A stretch of DNA of 63,406 nucleotides, the filler included, from Hausera hauseri (Eukaryota), in NCBI GenBank assembly GCA_046269625.1. It is 11 parts of 11 records of this genome, joined end to end, with 100 filler letters (N's around TTAATTAATTAA, not from the genome) between each part and the next. Parts side by side here need not be neighbours in the genome. Positions count along the whole stretch, not along the records: positions 48,217 to 53,620 come from JBJURY010261843.1; 10 more parts are not named here. The stretch is one strand, 5' to 3'. Each line of letters opens with the position of its first letter. Position 1 is the stretch's first letter. Below, piece after piece: positions 1 to 63,406 of this stretch. The notes under the pieces were generated by a model. It was not told the DNA's origin and ran no database searches. It saw nothing but the letters and a program-made list of their open reading frames with translations. A program made the translations under genes and the position numbers.

Positions 1-662
1 TGTATAAGGGTTTTTCGATTATGAGGAATCGATTCCCGCTGTTAGATTTTTCGAATAATTGGATATTCAATATCCGAGCTCGAAAATATGCGAATTTCAA
101 ATATTTGACTCGAGATTTGAGATCACCACACTTGAATTCCTGTCTGCCTCTGCTAATTATAATATCGAATTTTCCTTTCTTAGGGCCTAAGAAACCTATG
201 TGGAGTCTGTCCCAGTTGCAATTTGGATCAATATTATTCGAAAACTAATCGATAAATTTAAATCCTAACTGCATATTCATATAGTGCACCATGTATGTGT
301 TCGAATGCACCTGGTCACATGACCTAATTATCAATATTGGAAATATCGGAAAACCGATATTATTGATTTTTGCACACTTGCACATAGGCTTCACACCTAC
401 CTTGTACGCTAATCGATGCGCACTTATGTGCATTATCGACTAGCACTTTGCTCCGATCGACTTGATCAATACTGCACTGTGTAGCGATCGATTTGTGAAA
501 TGTGCAAAAATGTGCTTAGCGACGGTGCCTAGCGGCACCGTCGCCTAGCACTCTGCCGATCGTCAGGGCACACTTTGCACTATCGATTATCACGTGTGCA
601 CTATCGATTTATCGACGCGTACATCTCCCCGGGAGGGGCCAGAATTCCCAATTTTCCCTACT
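1..662. repeat. Inserted repetitive element end (LTR- or TIR-like) truncating the Polinton integrase; GC-rich hairpin at 519-544
   Basis: Reverse complement of ~495-662 closely matches 39733-39892 (GATCGG.AGAGTGCTAG.CGACGGTGCCGCTAGGCACCGT.GCTA). Perfect 11-bp stem GCGACGGTGCC-TAGC-GGCACCGTCGC. Integrase homology stops abruptly at ~663. Confidence 0.7.
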
Positions 663-1091
663 GTGGGCGTTGTAGAATTCTTTACCCAAATCCGTCTGTA
701 TATACTTCGGCTGTTGTTTTTGTACCAGTGTCTAAACAGCATTGGTAATCTCTTTACCGTATTTCGATTTAACGGAAATTTAACGTGCAAAACGACTAAG
801 CATATCAACGCATGTCAGCATGTACCGATACCCATCGTTGATGCTGGAATACGGAATAATTTCCATTAGATCCATTTGATATACATTATTTACACTGGCA
901 GCACGGTTTGCACGAGTTGAAAACCGCCTTCTTATCAGTTTCTTTAGGCTGTAAGCTAACTGTTTCCCGAGCCAACGTTGGGTCTGTTGCCGAATCTGTT
1001 TGTCGACGCCAGTATACTCGACGTGATTACGTGGATCGAACCACACATCGCCAATTGGTGTTGTCGTCGATGGCGTCGGTTTTGCTTGCAT
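663..1091 (-). pseudogene. Polinton rve integrase (N-terminal/core part, disrupted and truncated)
   Basis: YQMDLMEI...GYRYMLTCVDMLSRFA, continuing past stops as ISVKSKYGKEITNAV*TLVQKQQPKYIQTDLGKEFYN (first two catalytic Asp motifs); the catalytic Glu region is missing. Confidence 0.9.
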
Positions 1092-1197
1092 TACAACAAT
1101 TAGAACGAAACGTTAATGAAAGATTCGGTAAACTGGGAAAGAAAGACGAACTCCATGCACCCATATCGCCAAATCATCATATACTTACCGTCATTGT

Positions 1198-1481
1198 TTA
1201 TACTAAACTGTTCCACCAATGAGTCCACCAGTAATGACGTGACAACCGGTGGAAATGCACCAAGGAATCCTCCGTCTTGCTGGTTGTAGTTGTTTACAAT
1301 TGTTGCCACAATGACGGTAATTTGCGTCTAGCTGATGCTTTTGTTGCTCGACGAAGCACAGAATTGATTAATCGCTTGACTGTAGCGGTTTGTTTTGATA
1401 CTCATTTCTTGCGGATATCTGCTTGGTAGGTTTACGTTTAACAATTGTTTTTCGGAAATTCTTCATTTTTATCATAATCAT
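1198..1481 (-). pseudogene. Small basic core protein of Polintons/adintoviruses (adenovirus pX-like), frameshifted
   Basis: K/R-rich N-terminal frames (RLINSVLRRATKASARRK) followed by NQQDGGFLGAFPPVVTSLLV. GG|F plus a hydrophobic tail resembles the pX/adenain-cleavage signature; lies between ATPase and integrase. Confidence 0.65.
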
Positions 1482-2134
1482 GTCGTCGATTTTCGAATTT
1501 GTTTATAGATACATACACCTTTCTGATTAAAAATGTCTGTTCGTACACGCATGTCATCGGGACACTATTGCGCAAAATCAATGAACAAGTATCTGTGTAG
1601 CTCGACCGTAGCATCATGACATGCATCTATCAAGTATGCTCAATTGTGAGGAAATACTTGTCGTGCAACATAATCAATGATAGTCCGATCACGGGGATTT
1701 TTGAACAACACCAAATAGTGTACATTTAGGTTTCTTGTTCGATGCTGTCTGCCCTGATGAAACATGTTTTGCGTAATGAAAATAACCGTCATACCACGGA
1801 GACGTGCAATCTTCGTGAACAGGTTGTTGAAGTCGGTTGGTTTCGTTGCCTCTTGAAATAAATCGTCACTGACAATAACGTCACCGTTGCGTAACCTCTC
1901 AGACCAGTTTTTATAAAACCCATCAATTACCGTTACCGATTTCAGTTTACAAAATTCTATATGTGTCAAACCGGACTCTCCATCATCACCATTGCCTTGA
2001 TGCCAGTAAATGTGATTGAACAGCGGCGATTGCAATATGTCACAGTAATTCTGCAGCAATTTGCAAACAAAGTGCGTTTTGCCACTTCCACTGGGGCCTA
2101 CAATCTGGAAAATTGCACTATTCTGCAGCTTCAT
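1478..2134 (-). pseudogene. A32/FtsK-like genome-packaging ATPase (two in-frame stops near the C-terminus)
   Basis: Walker A GPSGSGKT; Walker B VIVSDD; ITQNMF; RNLNVHYLVLFKNPRD; reads through stops into AYLIDACHDAT...YLFIDF...RVRTDIF. Confidence 0.93.
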
Positions 2135-2151
2135 GTCGTTGGTGATTCATT

Positions 2152-2191
2152 TCTTATATATTTTGTTTATAATCACACACATATATAAATA
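2152..2191. promoter_or_regulatory. Divergent TATA boxes between the ATPase and TBP-like genes
   Basis: TATATAAATA at 2182-2191 on + and ATATATAAGAA on - at ~2151-2161, each close upstream of an ATG. Confidence 0.5.
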
Positions 2192-2221
2192 GGTGAAGCA
2201 TGAACACTGTTTCAGTCAATC

Positions 2222-2673
2222 ATGGTAGCCAATATCAGTTATCGCGGACATGTTACTGAATGTATTAATGTACTGCCGCTTAATCAATGGAAGCCAAGGC
2301 AGTATATCCACAAATGTTCACCGGATATTACATGCATCATATTTCCATCTGAAAAGTGTCGTATTATGGGTTGTCGCAAACCAATCACAAATGATAGACA
2401 TTTACCATTCGGAATTGTCATTGACCAAATTCAATCAATAACGGTAGCGTCTCAGTTAGATTGCTCACCACCATCAATTAATCTGCACAAATTAGCAATG
2501 GCCAATGAAGTATTTATGAGCCTGAACTGTTTCCTGCACTGCGACTAACACAATTCGGCCAGATTTTTGTCAATGTGTTTAGCAGTGGAAAAATTGTCGT
2601 ATTGGGTATTCGGTCAATCAACTATGAGACGACTATTAATCAAATTAAACACCACATAAGTGTTTTTTGCTGA
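2222..2673 (+). pseudogene. TATA-binding-protein-like gene (two TBP repeats), one frameshift near 2510
   Basis: Repeat 1: VANISYRG...ITCIIFPSEKCRIMGCR. Repeat 2, in a shifted frame from 2515: YEPELFPALRLTQFGQIFVNVFSSGKIVVLGIR, matching TBP YEPELFPGL...LLIFVSGKVVLTG. Confidence 0.8.
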
Positions 2674-2741
2674 ATCAAAGTAATATACTCTGGCCAGTGG
2701 ACAATAAATACCATTCTCATATTCGTTCAGATATTAGTACG

Positions 2742-3530
2742 ATGGAAAACGAGGATAAAACGATTCTGCTCAATAATACTTCTGACGATGACGAAAGTAC
2801 AGATTGGTAATGGCTGTTTGATGCCAAGAATGACAAAATCAACTATCTGGAACCGAAACCGGTCCAACAATTAGTAAAACCGATACTAAAGCGGCAAGGG
2901 AGAATTATTGGTGGTAAACGCATGCCAGACGAAGATACAGCGATAATACTCAATGATGTTGATGGTGATGATGAAAGTTGCGATTTGTCACGAGTGCTTG
3001 GTTACTACATTTTTAATGTCAACTATCTGGAACCGAAAATAGAACCTCTCCAACTATTAGAAAAGCCTAATTTAAAACGACAAGCGCGAATGACTAATGG
3101 AATACAGAAACGAAAATTAAAGCCCATGCATAAAACACCCACATTTTTACCGACGCGACGTTTTCGAAGGTATGAAATGCATTATCTGCAAACGCCAGTA
3201 CAGATTTCGTTGAATGATCCGGTGTTGTTGACCACACTCAAGTACAGTTATCGTGTAAAGCAGCTATCGAGTGAAAATGTTGCGAAACTTGGTGATGCTT
3301 TAAGTCAATTAAACATGGACTTAAAGTTGAACGAAACAACCTTACAGCAGCAATATATCGTTTTACCGGCCGCAAAATCTAAATTGATTGATTTTATCGG
3401 CCGTGAAATGTCTAATGTGCCAGATGACTTAAAGTGTCGATTCAACATTGAATTGCAGCGATACAAAGAAAAGGACGGTGTCAAGAGCCTGATTTGGCGT
3501 TTATTCGAAGCATTTTTTGATTATCAATAA
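2742..3530 (+). pseudogene. Hypothetical Polinton protein with a duplicated acidic/basic N-terminal unit (one premature stop ~2808)
   Basis: The ATG at 2742 is in frame with ORF 2922-3530. Two copies of ED..I.LN...DDES...NYLEPK...KP.LKRQ.R; AATAAA overlaps the stop. Confidence 0.55.
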
Positions 3531-3586
3531 ATGTTGTTGTTTTAATTTTCTTCTTCTTCTACAATGAGTATAAATATACATGTGTA

Positions 3587-4078
3587 ATGGACTTTTCATT
3601 AATAATGATAATGAATGATGTACAGATTATCTTAACAGATGAAAATACCTCTGTACTTAGACGTGTTACAGCAAAAAGTGCAGGCCACCATGTGTTTTCC
3701 AATGTCAATTCGACAATTTTGGACAGCAAAATCAAATGTATAACGACCGGGATTCGATTGACGAATCCACCCTGTTACTACGGCCAACTGTTATTGAAAA
3801 GCGGATTGGCAAAGCTCGGACTGACGGTTGTGGGCCGCGGCGTCATTGATTCAGACTTTCGTGGTGAAATTATGGTGTTGCTGGAAAATCAATCCGGGGA
3901 AACGTGTGCTATTTTGAAAGGCAATGCAATCACACAAATTGTTTTTCTTCGCTGTGAAGAGGGGGAATTCAGTGTAATGTCACCGGAACAATGGTATTGT
4001 TTTGTGTCAATGAAACTACACGAAATGAATGCAAAGAATTTGGCTTTGGTGATATGGACAAAACCGACTATGAATTAA
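3587..4078 (+). pseudogene. Trimeric dUTPase (C-terminal motif V frameshifted)
   Basis: TTGIRL, LLLKSGLA (motif II), GVIDSDFRGEI (motif III), ITQIVF (motif IV); TTRNECKEFGFG lies in another frame; TATAAATA at 3569. Confidence 0.88.
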
Positions 4079-4158
4079 TGATTTGTGATGATAATAATAC
4101 TAATAGTTAGTTGTTTTGCTTGTGTTATAAACAAAAATGATTTTGTCCATGATAAGTA

Positions 4159-4646
4159 ATGGCGACAGGATTTATAGATATTGAAACTTTCCGAGATGAT
4201 AATGCCAGATACCTGATAAAGGAGTTATGCATTATGGACGTCGGTAACATTTTCAAACCGCTTGTGTAAGTATTCAAACCCGCCGTTATGTGGAATCAGT
4301 TGACAGAAAAGGCGAAAATTACCAATGGGTATCTTATACGACGTCGTCATGGACTTTTTTTGCACGAAGGCAATTCAGCGTTTTGCGTATCATGTATCAT
4401 GAGATACACTTGTGATCGTTTTGGCATTGTAAATACAATATTTTACATTAAAGATCAAATTAGCGGACAAAAGTTTACACAACTACATTCACAGTTTCCG
4501 AGTTGCGAATGACGACGTATTCAATATCGAACAGCTCGCTGGCGATGGTACCTAACAATACTAGATGTCTGTATCGTGATCATGGACCGCATTGTGTTTA
4601 CAAAAAATGTCTACGGCTTTATATTGACTATATTTCATGCAAATAA
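4159..4646 (+). pseudogene. DEDD-like (DnaQ/RNase H fold) nuclease with C-terminal C-H-HC-C Zn motif, Polinton accessory gene
   Basis: GFIDIETF...LIKELCIMD (ExoI-like DxE); TNGYLIRRRHGL; C-terminus CLYRDHGPHCVYKKCL; one stop and one frameshift; homologous to 33093-33428. Confidence 0.65.
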
Positions 4647-4669
4647 ATAAATGTATTTCTCTGTTTCTT

Positions 4670-4769
4670 NNNNNNNNNNNNNNNNNNNNNNNNNNNNNNN
4701 NNNNNNNNNNNNNTTAATTAATTAANNNNNNNNNNNNNNNNNNNNNNNNNNNNNNNNNNNNNNNNNNNN
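4670..4769. other. Artificial contig spacer
   Basis: N44-TTAATTAATTAA-N44 (stops in all six frames). Confidence 0.99.
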
Positions 4770-4905
4770 ATCTTATAGATGGGGGTGTTACAGAGTGTGG
4801 CCCTCAACAAAGAAGGTCAGGATTAACACACTGATCAAGACCTCATGTTACGCCCCCGTGTGACGCCTGAAAACAGAATTAGTTTATGGCTGATAGCGTG
4901 AGAAT

Positions 4906-5172
4906 GGAGCCGCTACAACGTAGTGGTCAGTGCTCTCGTTCTCGATCGTGTGGTCGGGGGTTCAATCCTAGCTTGAATTTTTCTTATTAAAACGGCTCTG
5001 GAGTCCACCCAGCCTTAAGAAAGGGAAATTATCTAGGACAGTAAAGGTGGCCTGGCGTTATGCTGACCACACATCCAATGTCATGCCGTTAGTCTATTAT
5101 GTGGACACTAACCCCATGTTCTCTTATACGTCTTTAAGGCGTGAATGGGGTTCCTTTACTTATTAGTTAGTT
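4906..5172 (+). repeat. tRNA-derived SINE, degraded
   Basis: A-box-like TAGTGGTCAG, B-box GGTTCAATCC, body GAGTCCACCCAGCC...GTAAAGGTGGCCTGGCGTTATGCTGACC, simple TTA/TTAG tail; related copy at ~9911. Confidence 0.55.
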
Positions 5173-8100
5173 ATAGCTTGAGAATCGTCTGGTCGCAGCA
5201 GGCTGTAGAACCAAGAATAAGAAACCTGCCCATGCAGCATTGTCTGGAGGAGCCTCTTTGATTACACCTGTCTAATGGAATGTGGTGATTCTCGTAAACC
5301 AATTTCCCCATGGTCAATGGGATACAACCAAGAGTATTTGGAGACCAACGCAGTTATCTCACCACAGGAAGACAATTACACTCGTTCAAAGTAGCCGTTC
5401 ACAGCACTCCAAAAACCCTCTTTTGTATCTCAAAAATATGGCAGACCCCTTATCCATGTGCGCCACAAAACATGTAAATATTTTTTTTAATAAAAAAAAG
5501 GCGTGGTATATTACTGCGTCGCGAGAAAAATTGAGTTACATCGCATAATGTTCAAGTTATTACTGTTTCGAGAGAAGAAAACAAAATTACCCCACAATCT
5601 TGTTATGCCATTGGTAACGTTAGAGATAATTCTGACCCTAAACATTCACCATCCGTCAAAGGTGAACGAAAGTCCGGTTACTCTGACTATCAAGTTTCCT
5701 GTGTGCACTATCTCGAGAAGATGACGATTTGTGTATTCACGGGTCACTCACAGCCTGCTAACATTTGCTTTTCACTGAAAAAGATAAAAGTGCTAACTGG
5801 TGAACGATGCCATTAACACTGACCGATCTCAACACTACTGACTACCAAAACTAGTAAAAATATATTTCGTCCAAACTGCTGCCTGCTGAAATCAATTTAA
5901 ACAATGCTGTTTGTATACAACCTTTCGAAAGTCAATTGTTTATTCTTCATCTTTTTTTTCTCTCGTTCGCTTGAAACACCTTTATATCTTCACTGTTGTT
6001 TGCAGCTCACACAGACTGTCGTATAGTTTAGTCCCTAATGATGTTTTAAATTGCTTATTAATGCTAACGCAATTAGCTGGATGTGTTAAACCAAAGCGCC
6101 ACCAGTAATACGCAAATGATTAAAACCAGTAATTACTGCATTGTGTTCAGGCTAGAGATGCATGATAGGTTAACGTTGGCCTAGCAGCATTATTAAGTTT
6201 ATATATTGCATATTCTTATGCCCCTCATAAGGTAGCGAAATTTAATAGACGCTCTTGGGAGCATTAGTTCCAGCGTTACCACTCAAAAACCGATCCAGTA
6301 TCGTAAAATTAATGTGCATCATGCAATGTGATCATCGCGATCCTGAAATGGACGAGTACTACAACAGCCGAAATATAATATGGTGAATATATAATCATAA
6401 CTTAGCTAAATGCGCATACTAGTTCGGCATAATGTACATACAAAAGTTCGCGATCAGATGCAGTCGCAGACAGCTGTACATATCAGCGTGAGTGCTACTG
6501 TGATGACTTTACTGCATCATGACGATTAGGAGTACCTTTCCGACATACGGAATCCATATATGCACTGATAAATGCATACATTGCTAAATGTGCTACAATT
6601 TCAGTTTGAGAAGCCCGTAAATACAGTGTTAAGATAATGTTGCATGCAACGTACTTACTCATCCACTTTAGTATTTCCATCGGTACTGTTTTCCAACAGC
6701 AACATCACAGCCGCCGTCGTCACCACCTTCGGAAATTTCCACATTGCTAGTTACAGCTCCAACAAAACCAATGTAAGTTATTAGTTTCAACTGACTTATT
6801 CAGTCACGGTCATTTATGTTGGTATGAAGTAATTGTTTGGATCACTGTAACTATCATCATACAATTCCTTATAAAAAAAACTAAGTGCTTCTATAAATCT
6901 ATTCTGAATCTCTGTGATGTCTTATACTTACTATTGGCTCACGTTCACGTATTCAACGAAGCCGTTATCTAATAATATTCTTTTTATACCATTATGTCTT
7001 CTGCTATGCATAAATACAGGTTGTCCGTACATTAACTTTCCGATTTCAGTCTCAGATTACTCTCTTTTTCTTTGTCTGTCTGTCTTCATTTCTTTTCCAC
7101 GGCCGCTGCACCATGTTTAGTAAATTAGCACTCATAGAATATTATGCTTGTATGGTAGCCTATGAAAAGCTCATTGTTAATTTTCATCATGCCATTTTCA
7201 GGTGCTGTTTCAGCCAGTCTTTTATTAGCTCTGTCAGTGCCTCTGACCTAGACATGTCCTTTTTATGGCAGATATTTGTTTCTATGGTTATCTTTACAAT
7301 ATAATATGTTATAAGATTCTTGCATTTGATTATTTCACGAGTACTGAGCAGATCACAGAGCTTCCCATTTAGGGTTCAGGCTCATATGTTGTTCAGTGGT
7401 TTATGTACGCCTGAACATGGTATTCAGTAATGCCCGACACCCATTTAGCGTCCAGGTACCAAATAGCCGTTTCCGGCACAGACTAAGAACCTTCCGTCTG
7501 AACCTGCCATTCAGTAGGATAGGAACAATCAGTACGATCGGCCTAAAGACGCGTCTGTCTGCTGGAATGTAGCAAGAATCAGCACAGCCCTGTCTGTTCC
7601 TGACGGGGAGCACCACGAGCCCACGACAGAATCTGTGAAGGTAGGATTGTCTGGGCTGACACACCTAGAAACTCCAGCCTTTACTCCCTTACATTTCCAG
7701 TGATTCAGTTTTACGAAGACTATTTTAATAACGTATAACAATTAGAAGTGTGAAGTAATTCGCCACAAACGACAATCATGTGTTCTTTATATGTGCAGAT
7801 ATGGCTTATAGTCTCTCTCATTCCAACTGCCCCATGCATCGTTTGGAACACAGATCTGACATACAACGCAGTTGTGGATCAAGCGAAAGCTAGAAACGTG
7901 AGTAATACTCGCTCCAGCTACTTACCTCTAAACTATCTTCTTCCTCTTCTTCTTTTGTCGTCTAAACGTCATCATTCAGTGTCGTGCTTTAATTTACGTC
8001 TCGTGGGTTATACATTTAAGCCAATATTTTTATCTGTCTTAGTCGTTAGATCATCATCACTGCACAGGGGACAAGTCAATAGATGTTCCTTTTCCTCCTC

Positions 8101-9910
8101 AGTATATTCGCCATCACGCCATGACTAACAGTTCCTGTTCCATCTTTCATACCAGCACACTGCTTCAATCCAAGACCGCAGTCGTGACGTGGGTACCCCT
8201 AGTATTCTACTTCAAGAATTAAGTAGCATATATTATCTGGGTTTGACTATATCGCCACCAAGATGACCTAACCAACCATTCATTAATGCTATGGTAGTAG
8301 TTTTTTGTTTTAAACTTGCACAGCAGGGCGGGATTTGTAACTAAATTTTCTCCCATCAGCGTATTTTTAAAAATTTGTTTCGTAATATTCGTCAATCTTT
8401 TTGCGCAGTGCATTTCAATCCGATTTTTAAAAAAATCCATCTTGACCGTTCATTTTAGACTTTGGAAAACTGAATGTTGGAATGAACCAAGTGTTGTAAC
8501 AACTGTCACATTAATGAAAGGATGCTTAAGGAGTGGAGCTATCTAGCAGTCAGCACATTCTGAGTTGCAGCATCATGGGTGGAAAACGAATTGCCTTGAT
8601 ATTTAACACAGATGTCTACGTTTTCCTATCTTGAATTGTACCTTGAAGAACAAATGTATAAATAACACTAACAACGGTTTTGCATACTAGTTTTATCTCT
8701 TGGAAGGAAGCCGAACAGCATTGAACCCACTCACAACATGATGATTTTAATCATCCATGCGAAATTTTTTATATGGTTTGGAAACTTAAGAATAAATCTA
8801 AGGAGGGTATCTTTAAAAAAAATGTCTTCAACGCGGCATTTTAAAGTGTAAAACTGCCTTCAGTAGGGCTCTTTTAAACTGTTTTCAAAGAACAACATGA
8901 TACCGAACCTAAAGGCAGTCTAATTTATCTTCTATTTCCGGCCCCGGTGTCCATCATCATTGTTGTTGTTGTTCGATCGCCACATCAGCGAGCGAGCTAC
9001 CCTCCTCCACTGTCCTTCTTACAACTAAAACAACTCTTCTCATGGCTCATCCAGAAGAACTGACGCTCGTTGACGTGGAGATGGAACGATATATGTTAAC
9101 ATTAGGCGTCATGTCTGAGTACACTACATTCTATATATACCTCACGCTGTATTGATATTTCTTTACATGAAATTGCCATCAGGGTACCACTTTTGAAAGT
9201 CTGTCTCGGGTAAGTCTAGATGCAACTGGCTCACCTTTATCTGTCGAGGAAGCACAGGCTGTGAGAGAATCCCATATAATTGCAGGATTTGGATGTCGCA
9301 ATAAAGAAATTATAAATGCAGTTCCATCTTCTGGTAAGTATGTCACCTTTTAGATTTGTGCACTTTTTAACTACCATACACAGCTTTCCGGATATTCCCA
9401 CATTTGTCCGATTGGCGTCTATAGCAACCGCCGAAGCGCTCTCCTACTCAGAGACAGTATTACTCATTCACTGTTGGGGCCTTTTCGCCTTCTGATTTTA
9501 TACTTTAGTTCATCTCCTCTTATCTTGTCTCTGTTTCTCACTTATGTATATACACTCGCACTGTGTTTTATTTGTCAGTCTTATCCTAAGAACACCTCTT
9601 TGAGAAAGGAGGCACCATATTTGCCATGTCCGTGGTCAATGTACCTTCTGAAATAGCTTTTCTTGTCAACCTTTCTGTCTTTTCATCACTTTCCTGTACT
9701 GCATAACCCCGAAAGCATATCCATATAACAGTTTCAAGCGAGTGTAGTATACACGTCAGTTACTTAGGGTTACCAAACATCTCATGCCATTTCAGTTAAT
9801 GTAACGGTCCCCCGCTTGTTCTCTTTGCTTTTCGTTTTAATGTTCCCATGGGTTTCTCCACGGGTGTTTGCCTGCCTTGTAGAGGTAAGAATGTGCTTTT
9901 AATATCTAAT

Positions 9911-10090
9911 GGGTGCGAGATGAGTCGAATGTAAGGGCAAACGGTCTGTGAAGGCGGATATCTAGGATTTAAAATCCGGACCCGTGCATCCTAGTTCACT
10001 CAGCTATAGATGAGTACCGCATAATTTTCTCTGGGAAATCACAGGCGGCCAGGCGTAATGCCGGCCCAGCCTTTATTGTGCTGTTTCGCA
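9911..10090 (+). repeat. Second, more diverged SINE copy
   Basis: GTTCACTCAGCTATAGATGAGTACC...AGGCGGCCAGGCGTAATGCCGGCC parallels the body of the 4906 copy. Confidence 0.45.
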
Positions 10091-10684
10091 GCAAACATAT
10101 GGCAATTAATATAACATGAATATTACTTGGAGAAATCATAAATTACTGCTATAGCTTCACTGTCAGGTCTAGAGCTGTCCACTTTATTAAGTTGGTTTCT
10201 GAACCTTCTCATTGATTTTATTTGTACCATTCCCTTTCATGTTACTTTTTCTGCGCTCTAATGTGAGAGATGGGGACGGAGATGCTGTGTTGGCAGTGAG
10301 TCATAACCGACCCTGATACACAGCGCCAAGGCAGACGAATCATAGACAGCCACGATCATCTACAAACGCCTCCGTCATCGTGCCCAGGCAACAGTAGAGA
10401 AACATGCCGGCTAACGGGCGGAGGATCGGGATGGTCCCCAGTTGAGTGGTGGATCACTTCCAGGCGGCCAAATCTGGAGGACCTTGGTCCGCCTACTAGA
10501 CACCACCGTGGCAGCAGAAAGCTCAGCTATCCTTCACAATATTCCTTCTTAGGACTGCAACATCCTTTCTCAAAGCTCATCGAGAAGAGCTGACGCCGGG
10601 TGAATGTGGAGGTCAAAAATAACAACAAAACTAAACAGATATAAAATTAACACTTTTTTCTGTAAAATCAATATCTGATAATTA

Positions 10685-10784
10685 NNNNNNNNNNNNNNNN
10701 NNNNNNNNNNNNNNNNNNNNNNNNNNNNTTAATTAATTAANNNNNNNNNNNNNNNNNNNNNNNNNNNNNNNNNNNNNNNNNNNN
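10685..10784. other. Artificial contig spacer
   Basis: N44-TTAATTAATTAA-N44. Confidence 0.99.
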
Positions 10785-11629
10785 TTGTCATTGATCAGAA
10801 GCTATGTGGTCAGCATAAAGCAGTAGATACAGTAAATAAAATATAATTACATTTAGAGAATATAAAGCCAGAAAAAAAAATCAGATTTATTGAAGGATCA
10901 AAAGAGGGCAAATGTTTATAATGAAAATGGGAAATTTAACAACTGAAACTGAAAACAAAAATGAAATTACTCATCAATGATATATACATATGACTGACTT
11001 TATTCATGGAGTCTTACTGGGAATAAAAGAGACCAGCATCACATTTCATCACATGTCATAACCATTAGGTATTCATGAAGTACACAGAATATAAGTATGA
11101 ATGATGCATTTTAACTCCCTCAGAAATGAGGAATGAAAGACAAAGAGTATTTCTAACAAGCAAAATATTACAGTCTAAATATGCATTTTATATTTTTTAT
11201 ATAAGTTGTATTATGCACTTATTTTGTCCACTTCTGTCTATACCCTTACTCGCATTTGCGTAGGAAAAGCCAACATTGTTGCGTTTTCGATACTTAAGGT
11301 AACTTTAAAAATTTGAACAAAATAAGTGAGATGGTTGTCAGGTACTTTCCCTGACAACTACATCTATTCAAACATATAGTGGCAGAAAAAAGGAACCTGC
11401 CGCAATGTTTGTTTAAAATGCTGGAAAGAATTTTGACCTTACGGCTCTTGAACGTAATTCCCCCGAAACATAAACACCAATTTTGATACAAACCATTTTG
11501 GGAAATTTAGAATTCCTACTTTTGCCCATTAGTCCGAGTTTTAACCGCCATAACACATATAGTTACAGATGATTATCATCACAGCCATTCACCATTCAAA
11601 AGGAAAAAAGTACCAAAGGCAAGAATAAT

Positions 11630-12446
11630 TTAATTAGAAACAAATGGTGCTAACAAAAACTGATATCCAGGTCTAACCGAAAAGGCCTTACGTGTGCAAC
11701 AGTTGATAAGGTCTATCTCACCGGACCAATCTCCAGAAATCTGAAATTTCATATACAGAAACGTTCTATCATCAATACTGTATGTCTCAGGCATCGACAT
11801 ATGTAACTGCTCGATTACCGACGAGTCAGCAGTACTGACAATAGCTACGAATTCTCGCTCACAAAGAACGACCAATTTATCGTTGGAAAGATCCATGTTA
11901 CTTCGAAAGTCGGACAATGACACACAGTGACGCCATCTGTTTATCGAGAAATGGTAGACGAAAACATTCATACATCCGTTGACTTTCCCCGATAGTAACA
12001 AAAATCCATCATTATCTACTGTACAACCACCCGCTGATAAAGATAACATAGAGATGTTCGTACGACTGAACAAATCGTCCGGTAAACCACCAATGCTAAA
12101 CTTAGTCCATTCCCCATTTGACGGATCGAATTCCCAGATTTCATTTAAAGGTCGATCGAAATCGTTGATACCACCCGCAACGAAGATAGAGCTATTATGG
12201 CCAACAGCGACGGCGTCTATCATAACTCGCGGTGTTATGAACGATAGACGACGCCAAAAATTGTTTCCACTGTCATAAAATAAAATGTCCCGAGAGACTT
12301 CACAAGTAGCCTGATTATCTTCAACGGTATGACCGCCGAACAAGTACACAAAACCTTCAACACAAGCCACAGCAAAACTACTCCGATGGCATTCTAATTC
12401 CGCCATGTCTTCCCATCTTTTATCAATGAGATTGTATCTTTCGCAA
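11630..12446 (-). CDS. Kelch-repeat protein, probable terminal exon
   Basis: CERYN...W..MAEL...RSSFAVACVEGFVYLFGG; IFVAGG...IWEFDP...W. A likely splice acceptor (TTTAACAG) lies at ~12447, so the ORF-track start at 12508 is probably intronic. Confidence 0.85.
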
Positions 12447-12762
12447 CTGTTAAAAGTCAAAATCAAATTTGCGAGGAAAATTGTAGAAATAATATACAGT
12501 ACTTCCAAAAAGTAATTTCATTTTAACCGAACCCATGAAGAGTTCAATGAACTTAGTTGGCCGATTGAAGTCTACAAATCATCGTAAATACCATCCGAAA
12601 TTATATGGGAACGAATGTTACCGTCCTAGTCCTAGAAACCAATGTTGGAGACTTCTAGATGCTTAGACATAATAGTGAGTAACTAGGCAATTTGCCGAGA
12701 AACAGCCATCGTAGAAGTCCGATCAGAATAATAAGAGAGTGGTCTTATGGGATTATATACAT

Positions 12763-15679
12763 TAGGGTGGGTCACTTCTTCAACTTTTTGAAGACATCAA
12801 TTTTGGATTCGTTAAGATTTGTAGGACTTATGGTAAGAAGAAGGAACAAAAAATTTCACTTTGTTATATGATACAAAATTTTCAGGAAGCATTTCAAAAG
12901 ATAATGCGCTATAATTTGCTAAAATTCTTCATGTTCATCACCGATATCTGTCAAATTAATAAGCAGAACACAAATATTGACAAAGATAATAAAAGTTTTG
13001 ACAATTACACCAGAGAAGTAAACATTTGTAGTCTTAAACGCATGTCTAATTTCTGTTACCTAACCACAAATGTCATCAAAACTTTCAGCATAAGACCCGT
13101 TCAAAGCAAATGCGGGTCTCATATGTATTGATTTCAGTCTATAAACAATGGCAAAAGCTTCAGATGTCAGCTTTACTGCCCTCTCAACACTCTGAGAATG
13201 TGAAGGTAGATCTGGTAGGTTCAGCTCTGTGCCTTTCTCCAATACATACTGAAGATCGCTGTCGGAGAAGTGTTCAGTCAGGGCAAGTTCACTGATGCCG
13301 TCATGTGACAAATTGATCCGTTCAGACCCGTGGCTTGCTTCCGTGTTGATGGCTGTAATTTTCTTCAGTCACTGGGACACCAGCTGTGATTGAGAGAATT
13401 TTCTGCAGAGCATCCTGTCGCACTGCCAGATCGTTAGACTTCAGCATGGAGTAAAGCGTATCCTCCAGCAGCAAAGCAATGGAGTTGTGCTGCAGGTTCT
13501 TAAGAGCCACCATTTGAACATCTTCTGATTGGTTCTTGATCTTCTGGATCATGTTGTAGGTGTATTGTTGCTTGTTGCTGAACTTGTTATCCCTCTTGAT
13601 CTCAAACCAGATTACTGCATATATCTCGACTATGAATGTAACGGCGTGGTACAACTTGTCTTGCAGTTCTGGCGAACAAACGCCTCTCATCCAAGAATCA
13701 GCCATCTAGCATGACTGAGAGGTCCAATTTTTCATGCAGCAAATCTGGGGTCAACTGTGCGACTAGAAATTCCTCGAATATACTCCAAAAGAAGTCTCTG
13801 GTCTGTGCTGAGATCAACAAGAATTTCACCAGAAAACTGGACATCATCAAGTGGACCACTAATGGTTGTGATCTTGGTCTGTGGAAGATTCTGGTGATCA
13901 ATATCACATAATTTACCCAATGGGTCACCGAAGGCCGTGGGACTCTTAATGCTGTCATCAAGAAACTTAAAAACTGCTTGAAAAAGCAGTTCATTTTGAT
14001 GAAGAGAACAACCAATAGTGTGCAGTCTTCGCTTGAGATTATTTCCCACCACTGTAACAAGGCCACTTTCCCAACCAGTGTTTGTTGCTGTATTACCAAG
14101 GAGTACTGCTTTGAAATAGTTTATACTTTTGAACTCCTCCAAGACGCTCTCCACCTCAGCTCCAAAAACAGCCCTGTAGCTCCTTTTGTTGGAATGATCC
14201 TGTGAGTTAGATATGTTCCATTATCTTTTCCTGATTCTTTAGAAGAAGTCAAATGATGCTCAAGTCCCTTTCCTTTCTTCAATTTAATCTGTCCATCTTC
14301 ACTTGTAACCTCTATGTACATTAATGTATCTCTATCAATCTTTGAATCAACCCCAGTACACACTAACGGATCCATACTCTCACCTTGCTTCTTATCACTC
14401 TTCTCTTTCATTCTGTTCTTTTCTCGATCAATTTTGCATTTATCCAGGATTATATGTCCTACATCCAGACGAGGTTTGAGAAGGTCCTTAGCCTGTAAGT
14501 CGAGGAGAAATGCGTTTGCGAAGCTGGCTCCAAGACTAAAAGACACGTCATCCCTAATCAGTTCCATTGCATATCTCGGAGTTTTCAAGAAACTGTAAGC
14601 ACCACTGAGCATATTATCAGAATTGAACTCTCCATCCTCGCTGTCATTGTTGCCTGAGGACTGACTTGAAACTGACGACACAGTATAAGACGTGACCGTG
14701 GAGGGTAGGTCCTTGGCTTGCTTCTGCTTCTTCAATTTCTTGACTTCTGCTTCGACCCTTTTCATTGTCTTTACCACTTCACGGTCTACCGATCCCAACT
14801 GGAACGTACCTTTTGGTCCATGTTTTGCTCTCTTATCTCTCAAGTACTCTCTCTCCTCGAATGGAACCTTCTTACTTGGTGGGCACAAGCAGACTGTATG
14901 TTGAGTTTAATAATTTGTGATTGAGAATATCACCGATTTGTCATTACATGGTCGAATACGCAGATGGCAGGTGCACGCAGAAATGTCAAAAAGTTTACGA
15001 AGACTTTCCTCTAAATTTTGTTGCTGAACTGTTGAAAACATCTTCTAGTTGATCTTCTTCGTCTTCTGGAAACAAGCTTTACCTATCTTCTTTACAAGGT
15101 AATATTCATCACAGAGTGACAGCCGTGGGTTCACCGATCGCCAAACCTCAATAACATCCTTCGCAATTTCAAATCTGGACTACTGTTTTTAAGAAAATAG
15201 CTGTATTGAATAACTTGACGCAATGTCGGAGGCTCTGTTGTATCCAAATGGGATGGTTGTTCACAGAACTTCTTGCTACTCCCTGTTCTAGTCAATATTA
15301 TAAATTTACGCTTTTTACCCACAATAAGCTATTTCATCAACAATGTGACATCATAAAATATAACAGAAAAAAAAATTAAAAATACCAAGGAACATGAATG
15401 CTGTCTACTAACACTAAAACATTTTACAAAGTGATGATAGTTAAGGTTTATATACTTGTCATTTGCAATACATTAAAATCCTGTTGTATAATTTTTGTGG
15501 GTTTTTTCCTCTTTATTCTTGCACAAACGGAAATATGCAAAAACATACCCGAAACTGACTGGTTTTGCTGAAAAGTTTTTTCTATTTTTCAACATGCATA
15601 AGGTTTTTCTTTGTTACTAAACATAAATCTATGAATCTCAATCAGTCAAACATCACAATTACAAAATCAACCCCCTCTA
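12763..15679 (-). mobile_element. Complete hAT (hATm-type) DNA transposon with 8-bp TSD
   Basis: Ends TAGGGTGGGT.../...ACCCCCTCTA; identical flanks ATATACAT at 12755-12762 and 15680-15687. Confidence 0.9.
13060..15322 (-). pseudogene. hATm transposase, fragmented over several frames
   Basis: GVDSKID; GNTATNTGW; IGCSLHQNELLF (CxxH); (A)RWLT-like segment; LPSHSQSVERAVKLTSEA. Confidence 0.85.
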
Positions 15680-16404
15680 ATATACATGCTTGTGTACCCT
15701 AACGTCAATTGAGCCAAAAATAAAAATCCAATTTTTAGCTGCGGACTCCTATGATATATATGACAATGATGATGATGACAACAGTTCTTTTGGAAATTAT
15801 ACACTTGATAACTTAAGTCAAAGTGACTAGAAGTTCCAAATATTGGTATTTGTTGGAGGCATCTGTTGCAGGACAAGAACAGTTATTTTCTCGTAATATA
15901 TCCCATGCGATTTCGAATGTTATCGGTCACTGAGAAAGCATTGGCATGGATCAAACGTATTCACGTAGGATGTGGTCTCCTTCAGGCTCTCATCCAGTTA
16001 GAAGATCGTGTTGAACGAAGAATCTTTTGAAAGTACTAGTTTTATGTGTTCTTAACACATTCCTTTGTTAAAATCAGACATTTACTAAAGATACTTACTA
16101 AGAGGATTTTAAACACTAACAATTGTAATAACCCATGCAATCAATGAGAAAGTCAGTATACGAAGTCAAGGAACTCAGTACGTTTCAGCAATACAAGATG
16201 GGTAAAGTCCACAAAAATAATTATCGATCAACGACTTTTCGATTAACTATACAATTTTCGAATTCCGGAGAATAAGTAACTTGTGAAAATTTGTCCTGGT
16301 ACTAAAATTCCTAATTAATAACTTGGATATTGATGTTTTCAAGCCTATACTTCTTTAAATGTGATAATTTTCTGCTTACATGAAAACACTGCATTTAAGA
16401 TTAT

Positions 16405-16582
16405 TGTAAGGTAGTTTAGGCTCAAGGGTCAGAGGTGAGCAGAAAATCAGGACCAGCCACTGCTTCAGTTTCTTCCAAATACTTTTTTATTCAGTCTCTT
16501 CTCAGACTTCTCTTCCTGCATCCAAAAACTCACTGTTTTTATACAAAATGGGCACCATACCTGTGCTTGATTGGACACAGCC
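16405..16582 (-). repeat. Probable LTR 3' end at the contig edge
   Basis: Starts TGTAAG on + (…CTTACA end on -); AATAAA and TATA-like motifs on the - strand; abrupt change in composition. Confidence 0.4.
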
Positions 16583-16682
16583 NNNNNNNNNNNNNNNNNN
16601 NNNNNNNNNNNNNNNNNNNNNNNNNNTTAATTAATTAANNNNNNNNNNNNNNNNNNNNNNNNNNNNNNNNNNNNNNNNNNNN
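16583..16682. other. Artificial contig spacer
   Basis: N44-TTAATTAATTAA-N44. Confidence 0.99.
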
Positions 16683-16871
16683 CCAGAAAGTGAACGCAAC
16701 ATTGCAAGTGGTTTTCCGAAATTTTATCAACTAAGAAAATTGGGTTCAATTTTGTCCAACGATACCTTAATAATCAAATTTGATTTGTTTCCACCAGAAA
16801 AACCATTAAACAAGCCAAACTTACAAAATGAAGAAAAAAAACACCTACAATGTGACTCAACAATTGACTGA
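16683..16871 (+). CDS. C-terminus of a TRAF-type MATH domain protein (5' truncated)
   Basis: Manual translation PESERNIASGFPKFYQL...LSNDTLIIKFDL resembles TRAF-C RP...MNIASGCPLF...DDTIFIK; AATAAA at ~16921. Confidence 0.7.
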   Translation, partial: PESERNIASGFPKFYQLRKLGSILSNDTLIIKFDLFPPEKPLNKPNLQNEEKKHLQCDSTID

Positions 16872-16994
16872 TTTGCTCAGAAAAGACAAACAGGTTATTT
16901 TGGCAGTGACTGAAATTACAAATAAATACCAGTTGTAAATGTCGTTTTAATAAATATTTAGTGTTTTGTTCTTTTATTTAACATATTAGGTTTT

Positions 16995-17252
16995 TTATTC
17001 ATAGTAAATACGTATAATTTCATTAATGTTACTTTTACATACTGGACAATAACTTAACTTTGAACATATCTGACATAAAACTAGATGACCATACGTTAGG
17101 ACAACAGTATCCACTTTATTTTCTACACATAGTACACATATGAACATTGATTCAATTGTTTTCTTTTGTATGTTCTTTAATTGTACATACAACTTTTCAA
17201 CAGTACCGAAATAATCTACGGCAGAAAAAGCATTAACATTTGCTTCAGACAT
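16995..17252 (-). CDS. Small IAP/MDM2-type C3HC4 RING protein (one Cys ligand replaced by Tyr)
   Basis: CVLCVENKVDTVVLTYGHLVLCQICSKLSYCPVCKSNINEIIRIY; TATA ~30 nt upstream; intronless. Confidence 0.8.
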   Translation of the reverse strand: MSEANVNAFSAVDYFGTVEKLYVQLKNIQKKTIESMFICVLCVENKVDTVVLTYGHLVLCQICSKLSYCPVCKSNINEIIRIYYE

Positions 17253-18560
17253 TTTTCACACCTATATTAAAAAAACACCAAATATATATATACCAAAATT
17301 TAAACAAAATGGGGTGGGAATAGTGAAACCACGATAAGCACAGAAAATGCTTTATTCACTGCTAAAATTAAAACGAAATTTTTGGCGCAAAATTCACATT
17401 TTTTATACCGGCCGAATCCACACAGTACGCGTGATTGTGTGTATCACTTTCATGACTGTTTGTATCCTATCTACACCCTATTAAACGGGTATGTAAGTAT
17501 CAGTTTTTCTACCCCATGACTCATCTCCGAACCACTTCGTTTAACCTTCCATGGGGGTTCCATGCTAAAGATGCCACATCTACCTACTACTGGCCGTTTT
17601 GCAGCCTATTCCGGAAGCTGTGTACAATAACTGTTTTGATCGAATTACATTTCTCAAAATTGATTATGTCCACAGCTCGCAAAATTTATTATATCCCTGA
17701 AATAAATCTGAAAATTGAAAACAAACACCTCGGCAAATAATCTCCACAGAACAAACAATTATTATCACACTGAACAAACGTGATAGTTATTCTAAATTGC
17801 TTTGTACATAATTTTTATGGACATAGTGATATTATGTTATTAACTGTATACACAAAACGTGTTGCAAATCTACTATATAAACTAGAACATTCTATGGTGA
17901 AATGAAATATTCGAATATTCTTGTGACATCGAGTACCACTTTTATGTCTATAAATGAGTGATCATTGTTATTTACATTTATTCGTTATATGTATCGTTGC
18001 TTTATTGAATATGTAATATTTCAATTTTTCGATATTATATTTTTCTTATATGATTATATTCGTATTATTTTCATATTCGTATTATTCGTCTGAGAAAGTA
18101 ACTTCAGTAAATAAGTAAGCGTACTAAAACGCTGTCGACCAGGTCCCTACCTGACGACGGCCCAAGTATCATAAGTAACCTAATAGGACAATAAACAATA
18201 GAAAGTAAAGATATAGTAACTTGTAAAGTAACCTTTTGTTCACAGTAGTACAGTATCCAGACAATTGCACTTGTTATTTAAGTCAATATAAATAGATGAT
18301 ATAATTATTTACTTTCAATGAAAAAGATATCATTTCTCTTCAGCTTTCATGCTATATTGTATTAATCACGTTAAACATAAATGAAACATTTTACGTTTAA
18401 ATATTGATTTGATGTTTTTTACAATAATTTCAAAATGTTGTATTTTCAAGATTAACAAACTTTCATTTATTAAACATGGATTACATCAACTCTCTTACGT
18501 ATGATTAATTTGTATATTACAGATATTTAAATTAAAATCAAAAATCAATACTGATTTATT

Positions 18561-20825
18561 TCAAAGATAACTGTTTAAATATTGATTGTACAGATTGTTA
18601 ATATCAGATACTGATTTAGCTGGTACATCCAATTTTTTCACAACACTTACAAAATTTTGACGAACTTGAGGAGAATTAATCGAAGAAATATCAATATCTT
18701 GCTTCGAGCTTGCATTACTTTGACAATTTTTATATTTCTCAGTTATGTAGTTACGTCTTGAGTTACTCATTTGGATAAAAAAGTCATTTGGCAAGAAACA
18801 CGGTAAAGACGTCAACGCTTGTTGTACAGTACCATCAATAGGATATCCCCAAAAGTCAAAAATGGGTATAAGATTTTGTCCAGTGATTAAACTAGTTATG
18901 TTCATCCAAGTTGCCAACTTTGAATTATCGTTTTGTGGATTTATTTTGTTGTCAACATAAAATTTAAATACTTTATTATAGAATCCCCAACCAAAGTGAT
19001 TTGCAAGTTGAGCATAAATCATGAGAGCTGTGAATGCTTGACCTTTCCAGTCTTTAAATGGACACCCTCTATCCAAGTATGCCTTAACTTCTTTTATATC
19101 AGTATTCTGCAGATTACTTCCTTTGTACGGTAATTTCCAAAGTTTGTCGTAATTATACAGACATAACAAATTATTTGTTACTTCACCAGTCCCATCATAC
19201 GTCCATGCGCCTTCTTGCATATTATGTCCAATTTCATGGCACATTCCCCAACTTCCTTCTGACCGAATTTTTGTCAAATTAAAAATACCACCATGCCAAT
19301 CTGGAAAAACCATTATTGGATATCCACTATGTCCAGATCCAACTGAGATTTGAACATCAAGTACGACAATTTCAGGCCGTTTTATTTTCCAATCAACATT
19401 TTTCATGAAGTAATCCATTCGCACTAATTTATCCCAATTATTTGATGTTAAATCTTGTACGTATTCTTTGGTGAATTCTCTGACATATTCTGACTTTTCA
19501 CAAATAACCAAATTATCCCCAGCTATAATTGACCACAAACCTTCATTATACTTATTATTATCCCATTGCGATACTGATGTTGGATCTCGAATATTAAAGA
19601 AAGGTGTTGCAACGACATTCGAAAAAGATATTGTAAGTTTGTCGTTTACCTTTCCGTTAGTTAACCATATTACCCCACCAAAACCAGAAAATATTTCACC
19701 CTCATTGTCAAGACTTCTTTCAGAAAGGTGAATGTATGGATAACGGTACCAATATTTCCTCGCATCGCCCAATTCATCAGTATGGCAACCGACGGATATT
19801 CTCCAATTTCCCGTATTCTGATGAATTTTGTATCTCAATGTATCACCAGCTTTTAAATAATATCCTGTTGGATTTTTGGTATTTTCAGTGATGCCTGAAA
19901 GACTAAGAGTAACAATTGTTTTATTTGGGGGTCGCTCAAAATCTGTTGGGAATACATCAGAACAAGGCGGTTTGTAATTTGAGTTTGCAAGAAGTTGGCT
20001 ATTAGCAAGTCGGCCGAAAATTGATGCAACCAATCTGTCATTGGGGTCAGATACGGAATTTGCTATACAAGGACAAATATATTGAAGTAATTTGTCGTAT
20101 TTCTTTAACAATGGTTGGATAATTTTGCCCAGTGATGATTTCGTTAAAAATGTATTGGAAAAGGTATCTAATTGCTTGGCAACAATTAAACCATATTTCA
20201 ACAGATAATCATGATTTTTTGCTATCCTTTCAAACTTCCCACCGATATCGAGTATGTCCTCATTAATGTTGCTCGGTGACAACGTAAATTTAACTGGTGA
20301 CCAGTTCATTATTGACGAACCCCAGTCTACTCCGAAAAGACTTAATATTTTTAAATAAGCTTCTCTTGCTGGGCCTTGTTGTGTATACCAGAAGGTATTG
20401 GTGAACAATATTGAAATGGAATTATTATACAGCATTGCAGTCATAGCATCTATTACAGAAGGATCATAGGCAAAACCAACATCGTAATCCAATATGTTTC
20501 CTTGTTTCAGTCGTGCATTTAGATCCGCAACAGTTTTGATATTTCGTCCACTCACAATTAATGGATTGTCCACACCTGACATCCATTTCAGAATGTTCTT
20601 TCTTATAGAACTATTAGACGATAAGGAGTTTAACATGTTTTGTTTTCCGAACACTCCAATACGTCCCTTTTTGTCATTTGTTTGACAAAGAACACCATAT
20701 ATATTGCCTTTGATATTTGGGTCCCAGATGACGGGTTGACAATTTTTGTTAAGAAATATAATTTCATTCGAGTATGTATCTGGCGAAATTGTTTCTGACT
20801 CTCGAATGATTTCTTTGGCGATTGT
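18561..20825 (-). CDS. M60-like zinc metallopeptidase (TCAF/FAM115/enhancin-like), long intact exon
   Basis: PTGYYLKAG; VGCHTDEL; DVQISVGSGHSGYP; WGMCHEIGHNMQ...GTGEVTNN (HExxH...E). The frame stays open upstream of 20654 to a splice acceptor TTTCCAG at 20826. Confidence 0.93.
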   Translation of the reverse strand, partial: TIAKEIIRESETISPDTYSNEIIFLNKNCQPVIWDPNIKGNIYGVLCQTNDKKGRIGVFGKQNMLNSLSSNSSIRKNILKWMSGVDNPLIVSGRNIKTVADLNARLKQGNILDYDVGFAYDPSVIDAMTAMLYNNSISILFTNTFWYTQQGPAREAYLKILSLFGVDWGSSIMNWSPVKFTLSPSNINEDILDIGGKFERIAKNHDYLLKYGLIVAKQLDTFSNTFLTKSSLGKIIQPLLKKYDKLLQYICPCIANSVSDPNDRLVASIFGRLANSQLLANSNYKPPCSDVFPTDFERPPNKTIVTLSLSGITENTKNPTGYYLKAGDTLRYKIHQNTGNWRISVGCHTDELGDARKYWYRYPYIHLSERSLDNEGEIFSGFGGVIWLTNGKVNDKLTISFSNVVATPFFNIRDPTSVSQWDNNKYNEGLWSIIAGDNLVICEKSEYVREFTKEYVQDLTSNNWDKLVRMDYFMKNVDWKIKRPEIVVLDVQISVGSGHSGYPIMVFPDWHGGIFNLTKIRSEGSWGMCHEIGHNMQEGAWTYDGTGEVTNNLLCLYNYDKLWKLPYKGSNLQNTDIKEVKAYLDRGCPFKDWKGQAFTALMIYAQLANHFGWGFYNKVFKFYVDNKINPQNDNSKLATWMNITSLITGQNLIPIFDFWGYPIDGTVQQALTSLPCFLPNDFFIQMSNSRRNYITEKYKNCQSNASSKQDIDISSINSPQVRQNFVSVVKKLDVPAKSVSDINNLYNQYLNSYL

Positions 20826-22136
20826 CTGGAAATAGAATGAACTTTTGTTAATTAGTTAAAATATTGTGGAAAATATTAAATAACTAATAAATAATTAAAT
20901 TAAAATATTGTCGGCTTTTAAATTCAGATTATTTGCTCCAATATTCGTAAGGATTTTGAGTTTCGATAAAATGTTTCATTGGTCATGTGACGTGTTAAAT
21001 AAATTTATTTTAGTATTGTTGGACGGTCAACGTATTTTACAGCTTCTTTATTTAAGGATTATTTTAATTTATTGAATCTTTTATAAGATAAAATAACTGT
21101 TACAGAAGTATACCGCGTTTTGTAAATTGTGTTATGGTTATTTAATACTATAAAAGAAAATTATTTTATGACCTTATTGTTAACAGTAACCAAAACGGCA
21201 ATCAATTGACCTTTGGCAATTAATAACACATGACATAAAATGACAAATAATTTCCTTTGATTGACAAATAATTGAGTGGTCTGTCGAACTATTTGTTTCT
21301 GTGACAATAATATTCTTTCCGTACTATTCGTGTCGACTGNNNNNNNNNNAACAAGTGATCTTTTCATATTATTCCCCAGAATATTTTATATCGATAGAAG
21401 GACTATATAAACGTTTGATTTTCCTGGATACATTTTCTGCATATAACAGTGTTATTCTATGACAACTGTGCGTACCTTTTTAGTTTCTTTGAATAGACAA
21501 TTTGATATTTTCTATAATCATTAAACATTTGTATTTTTGAGTATGTGTTGATTCATTAATTAAGTTTTCTATGTGAATTTTATAAATACGTGTCGATTAA
21601 TTAACCTTTTCCTTAAAAGGGTATAATTAAGAGTTTTAAAATTTCTTTTCCCTTTTGGTATCCTGGTCATATAAAACCGAAAGTATAAAATTCTTAAATA
21701 GGGGTAGCGACGCTATTGTACCTCCTAGTGATCGCGACTCACTAAGGTCAGCTAAATATCACCAAGCTGACCCCACAGGCTGTTTCAAGACTATATAAAA
21801 CTCAAAGTCTAGAGGGAAGGAGAAACCTCACACTACGATTAATTAAGAGTACAAGTTTGAGGTTGCGAATCCAAACTTACTTTCGAACCCGCAAACTTAT
21901 CGTTATTATTAAAATTAATATTATTTTCCTTCTCGTCACCTCAAATCAAAAATCACTTTTGTTCTGAAATGGAATCTTAAAAGCATAATATTATATTATG
22001 TTTTTAAGGAGAGTCGGAAAAGTCAACTAGTTCGACATATCAAGGTGATCCAACTTAAGTATGAATACCAGTCACCTAGTTCACAGAAAAGAGACGAAGG
22101 AGAACAGATTTAGATACTAGTAGTAACAATCAGAAC

Positions 22137-22236
22137 NNNNNNNNNNNNNNNNNNNNNNNNNNNNNNNNNNNNNNNNNNNNTTAATTAATTAANNNNNNNN
22201 NNNNNNNNNNNNNNNNNNNNNNNNNNNNNNNNNNNN
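22137..22236. other. Artificial contig spacer
   Basis: N44-TTAATTAATTAA-N44. Confidence 0.99.
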
Positions 22237-22428
22237 TTTCTGTTTTAATAAATTTTCCTCAAGTTGTGTAATATGATCTGGTTCTAAGGAACCGTGTTCT
22301 GGAAATCCGAATTTGTGATGCCACTGGTTCACAAAACTGACACAGAAATCACCATGTAATCTTCTCATTTTATCAGCAATCGGACCACGCGGTATATATT
22401 TTAATTCTGAGCTGTTATTTGCTCCCAT
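22237..22428 (-). CDS. gag: ERV Gag matrix N-terminus (truncated by contig end)
   Basis: MGANNSS myristoylation signal; QWHHKFGFPEHGSL resembles class I MA W....WP..GS; lies downstream of the PBS. Confidence 0.8.
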
Positions 22429-22486
22429 CTTTTTTTGTTTTTCGTTTTTTCTACACGTTTCTAAAATCACGATTTTATGTAAAATA

Positions 22487-23066
22487 AAATATAATCCTCA
22501 GTCCTCTTTAGTCAAGACGAACCTACGTTAAATATAATCCTCAGTTCTCTTTAGTCAAGACGAACCTACAACTCAGTCTGTTATTTAAAACGGACCTACA
22601 ACTCAGCTGCTCTGTGAGCAAGCCTACCTCGGCGCGTCGTGAACGAGCTTACACCACCTCCTCATGAACGCGCTTACACTCAGCTGTCTCGTGGACAAGC
22701 TTACACTCAGTTTGTTATTATAAACAAACCTACAACTCAGCTTGTTATTATAAACAAACCTACACTCAGCTGCGCTCGTGAGCGAGCCTACAATTTGTCA
22801 GAACGCCGCTGACGTAACTCAGTTTTCCTGTTGAAAACCTACCTCGGTCCTTACTGTAAATTTCAGGACTTACAATTTTTCTCAGTTTCCTATTGAAACC
22901 TACCTCGGCTCTTACTCTAAGTTTCAGAGCTTACAATTTTTCTCAGTTTCCTATTGAAACCTACCTCGGCTCTTACTCTAAATTTCAGAGCTTACAATTT
23001 TCCTCGGTTTTCCTATTGAAAACTTACTCTCGGCTCTTACTGTAAATTTCAGAGCTTACAATTTTT
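22487..23066. repeat. Tandem repeats in the ERV 5' leader
   Basis: ~42-bp unit x2, ~31-bp unit x2, and ~62-bp unit x4 (CTCAGTTTCCTATTGAAACCTACCTCGGCTCTTACTCTAAATTTCAGAGCTTACAATTTTT). Confidence 0.9.
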
Positions 23067-23278
23067 CTTTTATAAAACGAAAGTGAATTTTCTGTACCTG
23101 ACAATCGGGTGTTTTCTGTTTCCTGGTTCGGATCCGTGTGGAGTCGGTCCCCGGCCGGTGAATCAGGACGCCCTCCCGTCTCCTGAAGTCACAGCGGAGG
23201 ATGGAGGAGGAAAAAACTGTTTCTCCTGGTGATCAGCCAACGCCCCGACCCCCCGTCCCTCGGACGAACTCTCAACGG

Positions 23279-23296
23279 ATCCCACTTCTGACACCA
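23279..23296 (-). promoter_or_regulatory. Primer-binding site, tRNA-Leu
   Basis: TGGTGTCAGAAGTGGGAT on -, complementary to the tRNA-Leu(CAA) 3' end, 4 nt from the LTR end. Confidence 0.92.
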
Positions 23297-23300
23297 ATTT

Positions 23301-23960
23301 TGAAAGAAGTTTAAAGCTTATAAATCATTAAGTTTAACTTCTTAAAAGGAATCAGAAAACATCCTTTAAATACAAGTGTCAGGTTTATTTTTCTTTGCAA
23401 AGAGAGACCTTGTTCCTGCACAGACCACGAAGCTCTGAGAACATCAGAAGATAAGTCCGAGCAGGAAGAGAAAAGTCTAAAAAAAACATGTCAGGTGGAT
23501 ACTTTTATACATTTTACGCACAAACATGTTCGTGTATGAACTTCATAAATCATTATTACATTTGGCACAGAAGGCGTGTTTTTCTCATCAAATGGTCTTT
23601 GAACTTTAAAACAGTTTGAACTTGTCAGCATATTTTATCTGTAATTGGAACATTTTGATATTTTAATGACCATTTCTTTATCTCTGCAGCTGTGGTGTTA
23701 GGCAGTTCTTGGTTCGGTTTGCAGGTGTTTCCAGTCCTGTGAGCAAGCTTGTGCTGGGACGACATGGTACAGATTGGACCTTGAAACTTCAACATGCAGT
23801 ACAATAAGATTGATAATAAAATATCAGAGTACAATCTTGTTTCTTCTAAATGAAACATCAGAGTGCAGATTTGTTTTTTCAACGTGCAGTATAACAGATA
23901 TAAGTTCTGTAAGTGCAATACATCAGATATAAAATAGTGCAGTATAAAATATAATTCACA
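23301..23960 (-). repeat. ERV LTR (~660 bp)
   Basis: TG...CA ends (TGTGAA.../...CTTTCA on -); TATAAAA (~23505) and AATAAA (~23385) on -; PPT AAACGAAAGGGGGAAAT at 23961-23977. Confidence 0.88.
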
Positions 23961-24457
23961 ATTTCCCCCTTTCGTTTCCAAAGAAACGACAACAAAAAAG
24001 TTCTGTACAATAGTTAAGAAAGACTCTGAAGGGGTTGAAATCAAGTCCATGGCTTCATATCAAATATGGTTTGGCTAAAGACAATCATGAGCTTCAGATG
24101 GAATTTTAGCTAAGTGCTGTTTTTGTGGGTTAAAGACCCTTAAATGTAGCAAGCTAAATGTGTAAGAAGAAGTAAAAAATAATAATTATACATCAGAGGA
24201 AATGTACACTAATTCAAAAATCAAAAACATTTCACGTGTAACTCCTTGCATTAGGATGGCGAAGAACTGCTATATTTACAATCAGAGTAAGAACTGTTAA
24301 TAAGTGTTCTCAAGTTAAAGGTAGTGTTTCATCAAACAGTGTGTGTGTGTCATCAGAGCCTTTAAGATGTAAATCATCTACAAGGACGTGTTCGGTGTAG
24401 TCATAATCAATTGTGATAACGCTTCGTTCTCGTTTTATCTTAAGGTAAACCTTCATT

Positions 24458-25435
24458 CTATTTTAGTACAAAAGTTGTGGTTTCCGTGTGCATAAGTTCC
24501 ATTTCGGGGTGCTCAGTGTTATTGAGTAGGAGGGCATAAGTTTCAGACAGTTTTTCAGGTGTCAGGGCTGTGGAGATAATGCGAGTGGATAAAATACGGA
24601 AACAGGGTATACAACAACAACCACAAACAGCTAAAATAACGAAACAAACACCTGTAGCAATCATGAGAGACATAACGATGCTTTTCCATTGTCCGAACGT
24701 ATTGCTAAACCAATTGGAGATAGGGTCATTTATGCCTGATGCATCTTGCATTTCTTTAGACAAATCTTTGATGCCCTGTAGAGCTCTGGATACTTTACCA
24801 TCGGGTGCTGTGTTATTAGGTATGAATGTGCAACATTCATCACCAATCATGTGACAGACGCCTCCTTGTTCAGCTAAGAGCATGTCTAATGCAATTCTAT
24901 TTTGTACAGCCATTTTGGACGTGGGGCGAAGTTGGTCAGCGAGGCCTTCTATGGCATTACGAGTTAAGTTGGTCAAACGTAAAACATTGTAATGGACAAA
25001 GTTTATTCTTGCTACATTTTTGTTTACTGTCACATAGGGAATTAAAGATTCAAAACCTGCTAATATAGGGTTGGCTAGTTTGTATTCATCAGGTACACCT
25101 CTGGGTACACCAATTGCATCTATGTAAGTTGGTGAAACTTCTGGATCAAAGTCTGTAGATCTTCGCTTCCTGTTATGTGTAGTCTTGGCTAAAGCATGGC
25201 CTAATAAAGTAAGGGGTGCAGCGAGGCGAACTAGAGCGCAGAGTCCTATGGTTTGGGTAGGGATTTTTACAGATAGTCTTTGGCCGCCACAATAGTAATA
25301 TAAACCTGCTCTGGCCCAGGAACCAATAGTCTGGTTGTATTCATTTGTGGTAGTTACCTGGATTGTGGTGTTACACCAGTCGTGGTTTATTTCTCCATAA
25401 TTTTGAATTGGACTAGTTGTAGTAAAATTAAACAG
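24458..25435 (-). CDS. env: ERV envelope (C-terminal SU and TM; 5' part lost)
   Basis: Open frame upstream of the tracked ORF gives furin site RKRR|ST and YIDAIGVPRGVPDEYK; ISD AVQNRIALDMLLAEQGGVC; CX6CC; TM followed by CGCCCIPC. Confidence 0.93.
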   Translation of the reverse strand: MFNFTTTSPIQNYGEINHDWCNTTIQVTTTNEYNQTIGSWARAGLYYYCGGQRLSVKIPTQTIGLCALVRLAAPLTLLGHALAKTTHNRKRRSTDFDPEVSPTYIDAIGVPRGVPDEYKLANPILAGFESLIPYVTVNKNVARINFVHYNVLRLTNLTRNAIEGLADQLRPTSKMAVQNRIALDMLLAEQGGVCHMIGDECCTFIPNNTAPDGKVSRALQGIKDLSKEMQDASGINDPISNWFSNTFGQWKSIVMSLMIATGVCFVILAVCGCCCIPCFRILSTRIISTALTPEKLSETYALLLNNTEHPEMELMHTETTTFVLK

Positions 25436-25468
25436 TGATATCCGCCTATGATTTTGCTGGGTTTAAAT

Positions 25469-26569
25469 CAGGGGTGTCAAACTCAAATACACCAAGGGCC
25501 AAAAAAAAAAATTGCCACAAGCCAAGGGCCGGACTGGTTCAATGTTTATTATAAGGGGGTGATATAAGAATTTTTTTCTTCTTTCTGCACTCTTTTCATT
25601 CAATGTTTTCTTTTTGATGAATTTGTTTTATTTTGTCTCTTTTAAATGAATGAATAAATGAATTAAATAAAATATTAAATAGCTTTACATCTGCTAAGTT
25701 CTTGGCATAAACCAACACAGACATGTTCCTGTTTTTAGTATTTTACATTATTTTATAATGTAGCTGTTTATGTTTCGTTTTGTTTTTTTAATACAGTTTT
25801 CCTATGATTTGTAATTAATATGCTTTTTTTATGATTGTTTACTGTTGGCTGCAAGTATCAAGCTGCAAAATCCTTCATTTTCTACAGCTGATAGCTGTTG
25901 GTCATTAATTATGATGAAGTTTAGCAAACTCTCGGTGAACATTTGAGTTCCGTGGCTTCAGCGGTGTGTTTTTCTTGTTCAGTCCGGGGCAGGCGCTCTG
26001 ATTTCGGTCAGCCGCTCTCAGCCTGTCCCTCCTACGAGACGGTCAGACAGCGGGTCGGACTGGATGCAGCTGGCCGCGGTAGGTCTCCCCATTTCAGTTC
26101 AGTGAGAGTGGCGTCCTGCTGAAGCCCCAGAGCTCGAATGTCCAACGTAAAACTAACTTGACTGCAGTTTAATGTGGTGCTATGGCTCTGCAGACATTGC
26201 ACGTTGCTGTCTTGCGGTGTTTAGTGTAAAATACTTCCACACAGCGGACATGTTACAATGAAACGTTGGCTAGATATTAGCTAAAGTGCTGCTCACTCAG
26301 TCCTCACGCTGTAGCTGACTGCAAACTATGAAATGGATTTCCTGAATTTGAGGCGGGTCTTATTACTCTGGGTTCATGAGACACGACTCTGGATCGGATC
26401 GGCCCCATCCCTACTACCGTTGCATTGTGGTGTTGGTGCGTGCAAAACACCAGCGGGCAGCTGTGGTCTGCAGGCCGGTTCTAATAGTAATTAAATATCA
26501 TCCAGGGGGCCATAGATAATTAATTTGTGTGCCAGATCTGGCCCGCGTGCCTTGACTTTGACATATGTG
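25469..26569. mobile_element. Non-autonomous hAT (Charlie-like) element
   Basis: Ends CAGGGGTGTCAAACTC ... GACTTTGACATATGTG with GGCCC subterminal motifs; flanks GTTTAAAT and GTATAGAG do not match. Confidence 0.75.
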
Positions 26570-26746
26570 GTATAGAGGTAAAGTGACACATGCAATAAGG
26601 CTAGAAAAAATATATAAACAGTAGTGTGAATATAAATAGTAGTGTAATATAAATAATAGTACAACTGTAAACAGTAGTGCAAATTGAATGAGCACATGAG
26701 CATGTGTTGAGTGTATGACCCATTTTTAATGATGCAGAGTTCAGTG

Positions 26747-27925
26747 TTACAAATCTTTGTTGTGCGGTAATGTGTGAAAGTTTTCTTGTGTTAAGGCGGT
26801 ACAAGAGGGAGGAGAGGCAGAGCAGGCAGAGTTTAGCATCCTGACTGCCTGATGAACAGAGCTGTCTCTCAGTCTGCTAGTTCGAACCTGGAAACTCCGC
26901 AGTCTCCTCCCAACAGGCAACAGGCTGAAGAAGCTGTGTAGTGGGTGTGTAGGATCACCTGCCATGCAGAGGGCTTTCCGAGTGAGGCGGGTACTGTGTA
27001 AGTCATGTAGTGAAGGGAAGGAGGTACCGACGATCTTCTCAGCTGCTCTCACAATACACTGGAGGGTCTTGCTGCAGGATGCAGTACTTGCACCGAACCA
27101 CACCATGATGTAGCTGGTCAGGACACACTCTATGGCACCCCTGTAGAAGGTGCACATGATGGGGGTTGGATCTCCAGTTCTTTTCAACTTGCGGAGAAAG
27201 TAGAGGCGCTGGTGAGCCTTCTTGGCTGATGATGCAGTGTTCCTGCTCCAGGACAGGTCCTCTGAGACGTGCACTCCCAGGAACTTGCTGCTGCTCACTC
27301 TTTCCACAGTAGTATCATTGATGGTCAGAGGGGCATGCTGGACGTGCATCTTCCTGAAGTCCACAATAATTTCCTTTGTCTTATCCACGTTCAGAGAGAG
27401 ATTGTTGTGTCCGCACCACAAGGCCAGGCGGCTCACCTCGTTCCTGTAGTCTGTCTCATCATTGTTGCTGATGAGACCCACCACAGTCATATTGTCCGCA
27501 AACTTGAAAAATTAGTTGGAGCTATATGATGGTGTGCAGTCGTGTGTCAGCAGGGTGAATAGAAGGAGGCTCAGCATGCATCTTTGCGGGGCCCCTGTGT
27601 TCAGTGTGATGGTGCTGGATGTGTTATTGCCAACCCGTACTGCCTATAGTCTCCCGGTCAGGAAGTCTAGCAGACAGTTACACAATGAGGTGTTCAGCCC
27701 CAGACTGTCCAATTTAAGGATGAGCTGTTGGGGGGTGATTGTGTTGAATGCCGAGCAGAAGTCAATGAACAGCATTCTAACATACAGTAAGAGTCCTTAG
27801 TGTCCAGATGTGTGAGGGCTGTGTGGAGGGCAGAGGAAATGGCATTGTTGGTCGAACGATTAGGCCGACATGCAAACTGGAAAGGATCCAGGGAGGCAGG
27901 AAGGACGGATTTGATGAAAAGGAAG
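26747..27925 (-). mobile_element. Rex1/Babar-type non-LTR retrotransposon, 5'-truncated RT plus DUF1891-type tail
   Basis: [14 protein letters not shown]; FIDF..AFNT; FADNMTVVGLISNNDETDYRNEV; LNVDKTKEIIVDFRK; KFLGVH; KKAHQRLYFLRKL. Typical of teleost genomes. Confidence 0.92.
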
Positions 27926-28969
27926 CACAAATACGGCTGCAATGTAATGAAATAAAGGCAAGCCGACATGGCTGCACAATGTAACTAAAACAAGCCCAGA
28001 AATGGTTGCAATGTAATGAATAATGGCAAACCGACACAGCTGCACAACAAACAGAAAAGCAAGCCCGAAAACAACTAAAATACACGTAAAAAAGGTGGCG
28101 CAAAGCCGAACATGGCTGCTACACCAGCAAATGATATGGTTATACAAATGAAAAACAAAGCAAGCACAAGTTTCTCAAACAAACAAAAGACAAGTAGGTT
28201 GAAACTGGCTAAACACCATACTTGAGCCAATAAGGAAACTTGATGTGGCTAACAAACGCACTACAGCCAGATCAACAGAAATAAACAACTTACCAGTTGA
28301 AGTACAATTGTATCAAAGAGGCTATCCGCTTGCGCAGCCTCTGGCGGGCAAGACAATTCCGCAGCTCTGACCATAATCTCGAGGCTACTAGCATCAAGCA
28401 AAAAAGCAAACCTCTTACCACCTGTCCAACCTGCATGCGATAAGATGATGGGACTGAGCTACCATTGTCACGTGCTTATATAGACTCACAGTTGTCGCCG
28501 GGGGTCACACGTGACCATGATGGAATAAGATACTCAACCATAGCATGCGCAAAAATGATCATTCAGTGCTTTAAGCACCACTTCTCGCCGTCAGTAGGGA
28601 TGAAACACAATTATAACTTTTCTTTTTTATATGCCAATTGCACCTTATCAGTAATTAATAAATATTTATGTATGAAGCATTAAAAAAATATCTTATTAAT
28701 TTCCAAATCACTTAGTGACAACAAACAAGAAGTAGGAATTATAGAGCCAGCAGAGAAACTCTTCTTCAAAGTGCCTGTTGAAGAAGACTACTGCTCATTC
28801 TTCCCCAAATTTTTCATAGTCTAATTTCATGATGTGCAGACTAAGAGGAAGGTTTGATCTTTTCCAACTGCCATTTTCTTCTTCTGGTATGTAATATATC
28901 AAGTTCACACGAGAAGATGTAAAAAATGGCAGGTTGGCTTTCTTGGACTGTGAGGTCTCAGTTTCTGAT

Positions 28970-29069
28970 NNNNNNNNNNNNNNNNNNNNNNNNNNNNNNN
29001 NNNNNNNNNNNNNTTAATTAATTAANNNNNNNNNNNNNNNNNNNNNNNNNNNNNNNNNNNNNNNNNNNN
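28970..29069. other. Artificial contig spacer
   Basis: N44-TTAATTAATTAA-N44. Confidence 0.99.
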
Positions 29070-32000
29070 ATGTGCAATACACAACCCGCAGAATTGCCAC
29101 AATGCCATGAGGAGCTATTCTGGATACAAATTCAATAGAGTGCTCTATTATATTTGTTCTGGATGTGAAGCTGTATGTGATGGAGAATACATGCACTTTT
29201 ACAAAGCTCATATTGCCCACTAGACAGACTTCAATTCAAAACCAAAGAAGGTCATATTTAATGAGCAGCATCCTGCTTTCCTGGAATATTCAAGGGAGGA
29301 GGCAGCAGGAATTCTCCAGGACAACTTGTTGCAGCTGGTGGCCCTTAAGGTGAACTTCAAATTGGAAGCCACCTTCACCATTGTCAAAGGAGAGCTGTCC
29401 AATAGTGCCTTCAAGACAAGGAACAGGCCACTATTGAAATCCTTTAACATTAAGGATTTCATTACAGAAGACTATGCAAGGCTCATCCCTGAAGCCGAAG
29501 AAAGCCAGGACAAGAAGAGCGGTTGGACTTTAGCAACAATAAAGGGGTTACTTGTGTATGTGCACAAGCATTCTCCCATGGGAGGCAGGTCCTACATAGT
29601 GCTTCCTGAATGGATAGTTAAGAAAAAGGCATGTGTCAATGTCCATAATATGACAACATGTGTTTCATGTATGCCATTTCATCAAAACTAATCCAGGATC
29701 AGCGTAATGCTTCCCGAGTTTGGACATATGACAAAGTGCAGTACACATACGACTTCAGCTGTATTTCATTACTGCCGAGCCTAGATGAAGTTGTGAAATT
29801 TGAAAGCGTGAACAACATCTCAATCAACATGTTCGGATTGGAGGAGGACAAATTTTATCCATTACATGTGTGCAAGGAGGAATTGGAGGATCGTAGGGAA
29901 CTGCTCCTGCTAGATGATGGAGAAACGAGGCATTTCATCTAGATCAAGAACTTTGAGCTCCTCGTGGGATCCCAAATATCCAAGCATAAATCAAGGCTGG
30001 AAATATGCAAGAGATGCTTTACCCATTTTAATGGGTAGACAGCCGCAGAAAAGCTGGTGGAGCACAAGACCTACTGTAATACAAACTATTGCATCCGAGC
30101 AGAATTCCCCAAGGAGGTTTACCTGGAATTCAAGGGGTTTGAAAAGATGCAGAAGGTGCCGATTGTTGTCTATTGTGATTTTGAGGCCATCCTTAACTCA
30201 GTTCACAGCTGCAGCCCTAATCCCCAACATAGCAGCACAACAGCATACCAATATCATAAACTCTCATCATATTGTATGTATGCCAAAGGACTGGACAGTG
30301 AACCATTTCTATTTAGAGGGCCAGACGCAGCAGCACATTTTATGAAGAGATTAAAAGACATGGCTCATAGGCTTGAAAACATGCTTCAGCACATGAGGAT
30401 ACAATAATCATATCGAAGCAACAAGAAGATGAATGGCGCAAGGCAACAACATGTTACTTGTGCGACAAGTCATTCACCAAGGATAATTATAAAGTCAGTG
30501 ATCATTGCCATTTTACAGGCAAATATCGAGTAGCTGCATGCAACAACTGTAATCTTTGTTGCAAAACATGTACATATGTGTCTGTAATGTTCCAAAATCT
30601 CACTGGTTATGATTCCAACTTCATTGTTTGGGAACAGGGTAATATTGAGGGGAACACTGATGTCATTCCAAACAGTGAGGAAAAATATATCACCCTCACT
30701 AAGCATGTGAACCGCATTAGACTTCTATTCATAGACAGCTTCCGCTCCATGAGCTCGTCACTGGGTAGTTTAGTGAAAATCCTCCCTGCAGATGAACTCA
30801 AGGAGACGAAGCGGTTCTTTCCCACTGCATTTGACCTCGTCAAGAGAAAAGGCGTGTTCCTGTATGATTATAATACATCATGGGAAACACTGGATGAAGA
30901 AGCATTATCGGACAAGAAGGACTTCTATAGTCAGTTGTTACCCAGTCACATTAGCGATGCTGACTATGATCATGCCCAAAGAGTATGGCAAACCTTCCAG
31001 TGCAGGACAGTAGGGGAATACAGTGATATCTATCTCTTCACAGATGTGCTGCTGCTTACGGATGTCTTCGAAAGCTTCCGGGATGTGACCCTTAAGAGAC
31101 ACAAGTTAGATCCAGCCCATTTCTTTACAGCTTCAGGAATAAGGTGAGCGGCAATGCTGCGCTATACCGGCATAAAACTGCAGATATTGAAGGATTACAA
31201 TGTGGTCCTCATAATTAAATGAGGCATCAGGGATGGAATATGCCAGGCCATTCACAAGTACAGTGAGGCCAACAACAAATATATGGAAGACTATGATCCA
31301 TCAAAGGAATCCTCATATATATAATATCTGGATGCCAACAACTTGTATAGATAAGCAACGAGTAACCCATTGACCTATGGTAACTTCAATTGGGTCAAGA
31401 ATCCTGAAAACATCCCAATATTGTACCTAAATCCCACTGGAGATACGGGCTATATACAGGAGGTGGATGTGGAATACCCACATAACATCCACACAGGGCA
31501 TAAGCAACTGCCATTTCTGCCGGACAGCAAGAAGCCACCAAATGGTAAGCATAAGAAGCTGCTCTGCCATCTCGAAAACATGGCAAGGTATGTAGTCCAC
31601 TACATCAATCTCCAACAGGCCATCCAAAATGGACTCCGAGTCATCAGGATTCATCGGACCCTGCAGGTCAGCCAGTCCAAATGGTTGAATCCATACATAG
31701 ACCATAATACCCAGTTGAGGGCCAATGCCAAGAACGAGTTTGAAAAAGACCAATTCAAGTTATATAACAACTTGGTCTTTGGCAAAACTATGGAGAACAT
31801 CCGGAACCAGATAAATATTGAGCTGGTATGTGACTGGAAGAGGGCAAAGAAACTCATCGCCAAGCCCAACTTCCACAGCAGCACAATCTACACGGAGAAT
31901 CTGATGCGCATCCATATACTCAAGATATTACTTGAGTTCAACAAGCCTATATATGTGGGCATGTCCATATTGGATCTATCCAAGACCTTGATGTACGACT

Positions 32001-32524
32001 TTCATTACAACATCATGGCCCCTGCATTCAAGGAGTTCCAGCTAATGTACATGGACACGGACATTTTTATATACCAGATCCATACAGATGATATCTTTGA
32101 AAAGTTTGCAAAATTGAAGCAGTATATAGATACCTCGGACTATCCGAAGGATCATCCAAATTACTCAATCGTTAACAAGAAGGTCCTCGGGAAGTTTAAA
32201 GACAAGGCGAATGGGAAGATCATCACCCGTTTCGTGGCGTTGAGATCAAAAATGTACGTCATCGATGTAAGTGGTCAGGTAAAGAATCAGGCCAAGGGAG
32301 TTCAAAGGGCAACATTAGCTAAAGACATTGGCTTTGGAGATTTTGAGAGAGTCTTGCGGGAGCAAACTCACATAGTCAGCGAGATGAAAAGGATCCAGTC
32401 ACGGGAACATCATATTGCCACAGTTGCGTTGCAGAAGAAAAGTCTTGACTGGTTCGATGGCAAGAGGCACATTCTTGAAGACAAAATCCACACACTATCT
32501 CATGGGCATGTGGCATTATTGTAA
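29070..32524 (+). pseudogene. Protein-primed family B DNA polymerase of a Polinton/adintovirus, fragmented
   Basis: SGWTL; VYCDFEA (ExoI); DHCHFTGKYRVAACNNCNL; QNLTGYDS; FIDSFR; KGVFLY; YLDANNLY; KLYNNLVFGKTMEN; YMDTD; LRSKMY; AKGV. Confidence 0.96.
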
Positions 32525-32751
32525 CAATGTTCATATTGTTATTCTTTGTTATTCTGTGTTCAATAAATGTTGTATAGAAATATCGTGTTGTCTTCTCGAT
32601 CAAGTAATGTGGGATATAGGATAAGTCCAAGTAAAACTAAGTAACTACTATATAGGTTAAGACCAAGTAAAACTTAGATCAATAAAATCAGTAAATTTGA
32701 ATAATCATTACAGTGCGACATTTAATTGTATTAATCTTTCATTATTTTAAA

Positions 32752-32958
32752 ATGTTGAAAACTTGTCCGATTTGTTGGGAGCAGATGCCTAATAAAACAA
32801 AGAGATTGGCGACATGCGACACACATACATTCTGCACAGAATGTCTGCAAAAATGGCTAAGCAGTAAAATGTCATGTTCGATATACAGAACAAAGTGTGA
32901 GTATGTGGTAGTCCAGAATGCTGAAGACCAGTGCCTGTATGTAAGATGGGTAGAGTGA
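32752..32958 (+). CDS. Small RING-finger protein (Polinton accessory, last ligand degenerate)
   Basis: MLKTCPICWEQ...TCDTHTFCTECLQKWL...SCSIYR. Confidence 0.75.
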   Translation: MLKTCPICWEQMPNKTKRLATCDTHTFCTECLQKWLSSKMSCSIYRTKCEYVVVQNAEDQCLYVRWVE

Positions 32959-33092
32959 CTGATAAAAACCCTACATGAATTCTTACCAGACAATAACAGT
33001 GATGATACTATTATTATGTGATTGTTGTGTTCAATACATGTTGTTTTCAATATACTTTAAATCTTATAAAACCAATTAATTTCATAACACAT

Positions 33093-33428
33093 TTATTTAG
33101 TAACAATATAACTTTGACATAACGCTAAACAGTTTTTATATGCACAATGTGAACCATGTTCATGATAAATACATGTAATGTTCTTTGGTATAGTTACCAA
33201 TTTTGTACATTTATATGCACATATTCGCAATTCTGGAAATGTGCTATTAAGTATCTTTTCCTTTCTCCCATCAGCATGGTCTTTGACATAGAACATGGAT
33301 TCATTTATATCACATATATTCCCAATATTTCGCATAATACAATCTAAGCAGAAGTGGGTATTATATTCCTCCCACGTCAGTTTATGGTGATGTTGGGTCA
33401 GGTAAGCATTGGTTGCTTGAGCCTTGCT
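33093..33428 (-). CDS. C-terminal half of the DEDD-like nuclease/Zn-motif protein (homolog of 4159-4646)
   Basis: TNAYLTQHHHKLTWEE..FCLDCIMR...FYVKD...FPELR...CIYHEHGSHCAYKNCL. Confidence 0.7.
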   Translation of the reverse strand, partial: SKAQATNAYLTQHHHKLTWEEYNTHFCLDCIMRNIGNICDINESMFYVKDHADGRKEKILNSTFPELRICAYKCTKLVTIPKNITCIYHEHGSHCAYKNCLALCQSYIVTK

Positions 33429-33528
33429 NNNNNNNNNNNNNNNNNNNNNNNNNNNNNNNNNNNNNNNNNNNNTTAATTAATTAANNNNNNNNNNNNNNNN
33501 NNNNNNNNNNNNNNNNNNNNNNNNNNNN
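33429..33528. other. Artificial contig spacer
   Basis: N44-TTAATTAATTAA-N44. Confidence 0.99.
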
Positions 33529-36500
33529 GCAGCTGAGCTTGTGTGAAAATGGGCTTAAAATTACTGGAGCTAACAGATCTGGAAATAAAATCAGCAATTA
33601 AGTTATTTACACCGTTAATGTGTTTGATCTCAAAATTGAACGTCGACAAGTATGAGATCTGTCGTTCTTGTCGAGTAGATGGGTGTTTCATTCCTATGAT
33701 ATTTATTAGGGCTTTATGGTCAGTTTGTATGGTGAAACATCGAGCAGTGAGTAAATGTGAGAAGTGTTTCAAGGCAATAACTATCGCTAGTAGTTCTCGG
33801 TCGAACGTGGAGTATCTAATTTCAGGGGGTGTTACTTTTCGTGAAAAGAACTCCAGTGGCTGATCTTCACCTTTATGGATTTGATGAAGTACTGCGCCCA
33901 CAGCAGTGGTGGAGGCGTCTGTTGTGAGAATCAGCTGTGCATCTTGTTTGGGGAAAGCTAATATTTCGACGGTTTTTAAACCTTCTCTTAGCTTTTCGAA
34001 TTTGTAAAATAGTTCAGGGATCCATTGTATTGGCCGATGTCTTTTTTTACTACTGAGGTGAGCAAATGGTACGGTAAGTTCGGAGCAGTGCGGCCTATAC
34101 TTGTGAATGAAGTGCAAAGTGCCCAAAAAGCTCCTCATTTCTGTTGTTGTTCGAAGTAGTTGCACGTTTTATAGGGCTTCAACTCGATCGTGCTGAGGTA
34201 AGTGACCTTCTGAAGAAATGATGTGACCAAGGAAATTTGTAAGCTTCTGGAAAAAGAGACATTTGGCAAAATTAATCTGCAGGTTATGCAGGATTAGGCG
34301 TTGAAAGATTGATCTGAGGTGTTCTTCGTGTTGTTTGGTTGAGGAAGAAACAATTAATATGTCATCGATGTAGGGGTGAGAATATGGAAAATCTGAACGA
34401 ATAGCATCGATGTGACGTTGAAAGGTCTGCGCGGCGTTCCGTAGTCCGAATGACATATATAGATATTCGTAAAGACCGAAAGGTGTTGTAACGGCGGTTT
34501 TTTCGATATCTTCGGGTTCCACCGAGATTTGGTGATAAGCCTTGGTGAGGTAAATAGTTGAATAGATTGTGGTGAAATTGGGGCGATGTAATATGTCTTT
34601 TATGAAGGGTAAAGGATACGCGTCCATTACAGTCAAAGAGTTTAGCTGCCGGTAATCACCAGAATGACGCCACGATCCATCCTTTTTTGCACTACATGTA
34701 AAGGAGAAAAAATGGAAACTTTGATCGATGTACAATTCCGAAGCGTTCAAGATCAGCGAATTCGGCTTCGATCGCCTGTCTGCGTCTGGACGAAAATGGT
34801 CGTACCTTTTGACTAATAGGCCTTTGATGTTGCCTAATGATGTGATGGAAAGTACTATTTTCTGGTTCTGAAAGACCTATCTTTCTTAAGTACACGAGCA
34901 CATGACATAATAAGGTACTGTTGGCGATTTTTCGGTAACTGTGAAAAATCGAGCGGAATGGTTGTGTCATGAATAGCTGAAATTTGAAAGGTACTCGGTG
35001 GCTTAACATCTGTACGTTTATTAGATAGACTGAATGTGCCGAAAAATGGATCAGAGGTAGTAATTCTATTCAATGTGTGTATTATTTTAAAGAAATCGCA
35101 CTTGTCGTTGTTTAATCTTGCTTTGTTGTCAGCATCGTATTTGATTAATTTACGAAATATATTGTGGTTATGAGAAATTGCTGGTTTAATAGTCTGTATT
35201 TTCAAAATAGACTTCCTTGGGCCGTTCGTTCGTGTGATGGTTGAGACATTATTCATCAGTTCGGTTTGATTTTTCTTGATGATGTTTTTCAAATATCGGT
35301 GTTTACAATCCACAAGGAGATTGTAATGCGACAGAAAATCGGACCCAAGGATAGCCGTTTGGACATTTGCGACTGTAAATGTCCAATGAAATTCAGGGGA
35401 GAAATTTGGCAAGGTGAAGGAAAGTGTAGAAGTTCCGAAAACATGTAACGGTTGTCCGGAAGCTGTGAAAAGAGATTTCACTTTAGATGTAACGTAGTGG
35501 ACAGTAAAGGTGAGTGGTAGAAGTGATATTGCTGCACCTGTGTCGATAAGGAAGTTTATATGTTGGGGTCTCGGGGCGATGGTAGAAGCTTTTAATGTGA
35601 ACACAGCAAAAGAAATTTTTCGGCTATTAGCAAGTGGAGAAATGCCTTCGCCAGTGCGTGCCGAAAGCTCTGGCAGCGACATTAATTTTTGAAAAAGGAA
35701 AAACAGGGCGGCTGTTAGAAGGCAGATTTGTGCGTTCCCCATTTGCATGATAAAGTTTGTTGTTAAAAGTGCAACCAGAGATGCGTCTGCGTGCATTGTC
35801 TGAATTTTGCATGATATATGCAAATGACGTTGTCTGTTTGGTATTTTTGATTATAAAATTTACGCCCTAGGTGACATTTTGTGCATTATCATCAAACCTA
35901 CCGTGGTAATAGCAAATCAGTGACCGTCCCGTTGAGGATGATTGATTATGAGATGCGGAACGGTTACGGTCAGGAATGAAAGCCCCCCGTCGAGTCAATG
36001 AAATCTCGTTCAGTTTATTGCTTATGTTACTTATTTTTGTTTGTAGGGCCGCATTTTCGGCTCGTAGTTGATTTAACTGCTGTTCGAATGTAGCGTTGTT
36101 GGTAGTAACGGCTGCAGAAATGACTGGTTGGGTGTGTACATTCAAAACCTCATATGTTTTGTCTGCCACTTCGGCCATTTTATCAAGCGTTGTCGATTCT
36201 TCGACGACAGTAAATAAGGCCCTAATTTGTATGGGCAATGCGTTTAGGAAGTAGCGTCGCAAAAGATCGGCGTTATGTTGTTTAATCACGCCAAGTGTTT
36301 GAAGTTGAACGAGTGAAGTTCTAAGGAAATCTAATGGTTTTGGGCGTTCCCATAGCATTGTCGTTGAAGAACCGATGAATTATAGAGTCCATAGATAATT
36401 CGGTAAGCTTTAAAACGGTATTGTAAAGATAGTTGTATGGATCTGGTTGATGAAAGATGTCTAGCAAATCATAAATGGACGTTTTTACATTTGGCGGTAA

Positions 36501-36990
36501 AAGACAAAGTAGGTTATGAGCTTTGGTTAGTGGATCAATGATGTTGTTAAACTGCAGCCAAAGTTTGAGAAAGCTAAGCCAGGTTTTGCTGGATTTTTCG
36601 TGATTGATAAAATACTCCGTGCACTGAGAAGAAGTGTGTTTGGCTGGCGGGACGAAAGATGTATAACTGGTGAAAGTAGATGGTGTGGTTACGGTCGTTG
36701 CTTTCTGGTGAAAAGCAAAGTGTGATTTTTTAGAGGTAGTTTTGTCAGTGGTACCAATGGTTCGTAAAGAGTCCATTCCATCACGTATGCGCAAATGTAT
36801 ATGGATAACGAGATATGGGGTCGAAGAAGAAAAAAATTGCGGACATTGGCATTAACGAGTAGTACATTATTAAGGGTTAAGTAAGAGTCTAAAAGAGCAT
36901 TAAAATGTTGTACGTATTTGCGTAAGTAAAGTTAGTCTATATGGTATATCGTTTTGTGCACCAGTATTTGTGAATTACTTAATAAAAAGT
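33529..36990 (-). mobile_element. Ty3/Gypsy LTR retrotransposon (Ubl-Gag, PR, RT, RNase H), decayed
   Basis: Gag with CYYH.RF knuckle; FLIDTGAAISLLP; DYRQLN, AYHQI, FGLRNAAQTFQR, YIDDILI; TTDAS, YSTFDRELLA, TDHK. Confidence 0.95.
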
Positions 36991-37834
36991 AAAGCGAAGG
37001 AGGTGTCACATTCCCTATTCGGTGGTGTGGCGATGGAATGAACCATGGTGTGGGACCCACTGACAAAGGAAGGACAGTTGGGTAGTCGGTCACGCTGTGA
37101 TTCGCTTGTAACTCGAGAGTATTGTTGCACGCATATGGACAGAAATCTGAACTATGGGGTTAAATGTGCTGTAAAGGGCAACCTCAACGGAGGGCTAAGT
37201 TGGAAAGGGGTGATGTTATGTCAACGGTAGACATGTTGGGAATATAAACATACGAGAAAAACGGAAAAAGGGATGGTTGATGAGAAATAAATTAAAAAAA
37301 TGATTGCCTGATAAATATTACGTGATGATAAATCCCACCTCATCATGCGCTAGTTTTTCCTCGGATGGCAGTAACATTTTGCATTGTGGGCACTACAGAT
37401 CGACTTTCTCACGTCGTGTCATCCTACGGACGATCTGCATACTCAACGACTTTTGGACTTTTGACAAAAGGTCACTAATAATTTTTAGCAAAACAAAGGA
37501 TCCTCCAGGTTGCATATTTAAGTTGCCTTCTTTAATAAGTGCAAACAAAGATGGTGCAACGCTCAGCAATTTTTCACCAGTTTGTGTACCAAACAACATG
37601 GTAGAAATTCAAGAAGATTAACCTTAACTTGATGCTCTTCTTTCACCGACAGTTTTTTTTTTATTAACTGAAGACACAATATTCGATGGTAAAGACTTCC
37701 GCAATATTTCTCGTCATGTTTTAATAATTTTTTTTATTGGGAATGAACTACGCCACCCTTGGGTAATGATAATAAACATAATATTCGATACTGTTGTCGA
37801 TTTATTTCTGTTGAGGACTTTGATGACTCGTTTT

Positions 37835-39732
37835 GACAGAGCTTCTTATTATCGTCTAAGATGGTGTTCATGTTTTCAGTCCAAACTATATCAACAGGGC
37901 CATCAAGAAAAAACTTTTTCTATCAGGTGTTGTTGAAGTTGCAAAAGCTCTGTAAAAAACTGCCAGAATGCCATCAGACTACTCGCGGAAAACAGGATCA
38001 AACTGACCACATAACTGGCCCATAGTAATGGATTTTGGGTTGAGTATGGTATATTGTACTTTATTTTCTTCCATTAAACCATGTTCTCAGATGTCTCTAA
38101 GAGCTAATGCTAGTATTTTGTACGCAGACGTCTTGCCTCCGAAAGAGTCACCAACAATCATAAAGCCGTGTCGAACAATCATCATTTCATAGATTTGTTG
38201 GATTTTTTTCATGAAAAAGTTTGTTGATTGAAGATTCTGCTTAACACAGTTTTCTTTGATGTATTTATTCAAAATATCATACTCAGGAACTGGGCGTAGA
38301 ACTGCTAGAAACAAATCGAATGCAATACTATTAAACAGAGGTAGGTCATGATTTAAAATTTTCGGTAGGTTGACACCAATAATTGATCGGAGCATCAAAA
38401 TGTCTTTGTCTTCATCAGGATATTTGAGTTTAAGATTCCCTGCTGCTGTTAGAACAGATTTGACTGCTCTCGTGCCATAATCATAATGCGGCTGACTAGA
38501 CATTTGTTCCGAACACAATCGATACGTGGCTACAGTCTTTACTGCTAAGGGTCTGGCATGTACAAATCCACAAGAATAGAGTGATATTTCAGCAATCAAA
38601 GCATAGTCCGGAACATCATAGGTACAGAACGAAATAACGCTTTTAAATTATCCGGCAATTCTGATCTTCCCGCATAAGTGTGATTCATTGTGATAAACAT
38701 GGCACATGACCTATCCGGCTTAAGTTGTGTTCACTCGAATTCTAACGTTTCCTGTTGAGCTCCAAAAGCTCTTTGGATAGTCAATATTTGCTGTGCTACC
38801 GCAGATAACACTTCCAGATCAATTCGTTGAATTCATCAAAGCAAGACCAAGCTCCACAAGAAGCCAAACCTTTAAAAAATTTTCCCAAAGCAATGTAATC
38901 AAGACCGTCTGACAATTAAATACAACGCACTGTTTAGCAACAGCTTTAGCAAGGTTCTTTGTTGTTTCGGTTTTACCTGTTCCAGTAGGTCCTTCAGGAG
39001 CACCTCCGAGATGTAAATGAAGTGCACCGAACAATGTTTGACAGCATCGATCTGGTAATGGAGTTATGACCAAACGTTCTGTATTACCCAAATACTCTTA
39101 GCCATATTTCAATTGTGAGTTACTCATTTTTGTCACTATATTTTCCTTAATCCAATTGGCTTAACCAATTAAAGTCTATTTTACTTGATACCCCATCATC
39201 TATAAGTCTTGCCAGTACATCACGAGCATGGACATCAAGCACGATTAATGCCTGTAACGTGGTTCGATTTTGTTTGGATAACTGACCACGAATCAAAGCA
39301 ACAATATCATCAATTTGACTGTTATTTAATTTTAAATATTTATCCATCGCCGCAACTCCACCTTGAATAGCTTCATGAATGTACATCGTCCAATAATACA
39401 TGGAAATTGCCAACACACCTTGGCCAACCATTTTTTACCCACTCTTTTCTTACAGTCGTTTTGTAGTCTACCAAAGCTTCTGCAATATTTAGTGGTATAG
39501 ATGCAGTCATGTCCGCTTCTAATTCAAGTAACCATTTCTCGACTTCATCTCGAGCATTTGATGTTGAAATGACGTCCTTCAATTTGCCATTTTCATTTTC
39601 ACTACTGACCATATGCGTTATATCAAGAGTCTCGGTAGATGTTAATTTCGCTGTGCCTTCAAAGCATTTCTTCAAGTTGGGCTGAACTCTAGTAGGATTT
39701 TTAGTTTCCGATAATTTTTCCAATAATTCGTC
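37835..39732 (-). pseudogene. Axonemal inner-arm dynein heavy chain fragment (DNAH7/3/12-like; linker to AAA2), intronless and disrupted
   Basis: DELLE.LSETK.P..VQP.LKKCFEG; LIVLDVHARDV; [32 protein letters not shown]; QPHYDYG.RAVKSVL; [15 protein letters not shown]; DDNKKL. Confidence 0.93.
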
Positions 39733-39892
39733 TGTAGGGGAAAAATGGCGGTTCAGTCCCACCTCCCAGGGGTGTGAGAATTGATATTGCACATGTGCCA
39801 ATCGATAGTGCACACGGAGCACTATCGATCGGTAGAGTGCTAGTCGACGGTGCCGCTAGGCACCGTTGCTATGCACACTTTTGCATATTTCA
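39733..39892. repeat. Same element end as 1-662, abutting the dynein fragment
   Basis: Begins TGTAGGGG; shares the CGACGGTGCC-GCTA-GGCACCGTTG hairpin (39845-39868). Confidence 0.75.
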
Positions 39893-39992
39893 NNNNNNNN
39901 NNNNNNNNNNNNNNNNNNNNNNNNNNNNNNNNNNNNTTAATTAATTAANNNNNNNNNNNNNNNNNNNNNNNNNNNNNNNNNNNNNNNNNNNN
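39893..39992. other. Artificial contig spacer
   Basis: N44-TTAATTAATTAA-N44. Confidence 0.99.
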
Positions 39993-42900
39993 ATGTTTAA
40001 TATCAAAATTAAATGTCGACAAGTATGATATTTGCCGTTCTTGGCGTGTGGAGGGGTGTTTCATGGCCATGATGTTGAGTAAAGGCTTGTGGTCAGTTTG
40101 TAGAGTGAAATGACGAGCGACGAGTAAGTGTGAAAAATGTTTGAGAGCGAGAACGATTGTCAATAGTTCTCGGTCAAACGTGGAGTATAGAGTTTCAGGT
40201 GCGGTTAGTTTGCGAGAAAAAAATTCCAATGATTGGTTTTCTCCTTTGTAGATCTGGTGGAGTAAAGCGCCTACATCAGTGATTGACGCGTCAGTGGTGA
40301 GGATAAGCTCTGTATCAGGCTTGGGAAAAGCAAGAATATCTACAGTTTTTATGCCTTCGCGTAGCTTGTCGAATTTGTCAACCAATTCAGGTGTCCACTG
40401 GATTGGTTGATGTTTTTTCCGCCCGTTAGGTGTGCCAATGGAGCTGTTAATTCCCAGCAATATGACACATTTATGTACAAAGTGTGCCAAGGAAGCTATG
40501 CATTTCGGTGGTCGTACATGGCAATTGGATGTTTTTAAGGGGTTCGACTCGATCTGACTGGGGGGAATGACCGTCTGGTGTGATGATATGACCTAAGAAG
40601 TTAATTTGTTTTTTGAAAAAGTGGCATTTGTCAGGACTGATTTGTAGATTATGATGGTGGAGACGTTGAAATATTGCGCGGTGTTCTTCGTGTTTCTTGG
40701 TCGAAGATGAAACGACTAGAATGTTGTCGATATAAGGGTATGCAAACGGGAAATCTGCAAGAACTGAATCAATGTGCCGCTGAAAAGTTTTTGCGGCATT
40801 CCGCAAACCGAATGGCATGTATGGATATTCATAGAGGCCGAACGGAGTAGTTACTGCGGTTTTTTCAATGTCTTCAGGTGCTACCGGTATTTGATGGTAG
40901 GCTTTAGCTAGATCAATGGTTGAATAGATGGTGGTTGAATTAAGGCGATGCAAAATATCCTTAATTAGTGGTAAAGGATATGCGTCCATGATGGTCAAGT
41001 TGTTAAGCTGTCGGTAATCAGCGCATGGTCTAAAGGTACCGTTTTTTTTGTACGACGTGTAACGGTGATGACCAAGGAGATTTGGAACGGCGTACGATGC
41101 CGAAACGTCCGAGCTCGAGAAAATCGGCTTTTACGGCCTGTCTACGGCGAGGTGACAGAGGCCGTACTTTTTGGCGTATTGGACGTTGGTGCTGTGTGAT
41201 TATATGGTGTAAGGTGCTATTTGCGGGAGTAAAGGAACGGTCTTTCTTAAGTACTCGTTGGCATGACTTGTTGATGAATTGCTGTAACGTTGTAGGTAGC
41301 TGTCAGAGATTCGGTGAAAGTGGTGGAACGGTTTGGGTGGTAGTGGATGCAATGTTTGAGTTGTTAGGTGATGTGCAGTCAAGTGGAATTTGGTGCAAGA
41401 TGGTTGAGTTAAAAATGGTGTTGGCTGAGGTATTTTCGTTGAATGAGGTAGCGTTGGTGGCAGTACCACACTTATCGACATCAAATCTCGATCGTATATT
41501 GGTGTTATTGTTTAAGAATTTCCGAATTGAATTATTATTACAAAAATTCGAATTATTGTTATAAAGAATCGAATTATTCGGAGACTTTTTTAAGATTGAC
41601 TTCCGCCTCACGGTCGACTGCGCGGTAGTCGAAACGCTATTTATATGTCCAGAAATGTCGCCAGTGGTGTTTTTCCTCAAATATTTTTGGCTGCAGTCAA
41701 CCAGTAGATTGTAGTGCGAGAGAAAGTCAGATCCAAGGATGGCCGACTGGACGTTAGCGACTGTGAACGTCCAGCAAAAAGATGTAGAGAAATTTGGTAG
41801 CGTGAAAGACAGTGTATCCGTGCCCGAGCTGTGCAACGGCTGGCCTGAAGCAGTATATAAAGACTTGATTTTGAAAAGAGAGTTTTGTGTAGGAAAGGTT
41901 TGCGGTAATAGAGAAATGGCTGCCCCTGTATCAATAAGGAAGTCAAGAGATTAAGTTGTAGGGGCAGTAATTGCGGCTTTTAGCGTGAAGACTGCGAAAG
42001 AGATATGTCGGCGTTTAGAATGTGAAGGAGTGCCTTCGTCAGAGATTGCTGTGACTTCTGGCGGCGAAGTTAGTTTCTTGGAAAAGAAGAAGTGGGGCGA
42101 TTGTTTGAAGTGAAGGCAGTACGTCTATCGTTCGTACTGGATTTGAATGTGCAGCCGGGAATACATTTACGTGCTTGATTTTTGAATCTTGCATGGTAAA
42201 TGCAGATAACGGTGTGGGAGGAAAATTTACTGTTGTAAAATTCGCAACCCAGGCAGAATTTTTGAGCATTTGTGTTGAATCTGCTGTGGTAGTAGCAGAT
42301 CGACAAACGCGCAGGCGATGGTGAGCGGTTTTGTGACGTAGAACGGGCACGGGAAGCGGCAAAACCCCTCGTCGGGACAAAGAAAATTCATTTAATTTAT
42401 TACTTATGTTGTTGATAGTTGCCTGCAATGCAATATTTTCAGCACATAGCTGATTTAGCTGCCGTTCTATGGGCGTGTTAGTTGTTTGTATGTCGTTAGC
42501 AGCAACTGCTGCTGAAACTGCGAGTTGCGAATTTATGTGGAGGACATCATATGCCCTATCGGCCAATTCGGGCAATCTTTCAAGCTGTGTGGAGTCTCCC
42601 ACTACGGTAAGAAGAGCTCGGATTTGGATAGAAAGGGCATTCAGAAAATAATGGCGTAAAAGATCCGGGTTATGTTCCTTAGTTACTCCAAGAGTACGCA
42701 AGTGTGCTAGTAAAGTGCGTAAGAAGTTACTGGGTTTTTGCGTGCCCAGTGCATTTTCGTTAAAGAAACGCTGCATTATGAAGTCAGTGGAAAGTTCGGT
42801 CTGTTTTAAGACAGCGTCGAATAGTTGGGTATAGGGATCAGGGTGCTGAAAGATCTCGAGCAAGTTGTGCATTGAGGCTTTTATTGAATTGGGAAGAAGA

Positions 42901-43418
42901 TAGAGCAAGATATGGGCTTTAGATAAGGATTTGGTGATACCATTAGATTGTAGCCAGAGTTGGTGGAAATGAAGTTACGTTTTACTGGGCTTTTCATTAT
43001 CGATGAAGTAGTCAGTGCAATGTGTAAAAGTATGAACTGGGTTTTTGTTGGAAGAGTTTGCGTCGGTTAAAATAGGTGGGTTATTTGGTCTTGTGTAGTA
43101 GAGAATGGATATTGGCTTTTTTGTGGCCGTTGTATCCGTGGTGTCAGTTGTTGGTGGGAAATTCATTCCACCACGGATACGGAGATGTATCTTGAAGGAA
43201 GCTCGATTTGGAAAAGATAAAGTTTCGTTCATGTGTATGATGGTACCGTGATGGCTAAGATAGAAATCAGTGGAACCAAGGATAGAAGAAAGGTGGGTTT
43301 GAAAGGTGGAAATATGCGGGTGTGTAGTATGGAGGGTATATATGTAAATGTTGTTACGAAAAAAGAGAATGGAGGTGGGGAAAGTGGTGGGCCTGAGGGC
43401 GTGATTTAGAGCCGACAT
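39993..43418 (-). mobile_element. Ty3/Gypsy retrotransposon of the same family (Ubl-Gag, two CHCC knuckles, PR, RT, RNase H), decayed
   Basis: HLRIRGG|M; QKPSNFLRTL; CYYHSRF..AQKFCLGC and CIYHARF..ARKCIPGC; FLIDTGAAIS; IDLAKAYHQI; YIDNIL; TTDAS; DRELL. Confidence 0.95.
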
Positions 43419-44609
43419 GGAAGGCGCCCCGACCAACCGGCGCAAGGTTGGCAGCCGGGATCTCCGCCTCGGCGGGGCGAGCAGCAAAATACGGGGTATC
43501 CGAATTTCCCCTTGAAATGCGCAAGATATTCCGTAAGTACATTTGCGTGTTGAGTTGGTATTGCAAGTTTTGTAGCGGTAATAGTCGGTTGTGGAACGAT
43601 TGGAGTTAGCGCAGAGGGGTTAATAGGTGTAATGTCAGGTAAATCGGAGACTTAAATCTTCTAACAGCTGTCAATTTGTATATACGTGAAGGAATTACAG
43701 GCGTTATTTGGATAAATAATTTATACTGTTCGATGATATTTTGTGTTTGGTAAATATGTTCTAACAGATGTTAACTGCTTGAAAAATATTTCCTCATCTT
43801 TATGAAGTCGATCTGTGGTCGTGTAGCCTATCTTGTCAACAAATTGGTCATGATTAGTGTGAACCCAGCAAGGTAAATCAAACTTATCGTTGGAATGTTT
43901 TGAATTTTTTAATAAATTACTTGATAAGCTGGTTGAGACATCTAATTGTACATTATGTTTTTGCTAAAACCTTTAATTCACTTTTTTAGTAAAGATTGCA
44001 TGAGAATATTTCCGGCCATAAACTTGTGGGGAACCTGTCTGACACGTATTGATACATATTCAGACATTTTAAATCGCGTATCCTTTCGTTTTCTAAGCAA
44101 TGTAATAATCGTCTTACCGATTAGATTGTCGCCAGACTCTTTGTTCGTCAGCGAACATGATAGGTCATCGCAGTCTCCTCAGCCAATAGTTCACATGAGA
44201 ACTGCGATCACCAAACGAAATATTCACATCTGGGCTGTAATCTGTGGTGATCGCCTGCAGCGTCTGAACGGACAAACTCGCCGATTTCCGGAGCCGTCTC
44301 AAATGGTCAATCGTTGGTAAATCGGCATCGACGTTTCTGTCGATGAGGTCGTCAATTTATGTAACGGTCGATTTAAATAGCGTTTACATTCCATGAGTAA
44401 AATGAAATTGGTTCTGTTGGAATTCAGTTTCAATCCGTACTGGTTCAACGTTACGGTCAGCGTGTAAATATTTGTCAGGAGATGGCACCGGATTTTGACG
44501 TACCATCCGGAAAACCAAAGCATTCTATCGCACAGAAAATGCGTAATTGTGGTATAAAAGAACTTCTGTTGTCATAATCGTATGGATCTAATCCATACTA
44601 CCGCATTCC

Positions 44610-45200
44610 GCCGGCGACACGAGCGAATGTTCGCCTTTGCTCGCATCAATGACACTTCCAACCATCGTCAAACCCCGGCCGACTTTCAATTGAGAGCAAA
44701 AATCGAGTAAAAGTGGATGCCAAATTGCAGTATTAGATTCGTTGAGATGAACCAATTTTTGAGGTCTCCAATTCTTTGTATGTATGGGTCTGTCACGCAA
44801 ATTTAATATTGCTTTTTTAGCAGCAGACATTCTGAAACTCTGAGTAGCATCTCCCCATTCTTTGGTAGCAGTACGATATTCAATATATTGGTAAATGCCT
44901 CCAGCCATGACCATGGAAACAAGAGCATAAAACCAACTAGACACGAACATGAAAGCAATACATAACATTAGACCCAGTAGAGATGTAGTCCAGTGATAGT
45001 ACTTAAATCTAGATCGCCAACGGGGTTCCTGTTTAAATCCATTCAATGCTGTAGCAAGATTTACAAAGCCGGAAAACATAAGGTGGTGCGATGTAATCAA
45101 TACTGGCAATGAGCACTCCAAGGAAAGCAATAACAAACGTTAAATCTTGAACTCTTAATGGTTCTCCTCGTTTTGTTGTCACTTTAAAAACATCTTCAAG
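44610..45200 (-). pseudogene. K-Cl cotransporter (SLC12A4-7/KCC) internal fragment
   Basis: GEP...GVLIASIDYIAP; FVNLA; WRSRFKYYHW; YQYIEYR...KEWGDA; HTKNWRPQ; QLKVGRGLTMVGSVI. Confidence 0.9.
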
Positions 45201-45214
45201 TTGTTGTACTGTAG

Positions 45215-46215
45215 AAGGAATACTAGCAAGTATGTGAGAGACAACTCGTAGATCACTCTTCCTCAAGCATTTGCTGGTGAATGTTTAATATTAAGGAGCT
45301 ACTGAGATTCACCGGAGCACATGCACAAACAATTCCACAGGTTTTGGCCAACAAAGTTCTTGTATTTGGATTAAGTCTCGGTTTTTCATATAACATTTTC
45401 CAAATCTGTGCAATTAATTCTGATTGAATTCTAATTGGTCCTAAGTAACCGGATAAAAGTTGGACTTGTTTTAAAAAGAGTATAATCTGATCATCGGTGG
45501 AATCGTTATATAAATTCATTAAAAATTTCAACAATCGTTCCCGTTCTTTTGAATCGGCATGAAGACATGTACATTGAACGAGTAAAAGAACGATACCTGG
45601 ATTCTGTTTTTCATCAAAACACTCAAATAGTCTGGGAATCATATCTGTCATTAACGAATTGATCAAGATTTTCAACCAATGATTTAAATAGTTCACGGTT
45701 CGTCTTTTCAAGTTCGGGTATCAAATTTAACATTTTCTTAAACTCGTTAGTGACGTTCCTTTGAATAAGAAATTCATCAAACAAGTTTTGGGTCTGATAA
45801 TTCTCCATGTTTTTTTTACATTTTCGATATCATCACGATTTTGTAAATCATTTTCACGGTTTTTATAGTTTTCGGAACTTATTCCGGCATCCACAGCATC
45901 ACTAATAAAAGAAGTGCTTTCGGATTTTAAATCTGTATCACTGGAAGTTGAACAGTTGATTGTACTTGAAACTGGCCTTTTACTAGTTGTTTCTTGGAAT
46001 AAATCTCGCTGAGCACATATAAGTTTGCTCTTTGTATCGGTAATATCTTTCTTTAACTGTATAATTTGTTGATTCTGCTCTTTTATACAAATATTACCTT
46101 TATCCTTTTGTGTGCGTATTAACAATAAATCTCTGTCCAACCGTTCGGTAGTTTCCTTTAACTCAACAATTGTCTGTTTATATTGTTCTAATAATTCGTT
46201 GTTATCCGATAGATC
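45215..46215 (-). pseudogene. RELCH/KIAA1468-like (coiled-coil plus HEAT) internal fragment, frameshifted
   Basis: ERERLLKFLMNL...DDQ...LGPIRIQSELIAQIW...RTLLAKTCG...SSLIL...QQML...KSDLRV resembles RELCH ERDQLLHILFNL...GPTRVEAELLPQCW...SSLVLSMLQQML. Confidence 0.75.
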
Positions 46216-46222
46216 AATCTAT

Positions 46223-46265
46223 CGCCCCGACTGGGGCGTGGGTTCGAATCCCACTTCTGACACCA
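46223..46265 (+). other. 3' portion of mature tRNA-Leu including CCA, acting as an extended PBS on the - strand
   Basis: CGCCCCGACTGGGGCGTGGGTTCGAATCCCACTTCTGACACCA: variable arm, T arm, acceptor strand and CCA; no 5' half; LTR-like TGTAGT at 46270. Confidence 0.85.
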
Positions 46266-46269
46266 AATT

Positions 46270-48116
46270 TGTAGTAATTCAGGACGGAGATATAAAACCG
46301 GCTGTTATTTGTGATAATAAGTCCAAAAGATATAACAAAATCACAAGTAAAATTCTAAGAAATCACAAATTCAGTATTTCTGTAAAATCAATTTATTATT
46401 TTAATTACAATTTTATACATTTCTTTACCATATTAAAACAAAATCAAGTGTTCAAACAGACACAACGCACCAACAAATAAAAGTCCACTGTAAACGAAAC
46501 ATGATCACGTTAAATTTACTGTTAGCAGTACTTTACCTAATAACTGTGACAAAGCCGATTTCTAGAAAACAATCAGTAATTGTCACAATACAGTACAGCT
46601 GTTTATGATCGACTAGCAATAGTTGAACGGATAATACGTCAAAGCGCACATCGAAATATTCTTAAGAAGCTTGTTTAGCAACTGAAATAGGTCAATCAGA
46701 GAACAAAGGGCTGCTGTCTAGTACATAGTGCTGTTATAATATTCGGCTGAGTAAACACTTCGTGAAAATGCTGATCAGTAGATAGACTTTGATAATTCCT
46801 TTTTCGATCGATTAGAACCGTTTGTCACAGAATTTTGAGTACGAATTTCTCTGTTTTGTAATTCTTGAAATTTATGAGACTTTTAAGGCTTTTGGTCTGA
46901 TGGCGGATTTATCTGTTTTGGATAACGCCATATTGTTAGATTTCGATAGAACTTTAGAATTTGATCTTTTGGAACTTGTTTCACTATTTTGCTTAAAAGA
47001 TCTGAACTTATTATCAATCTTTGGTTTTTTCTGTTGGTTTGAGTAATCACCAAGTAGGTTCCTTTTTCCACTCGTCGAACTCTAACCTAATTTCGGAATC
47101 TTCATCTCGCTGAACTGTTTCGATCGTACTTCAGCATCTTTAAGAATCTCAGCGATACTTTTAATTTGGCTTTTAGAATTCGTCGGAATTTTCGATTTAT
47201 GCTCAGTTTTAACGATTTCTTATTTGGACGGAAAAGAAGAAATCAGTGGTTTTCCTTGTTTTTGATTTGTTTCTTTTTCTGAGGCAAGAAATCGGGGCCC
47301 ACCTATGTGCCCGATGCGCCGGCAGCGGAAAACCCGGCCGTGCCCAACCGAATGGGCCGGAGGGTGACGATCGACGCAGGCACCACAAGCCTTATCTAAC
47401 ATTCAAAATGCATCCTTTAATTCATCGTCCGGGCCTTTTATGAAATTCATAACCTAACTAACTCATCCCTATATTTATCAAATTCTATAATGCACGCTCT
47501 TATTATATATTTGGTTTCTTCATCATTTGTGAACATGATTAGATTTCTTAAACTATTAATCTGCGATCTTTCATTCTCCATTTTAATGCGACGCTCTAAG
47601 TCCGCAAATCGCCTGGGTTCGGCAAAGGCAATTTTTATTATTTCTATTAATGGAGGAATGTCTACTGGGTCTATGCCCAGTATTTTTAAGTTAATACCGT
47701 TTTGGTTATTGACCGGTTTTTCTCTAAGTCGGTTGATCATCGCACAAAGTATTCCATCTGTCTTGCATTCTAAGTTACGGGCCACTCGTTTTGACTTGGG
47801 ATTCGCTTCTAAAGTGGATAGTAATGTCTGTGCCTCGGTGACTCTTTCGCCGACACTATCTTTATCTTTACTCCATCACTCCGAAAATTCGACTCCACTT
47901 TTAATCCATGACTCTAATTCATAATTCCATTTCGTCAACGTATCCTGTGACACCTCTTCTAGTTGTCTTAATTCAATTGCTTTACCCATCTTCCCTTCGC
48001 TACACAATTTTAAACTCTTATAATTTCTCGGCAAATAGTTGTTCTTTTTCAGATATGTCTGTTTGTTTACTAATTTGTTTAAGTTTCTCCAAATTATGTT
48101 GGAGTACCTTCGGATC
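46270..48116 (-). mobile_element. LTR-like segment and decayed gag-like ORF of a second LTR element
   Basis: …ACTACA end directly before the PBS; AATAAA on - (~46395); upstream frames with a degenerate CCHC knuckle (FRCRRIGHIG) and a basic tail. The other LTR end was not located. Confidence 0.5.
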
Positions 48117-48216
48117 NNNNNNNNNNNNNNNNNNNNNNNNNNNNNNNNNNNNNNNNNNNNTTAATTAATTAANNNNNNNNNNNNNNNNNNNNNNNNNNNN
48201 NNNNNNNNNNNNNNNN
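48117..48216. other. Artificial contig spacer
   Basis: N44-TTAATTAATTAA-N44. Confidence 0.99.
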
Positions 48217-48495
48217 ATGGGAACCGGTATATATCGAAGTAAAATTGTGACAATTATGTCCTATCGCTTATATGAAATAATGGTAATGAATGGTGTAAAT
48301 CCGAATCAAGAAGAGGTATAGAGAAACAGAAATTGCCACAATAGTGTTAAAGGCTAATGTAGAAAGATGGGTAAAATGTAGAGTTGGATTGATTAAGAGT
48401 TTTATTCAAACGACAATACATGAATCGGTGCCAGTTACACAACAACAAACAGAATATCTTCCGTCCCAATACCCAGANNNNNNNNNNAATTATTA

Positions 48496-50388
48496 TGGTT
48501 AACTAAAGTTATACCCATACTCTTTCTGTTTAGTCTTATGCCAAAACACTATCAATTATTGCTTAGGATGGCAGTCAAGCCAAGGAAAGCCAAATATACT
48601 CCTTACTGGATTTAGAAAATGCACATTTGCCAACCCAACGTCACTAACTAAAAAACGGATAAGGAATATTATGTCGGAATTTGTAAAAATAAAAGTGAAA
48701 GAATGTTTTGTTCTGAAAAGTCACTTTCATTTTATTTGTGGATACTGGTATGGAAACTCAGCTATAGTCGAACCAACTACTGCATTTAAACCACTCCTGA
48801 TAAGTAAAGGATGTGCATAGAAGCTTTTGTAACAAAAGAGATAAATATTGGAAGTATCCGACGCAAGGCTCAGAAAAGAAAAATTATCAACAGAAAAATT
48901 TTTATGGCTGGAGCAATATATACAACGGGATATTGCAAAGGCGAATCATATAATATTAATGGTGAAATCTTGCACAATATTGTAGCCACTGAGGGTTATC
49001 AAGTCGAGTTGAGGGAATACGATGCTCTTTTTGAATTATCATCAGGAAAAATGATTACATTACCCGAATGTGTTTATTATTATAAAGAATGTGAAACCGG
49101 CAAATCAATCATGTCGTATGAAGTAAACAAGGATCAGTGTCAGTTAGCCTTGCTGCGAACTGGAAAGTTCAATGAAACAAAAGGAAAAATGTGTAAAGAA
49201 GAAATATCAAAAAGCAGATTAGATGGAGCATCAGATACAACGGAAACAGCAACTATAGTGTACTAAACAGACTCAAGTGAAGGGATGAGATTTAAAATAG
49301 AAAGTGACACAAAAAATGCAATCAAATAGTATATCGAACAAACTACAAAGGTATATTTTTATCAACAACTAAAGTAGTTGAAGCAAAAAGAAACAGATAA
49401 ATTGGAAGTGAAGCCGCATTTATACTTCGACAACATGATCAATTTTATCTACAACATCCAACAAGAAAATATTTATGCAATATATAGAGAAATAATACTA
49501 AACGACTTCAAACTGAATATAGAAATAATAAGAAATCGGATATATCTGTCAGCAATAACGGCTGGAATAATAAAAGATCCAACTGAATTGCCCGATGCAG
49601 AAGGAAAGTTTGCGAGAACAATGGTTGAAGCCCTTGTAACTCTTGAGTGTGCAAGAGTAGCAGTTAAATTAAGACCGATTAAAGATTGTACCATGGAACT
49701 ACCTGTTCGGTATAAAGAAAAACCACGTTTCTTACAACCAATTACTAAGATATTGTTAGATCCTATGGAAAAACCGCTCATACATCAAAATTGTACATAT
49801 ACGATGTCACCAACATTTAGGTTGAGCAATGATTACTGGATAAGAATGCCCGGCAAAGAGGTCACCTCACCTAGAATTAGTTTAATTAATTGAAAGACCG
49901 AACAAACATAAGCCGTTGACAGACCTAGTAAAGATAAGTGTTTATTCCAAACAAGATATGGAGAATCATAGGAGAATAATGATGTTCCGCAACAGAGACA
50001 GAAAGTCTTAACAGAAATAACTATGAGGGTGTTATCCGAACATACTGGTATAGCTAATTGGGACAACTTGATAGGACCTGATTACGCTAAGAAAATTGCT
50101 CAAGATATATTTGCAACTGCATGGGGATGGTATATGTGGTTTGTTCAGTTTAATTCAGGATGGCTAGGATTTTATTATATCTTTGCCTTTATAAAAGCAA
50201 TCCTCACAATGGTAACAAAAGGATATTGTATAAAACAAACTGCTGGTTGTACATAGAGAATTATTTATGAGTAATATAATTTGTAGGAAGTTGTTTTCTG
50301 ATAAAGAAAGATGCAGAATGACAGCAGAAAATAAAAATAAAGAGGAAACAGATAAAGATGAAGATGAGCCCCTCCAATGAATAAACAA
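48496..50388 (+). pseudogene. Chuvirus-like (class III, gB-type) envelope glycoprotein, fragmented
   Basis: Signal peptide, IIA*DG...YSLLD; FICG; GYCKGESY; ECVYYYKECETG; EALVTLECARVAV...DCTMELPV...RFLQPITKIL...NC...PTFRL...W; C-terminal TM region. Confidence 0.8.
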
Positions 50389-50596
50389 AAGAAAGCAGAA
50401 CGACAGTCACTCCAAAATACAAAGAAAACATGGAGCTTAATTAGGGCCCGAAGCAAAAAGCGAAGAACGATGTTTTCCGACATCCCACAGATAAGGAGAT
50501 GGAATGAATATCCAACGGAACAGCAGCAATTAATTTCTCCTAATGAATATATAGACATACATTGTTCAAGCGATAGATAATTATGACTCAAAACAT

Positions 50597-51290
50597 ATGA
50601 AACTCACATTTTGTCCATCAGCTCCAAAGGAAGCTTTGATAACTAGTATAGATGAAGGTAAAGTAATACCTCGTCCAGTAATATGGATGGATGGACATCC
50701 TATTACTGCTATAATTGATATGGGAGCATCTGATTCCATGATTTCACGAAAGAAACTACCAGAACCATTGAAGAAAAAGCTACAAAAACCAACAGAAGAT
50801 ATTACAAATATAGGAGCTTTTGGAACTAAGGTACAAGTAAGAGATCTGATACAATGTCAAACAAAAGTTCTTAATCAGAAATTCGAACAAGAATTTATAG
50901 TAGCGGACGAATTAGTGGCAGAAGCCATACTTGGCTGTGATGAACTGGCAACATTAAAAGATATGTGCATATATCTGGAAACCCAACAAATCCAGCCGTT
51001 TCGAAAAACAAAAAAAAGAAATAGTGTCTATTAAGGAAGATGTATTGATACCGCCCAGAATGGAAATCGTGCTCAAGGCTGTAGTACAAGGAAGAGATGA
51101 AGGGGATGTTTAAATCGAGTCTAGTATAACCTTCATGGATAAAAATGAACTATGGATAGCCCACACTATTGACAATATTCGAGAACGACAAGTAATTGTT
51201 CGATTAGCTGATGTCTCAAGCAAACCCAAATTTCTCAGGAAAGGCACAAGAACCGCCTGCGTATGTGCCATAAAAGACAGGTAATAATGC
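50597..51290 (+). pseudogene. Retropepsin (Gypsy-type protease) followed by the dUTPase-like spacer typical of Gypsy Pol
   Basis: AIIDMGASDSMI (DTG variant); EAILGCDEL; then VLIPPRMEIVL...VIVRLADVS..PKFLRKGT. Confidence 0.8.
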
Positions 51291-51647
51291 AACGGGAGCC
51301 ATTATTTCCAGTGCAAGAATTATCCGAATTTATAGAAAAACACCGACAATAACCACAAGTAGAATATGGAATAAGATTTGAGGATGAACCTGTGAACAAA
51401 TTAAAAGATCACCTCAACAAAAATAACATACATTTTTACACTACTCATTGACTATATTGTGTGGAAATTACTGTATTGCATGGCTTATAAGCCAATATGT
51501 GTAATGTACAAATATATGTATTTTTATGAAAACTATCCCTTGTTCTTTATACTCGTTAAAGAATACAAATGGAATATTAGTTTCTAAAAATACTATAACT
51601 GTTAAAAACAAAAGCAATAATGACAAAAACTAATATTTATTAAAAAA

Positions 51648-52106
51648 CTATAACAACTCATCAGAACCTAACCATGAATAGTAATAGTACATATTGACCA
51701 AATTTGTTATTGTCGAATAAGATATCTGCTTGCGGTCTGTATTGTATACTTCCACCATCTGTCGTACTGTTGCGCAAGGCTTACACTCATACAAGCCCAA
51801 GTTGATGAAACAATTTAGACATTGGCGGTGATTTTTGCAGCAACCCACCACTGTATATCGTACTTCGTTAGTCCAGCACACCACACATCTATAATCTGTT
51901 ACTTTCCTCAGCTCGGAAATGGGGCATGATTCTATTTTTCGTATTTCATTGTAAATTTTGCACATTTCACTGGAATTGCTGCACATGGGGCAAGTTGGCT
52001 GTTGCTGGAACTAATCCACTATGCAATTTAGACAGTGGTAGTGAGTACAACCACGTAAGCGAACGTTGAATCATTTTAACTTTTCTCGGCAGGTTGAACA
52101 GATCAT
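51648..52106 (-). pseudogene. Double RING-finger protein, virus-like compact gene
   Basis: MICSTC...GCTHYHCLNC...CPMC, then CVVC...GCCKNHRQCLNC...CKPC; TATAAG ~30 nt upstream. Confidence 0.7.
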
Positions 52107-52510
52107 TTTAGAAACAAATTTGTCATATTTACGACTTCTTATAGTAACATTTAGCCAATAGAAATTAAGACACACGTGTGTGCGTTCAACTAATATACCT
52201 AGATTTTTTATAATATATGTATTGATGTTTTAATGTATAAAGTATACGATTAATACTTAGCAAAAAACTAAGAAATAGGAATTAAAGGTATAGAAAATAA
52301 TACGTGTATGGGTGTAGAAATTAAAAAACAATTTCTTACGTTAGAAACCAATGATGTACAGAAATGCGATAAGACAGATACAAAAATGTATTCCACAGTC
52401 GGATGTTTAAGAATATCAGTTTTCAGACTGTTATTTAATAAAGTTTTCAGACTTTCTTATTTAATAAAATTTTGTGTTAATTTTATAAGTGTTAATTTAT
52501 AAATGAAAAT

Positions 52511-52762
52511 ATTAGATGGATATTCATTAGGTCCACAAAACATCAACAAAACACATTTTGTCAATTATTAGATGGATATTTATTAGGTCGATAGAACATC
52601 AACATTTTGTCAATTATTAGATGGATATTTATTACGTCGATAAAACATCAACAAAACACATTGTCAATTATTAGATGGATATTTATTAGGTCGATAAAAC
52701 ATCAATAAAACACATGTCAAATATATGGATATTTATTAGGTTGATAAAATATCAATAAAACA
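52511..52762. repeat. Tandem repeat, ~5 copies of a 50-57-bp unit
   Basis: ATTAGATGGATATTTATTAGGTCGATAAAACATCAACAAAACACATTGTCAATT. Confidence 0.9.
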
Positions 52763-52779
52763 AAGGCAAAAAAACACTA

Positions 52780-53620
52780 ATCATAAATTGTGGCCCTAAA
52801 GAGGACCGGTTTTTCCTTCTCAAAATGTGGCTCTGAAGAGGACCGCTTGTACATTCTCAATTAAATGTACAATTGGTAAATGTACAATTTTTGTACACAT
52901 TACCAATTTCCACCTTCTGCAGATCTGTCATTGTTCCGACATCCATCATCACATTCGCTTCTGCGACATTGGCTTCAACCTCCATTTCTGTTACAGCTAC
53001 GATCGCCTACACCTCCCTTTCGGCCATATCCACGATCGCCTGTACTGCAACTTCTGCCACGTCCACATTCGTCTGCACTTCCATTGTTAATATGTCAACG
53101 TCCGCCTGCACTTGCATTTCTATTGTGTCCACGGTTGCCTGGACTTCCTTCTCTGCTGTTGTTTGGACATTAGAAGCAACTGTCCCCGTCTTCCCGACTA
53201 CGTTTTCTTTACGTTTCATTCTCATAATTAGTTTCCCTTGCTCAAAGAGTCTGCTCTGCAGGTGTTCAATCAACTGATCTCTTTCCCTCAGCAGTTTATC
53301 AACCTCAGCGAACCTGGCTTTCAACTGTCGAACTTCATCTGTATCTTCCGTTGGCTTCGGCTTCGTTTGTATCTCTAAACGTATGTTTAGATTTTTGTGG
53401 AATTTCGACGCCTTCAGATTGTCTATTTGTTGTGAGACAATTTCTCTGCCCATATCCACTTTAAGATTTAGCCGACGTCGTTTCCGAACCTCATACTCGT
53501 TCTGCCATTTTCCTTTGATTTTTTGGGTAATTTCCCTTCTATCCTGTGTGCAATTAGCTTTCTAAATTGCACTAGCCAACTGTGATACACTCATTTTTGT
53601 GAGCCTTGGTTCACCCGTTT
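52780..53620 (-). pseudogene. Hypothetical coiled-coil protein with 11-aa VQ(A/T) repeats, disrupted
   Basis: ORF 53007-53459 shows a coiled coil then EVQATVDT/EMQVQADVD/EVQTNVD repeats continuing in another frame. Confidence 0.4.
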
Positions 53621-53720
53621 NNNNNNNNNNNNNNNNNNNNNNNNNNNNNNNNNNNNNNNNNNNNTTAATTAATTAANNNNNNNNNNNNNNNNNNNNNNNN
53701 NNNNNNNNNNNNNNNNNNNN
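53621..53720. other. Artificial contig spacer
   Basis: N44-TTAATTAATTAA-N44. Confidence 0.99.
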
Positions 53721-56382
53721 AAAGATATTCTTCATAGCCTAAACAACACCAATACCTATTCTACCATTGATCTGCACAAGGCCTACCATCAAATTCCTGT
53801 TGCACCTGATGACATTCCAAAAACTTCTGGCATCACACCATTTGGTTTTTGCGAGTATATCTTCATGCCTTTCGGCCTACGTAATACATCTCAGACCTTT
53901 CAGCGCCACATTGACACCGTTTTTTCTAGTCTCGATTTTGCTCATCCATACATAGATGACATATTAGTCGCTTCCAGCTTCATTAAACAACATCATATGC
54001 ATCTTAGAATCATTTCCCACAGATTGCATCAAAGCAACCTGCAAGTTAATTTCGCCAAATGCAATTTCTTCGAGAAACGCGTCAACCTCTTAGGCCATAT
54101 AATTACTCCCGAAGGGCATTCGCCCAAGCCTGATTGTTTACAACAATTAAAAAATGTGACGCTGCCAACTACTACTACCGAAATGAGGAGCTTTCTAGGG
54201 ACATTGCATTTTGTACACAAATACGTACCACACTGTTCCGAACTAACGGCACCTTTCGCACATCTTTCATCTGGGAAGAAAAGATAATTAATCCATTAGA
54301 CTCCCCATATAGTAAACTAATTTGATCGCCTTCGTGAAGGTCTGAAAACTGGAAATCTTGGCCATTCCAAAACAAACCGCTGAACTAATATTAACTACCG
54401 ATGTCTCAACCACAGCAACTGGTGCGATATTACACCAAATATACAATGGCTTCGATGAACCATTAAAATACTTTTCCCAAAAGCTCACGCAACCGGAAAG
54501 CCGAGACTTAACATTCGATCGTGAATTCTTGGTTGTAGTTCTAGCGGTAAAGCATTTCAAGCACTTGCTTCTTTCACGTCAATTGACCATCCAAACCGAC
54601 CATAAGCCTCTACTTCACATAATGACTTTGAAAAATCCCTCACTCAGACAAGAACAACAGATATCATACCTGTCGACGTTTAGTTTTTCAATGAAATATA
54701 TTTCAGGCACCGAAAATTTAGTAGCGGACTTACTTTCGCGATCGGTTAACTCTATTACAGTTCAGACAGTTCCCTCCTCTGACGTCCTGAGAAGCAATCA
54801 GCCATCATCTGACATTCTCCAAGCATTTAAATCTGTTGAAATCATCGATGGCATCGCTTATGACACTTCCAACTCGATCAACAAGAAAATCATTCTTGTT
54901 CAATTGCTACAAAAGACATCTTTCAATCACTTTCACTCTTTTCGTCATTCGGGTTCAAAAGCCATATTTCGTCTATTGCAATACCACGTTGTATGGCCAG
55001 CTATGCGTACCGATGTACAGATCTGGGTCAAGGGATGTGTAGCATGTCAACAATACAAGGTTCATAAACACCTCAAACCACTACTCTGCCACTTCCCGTG
55101 TACTTCTTGTTTGAAAACCGTGCATTTGGATCTTGTGGGTACTCTACCTTCCGACAATTGTTATCAATATATCATATTCATGATGGATCGTGCTTCTCGC
55201 TGACCGGAAGCCCTTCCGCATCGACCAACCAACACTGACTCAGTATCTGATGCATTTATCAAGATATGGGTCAGCCGTTTTGGCTCACCACGTTATGTCA
55301 TAAATCTCTTGTAAAGAACTTGGGGATAGTCTATCTCCATACGACGCTGTACCATACCCAAGCAAATGGTCTTCTGGAGAGATTTCATCGCACCATAAAG
55401 ATTTCTTTAAAAATCCTGGCAAACAGCAATTATAATTGGACCTCAATCCTTCCTCTTGTCCTACCCGATTGGTGCAATACGCCATCCACCACCACAGGCT
55501 GTGCACCAGCGGAGGCTCTCTTTGGGATACCAGTTTGTGCACTATTTGAGCTCTCCAATCTCAATGAAAGTCCGCCAGATGAAGTTAATCGTGCGGCACA
55601 GACTTACTTTGCTGATGTCCACTCAAATACCTTCTGCCATCTTATAAATAAAGAAAAATCTTATATCCCAGAGGACTTATACTCAGCCAAGTTTGTATGG
55701 CTGAAGAATACGTCACCTTATGGTTTTCGGACTCAATACGATGGCCCTTACAAATTACTGAACCTTTCCTTGTACAACGCTACTATTTTACGCAACGGCA
55801 AACCTCAAAACGTATACATCTTTAATCTTAAGCCAGCATTCTTCGTTGACGACGACCAGGATAAGAGCCTTGTTTCAAATACAACTTCTAACTTCTCTAC
55901 CATCGAGCCGTCACATAATTTCCTTGATGATTTTAATCTTTCGCAGCATTCACGCTCGCGTCACAATCAGCTCTCTTTACTTCTGTCATCATTCACTGCT
56001 CCCTCACTATCTGCCTCTCCGTCGTCGCCTGCACATACATTAATCATTTCATCTTCATCGCACGATTTGCTGTTATCTCTAGTCTCTTCTTTTTCTCGTG
56101 ATCCTTTTCCCTTTTCAGCTTCTTCTCCATTTTCACCTCTTCATGAAGCACCCTCCGGCACCACAAAATCCAGAGTACCTCTCCCTCAAACAAGTCCAGA
56201 AGCACCAGTAACATCTAACAGGTCACGCCAAGCAACATTTTGTACTTACAGCAGGGAGAAGTTAACAGATGGAATTTAATGCCTAACACGTACCAAAACG
56301 GAATAAATACAAGTTCTTCTTTTTCCTATTATAATCTCCATTTATTCTTCTCTTTATAGTCTTCATCTGGCCACAGGGGGGA
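53721..56382 (+). mobile_element. Ty3/Gypsy pol (RT, RNase H, integrase) of the same family, with PPT
   Basis: YIDDIL; TTDVS; HSFRHSG...CVACQ; VHLDLVG; QANGLLERFHRTIK; YDGPYK; PPT AGGGGGGA followed by TGTGG at 56383. Confidence 0.95.
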
Positions 56383-56489
56383 TGTGGTTTCGCGGTTGCG
56401 GGTACAGCTCTTTTTCTCAGATTCGAAAATTCAACTTTAAGCGGAAATAGTAATCTCTCCGACATGTGTCTCTCTTATTTTGGAAAGCA

Positions 56490-56780
56490 AACAACGGATC
56501 GATACTTCAATGTTAAACTTGGCGATTTTGGATACGATGCTAGGAACTGTTGGATTTGCGGCTTTTAAAATTTACGATGAACAGTACGATGTTAAAAAGT
56601 TCATATAATAAATGTCATACAGTCATGTAAGTTGTGATTAAGGCAGTGATCAGCCGGTTTTTAAATATATTCATTTAATGACAGACAAAATGTTACGGGA
56701 AGTCATTAGTTCTTGTATCCATCCATTTTAGACTTACACACCTACATCAACGAAGATATTTCACGACCCATCATTCTTGG
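56490..56780 (+). pseudogene. WNK-like protein kinase C-lobe fragment, heavily degraded
   Basis: Manual translation across frames: NVKLGDFG; MLGTVGFAA.KIYDEQYD; CHTVM*VVIKAVIS; MTDKMLREVISSCIHP (compare WNK GTPEFMAPEMYEEKYD...KEIIEGCI). Confidence 0.55.
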
Positions 56781-57049
56781 ATAACAATCTCGACGATTCA
56801 GCGTATATTTTTTGTTGTAATAACACCGAATTTACAAATTTCCAAAAAATGCCTTTGCAAACAACGCTTGTAAACATAATTACGTCATCTTACACTTCTC
56901 CAAGATGCCTTTTAGAAGGTAGAAAAATATAGACACGGATTTTGTTTCAGATCAAAATTTACATCATTTTACACTTTTACAATGCTCTCTTGCACCATTT
57001 GGTTGTCATGGTTGTTGAATATGGTTCTTGCTTGTATTTTGATTCTTTT

Positions 57050-57409
57050 TCCTCTGTTCTGTAAAGTAGTTTCACAATCAGCAAATTCAATTATGGCCGA
57101 TCAATCATTGTGTACGGTAAATGTGATTTAACGGTAAATATCTGCGATATTAATTGTTGTTGTTATCCGCTTTGCTCAAATTTTGTTATTCAATTTACTT
57201 GTATTCAAAATTCGATTGTAACGAATAATCAAGTGTGTTATTACCAAGCTGTTAACCAAGCAACAAATACTCAAACTACTTCCAGCATCAGTAATGGATT
57301 CTGTGTTTATAAAAATAACAATGATCAATTCAATAATTTGAAATTTGCATTAGCAGCCTTTTTCTTACTCTTATTTATTGTGGATTTATTTTACGTAACA
57401 AATAACTAG
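57050..57409 (+). pseudogene. Tectonic (TCTN) N-terminal Cys-rich fragment
   Basis: CDLTVNICDINCCCYPLCS resembles tectonic CDLT...CD.NCCCD.DC; later FCVYKNN; truncated. Confidence 0.7.
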
Positions 57410-57476
57410 AATAACTCCTAAAGTTATGAAAGTTCACCGGTAGGAATGATCTCACACGCCTAGGTCGGTAAAATGA

Positions 57477-58387
57477 TCAGAATCCGGTAGGAGCTACTTC
57501 TGTGCACCAAACGGTAATATTTTCTGACAGAAGTAACATGCATATGTGGCTCAAAACATATTCGTCTGTCCAAACCAATGGTTTATTGCAATTATTGCAA
57601 TACCGCTGTGCCATTTTCGTTTCTATTATTGTTTTCAACTGATGCAGAAAATCGCATATACAGTTCCAACCGTGGAAAACGTAATACTGCGGCTGTGCAG
57701 CAGCTTTTACTGGGACTACCAACATACAGATAGCGATTTGGATGTGCCTTTGGCCATATAAGGTGTGCCGTGGCAGAATGGATTCAATATCTGCATGTAC
57801 AAAGTATGCAGGACTGTCGGTTGTTGACCAGTCACGGACTCTGAGTTCTTTTTTGACAGGCATGACGTACATTGTGGTTCCCGAGGAATTCTGCTTGCAT
57901 AGTGTCACATGTTTTTTCCATGTTGTTTCTGACCTGAAACCATGCAGACGTACAGGACACCACTTACTTTGTATTTGCTTTTAAATGATCTGATCATGTG
58001 CCATGTTCATTAGTCTGCCCAAATTTGTCGCAGCCACGTAGTGAAATTTTTTCTCTTCCTCTAACAGTAACATATTTATCATTTTTTTAAAATTATATCC
58101 ACATGGGGGTTCTTGTAAATTTTTTCATTTGTCGGTATTTCTTCTAATATGTTGTACCAGAACGCGTTGATTGAGAATGTCGTATTACGCCGTTCAAAAG
58201 CCGAAATGGATTTTAGTTTCATCGGCGTCCAAAATTCATCAAATTCCAATTAGGAAAAGTACTGCCGATACTTATTTGGACAATACGTTTGATTTCTGGG
58301 CACTAATTCATATTTCATTACCGCCAGAATACTTTAGAGAAAATAGAATTTGTCATCAGTATTTTGTGCATTCCGTATCGCTAGAGA
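57477..58387 (-). pseudogene. Polinton pPolB N-terminal/exonuclease fragment
   Basis: NAQNTDDK..F..SILA; ISAFERRN..FSINAF; FHYVAATNLGRL; KHVTLC; VHADIESIL. Confidence 0.8.
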
Positions 58388-58487
58388 NNNNNNNNNNNNN
58401 NNNNNNNNNNNNNNNNNNNNNNNNNNNNNNNTTAATTAATTAANNNNNNNNNNNNNNNNNNNNNNNNNNNNNNNNNNNNNNNNNNNN
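58388..58487. other. Artificial contig spacer
   Basis: N44-TTAATTAATTAA-N44. Confidence 0.99.
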
Positions 58488-58734
58488 TATAATAATCCAC
58501 AATTGTAGCAATGGTTATGAAGTTATTAATTGTATGCAGGCGCTAAGATACAAAACAACGAAAATCTCCAGCAATATAGTAAAACCACCAATAGTATTAT
58601 ATTTCAATTAAAATTTTTTATTAAAAATCAGTAGGAATATGTAAACAATAAAAAAAATGACTATATAATTTTGAGTCTTATTGGGTGAATGTTGGCACCA
58701 CACATCCCTATGAATCCTATGCCACGAAAACAAG

Positions 58735-59410
58735 AATTGGCTGGATGCGTTACCCATTGTGCTATTAGCATGGAAAAACTCCAAACACTAGCACCGATGC
58801 CTCTCAGGCACAACTACTATTTGGTGCACACCTCACATTCCCACAAGATCTGGTGAGCAACGAGGAAGTAACTTCAATTCCAGCTCTCAACCAAGCCCGG
58901 AAGCATTTCCTGTCCATAGACACGAACCCTGCATTCCTCAACAATCACAAGGAACCCGTCATGCCAAAGGACCTACAAGATGCATCCTTTATGTGGCTAA
59001 AAAGCCAACAGAGACACGGTTTTGAACCGTACTATACGGGCCCCTACAAGCTCATAAAAATCCCTGAGCACAACGCCAAAATACTGCGAGACAATGAGGA
59101 ACATATAGTCCACTTGTCGAATGTAAAACCCGCATTCGGCTATCACAATTCCGATACCGAAGATACTATCGAACAAAACGCACCAAGCATGTCAGAAGTA
59201 GACAAGCTTCGGGAAAACTATGAAAAAATTTATCCATTCAATATAAGCACTCCCATAACATATGACACAACCCCGGTCCAAACGGAAACACATATTACCC
59301 CGACGCCCGTACTTCCAGAAACGGAACGTACAACAATACGTAACCACACTCCGGCCGCACCGGTATCAAGTCCCACCAGGAGTGCATCCAAGATACCACG
59401 AGTCCACTAA
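58735..59410 (+). pseudogene. Gypsy integrase C-terminus (GPY/F), same family
   Basis: WLDALPIVLLAWKN; MPKDLQDASFMWLK...GFEPYYTGPYK...VHLSNVKPAF parallels 55266-56279. Confidence 0.85.
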
Positions 59411-62400
59411 AACCCTAAGGTTTGAAAGAAAGAGTACCCGATTGCACGCAGCATGTACATCGCATCAAAGCAGGTGGGGATCAAACCCACAGTGCAGAAT
59501 CGACACTCGCTCATACCGCTTTTTATACGCGACGGGCAAGCCACACACAACCAGGCGACTCATTAGAAGCTCGCCGATAAACCCAACAATTTTCAATTTG
59601 ACACGGTTGTCGAGTCATCCCACAACCGTTGTCCCATTACGGAACTTGCATTTTCCACAACACCGTTGTGTCTCATTTCGTTGTCAGCTTTTGACACGAA
59701 AAATCTACCGAGCAGGCGAAACACTCCATCTTGATCTGAACACATGCGGAATTTCGTTTCACAGATCGCCAAAACCAACAAGTACAGGCGGTCCGTCCAA
59801 ACGTTTTAACAACGTAAAATTACTATAAAATTCACGACAAAAATCTCTTTCAAATCTCTATTTCATGATAAAATTTATAAATATTTCGAAACCAATGTTT
59901 CTGCTAAAATTGAAAAACTGCCGATAAATTCAATTCAAATTCATCTCTAAAGCAGTCAAAAAGAAAGTCCGATAAAGAAACTATTGACTAATGATTACAT
60001 AACTGATGTAAACTTATGCCTTTAATATATACCAGCACGTAATCGGCCCATTAACAAGTAATGTAAGAAAATAAGCAATTTTCTTCAAAGGGCTTTTTTC
60101 TGCAGTAATAGGTGTGGTTAAAATGGGCGGTACGAACTAACTACGAGATAAAACCTATTGTTAAGAAAGGTTCAAAATATTTTGTTAAACATTTAGAAAA
60201 GAATCCACCTATTCAAGCATATAAGCTGGTCCACAAAATGTTCTAAAGGAACTCCAAAATTCAGCCACCAAACTTGTGAAATCCTATCAACAAATATATT
60301 CTGAAAAATCCTAATCACTCAGTGACATTATTTTATACAATGAGACAGGAATACGTTTTTATTAGTGTCAAAACATTAACAATGACACTATTTAGAACGA
60401 AGAAAAGTAGAACACCAACTGAACAATTCTGTCTATCATCAAATGACTAGTATCGACAACATATAGACATTTTGTACGCCAGACAACACAAAAAAGAAAT
60501 ATAAATAAGGTGTATCACGCTACTGAAGTATCGTTCGATTACGGCAAATTACAATTCTCACACTATTAATTCACAAGCATGAGTGTACTAACGAATATAA
60601 TATATAAATGCAATATTTAACAAATTCATGACATCTCAAATGTACATGTTAAACAAAGTCTAAAAGTTGGAAATATTCTTACTCTTCTTGTTGAACCATA
60701 ATATCATTAATATTAGTCTGGTTTCCGGGAAATAATTTTGTCACATCGATTTGTTGAATTCTAAAAATAAATGTAGCATTGTAAATCAAGAAACATAACA
60801 ACCATTCGTCAGTGGAAAGAATCGACTGACTATCAGACAACTGATTTACCTGTGTAATTTGTAGTATGCTTTAAAAACAATTATGTTGAAACACAAAAGA
60901 AATTTAATAATGATCCTATACCACAATTATTGTAGTTAAATAAATAATGAAATCTTAAATATAAAATAAAAAACATGTAGATATCTATAGTACCCTATTG
61001 GATATGTCAAATTCTGCAATGCATTCTTTATTCTGAGATTACCTGGTATTTTCTTGAAAATTTTTACGATGGACAATAAACTAAACGGTCACTTTCTTTC
61101 TTGCCGCTGCTAACTGTTCATCACGAGTACGATCAGACATTTGGAAATCTTTCCAAAACTTTCCATGGAAATCCTACATAGAAAACAAATAAACGTTGAC
61201 GTCTTTTCAAGGTCACAACTGTATTTTATGTAGCAAAAATGCTTTGTAAATGCTCTCTATCACCGTGCTTTTCACGACTGTTAATTAATTAAGACAATCG
61301 AAGATAAAAAATAAATCTACTTTTCAAATTCTCGTTTCTTGTTGTCTGGCATACTTTTTCAATGTTAAAAAGTCTTCTTGCAATGGCAAATATTTATCTT
61401 CTAAATTATCTCTGGTCCATGTCGATATAGTTTTTCGTTTCTGTGCCATATTCGTTTTGCGGGCACTTCCAAAATCGGTGCTCAAATCTAAGTTGATAAA
61501 TAGAAAACATGAAAATCAATTTAAAGATACTTCGGTGGTAGAAATAGTTTATAATATTTAAAATAACTATTTGGTAGTTCTTGTGTTTTATACCTAGAAG
61601 AATTTGAAAATTCACGATTAATATCATTTGGGCCCATGGTAGAAATTTTATATCATGTAAAAATTTAAATGGGCGCTTTAAAAATCTCTAGAAAACTAAA
61701 ATTATTTTTACTTAGTTAAACAAAACCAGTGTGACTCCAAATCCAGTGAACTCTAGTTTGTCGGTGTATACTAATGTTCCATCAATAATAAATTCAGTGT
61801 AAGGCATCCATTGGTAAAAAATTGAATTTTCATTGAAGTAATATTTAAAAATTTAATTCAATTGATAATCTATATGGAAGATCCACCAAAGAAAAAATCT
61901 CATATTTTCTTCAGGCACTAGACACTTATTTGAAAACTCTGAAACGCATAAATTTTTTCAATTTAGCACGAATTCTGGAACCTGCGGCAAACCAAAAATT
62001 CTACAAATTTTGCTTAATTCTAGATTTATAATTAAAATATGATCTACACAAATGCTTTCAATCAAATAATTAATATCAGAAAACATTTCACTAGACCACA
62101 TACTGTTGTCAACAAAATATTTAAACGAATTTCTTTAAAATAAAATTGCACATACAATGATAAGTGGGTTATTCGATTTATTTGCATATGAACCTTTATT
62201 GGGGCTAAAACATTTAACATTACTGAAATTTGTATATAAATTATTGACATTTTGCCATAATTCATTTGGTATGAAAAATAATTCCGTTTTATCTTGATTA
62301 TTAGGACAATAATTAGGCAACTGTTTGTACGTAATTTGTTGCCAATTTATAATTAGAAGAGTGTCAAAATAGTTGATTTGTATAATTTATAAGTTAAAAT

Positions 62401-63406
62401 AACTCAGGTTATAATCAATAATGTTACAATAAAATAATGTTTTCAGACTTAAAGGATAAATTTTATGACTTACAAATGGTGTCAAAATAATTCTAAAAAA
62501 TTCAAATCTCTGAGTGATTTCAATTTTATTTTTCCAGACGGGGAGCGTTGTAAAGTTCCACCTTACAAAAAAGAAAGGAAATAAAAATATATAAACAAAT
62601 ATTAAATTAATCAGTAAAATTTTTTCAATACTAGTAAGAAAATTCGAAAATCACAATATAAAATCACGGATTCGCCCAACATCAAAAACTTCTCAAAATT
62701 CCTACACGAAACAACATAAAAAATATAAATAAATTATATTCCATTTACATCTCATCGATGGATCCCGGAATGTTCTAAAATGTATTGGCTAAAATGAATG
62801 GCCATCTTCTACAACTTAACGATTGTTGTTGCTCACTGTCTACCTCCTGAATATTATTTGCTTTTACTCTAATTAATTCGCAGTTGTCGTACGACGTCCA
62901 GGAGACAAGTGAACCAATTTCGAAAAATATCTGATGTTACCGGAATATAATACAGCCTTTTGAAAATTGGCCATCATTTTATATGTCGAGTTCTAATTGT
63001 TGCTACGTTAGCTACATTATAAATCCTGAATCCTCAGTGGAAACTTGATAAAATCAGAAAACAATACGGACTGATAAAACTGGTAGATACAACTGTTGTG
63101 AGAAATCACTTTCAGGAGAACATGAGTTGTTTTAGCTGAAGGTATTATTCTATGGATACTTTTAATAATCGTTCACATTATCTGCAATGAAAAGATTCGT
63201 TTGTCAAGGCAAGTTACAAATATTATTTGTTGAAAGTTTTTCAGATGATTAATTTTACACAATAAGATTTTGACCAAACTTATTTCTCTGAGGAAAGTAC
63301 TTTGTCTGTCCATCAAATAGGATTCACAGCCATTTTATACAATGACTCTTGTCCTGTAGAGCAGACAGGATATATTTTTGCTTCATAATTTAAATAGCCC
63401 TCAGTT

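Follow-up and report, generated by a model that had tools for sequence, protein, structure and literature searches.

The window, meaning the whole stretch of 63,406 nucleotides that was analyzed, consists of short, unrelated contigs strung together with N-linker spacers of the form N44-12 nt-N44, which recurs at the later N blocks, and gene neighborhoods across these joints are meaningless. The TATA-binding protein (TBP) finding is confined to the contig at positions 1-4669. This 4.7-kb contig is an internal fragment of a Maverick/Polinton element and carries remnants of an rve integrase and a packaging ATPase, both of which are intact in relatives, together with a broken TBP-like gene, a degenerate dUTPase and further broken ORFs (Table 1). 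The L008 copy of the ATPase, from a related locus, matches Pox_A32 at E 1.8e-6. Genes for pPolB and adenain were found in TBP-linked relatives only, and their place is beyond the ends of the window contig. The gene at 4159..4650 is labeled as a DEDD nuclease from its motifs, and TCAGTC at 2212..2217 is a putative initiator-like word by the initiator consensus. The ORF at 2742..3530, with its cluster C1 part, is a possible ssDNA-binding OB-fold protein, which is offered as a lead only; the atlas neighbors of a C1 member were DUF2738/DUF5871 and T7-type SSB, below the naming bar.

Table 1 Features of the Maverick/Polinton fragment at positions 1-4669 and its contig end
Feature	Position	Strand	Basis
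rve integrase remnant with stops	645..1112	-	37-44% identity to intact integrases, E to 1e-42 (tblastn); those match PF00665
ATAAAC box 5' of integrase remnant	1196..1201	-	Box before 10/11 integrase genes of family loci
Cluster C3 small conserved gene, remnant between ATPase and integrase	1229..1470 (5' limit approximate)	-	Weak tblastn match to C3 C-terminus, E 0.001-0.009
Packaging ATPase (A32/FtsK-like), two in-frame stops	1487..2134	-	60-66% identity to intact ATPases of family loci
ATAAAC box inside ATPase 3' end, ahead of next gene	1501..1506	-	Equal placement in relatives (11/13 cluster C3 genes)
ATAAAC box, 36 nt 5' of ATPase ATG, candidate late promoter	2165..2170	-	Box before 17/17 ATPase genes of family loci
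Canonical TATA box 5' of TBP-like gene	2182..2189	+	Sequence; canonical TATA before 18/43 family TBP genes
Putative initiator-like TCAGTC, ~30 nt behind TATA box	2212..2217	+	Similar TCA[TC][TA] word before 28/43 family TBP genes
TBP-like gene 5' piece (N-lobe and C-lobe start), pseudogene	2222..2500	+	76% identity to P0001 residues 1-92; tblastn of intact relatives
TBP-like gene 3' piece, other frame (acidic stirrup, C-lobe strands, last helix, stop)	2509..2673	+	PF00352 E 3.1e-6; 73% identity to P0001 residues 96-146
ORF with one early stop; C-terminal part is cluster C1	2742..3530	+	tblastn E 1e-8
dUTPase, degenerate	3590..4078	+	PF00692 E 8.7e-19; matched 0/75 related loci
ATAAAC box, 32 nt 5' of DEDD-like gene	4127..4132	+	Box before 7/10 such genes in family loci
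DEDD-nuclease-like gene (presumptive label), stops and frameshift	4159..4650	+	Matches cluster C4 in 14/75 loci; no Pfam match
N-linker spacer, contig end; unrelated sequence beyond	4670..4769		Sequence

Assembled contigs of three public runs, none of which is recorded as RNA, covered all 30 bins of contig 1-4669, in many variants, and some of them span the junction of ATPase and TBP. The element is therefore multi-copy, and the linkage of the two genes is real. In a second Polinton fragment, at 29224-33476 of the window, pPolB is fragmented (PF03175 E 2.3e-9, endonuclease VII domain), and a gene paralogous to the DEDD-like one lies where the contig ends. Other contigs of the window hold an intronless 764-aa ORF resembling M60 peptidase/enhancin (18561-20855, minus strand, PF13402 E 1.8e-50), a retroviral env-like ORF (24458-25462, minus strand, PF00429 E 2.6e-13), a kelch-repeat ORF without introns (11630-12517, minus strand), a small ORF with a RING finger (16995-17255, minus strand), and, from the ORF list, decayed gag-pol-like LTR retrotransposon copies (33473-36851, 39945-43619, 53673-56279 and 58769-59410).

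Window copy of the TBP-like gene

The ATG at 2222 opens the frame with the first of the motifs quoted in an earlier note on this DNA, the other frame, with the motifs quoted second, ends at the stop at 2673, and the frame break lies at about 2500-2515. The 3' piece (52 aa) matches the Pfam TBP family PF00352 at E 3.1e-6 with 27.4 bits against a cut-off of 22.9, and the 5' piece (98 aa) matched no Pfam family at E<=1. The two pieces match consecutive parts of a single intact 149-aa database protein, P0001, and intact relatives of 149 and 160 aa are 70-76% identical to them. The earlier note had joined the split ORF into one protein with two TBP repeats; the frames do join against P0001 and two repeats are present by fold in the intact relative, but the first repeat is without both of its helices. 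The window copy differs at 4 of the 29 positions that are at least 90% conserved in 118 relatives, and the ATPase (two stops), the integrase, the ORF at 2742 and the DEDD-like gene are also broken in the contig. The window gene is a dead, decaying pseudogene, a point absent from the earlier note, and this copy cannot make the protein. The frame break was not among the 12 of 69 indels listed for contigs aligned to contig 1-4669. The ATG of the ATPase, at 2134 on the minus strand, is 87 nt from that of the TBP-like gene, so that the head-to-head arrangement within 90 nt holds here, but it is not conserved in most relatives, in which TBP is co-directional with the ATPase or stands behind a DEDD-like gene and the place of the gene varies.

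Distribution, gene linkage and phylogeny of the family

A family profile was built from seven close relatives of the window TBP. It matched 721 proteins at E<=1e-5 among 2904 candidates, and among the 120 listed all carry PF00352 and nearly all are 131-192 aa long. Among 50%-identity representatives 242 matched at E<=1e-10; most of the 150 listed were family-like and 18 were classed as cellular-type. The metagenome scan comprised 75 loci, and 69 family loci were left when L070-L075, which have a short C-lobe match only and are probable cellular TBPs, were set aside. Scans of a viral contig collection gave no locus and hence no TBP-less control elements, and the only TBP found in a phage collection was that of a haloarchaeal virus (2 records).

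Linkage to Polinton genes, of the kind that the earlier note had proposed as a check, was found in 31 of the 69 family loci, where at least one ORF falls in the ATPase, integrase, penton-like, hexon-like, adenain or PolB clusters; hallmark ORFs are present in 12 of the 15 family loci longer than 5 kb. Pfam support within family loci was obtained for the rve integrase, pPolB (PF03175, L059), adenain (PF00770, L024) and PLA2-like genes. Conserved ORFs of 403-427 aa and 340-514 aa occupy the expected capsid and penton positions, and the labels hexon-like and penton-like come from size and position alone, these ORFs having no Pfam, NCBIfam or PDB sequence match. The neighbors of TBP differ by subclade (C1, C15, C11 or DEDD-like). 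By eye, C1, C15 and C16, which are the usual neighbors of TBP, are alike in their C-terminal strand pattern, and in several loci C8 and C1 have the appearance of a single spliced gene with two exons.

Pairwise dN/dS of the TBP genes has a median of 0.22 and a maximum of 0.50 (75 non-independent pairs, dS 0.1-1.5), and the ATPase, at 0.105 (6 pairs), is more constrained than TBP. By this sequence comparison, which the earlier note had also suggested, the TBP family is under purifying selection. P0001 is about 25-32% identical to cellular TBPs. In a quick maximum-likelihood tree, a branch with an SH-aLRT of 91 separates 66 family rows from 18 cellular-type rows; one family member (P0205), one partial row, one broken row and one duplicate were left out. 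The tree, which has no identified metazoan TBP/TRF or NCLDV rows and no true root, rejects a recent retrocopy, and of the phylogeny proposed in the earlier note it supplies the separation from cellular TBPs.

Predicted structure and conserved residues

The structure of intact P0001 (149 aa), rather than of the broken window copy, was predicted with AlphaFold2 from 118 alignment rows. The model (pLDDT 96.5) shows five strands in the first lobe, where no helix appears ahead of residue 84, and its second lobe is normal. It matches TBP in Foldseek at E 5e-9 and also matches viral TBP-like models (BFVD), and its residues 1-148 superpose on residues 164-337 of human TBP with Z 13.9 and an rmsd of 2.5 A over 146 aligned residues. 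The sequence itself scores 62.9 bits against PF00352, for which the cut-off is 22.9. The TBP fold that had been proposed for the frame-repaired gene is thus borne out by the model of its intact relative, a two-lobed saddle, and the intact protein of the short clade is predicted to be a full TBP saddle minus the N-lobe helices H1 and H2. In the model of a 169-aa relative, the alignment for which held three cellular rows, H1 and H2 are present, but the H2 of this protein contains 1 basic residue where cellular TBP has 5, and across family rows this patch has 0-3 basic residues against the same 5. Two stages of N-lobe loss can therefore be recognized in the family, a longer form that keeps the helices without the H2 basic patch and a short clade without the helices. 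The H2 basic patch is given as the contact site of TFIIA, TAF1, Mot1/BTAF1 and Brf in the available text of Ravarani et al. (PMC7221094).

Residue positions are given as yeast numbers, mapped through the cellular TBPs in the alignment, in which the anchor spacings reproduce the yeast numbering. Four residues, F116, E188, F190 and F207, are invariant in 32/32 diverse family rows. F99 is replaced in all 32 (by P in 31), so that three of the four intercalating phenylalanines are kept. Fixed changes on the DNA face are V122 to R, T124 to M and L205 to N, each in 32/32 rows, N159 being S or T in 32/32 and V161 being T in 30/32; the pattern in the 118 rows is the same as in the 32 diverse rows. I194 is R in 117/118 short-clade rows and in 19/32 across the family, and is thus not a family-wide change, and V203 is C in 118/118 short-clade rows and varies across the family. 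The available part of PMC1636458 gives L205, V203 and I194 as the altered-specificity sites of the TBP mutant TBPm3 and has these C-lobe sites facing base pair 2. Kept in common with cellular TBP are N69, F116, F190, P191, F207 and V213, and from the retention of N69, F116, F190, P191 and F207 the intact protein, as modeled, should still bend the minor groove. In the acidic stirrup, E186 is E in 113 and D in 5 of the 118 rows and acidic in 30 of the 32 diverse rows, and E188 is E in 118/118 and 32/32.

A candidate promoter upstream of packaging and virion genes

Upstream sequence was compared in 209 de-duplicated regions of 100 nt, with ORFs lacking 100 nt upstream or an ATG excluded. The word ATAAAC was first spotted by eye as one of two upstream classes and was counted afterwards. 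It is the most enriched 6-mer, present in 103 of the 209 regions against 14.9 in dinucleotide shuffles, with 5 for its reverse complement. The box precedes 70 of 78 packaging and virion-module genes (ATPase 17/17, hexon-like 8/8, integrase 10/11, C3 11/13, penton-like 9/11, PLA2-like 7/8, adenain 4/5 and C19 4/5) against 33 of 131 genes of other clusters. The TBP genes have ATAAAC in 4/43 cases, a canonical TATA word in 18/43 and an initiator-like word in 28/43. The box is mostly 30-40 nt from the ATG, with some sites inside upstream coding sequence, and is preceded by T or C at 73 of 79 sites (T 50, C 23; A 3) and followed by A or G at 76 of 79. The four boxes of the window contig, which precede the ATPase, the C3 remnant, the integrase and the DEDD-like gene, compare with a mean of 1.5 and are not a significant excess (27/300 shuffles).

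The reading of the box as an AATAAA poly(A) signal was rejected, as A precedes it at only 3 of the 79 sites and as it precedes the window ATPase, upstream of which the contig has no same-strand gene as far as the TBP gene. A second enriched word, GTCGAG (8 regions against 0.7 expected), was seen 5' of KilA-N and C23 genes in the long-form clade L058-L065.

Control elements and a separate TBP-TFIIB lineage

Baiting with the ATPase to obtain control elements gave five loci. In L076, which has the family TBP, the box precedes the PLA2-like, ATPase, C3 and integrase genes. The hexon-like gene, which in that assembly is on a different contig (L082), has the box as well, giving 5/5 module genes for the two together. 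L077, L078, L079 and L085 have the same module order and the box before 0/15 module genes, and no TBP match was obtained for them in the stretch or assembly searched. L080/L092 has the box before 0/6 module genes, two of the six being labeled by size and position. Elements without this TBP family thus have the box before 0/21 module genes in total, in three assemblies, all as partial contigs and two of them GC-richer (0.51-0.59). This is the pattern expected for a pairing of box and TBP, but shared ancestry alone could bring motif and gene together in such a sequence comparison. L076-L080, L082 and L085 are Polinton contigs inside four bacterial metagenome-assembled genomes, where they are presumably host or environmental contamination.

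L080 was discarded as a TBP-less control when a broader profile found a different TBP and a TFIIB further along the same contig, and it is therefore a control for this family only. The stretch 3778-5042 of L092 (G004:C86, a 22.9-kb contig) encodes this second TBP, which matches PF00352 at E 1.9e-11 and has no acidic stirrup, and directly after it a TFIIB-like protein (PF00382 E 4e-6, zinc ribbon E 3e-5). L092 is a distant Polinton that also carries ATPase, integrase, hexon-like, adenain-like and PolB-like genes, and its TBP without stirrup beside its own TFIIB is the pattern described for giant viruses in the available text of PMC7221094. A search of 76 stretches (299 kb, partial contigs) with one divergent viral TFIIB as query gave no match other than that in L092, which is weak evidence of TFIIB absence.

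Proposed role of the element TBP

Redirection of host Pol II, as the earlier note had proposed, is the best reading of a TBP carried by the element, and sequence comparison now supplies it with a candidate promoter. We hold it somewhat probable that the intact, shrunken TBP selects the late promoters of the element by binding [T/C]ATAAAC[A/G] and recruiting host TFIIB and Pol II. Host TFIID would transcribe the TBP gene early from a normal promoter, as is suggested by its TATA box, its initiator-like word and, in most cases, the lack of ATAAAC. The element TBP would bind the ATAAAC box with a sequence preference presumably altered by the changes at F99, V122, T124, N159, V161 and L205. The N-lobe of TBP faces the 3' half of the TATA box, and the N-lobe changes would thus face the half of the ATAAAC box that has C at position 7. 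Host TFIIB would be engaged through the kept stirrup glutamates, in keeping with the finding of no TFIIB-like gene in the loci, and deletion of the helices or loss of the H2 patch may provide escape from control by TAF1, TFIIA, Mot1/BTAF1 and Brf1. The outcome would be an early-to-late switch that needs no viral RNA polymerase and acts on the ATPase, integrase, capsid-module and protease genes. The wider proposal, that one minimal TBP of ~145 residues runs the early-to-late program in polymerase-less elements, with its N-lobe regulatory face shed, its DNA face reprogrammed and host TFIIB used, appears to us evenly balanced.

In the main rival reading, host TBP reads ATAAAC as a weak TATA variant. 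The element TBP would then not select promoters of the element but compete or serve as a decoy, by sequestering host TFIIB or sitting on host promoters. The TFIIB stirrup is indeed the best-kept surface of the family protein, and T is the commonest base before ATAAAC (50/79), which makes TATAAAC. Wild-type TBP was crystallized on a variant of the major late TATA box of adenovirus, C(-25) (1qn3, PDB title). In the usual numbering this variant is presumably TATAAAC, a word that host TBP could then bind. Hoogsteen accommodation of a TATA variant by TBP was reportedly described by Patikoglou in 1999. We nevertheless consider a decoy doubtful, because the DNA face has invariant new residues and not drift, C precedes the box at 23 of the 79 sites, the box tracks both gene class and the presence of the family TBP gene, and TBPm3 discriminates against C at downstream positions (PMC1636458, available part).

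A mini-TBP could also act at ATAAAC promoters together with a further protein of the element that stands in for the lost helices or for TFIIB, in the manner of the herpesvirus ORF24 complex. With both N-lobe helices gone, a surface for such a partner could be exposed, several conserved flanking genes are without an assigned function, and a separate Polinton lineage encodes both TBP and TFIIB, but the neighbors vary between subclades, the 76 stretches gave no TFIIB-like match outside L092 and the stirrup fits a host-type interface, which makes such a partner improbable. A non-transcriptional role in DNA bending, at a replication origin, at terminal repeats or in packaging, with the ATAAAC box an unrelated signal, would suit a gene that often adjoins the packaging ATPase or a possible ssDNA-binding gene; conservation of the acidic stirrup (E188 in 32/32 and 118/118 rows) and a strand-specific box that stands at promoter distance and is not an AATAAA poly(A) signal render this role quite unlikely. 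The intronless, broken state of the window copy would fit a host TBP retrocopy of recent date that has decayed within a single element, but the copy is 70-76% identical to intact relatives, as against ~25-32% for P0001 and cellular TBPs, the ATPase-TBP junction is spanned by contigs from other runs, and the large family, with its dN/dS of 0.22, stands apart from cellular TBPs in a tree without metazoan TBP/TRF rows. We give this origin almost no credence, and the claim of a Polinton lineage with its own TBP homolog, not a recent host retrocopy, is upheld by the tree branch, by the linkage in 31/69 loci and by the dN/dS.

The timing of animal Polinton gene expression is not described within the literature searched, and Polintons are without an RNA polymerase. 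Box and TBP form a concrete, testable protein-DNA pair, and the ATAAAC word is a practical marker for assigning uncharacterized Polinton genes to a late class. If the proposed selection of late promoters by the element TBP is true, a single gene would give Pol II an orthogonal promoter system, the family would be an altered-specificity TBP of natural origin, probably safe from eviction by host regulators, and both N-lobe helices and one intercalating phenylalanine would be dispensable parts of TBP. This system would have arisen alongside another Polinton lineage, in which a TBP-TFIIB pair of its own answers the same need, and the herpesvirus strategy of a viral TBP that reads late promoters would extend to mid-sized elements, with host TFIIB kept.

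Comparison with known systems

The rve integrase, FtsK/A32 ATPase, pPolB, adenain and PLA2-like genes are shared between the relatives of the window element and the adintoviruses or Mavericks-Polintons, according to the available text of PMC8502044, and an animal host is presumed from this adintovirus-type gene set. The dUTPase, which the earlier note had counted towards a large-virus-like toolkit, is already a label on adintovirus maps in the same source and matched none of the 75 related loci, and the toolkit idea is not supported. The Polinton TBP itself was called undescribed, but the Fig. 5 legend of Starrett et al. 2021 (PMC8502044), on MELD viruses whose PolB is adintovirus-like, has "TBP" among its gene labels, without analysis. 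The available text of that paper has no family, residue, structure or promoter analysis of TBP, the part of its supplement text that was available has 0 matches for TBP or TATA, and the accessible parts of PMC10675990 and 10.1101/2022.05.25.493380 hold nothing further on a Polinton TBP. Within the open literature searched, the "TBP" label in the legends of Starrett et al. was the only mention in the text available, and the conserved Polinton TBP family apparently has no analysis in print.

Compared with cellular and archaeal TBPs (PF00352; 1cdw, 7egb_P, 1ytb, 2z8u), the family protein is likewise a two-lobed saddle that keeps the E186/E188 stirrup. Its structural-alignment identity to cellular TBP is 20-26%, it is ~25 residues shorter than the 174-residue human TBP core, H1 and H2 are predicted to be absent and F99 is lost. 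Of the 16 DNA-contact positions in Table 1 of PMC12529657, as available, 6 are identical in P0001. TBPm3 (I194F, V203T, L205V; PMC1636458, available part) is substituted at three positions that are also substituted in the family, but it is an engineered point mutant, its residues differ from those of the family and only the change at L205 is family-wide.

Viral TBP homologs are known from giant viruses and herpesviruses, as described in the available parts of PMC7221094 and PMC12529657. The TBP-like factors of Nucleocytoviricota share with the family their divergence and the loss of the N-lobe regulatory signature, but NCLDV TBPs are mostly without the acidic stirrup (~40% conservation) and are accompanied by a viral TFIIB (both points from the available text of PMC7221094), whereas the family keeps the stirrup and no TFIIB was found alongside it with one divergent query on partial contigs. 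KSHV ORF24, a vTBP of the beta/gamma-herpesviruses, is like the family polar at V122, T124, V161 and L205 (PMC12529657, Table 1, as available). According to the same source ORF24 is a 752-aa protein with direct binding to Pol II and a requirement for viral partners, and it retains F99 but is without the acidic TFIIB residues. The family protein is a single domain of 145-170 aa with the stirrup kept and is not of the same family, and P0001, being aligned over its whole 149 aa to the TBP core, has no Pol II-binding N-terminal domain of the ORF24 type. As a virus-borne TBP fold that uses host Pol II at a private late-promoter word (PMC12529657, available part), ORF24 is the analog that the element TBP would resemble in the way it works.

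Follow-up and report, generated by a model that had tools for sequence, protein, structure and literature searches.

The analysed window is a stretch of 63,406 nucleotides, filler included, from the Hausera hauseri assembly GCA_046269625.1, in which short contigs are joined by ten 100-nt N linkers. One of these contigs (JBJURY010261843.1, positions 48217-53620, 5.4 kb) carries the remnant of a retroelement that begins at the first base of the contig, 48217. All recognised modules lie on the plus strand and comprise, in order, the C-terminal half of a predicted Bcl-2-fold domain, a hydrophobic segment, an envelope glycoprotein (Env), a retropepsin (PR) and a spacer which in related elements separates the protease from the reverse transcriptase (RT). 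The recognisable element ends within 51276-51567 (plus strand), and RT, RNase H (RH) and integrase (IN) are absent from the contig; tblastn with the regions of the relatives running from behind the spacer through RT-RH gave a best E of 0.62. No LTR-like repeat was found in the contig, whose sole self-matches are those of a short satellite (52507-52762), in agreement with the sequence-only reading that no LTR separates Env from PR. As the contig begins inside the element, the lack of an upstream Gag and of a 5' LTR is uninformative. Env, PR and spacer stand in three different reading frames and frame changes are also present inside single domains, which points to decay. With its stops, its frame changes and its missing RT and integrase, the window copy is dead.

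The reading frame of the Env (48543-50268, plus strand) changes several times, and the main frame is interrupted by 7 stops. Pfam PF24664 (Monjiviricetes_fusion) matched three separate Env pieces (E 1e-05, 3.5e-13 and 1.2e-11) and also the main frame (48808-50268) once each of these stops was replaced by X (E 9.4e-30), which bears out the gB/chuvirus-type (class III) glycoprotein first proposed for this locus. A membrane anchor lies near 50161-50217 (plus strand). In the closest long relative, P0049, a single ORF encodes capsid, CCHC, linker and Env and stops inside Env. Eight blocks of P0049 align in the same order with 48217-49488 at 50-82% identity, the range also found per block for Env, and this collinearity runs across a 10-N assembly gap (48478-48487; P0049 residue 772 = 48463, residue 786 = 48490), the hydrophobic segment and Env. 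The remaining polyprotein Envs are 23-31% identical to that of the window over 430-530 aa, and the window modules are collinear with the intact ORFs of these relatives. The hydrophobic segment before the Env ectodomain (48490-48546, plus strand) is a hydropathy peak and shares 58% identity over 19 aa with P0049 786-804. Since such a segment lies just ahead of the Env N-terminus in every long relative displayed, we infer that it acts as an internal signal sequence or signal anchor.

The position of the window Env was determined in a quick tree of 40 rows, for which a span filter dropped 37 of the 76 Env-matching proteins, P0049 and P0058 included. The window row has a long branch, since part of it is frameshifted and was read in one frame. 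It falls in a 24-row group (SH-aLRT 97) together with all 20 polyprotein-labelled rows, and 16 stand-alone glycoproteins, of chuvirus size, fall apart from this group. A stand-alone integrated chuvirus G (about 650 aa, with a chuviral G grouping) was rejected as the identity of the window Env, because the latter groups with the polyprotein Envs, albeit on a long branch of a quick tree, and because it is preceded by the upstream domain of a Gag-Env ORF.

This upstream domain occupies 48217-48463 (plus strand), is cut by the contig start and contains one frame change and one stop. It matches P0049 690-772 with 76% identity over 37 aa (690-726) and 60% over 48 aa (725-772), with an E of 4e-26. 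A related helical domain is found just before the Env signal in six relatives (alignment A1), and two near-copies bring the number of carriers to 8 of 79 proteins. A profile made from any five A1 segments recovered the sixth (E 7e-20 to 4e-03), four of the six matched Pfam Bcl-2 (best E 2.7e-05, under the curated cut-off), and in a comparison of the A1 profile with PDB sequences the best 60 rows were all Bcl-xL or A1. For the model of the P0049 domain (pLDDT 77), the top 35 structural rows were all Bcl-2-fold proteins (best Z 13.4, rmsd 3.0, 129 residues aligned), compared with Z of 5.3 or less against unrelated structures. With the same model, the PDB rows listed by Foldseek were only Bcl-2 proteins, with a best E of 4.2e-03, none reaching 0.001 or better. 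From this modelling, the pre-Env part of P0049 is predicted to fold as Bcl-2. A Bcl-2-like profile built without P0049 did not detect the window pieces, whose tie to the family runs through P0049 only, and an atlas search with the Bcl-2-like stretch returned no usable match. The window part corresponds to the region from the BH1 to the BH2 equivalent. Of the six A1 segments, five retain the GGW motif of BH2, and none has the NWGR motif of BH1. In anti-apoptotic Bcl-2 proteins the NWGR motif forms the BH3-binding groove, and its absence means that a BH3-binding anti-apoptotic action is not assured. On the Env tree the carriers of the domain are not one clade (4 changes, a number as low in 55 of 500 shuffles), so that a single gain followed by losses is indistinguishable from non-detection.

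Between Env and the protease, 50269-50626 (plus strand) is a decayed stretch corresponding to the Env cytoplasmic tail and the Env-PR linker. Compared with the Gag regions of 6 relatives, it gave a best E of 0.38, and the view that no recognisable Gag intervenes was therefore sound. The Env match stops at 50268 and the protease match starts at 50627-50681, which leaves a gap of about 360-415 nt; the retropepsin does follow the glycoprotein on the same strand, at a larger distance than the 0.2-0.3 kb originally estimated. About 150 codons separate the end of the Env match from the catalytic Asp of the protease, and this distance is 83-343 residues in 11 relatives, of which 9 have 83-158. The retropepsin itself (A2 aspartyl protease, 50627-50983, plus strand) is an open frame with a degenerate catalytic motif. 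Pfam RVP matched 50555-51034 with an E of 3.4e-09, the match covering approximately 50681-50959, and the best matches of the window protease are the proteases directly before spacer and RT in P0005, P0006, P0069, P0073 and P0076. The window PR and spacer together best match the PR-spacer pair which directly precedes RT in the relatives.

The spacer (51024-51275, plus strand, one stop) was aligned by hhalign with profile A3, built from the PR-RT spacers of five relatives, at a probability of 97.5% and an E of 5.7e-12, which confirms the Gypsy-type spacer that had been noticed behind the protease. A structural model of the A3 spacer (pLDDT 88) had as its top 22 structural rows only dUTPase/dCTP-deaminase folds (best Z 9.6), with Z of 4.9 or less for unrelated folds. 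By sequence, the spacer had no Pfam match, its profile found no dUTPase among PDB sequences (1 match, E 0.44), and its comparison with a true dUTPase ORF elsewhere in the window was not significant. Its dUTPase-type fold is thus apparent from the fold search of a predicted model only, and not from sequence.

To collect relatives, one Env piece served as query for a full phmmer scan, which gave 68 proteins, and cluster look-ups plus two profile searches raised this number to 79. A word-index protein search of longer proteins, also with an Env piece, had accepted 0 of 170 candidates. Twenty-three are of 740 aa or more and 22 of these have an Env, several being cluster mates and hence not independent; the 740-aa filter favours fusions, and the Env tree was used as a check on that bias. 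Among these 22 proteins, a protease motif follows Env in the same ORF in 17, RT is reached in 8 and IN in 7, capsid/CCHC (Gag) marks precede Env in 9, and in no case does RT or IN stand ahead of Env. Intact relatives with the glycoprotein followed by PR/RT in one ORF exist, and the canonical gag-pol-env order, named beforehand as the outcome that would refute the reading, was seen in none of the long relatives. P0003, P0076 and P0078 have the Bcl-2-like domain, Env and PR in one ORF, and P0005 and P0045 have CCHC-Env-PR-RT-RH-IN in one ORF. The Pol of the relatives carries RVT_1, RT_RNaseH, Integrase_H2C2 and rve, in the order PR-RT-RH-IN in 7 of them. As predicted from these sequences, the order of the element is Gag-...-BCL2-like-Env-PR-dUTPase-like-RT-RH-IN, and neither deletion nor nesting accounts for the placement of Env before PR. 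The enveloped retroelement of permuted order which had been suspected is consequently retained in so far as Env stands ahead of PR in a Ty3/gypsy element, and rejected as to the order IN-Env-PR-RT, as integrase follows RT. The suspected single polyprotein is seen as a single ORF in the intact relatives, the window copy being too broken to display one. Taken together, we estimate at roughly 90% the probability that the genomic copy on contig 48217-53620, truncated and decayed as it is, derives from a Burro-like element of the Ty3/gypsy group (Metaviridae) with GAG-ENV-POL arrangement.

Several observations were made on the relatives beyond this order. More than one retropepsin motif per ORF is present in P0069 (8 motifs, 7 Pfam stretches), P0011 (5), P0006 (3), P0003 (3), P0078, P0079, P0009 and P0014, some of the extra motifs being placed after integrase or before Env. 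No paper on gypsy elements with repeated proteases came up in a literature search, and the account of Burro in PMC6431247, in the parts devoted to that element, is silent on them. P0005, P0006, P0024, P0069, P0073 and P0076 have C-terminal extensions of about 500-1,600 aa after the integrase tail, in which no Pfam family was found beyond extra protease motifs. The sequence of P0005 is that of an animal-type retroelement, yet it is recorded as a hypothetical protein from a bacterial MAG, most probably as a result of host contamination. Env-bearing relatives were sought among viral, metagenome and prokaryote genome contigs and none was found; 4 loci from a contig search matched only RT/IN, none with Env, and were set aside.

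Other copies were sought in public sequencing data. One run (X1), possibly from the source organism, holds 26% of the sampled words, and no RNA run was listed as holding them. X1 contigs cover all 30 bins of the region, mostly at 80-95% identity, including every bin across the Env-PR junction. About 40-70 contigs are present at many Env and protease sites, a depth which is not a copy number, and the summed depth is far lower after about 51570. This coverage fits a diverged multi-copy family predicted to end near 51570. Directly after the element, 51570-52100 (minus strand) holds the remnant of a small ORF, in which two RING-like units rich in cysteine are recognised (zf-RING, E 8e-04), and five copies of a satellite of about 52 nt at 52496-52762 have by far the deepest X1 coverage.

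Besides a few eukaryotic host genes, the other contigs of the window contain gypsy elements and Polinton-like genes. Ordinary gypsy elements (Gag-PR-RT-RH-IN) lie at 33473-36851, 39945-43619, 53721-56279 and 58769-59410, and tblastx between them and the Env-PR element gave no match. Polinton-like remnants are found at 1640-4078 and 29224-32524, with an ATPase-like ORF and a dUTPase on one contig and pieces of a protein-primed DNA polymerase B on another. An intronless ORF of 764 aa with a peptidase M60 domain (18561-20855, minus strand; E 1.8e-50) is possibly a host gene. The contig at 22237-28969 carries a retroviral TLV_coat env ORF (24458-25462, E 2.6e-13) and the tail of a non-LTR element; this contig looks fish-like, and the window may mix organisms.

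Three other explanations of the locus were weighed. The sequence-only reading had seen in the 260 nt ahead of Env a weak likeness to an integrase C-terminus, from which it derived an element permuted to IN-Env-PR-RT, with integrase ending just before Env. The first codons do bear a loose likeness, by eye, to a W-x-G-P-Y-type motif. However, the same bases are those which align with the pre-Env region of P0049, and a profile of the integrase tails of 6 relatives gave E of 0.16-0.55 on the three frames of this stretch, whereas it found, as a control, the two real gypsy integrase tails of the window (E 1e-06 and 3e-04). As integrase moreover comes after RT in all 7 relatives which reach it, this permutation is scarcely credible. 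It is also improbable that the junction is a chance one, in which deletion, nesting or misassembly brought the protease of another element next to either an integrated chuvirus G or the 3' env of an element with the canonical gag-pol-env order. Such an origin would be compatible with a decayed copy whose modules are in different frames, on a short and repeat-rich contig, and with the fact that no close relative covers the passage from Env to PR, since P0049 stops within Env, and no single contig piece among those listed for X1 bridges it. Against it, the window Env groups with the polyprotein Envs and apart from the stand-alone G proteins, the Bcl-2-like domain of a Gag-Env ORF precedes it, the distance from Env to protease lies within the range of the intact fusions, the contig is without LTR-like repeat, and diverged X1 contigs are present in every bin across the junction, although this is one run, possibly of the source organism.

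The remaining explanation accepts the same architecture and places Env and Pol in separate or frameshift-linked ORFs, rather than in one in-frame polyprotein. The three different frames of Env, PR and spacer in the window could be read in this way, as could P0008, P0018 and P0049, which stop in or just after Env and may be partial or broken. In the relatives, by contrast, Env continues in frame into the protease in the 17 of 22 long Env-bearing proteins cited above, and P0078, which is 82% identical to P0008, does proceed past Env into the protease. The frame changes within single domains of the window copy, furthermore, are those of decay. Separate ORFs are for these reasons very improbable, and the copy is best regarded as the remnant of a Burro-like element with one polyprotein.

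How such a polyprotein might work can be proposed from its predicted topology. The chain would be threaded through the ER membrane twice, similarly to the polyproteins of alphaviruses and flaviviruses: the internal hydrophobic segment would send the Env ectodomain into the ER lumen, Gag-Bcl-2 would be kept cytosolic, held by this internal signal, and the Env anchor and tail would return PR-Pol to the cytosol. Host signal peptidase and the protease or proteases of the element would then cut the chain and free its parts, Gag and Pol having in this manner been tied to the Env-bearing membrane for budding. The Bcl-2-like protein would be left tail-anchored, as cellular Bcl-2 proteins are, and in this location the modelled domain would probably damp host cell death or innate signalling. 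The missing NWGR motif suggests that the domain may act on signalling rather than on BH3 binding, as is the case of some poxviral Bcl-2-fold proteins.

A wider proposal can be put forward tentatively and is, in our opinion, rather doubtful: that Burro-like enveloped metaviruses extend beyond planarians, the host here being non-dugesiid, and that their Bcl-2-fold domain without NWGR is a working viral Bcl-2 using the Env signal as its membrane tail. The domain without NWGR is kept in at least five divergent families. Were the proposal true, these elements would be complex retroviruses equipped with their own modulator of cell death or immunity, and the arrays of 2-8 retropepsin motifs in several families would serve to cut the giant polyprotein. 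If the host is not a planarian, the known range is extended.

The nearest known system is Burro/GYPSM1, the giant gypsy-like LTR retrotransposons of planarians (Arkhipova & Yushenova 2019, PMC6431247), described as one ORF of about 4,900-5,100 aa with Gag, accessory domains, BCL2-like, Env, PR, dUTPase-like, RT, RH and IN. According to that description, Burro has an Env with matches to mononegavirus fusion proteins, an internal region of up to 25 kb, accessory AIR1/Smc/MATH/BIR/ankyrin domains and a planarian (Dugesiidae) host, and its decaying fragments with stops and frameshifts are known from one planarian species. Env before Pol, in the order BCL2-Env-PR-dUTPase-like-RT, was thus already published for Burro in 2019 (PMC6431247) and is not new. 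The four window modules follow the Burro order, a likeness drawn from the published description and not from Burro sequences. Env between gag and pol is recognised in the window Env before PR and in the Gag upstream of Env in P0049; the BCL2-like domain directly before Env is recognised in the window via P0049 only; and the dUTPase-like domain between PR and RT corresponds to the window spacer. Ankyrin repeats are also present in P0069 and P0078, the only relatives in which they were seen. The elements differ in that the region of P0049 from Gag to Env is short (about 800 aa), with no Pfam match to MATH, BIR or Smc, and in that the window copy is without Gag, RT, IN and LTRs. To this description are added structural support for the 'BCL2-like' motif as a predicted complete Bcl-2 fold without the BH1 signature, and a set of unannotated relatives among metagenome proteins.

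Similar folds are known from viral Bcl-2 proteins (canarypox CNP058, EBV BHRF1 and ASFV A179L), to which the P0049 domain model is alike with Z of 13.4-11.8, and from the poxviral Bcl-2-fold signalling inhibitors A46, A52, B14 and N1 (Z 6.7-5.5). Unlike these viral proteins, the domain is embedded in a retroelement polyprotein, and it has 5-17% identity to solved structures. Compared with anti-apoptotic Bcl-2 proteins, the fold and BH2 are kept and the BH1 NWGR motif is lacking (0 of 6 segments). A literature search joining Bcl-2, gypsy and viral Bcl-2 found no close match, the Burro review PMC6431247 having surfaced otherwise.

A second group of comparable elements is that of the GAG-ENV-POL errantiviruses with HSV/gB-type ENV in Platyhelminthes, Bryozoa and Nematoda (Chary & Hayashi 2026, PMC13524379). 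As described there, a gB-type Env with signal and anchor lies upstream of a Ty3/gypsy POL, an arrangement also found in the window and its relatives. By eye, the Env of these relatives is far nearer to the Platyhelminthes C1a group than to the nematode groups of that work, and the Env piece of P0058 is close to Smed_errantivirus_4 (PMC13524379). A full member of this group would have intact ORFs between LTRs, with a tRNA primer site. Decay and the loss of both ends mark the window copy, and its contig has no LTR-like repeat. The terms 'Bcl', 'Burro', 'polyprotein' and 'in-frame' do not occur in the main text of PMC13524379, although its figures and figure supplements may bear on this; the Bcl-2-like domain is accordingly not annotated in that main text, and the present analysis connects these GAG-ENV-POL errantiviruses with Burro. 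Finally, Anakin and other BEL/Pao or gypsy elements possess a chuvirus-derived glycoprotein (Dezordi et al. 2020, PMC7642597). As far as these elements are described there, they share with the window the same Pfam class III fusion protein family on an LTR element, whereas in the relatives of the window the Pol is of Ty3/gypsy type and Env is fused to it ahead of PR.
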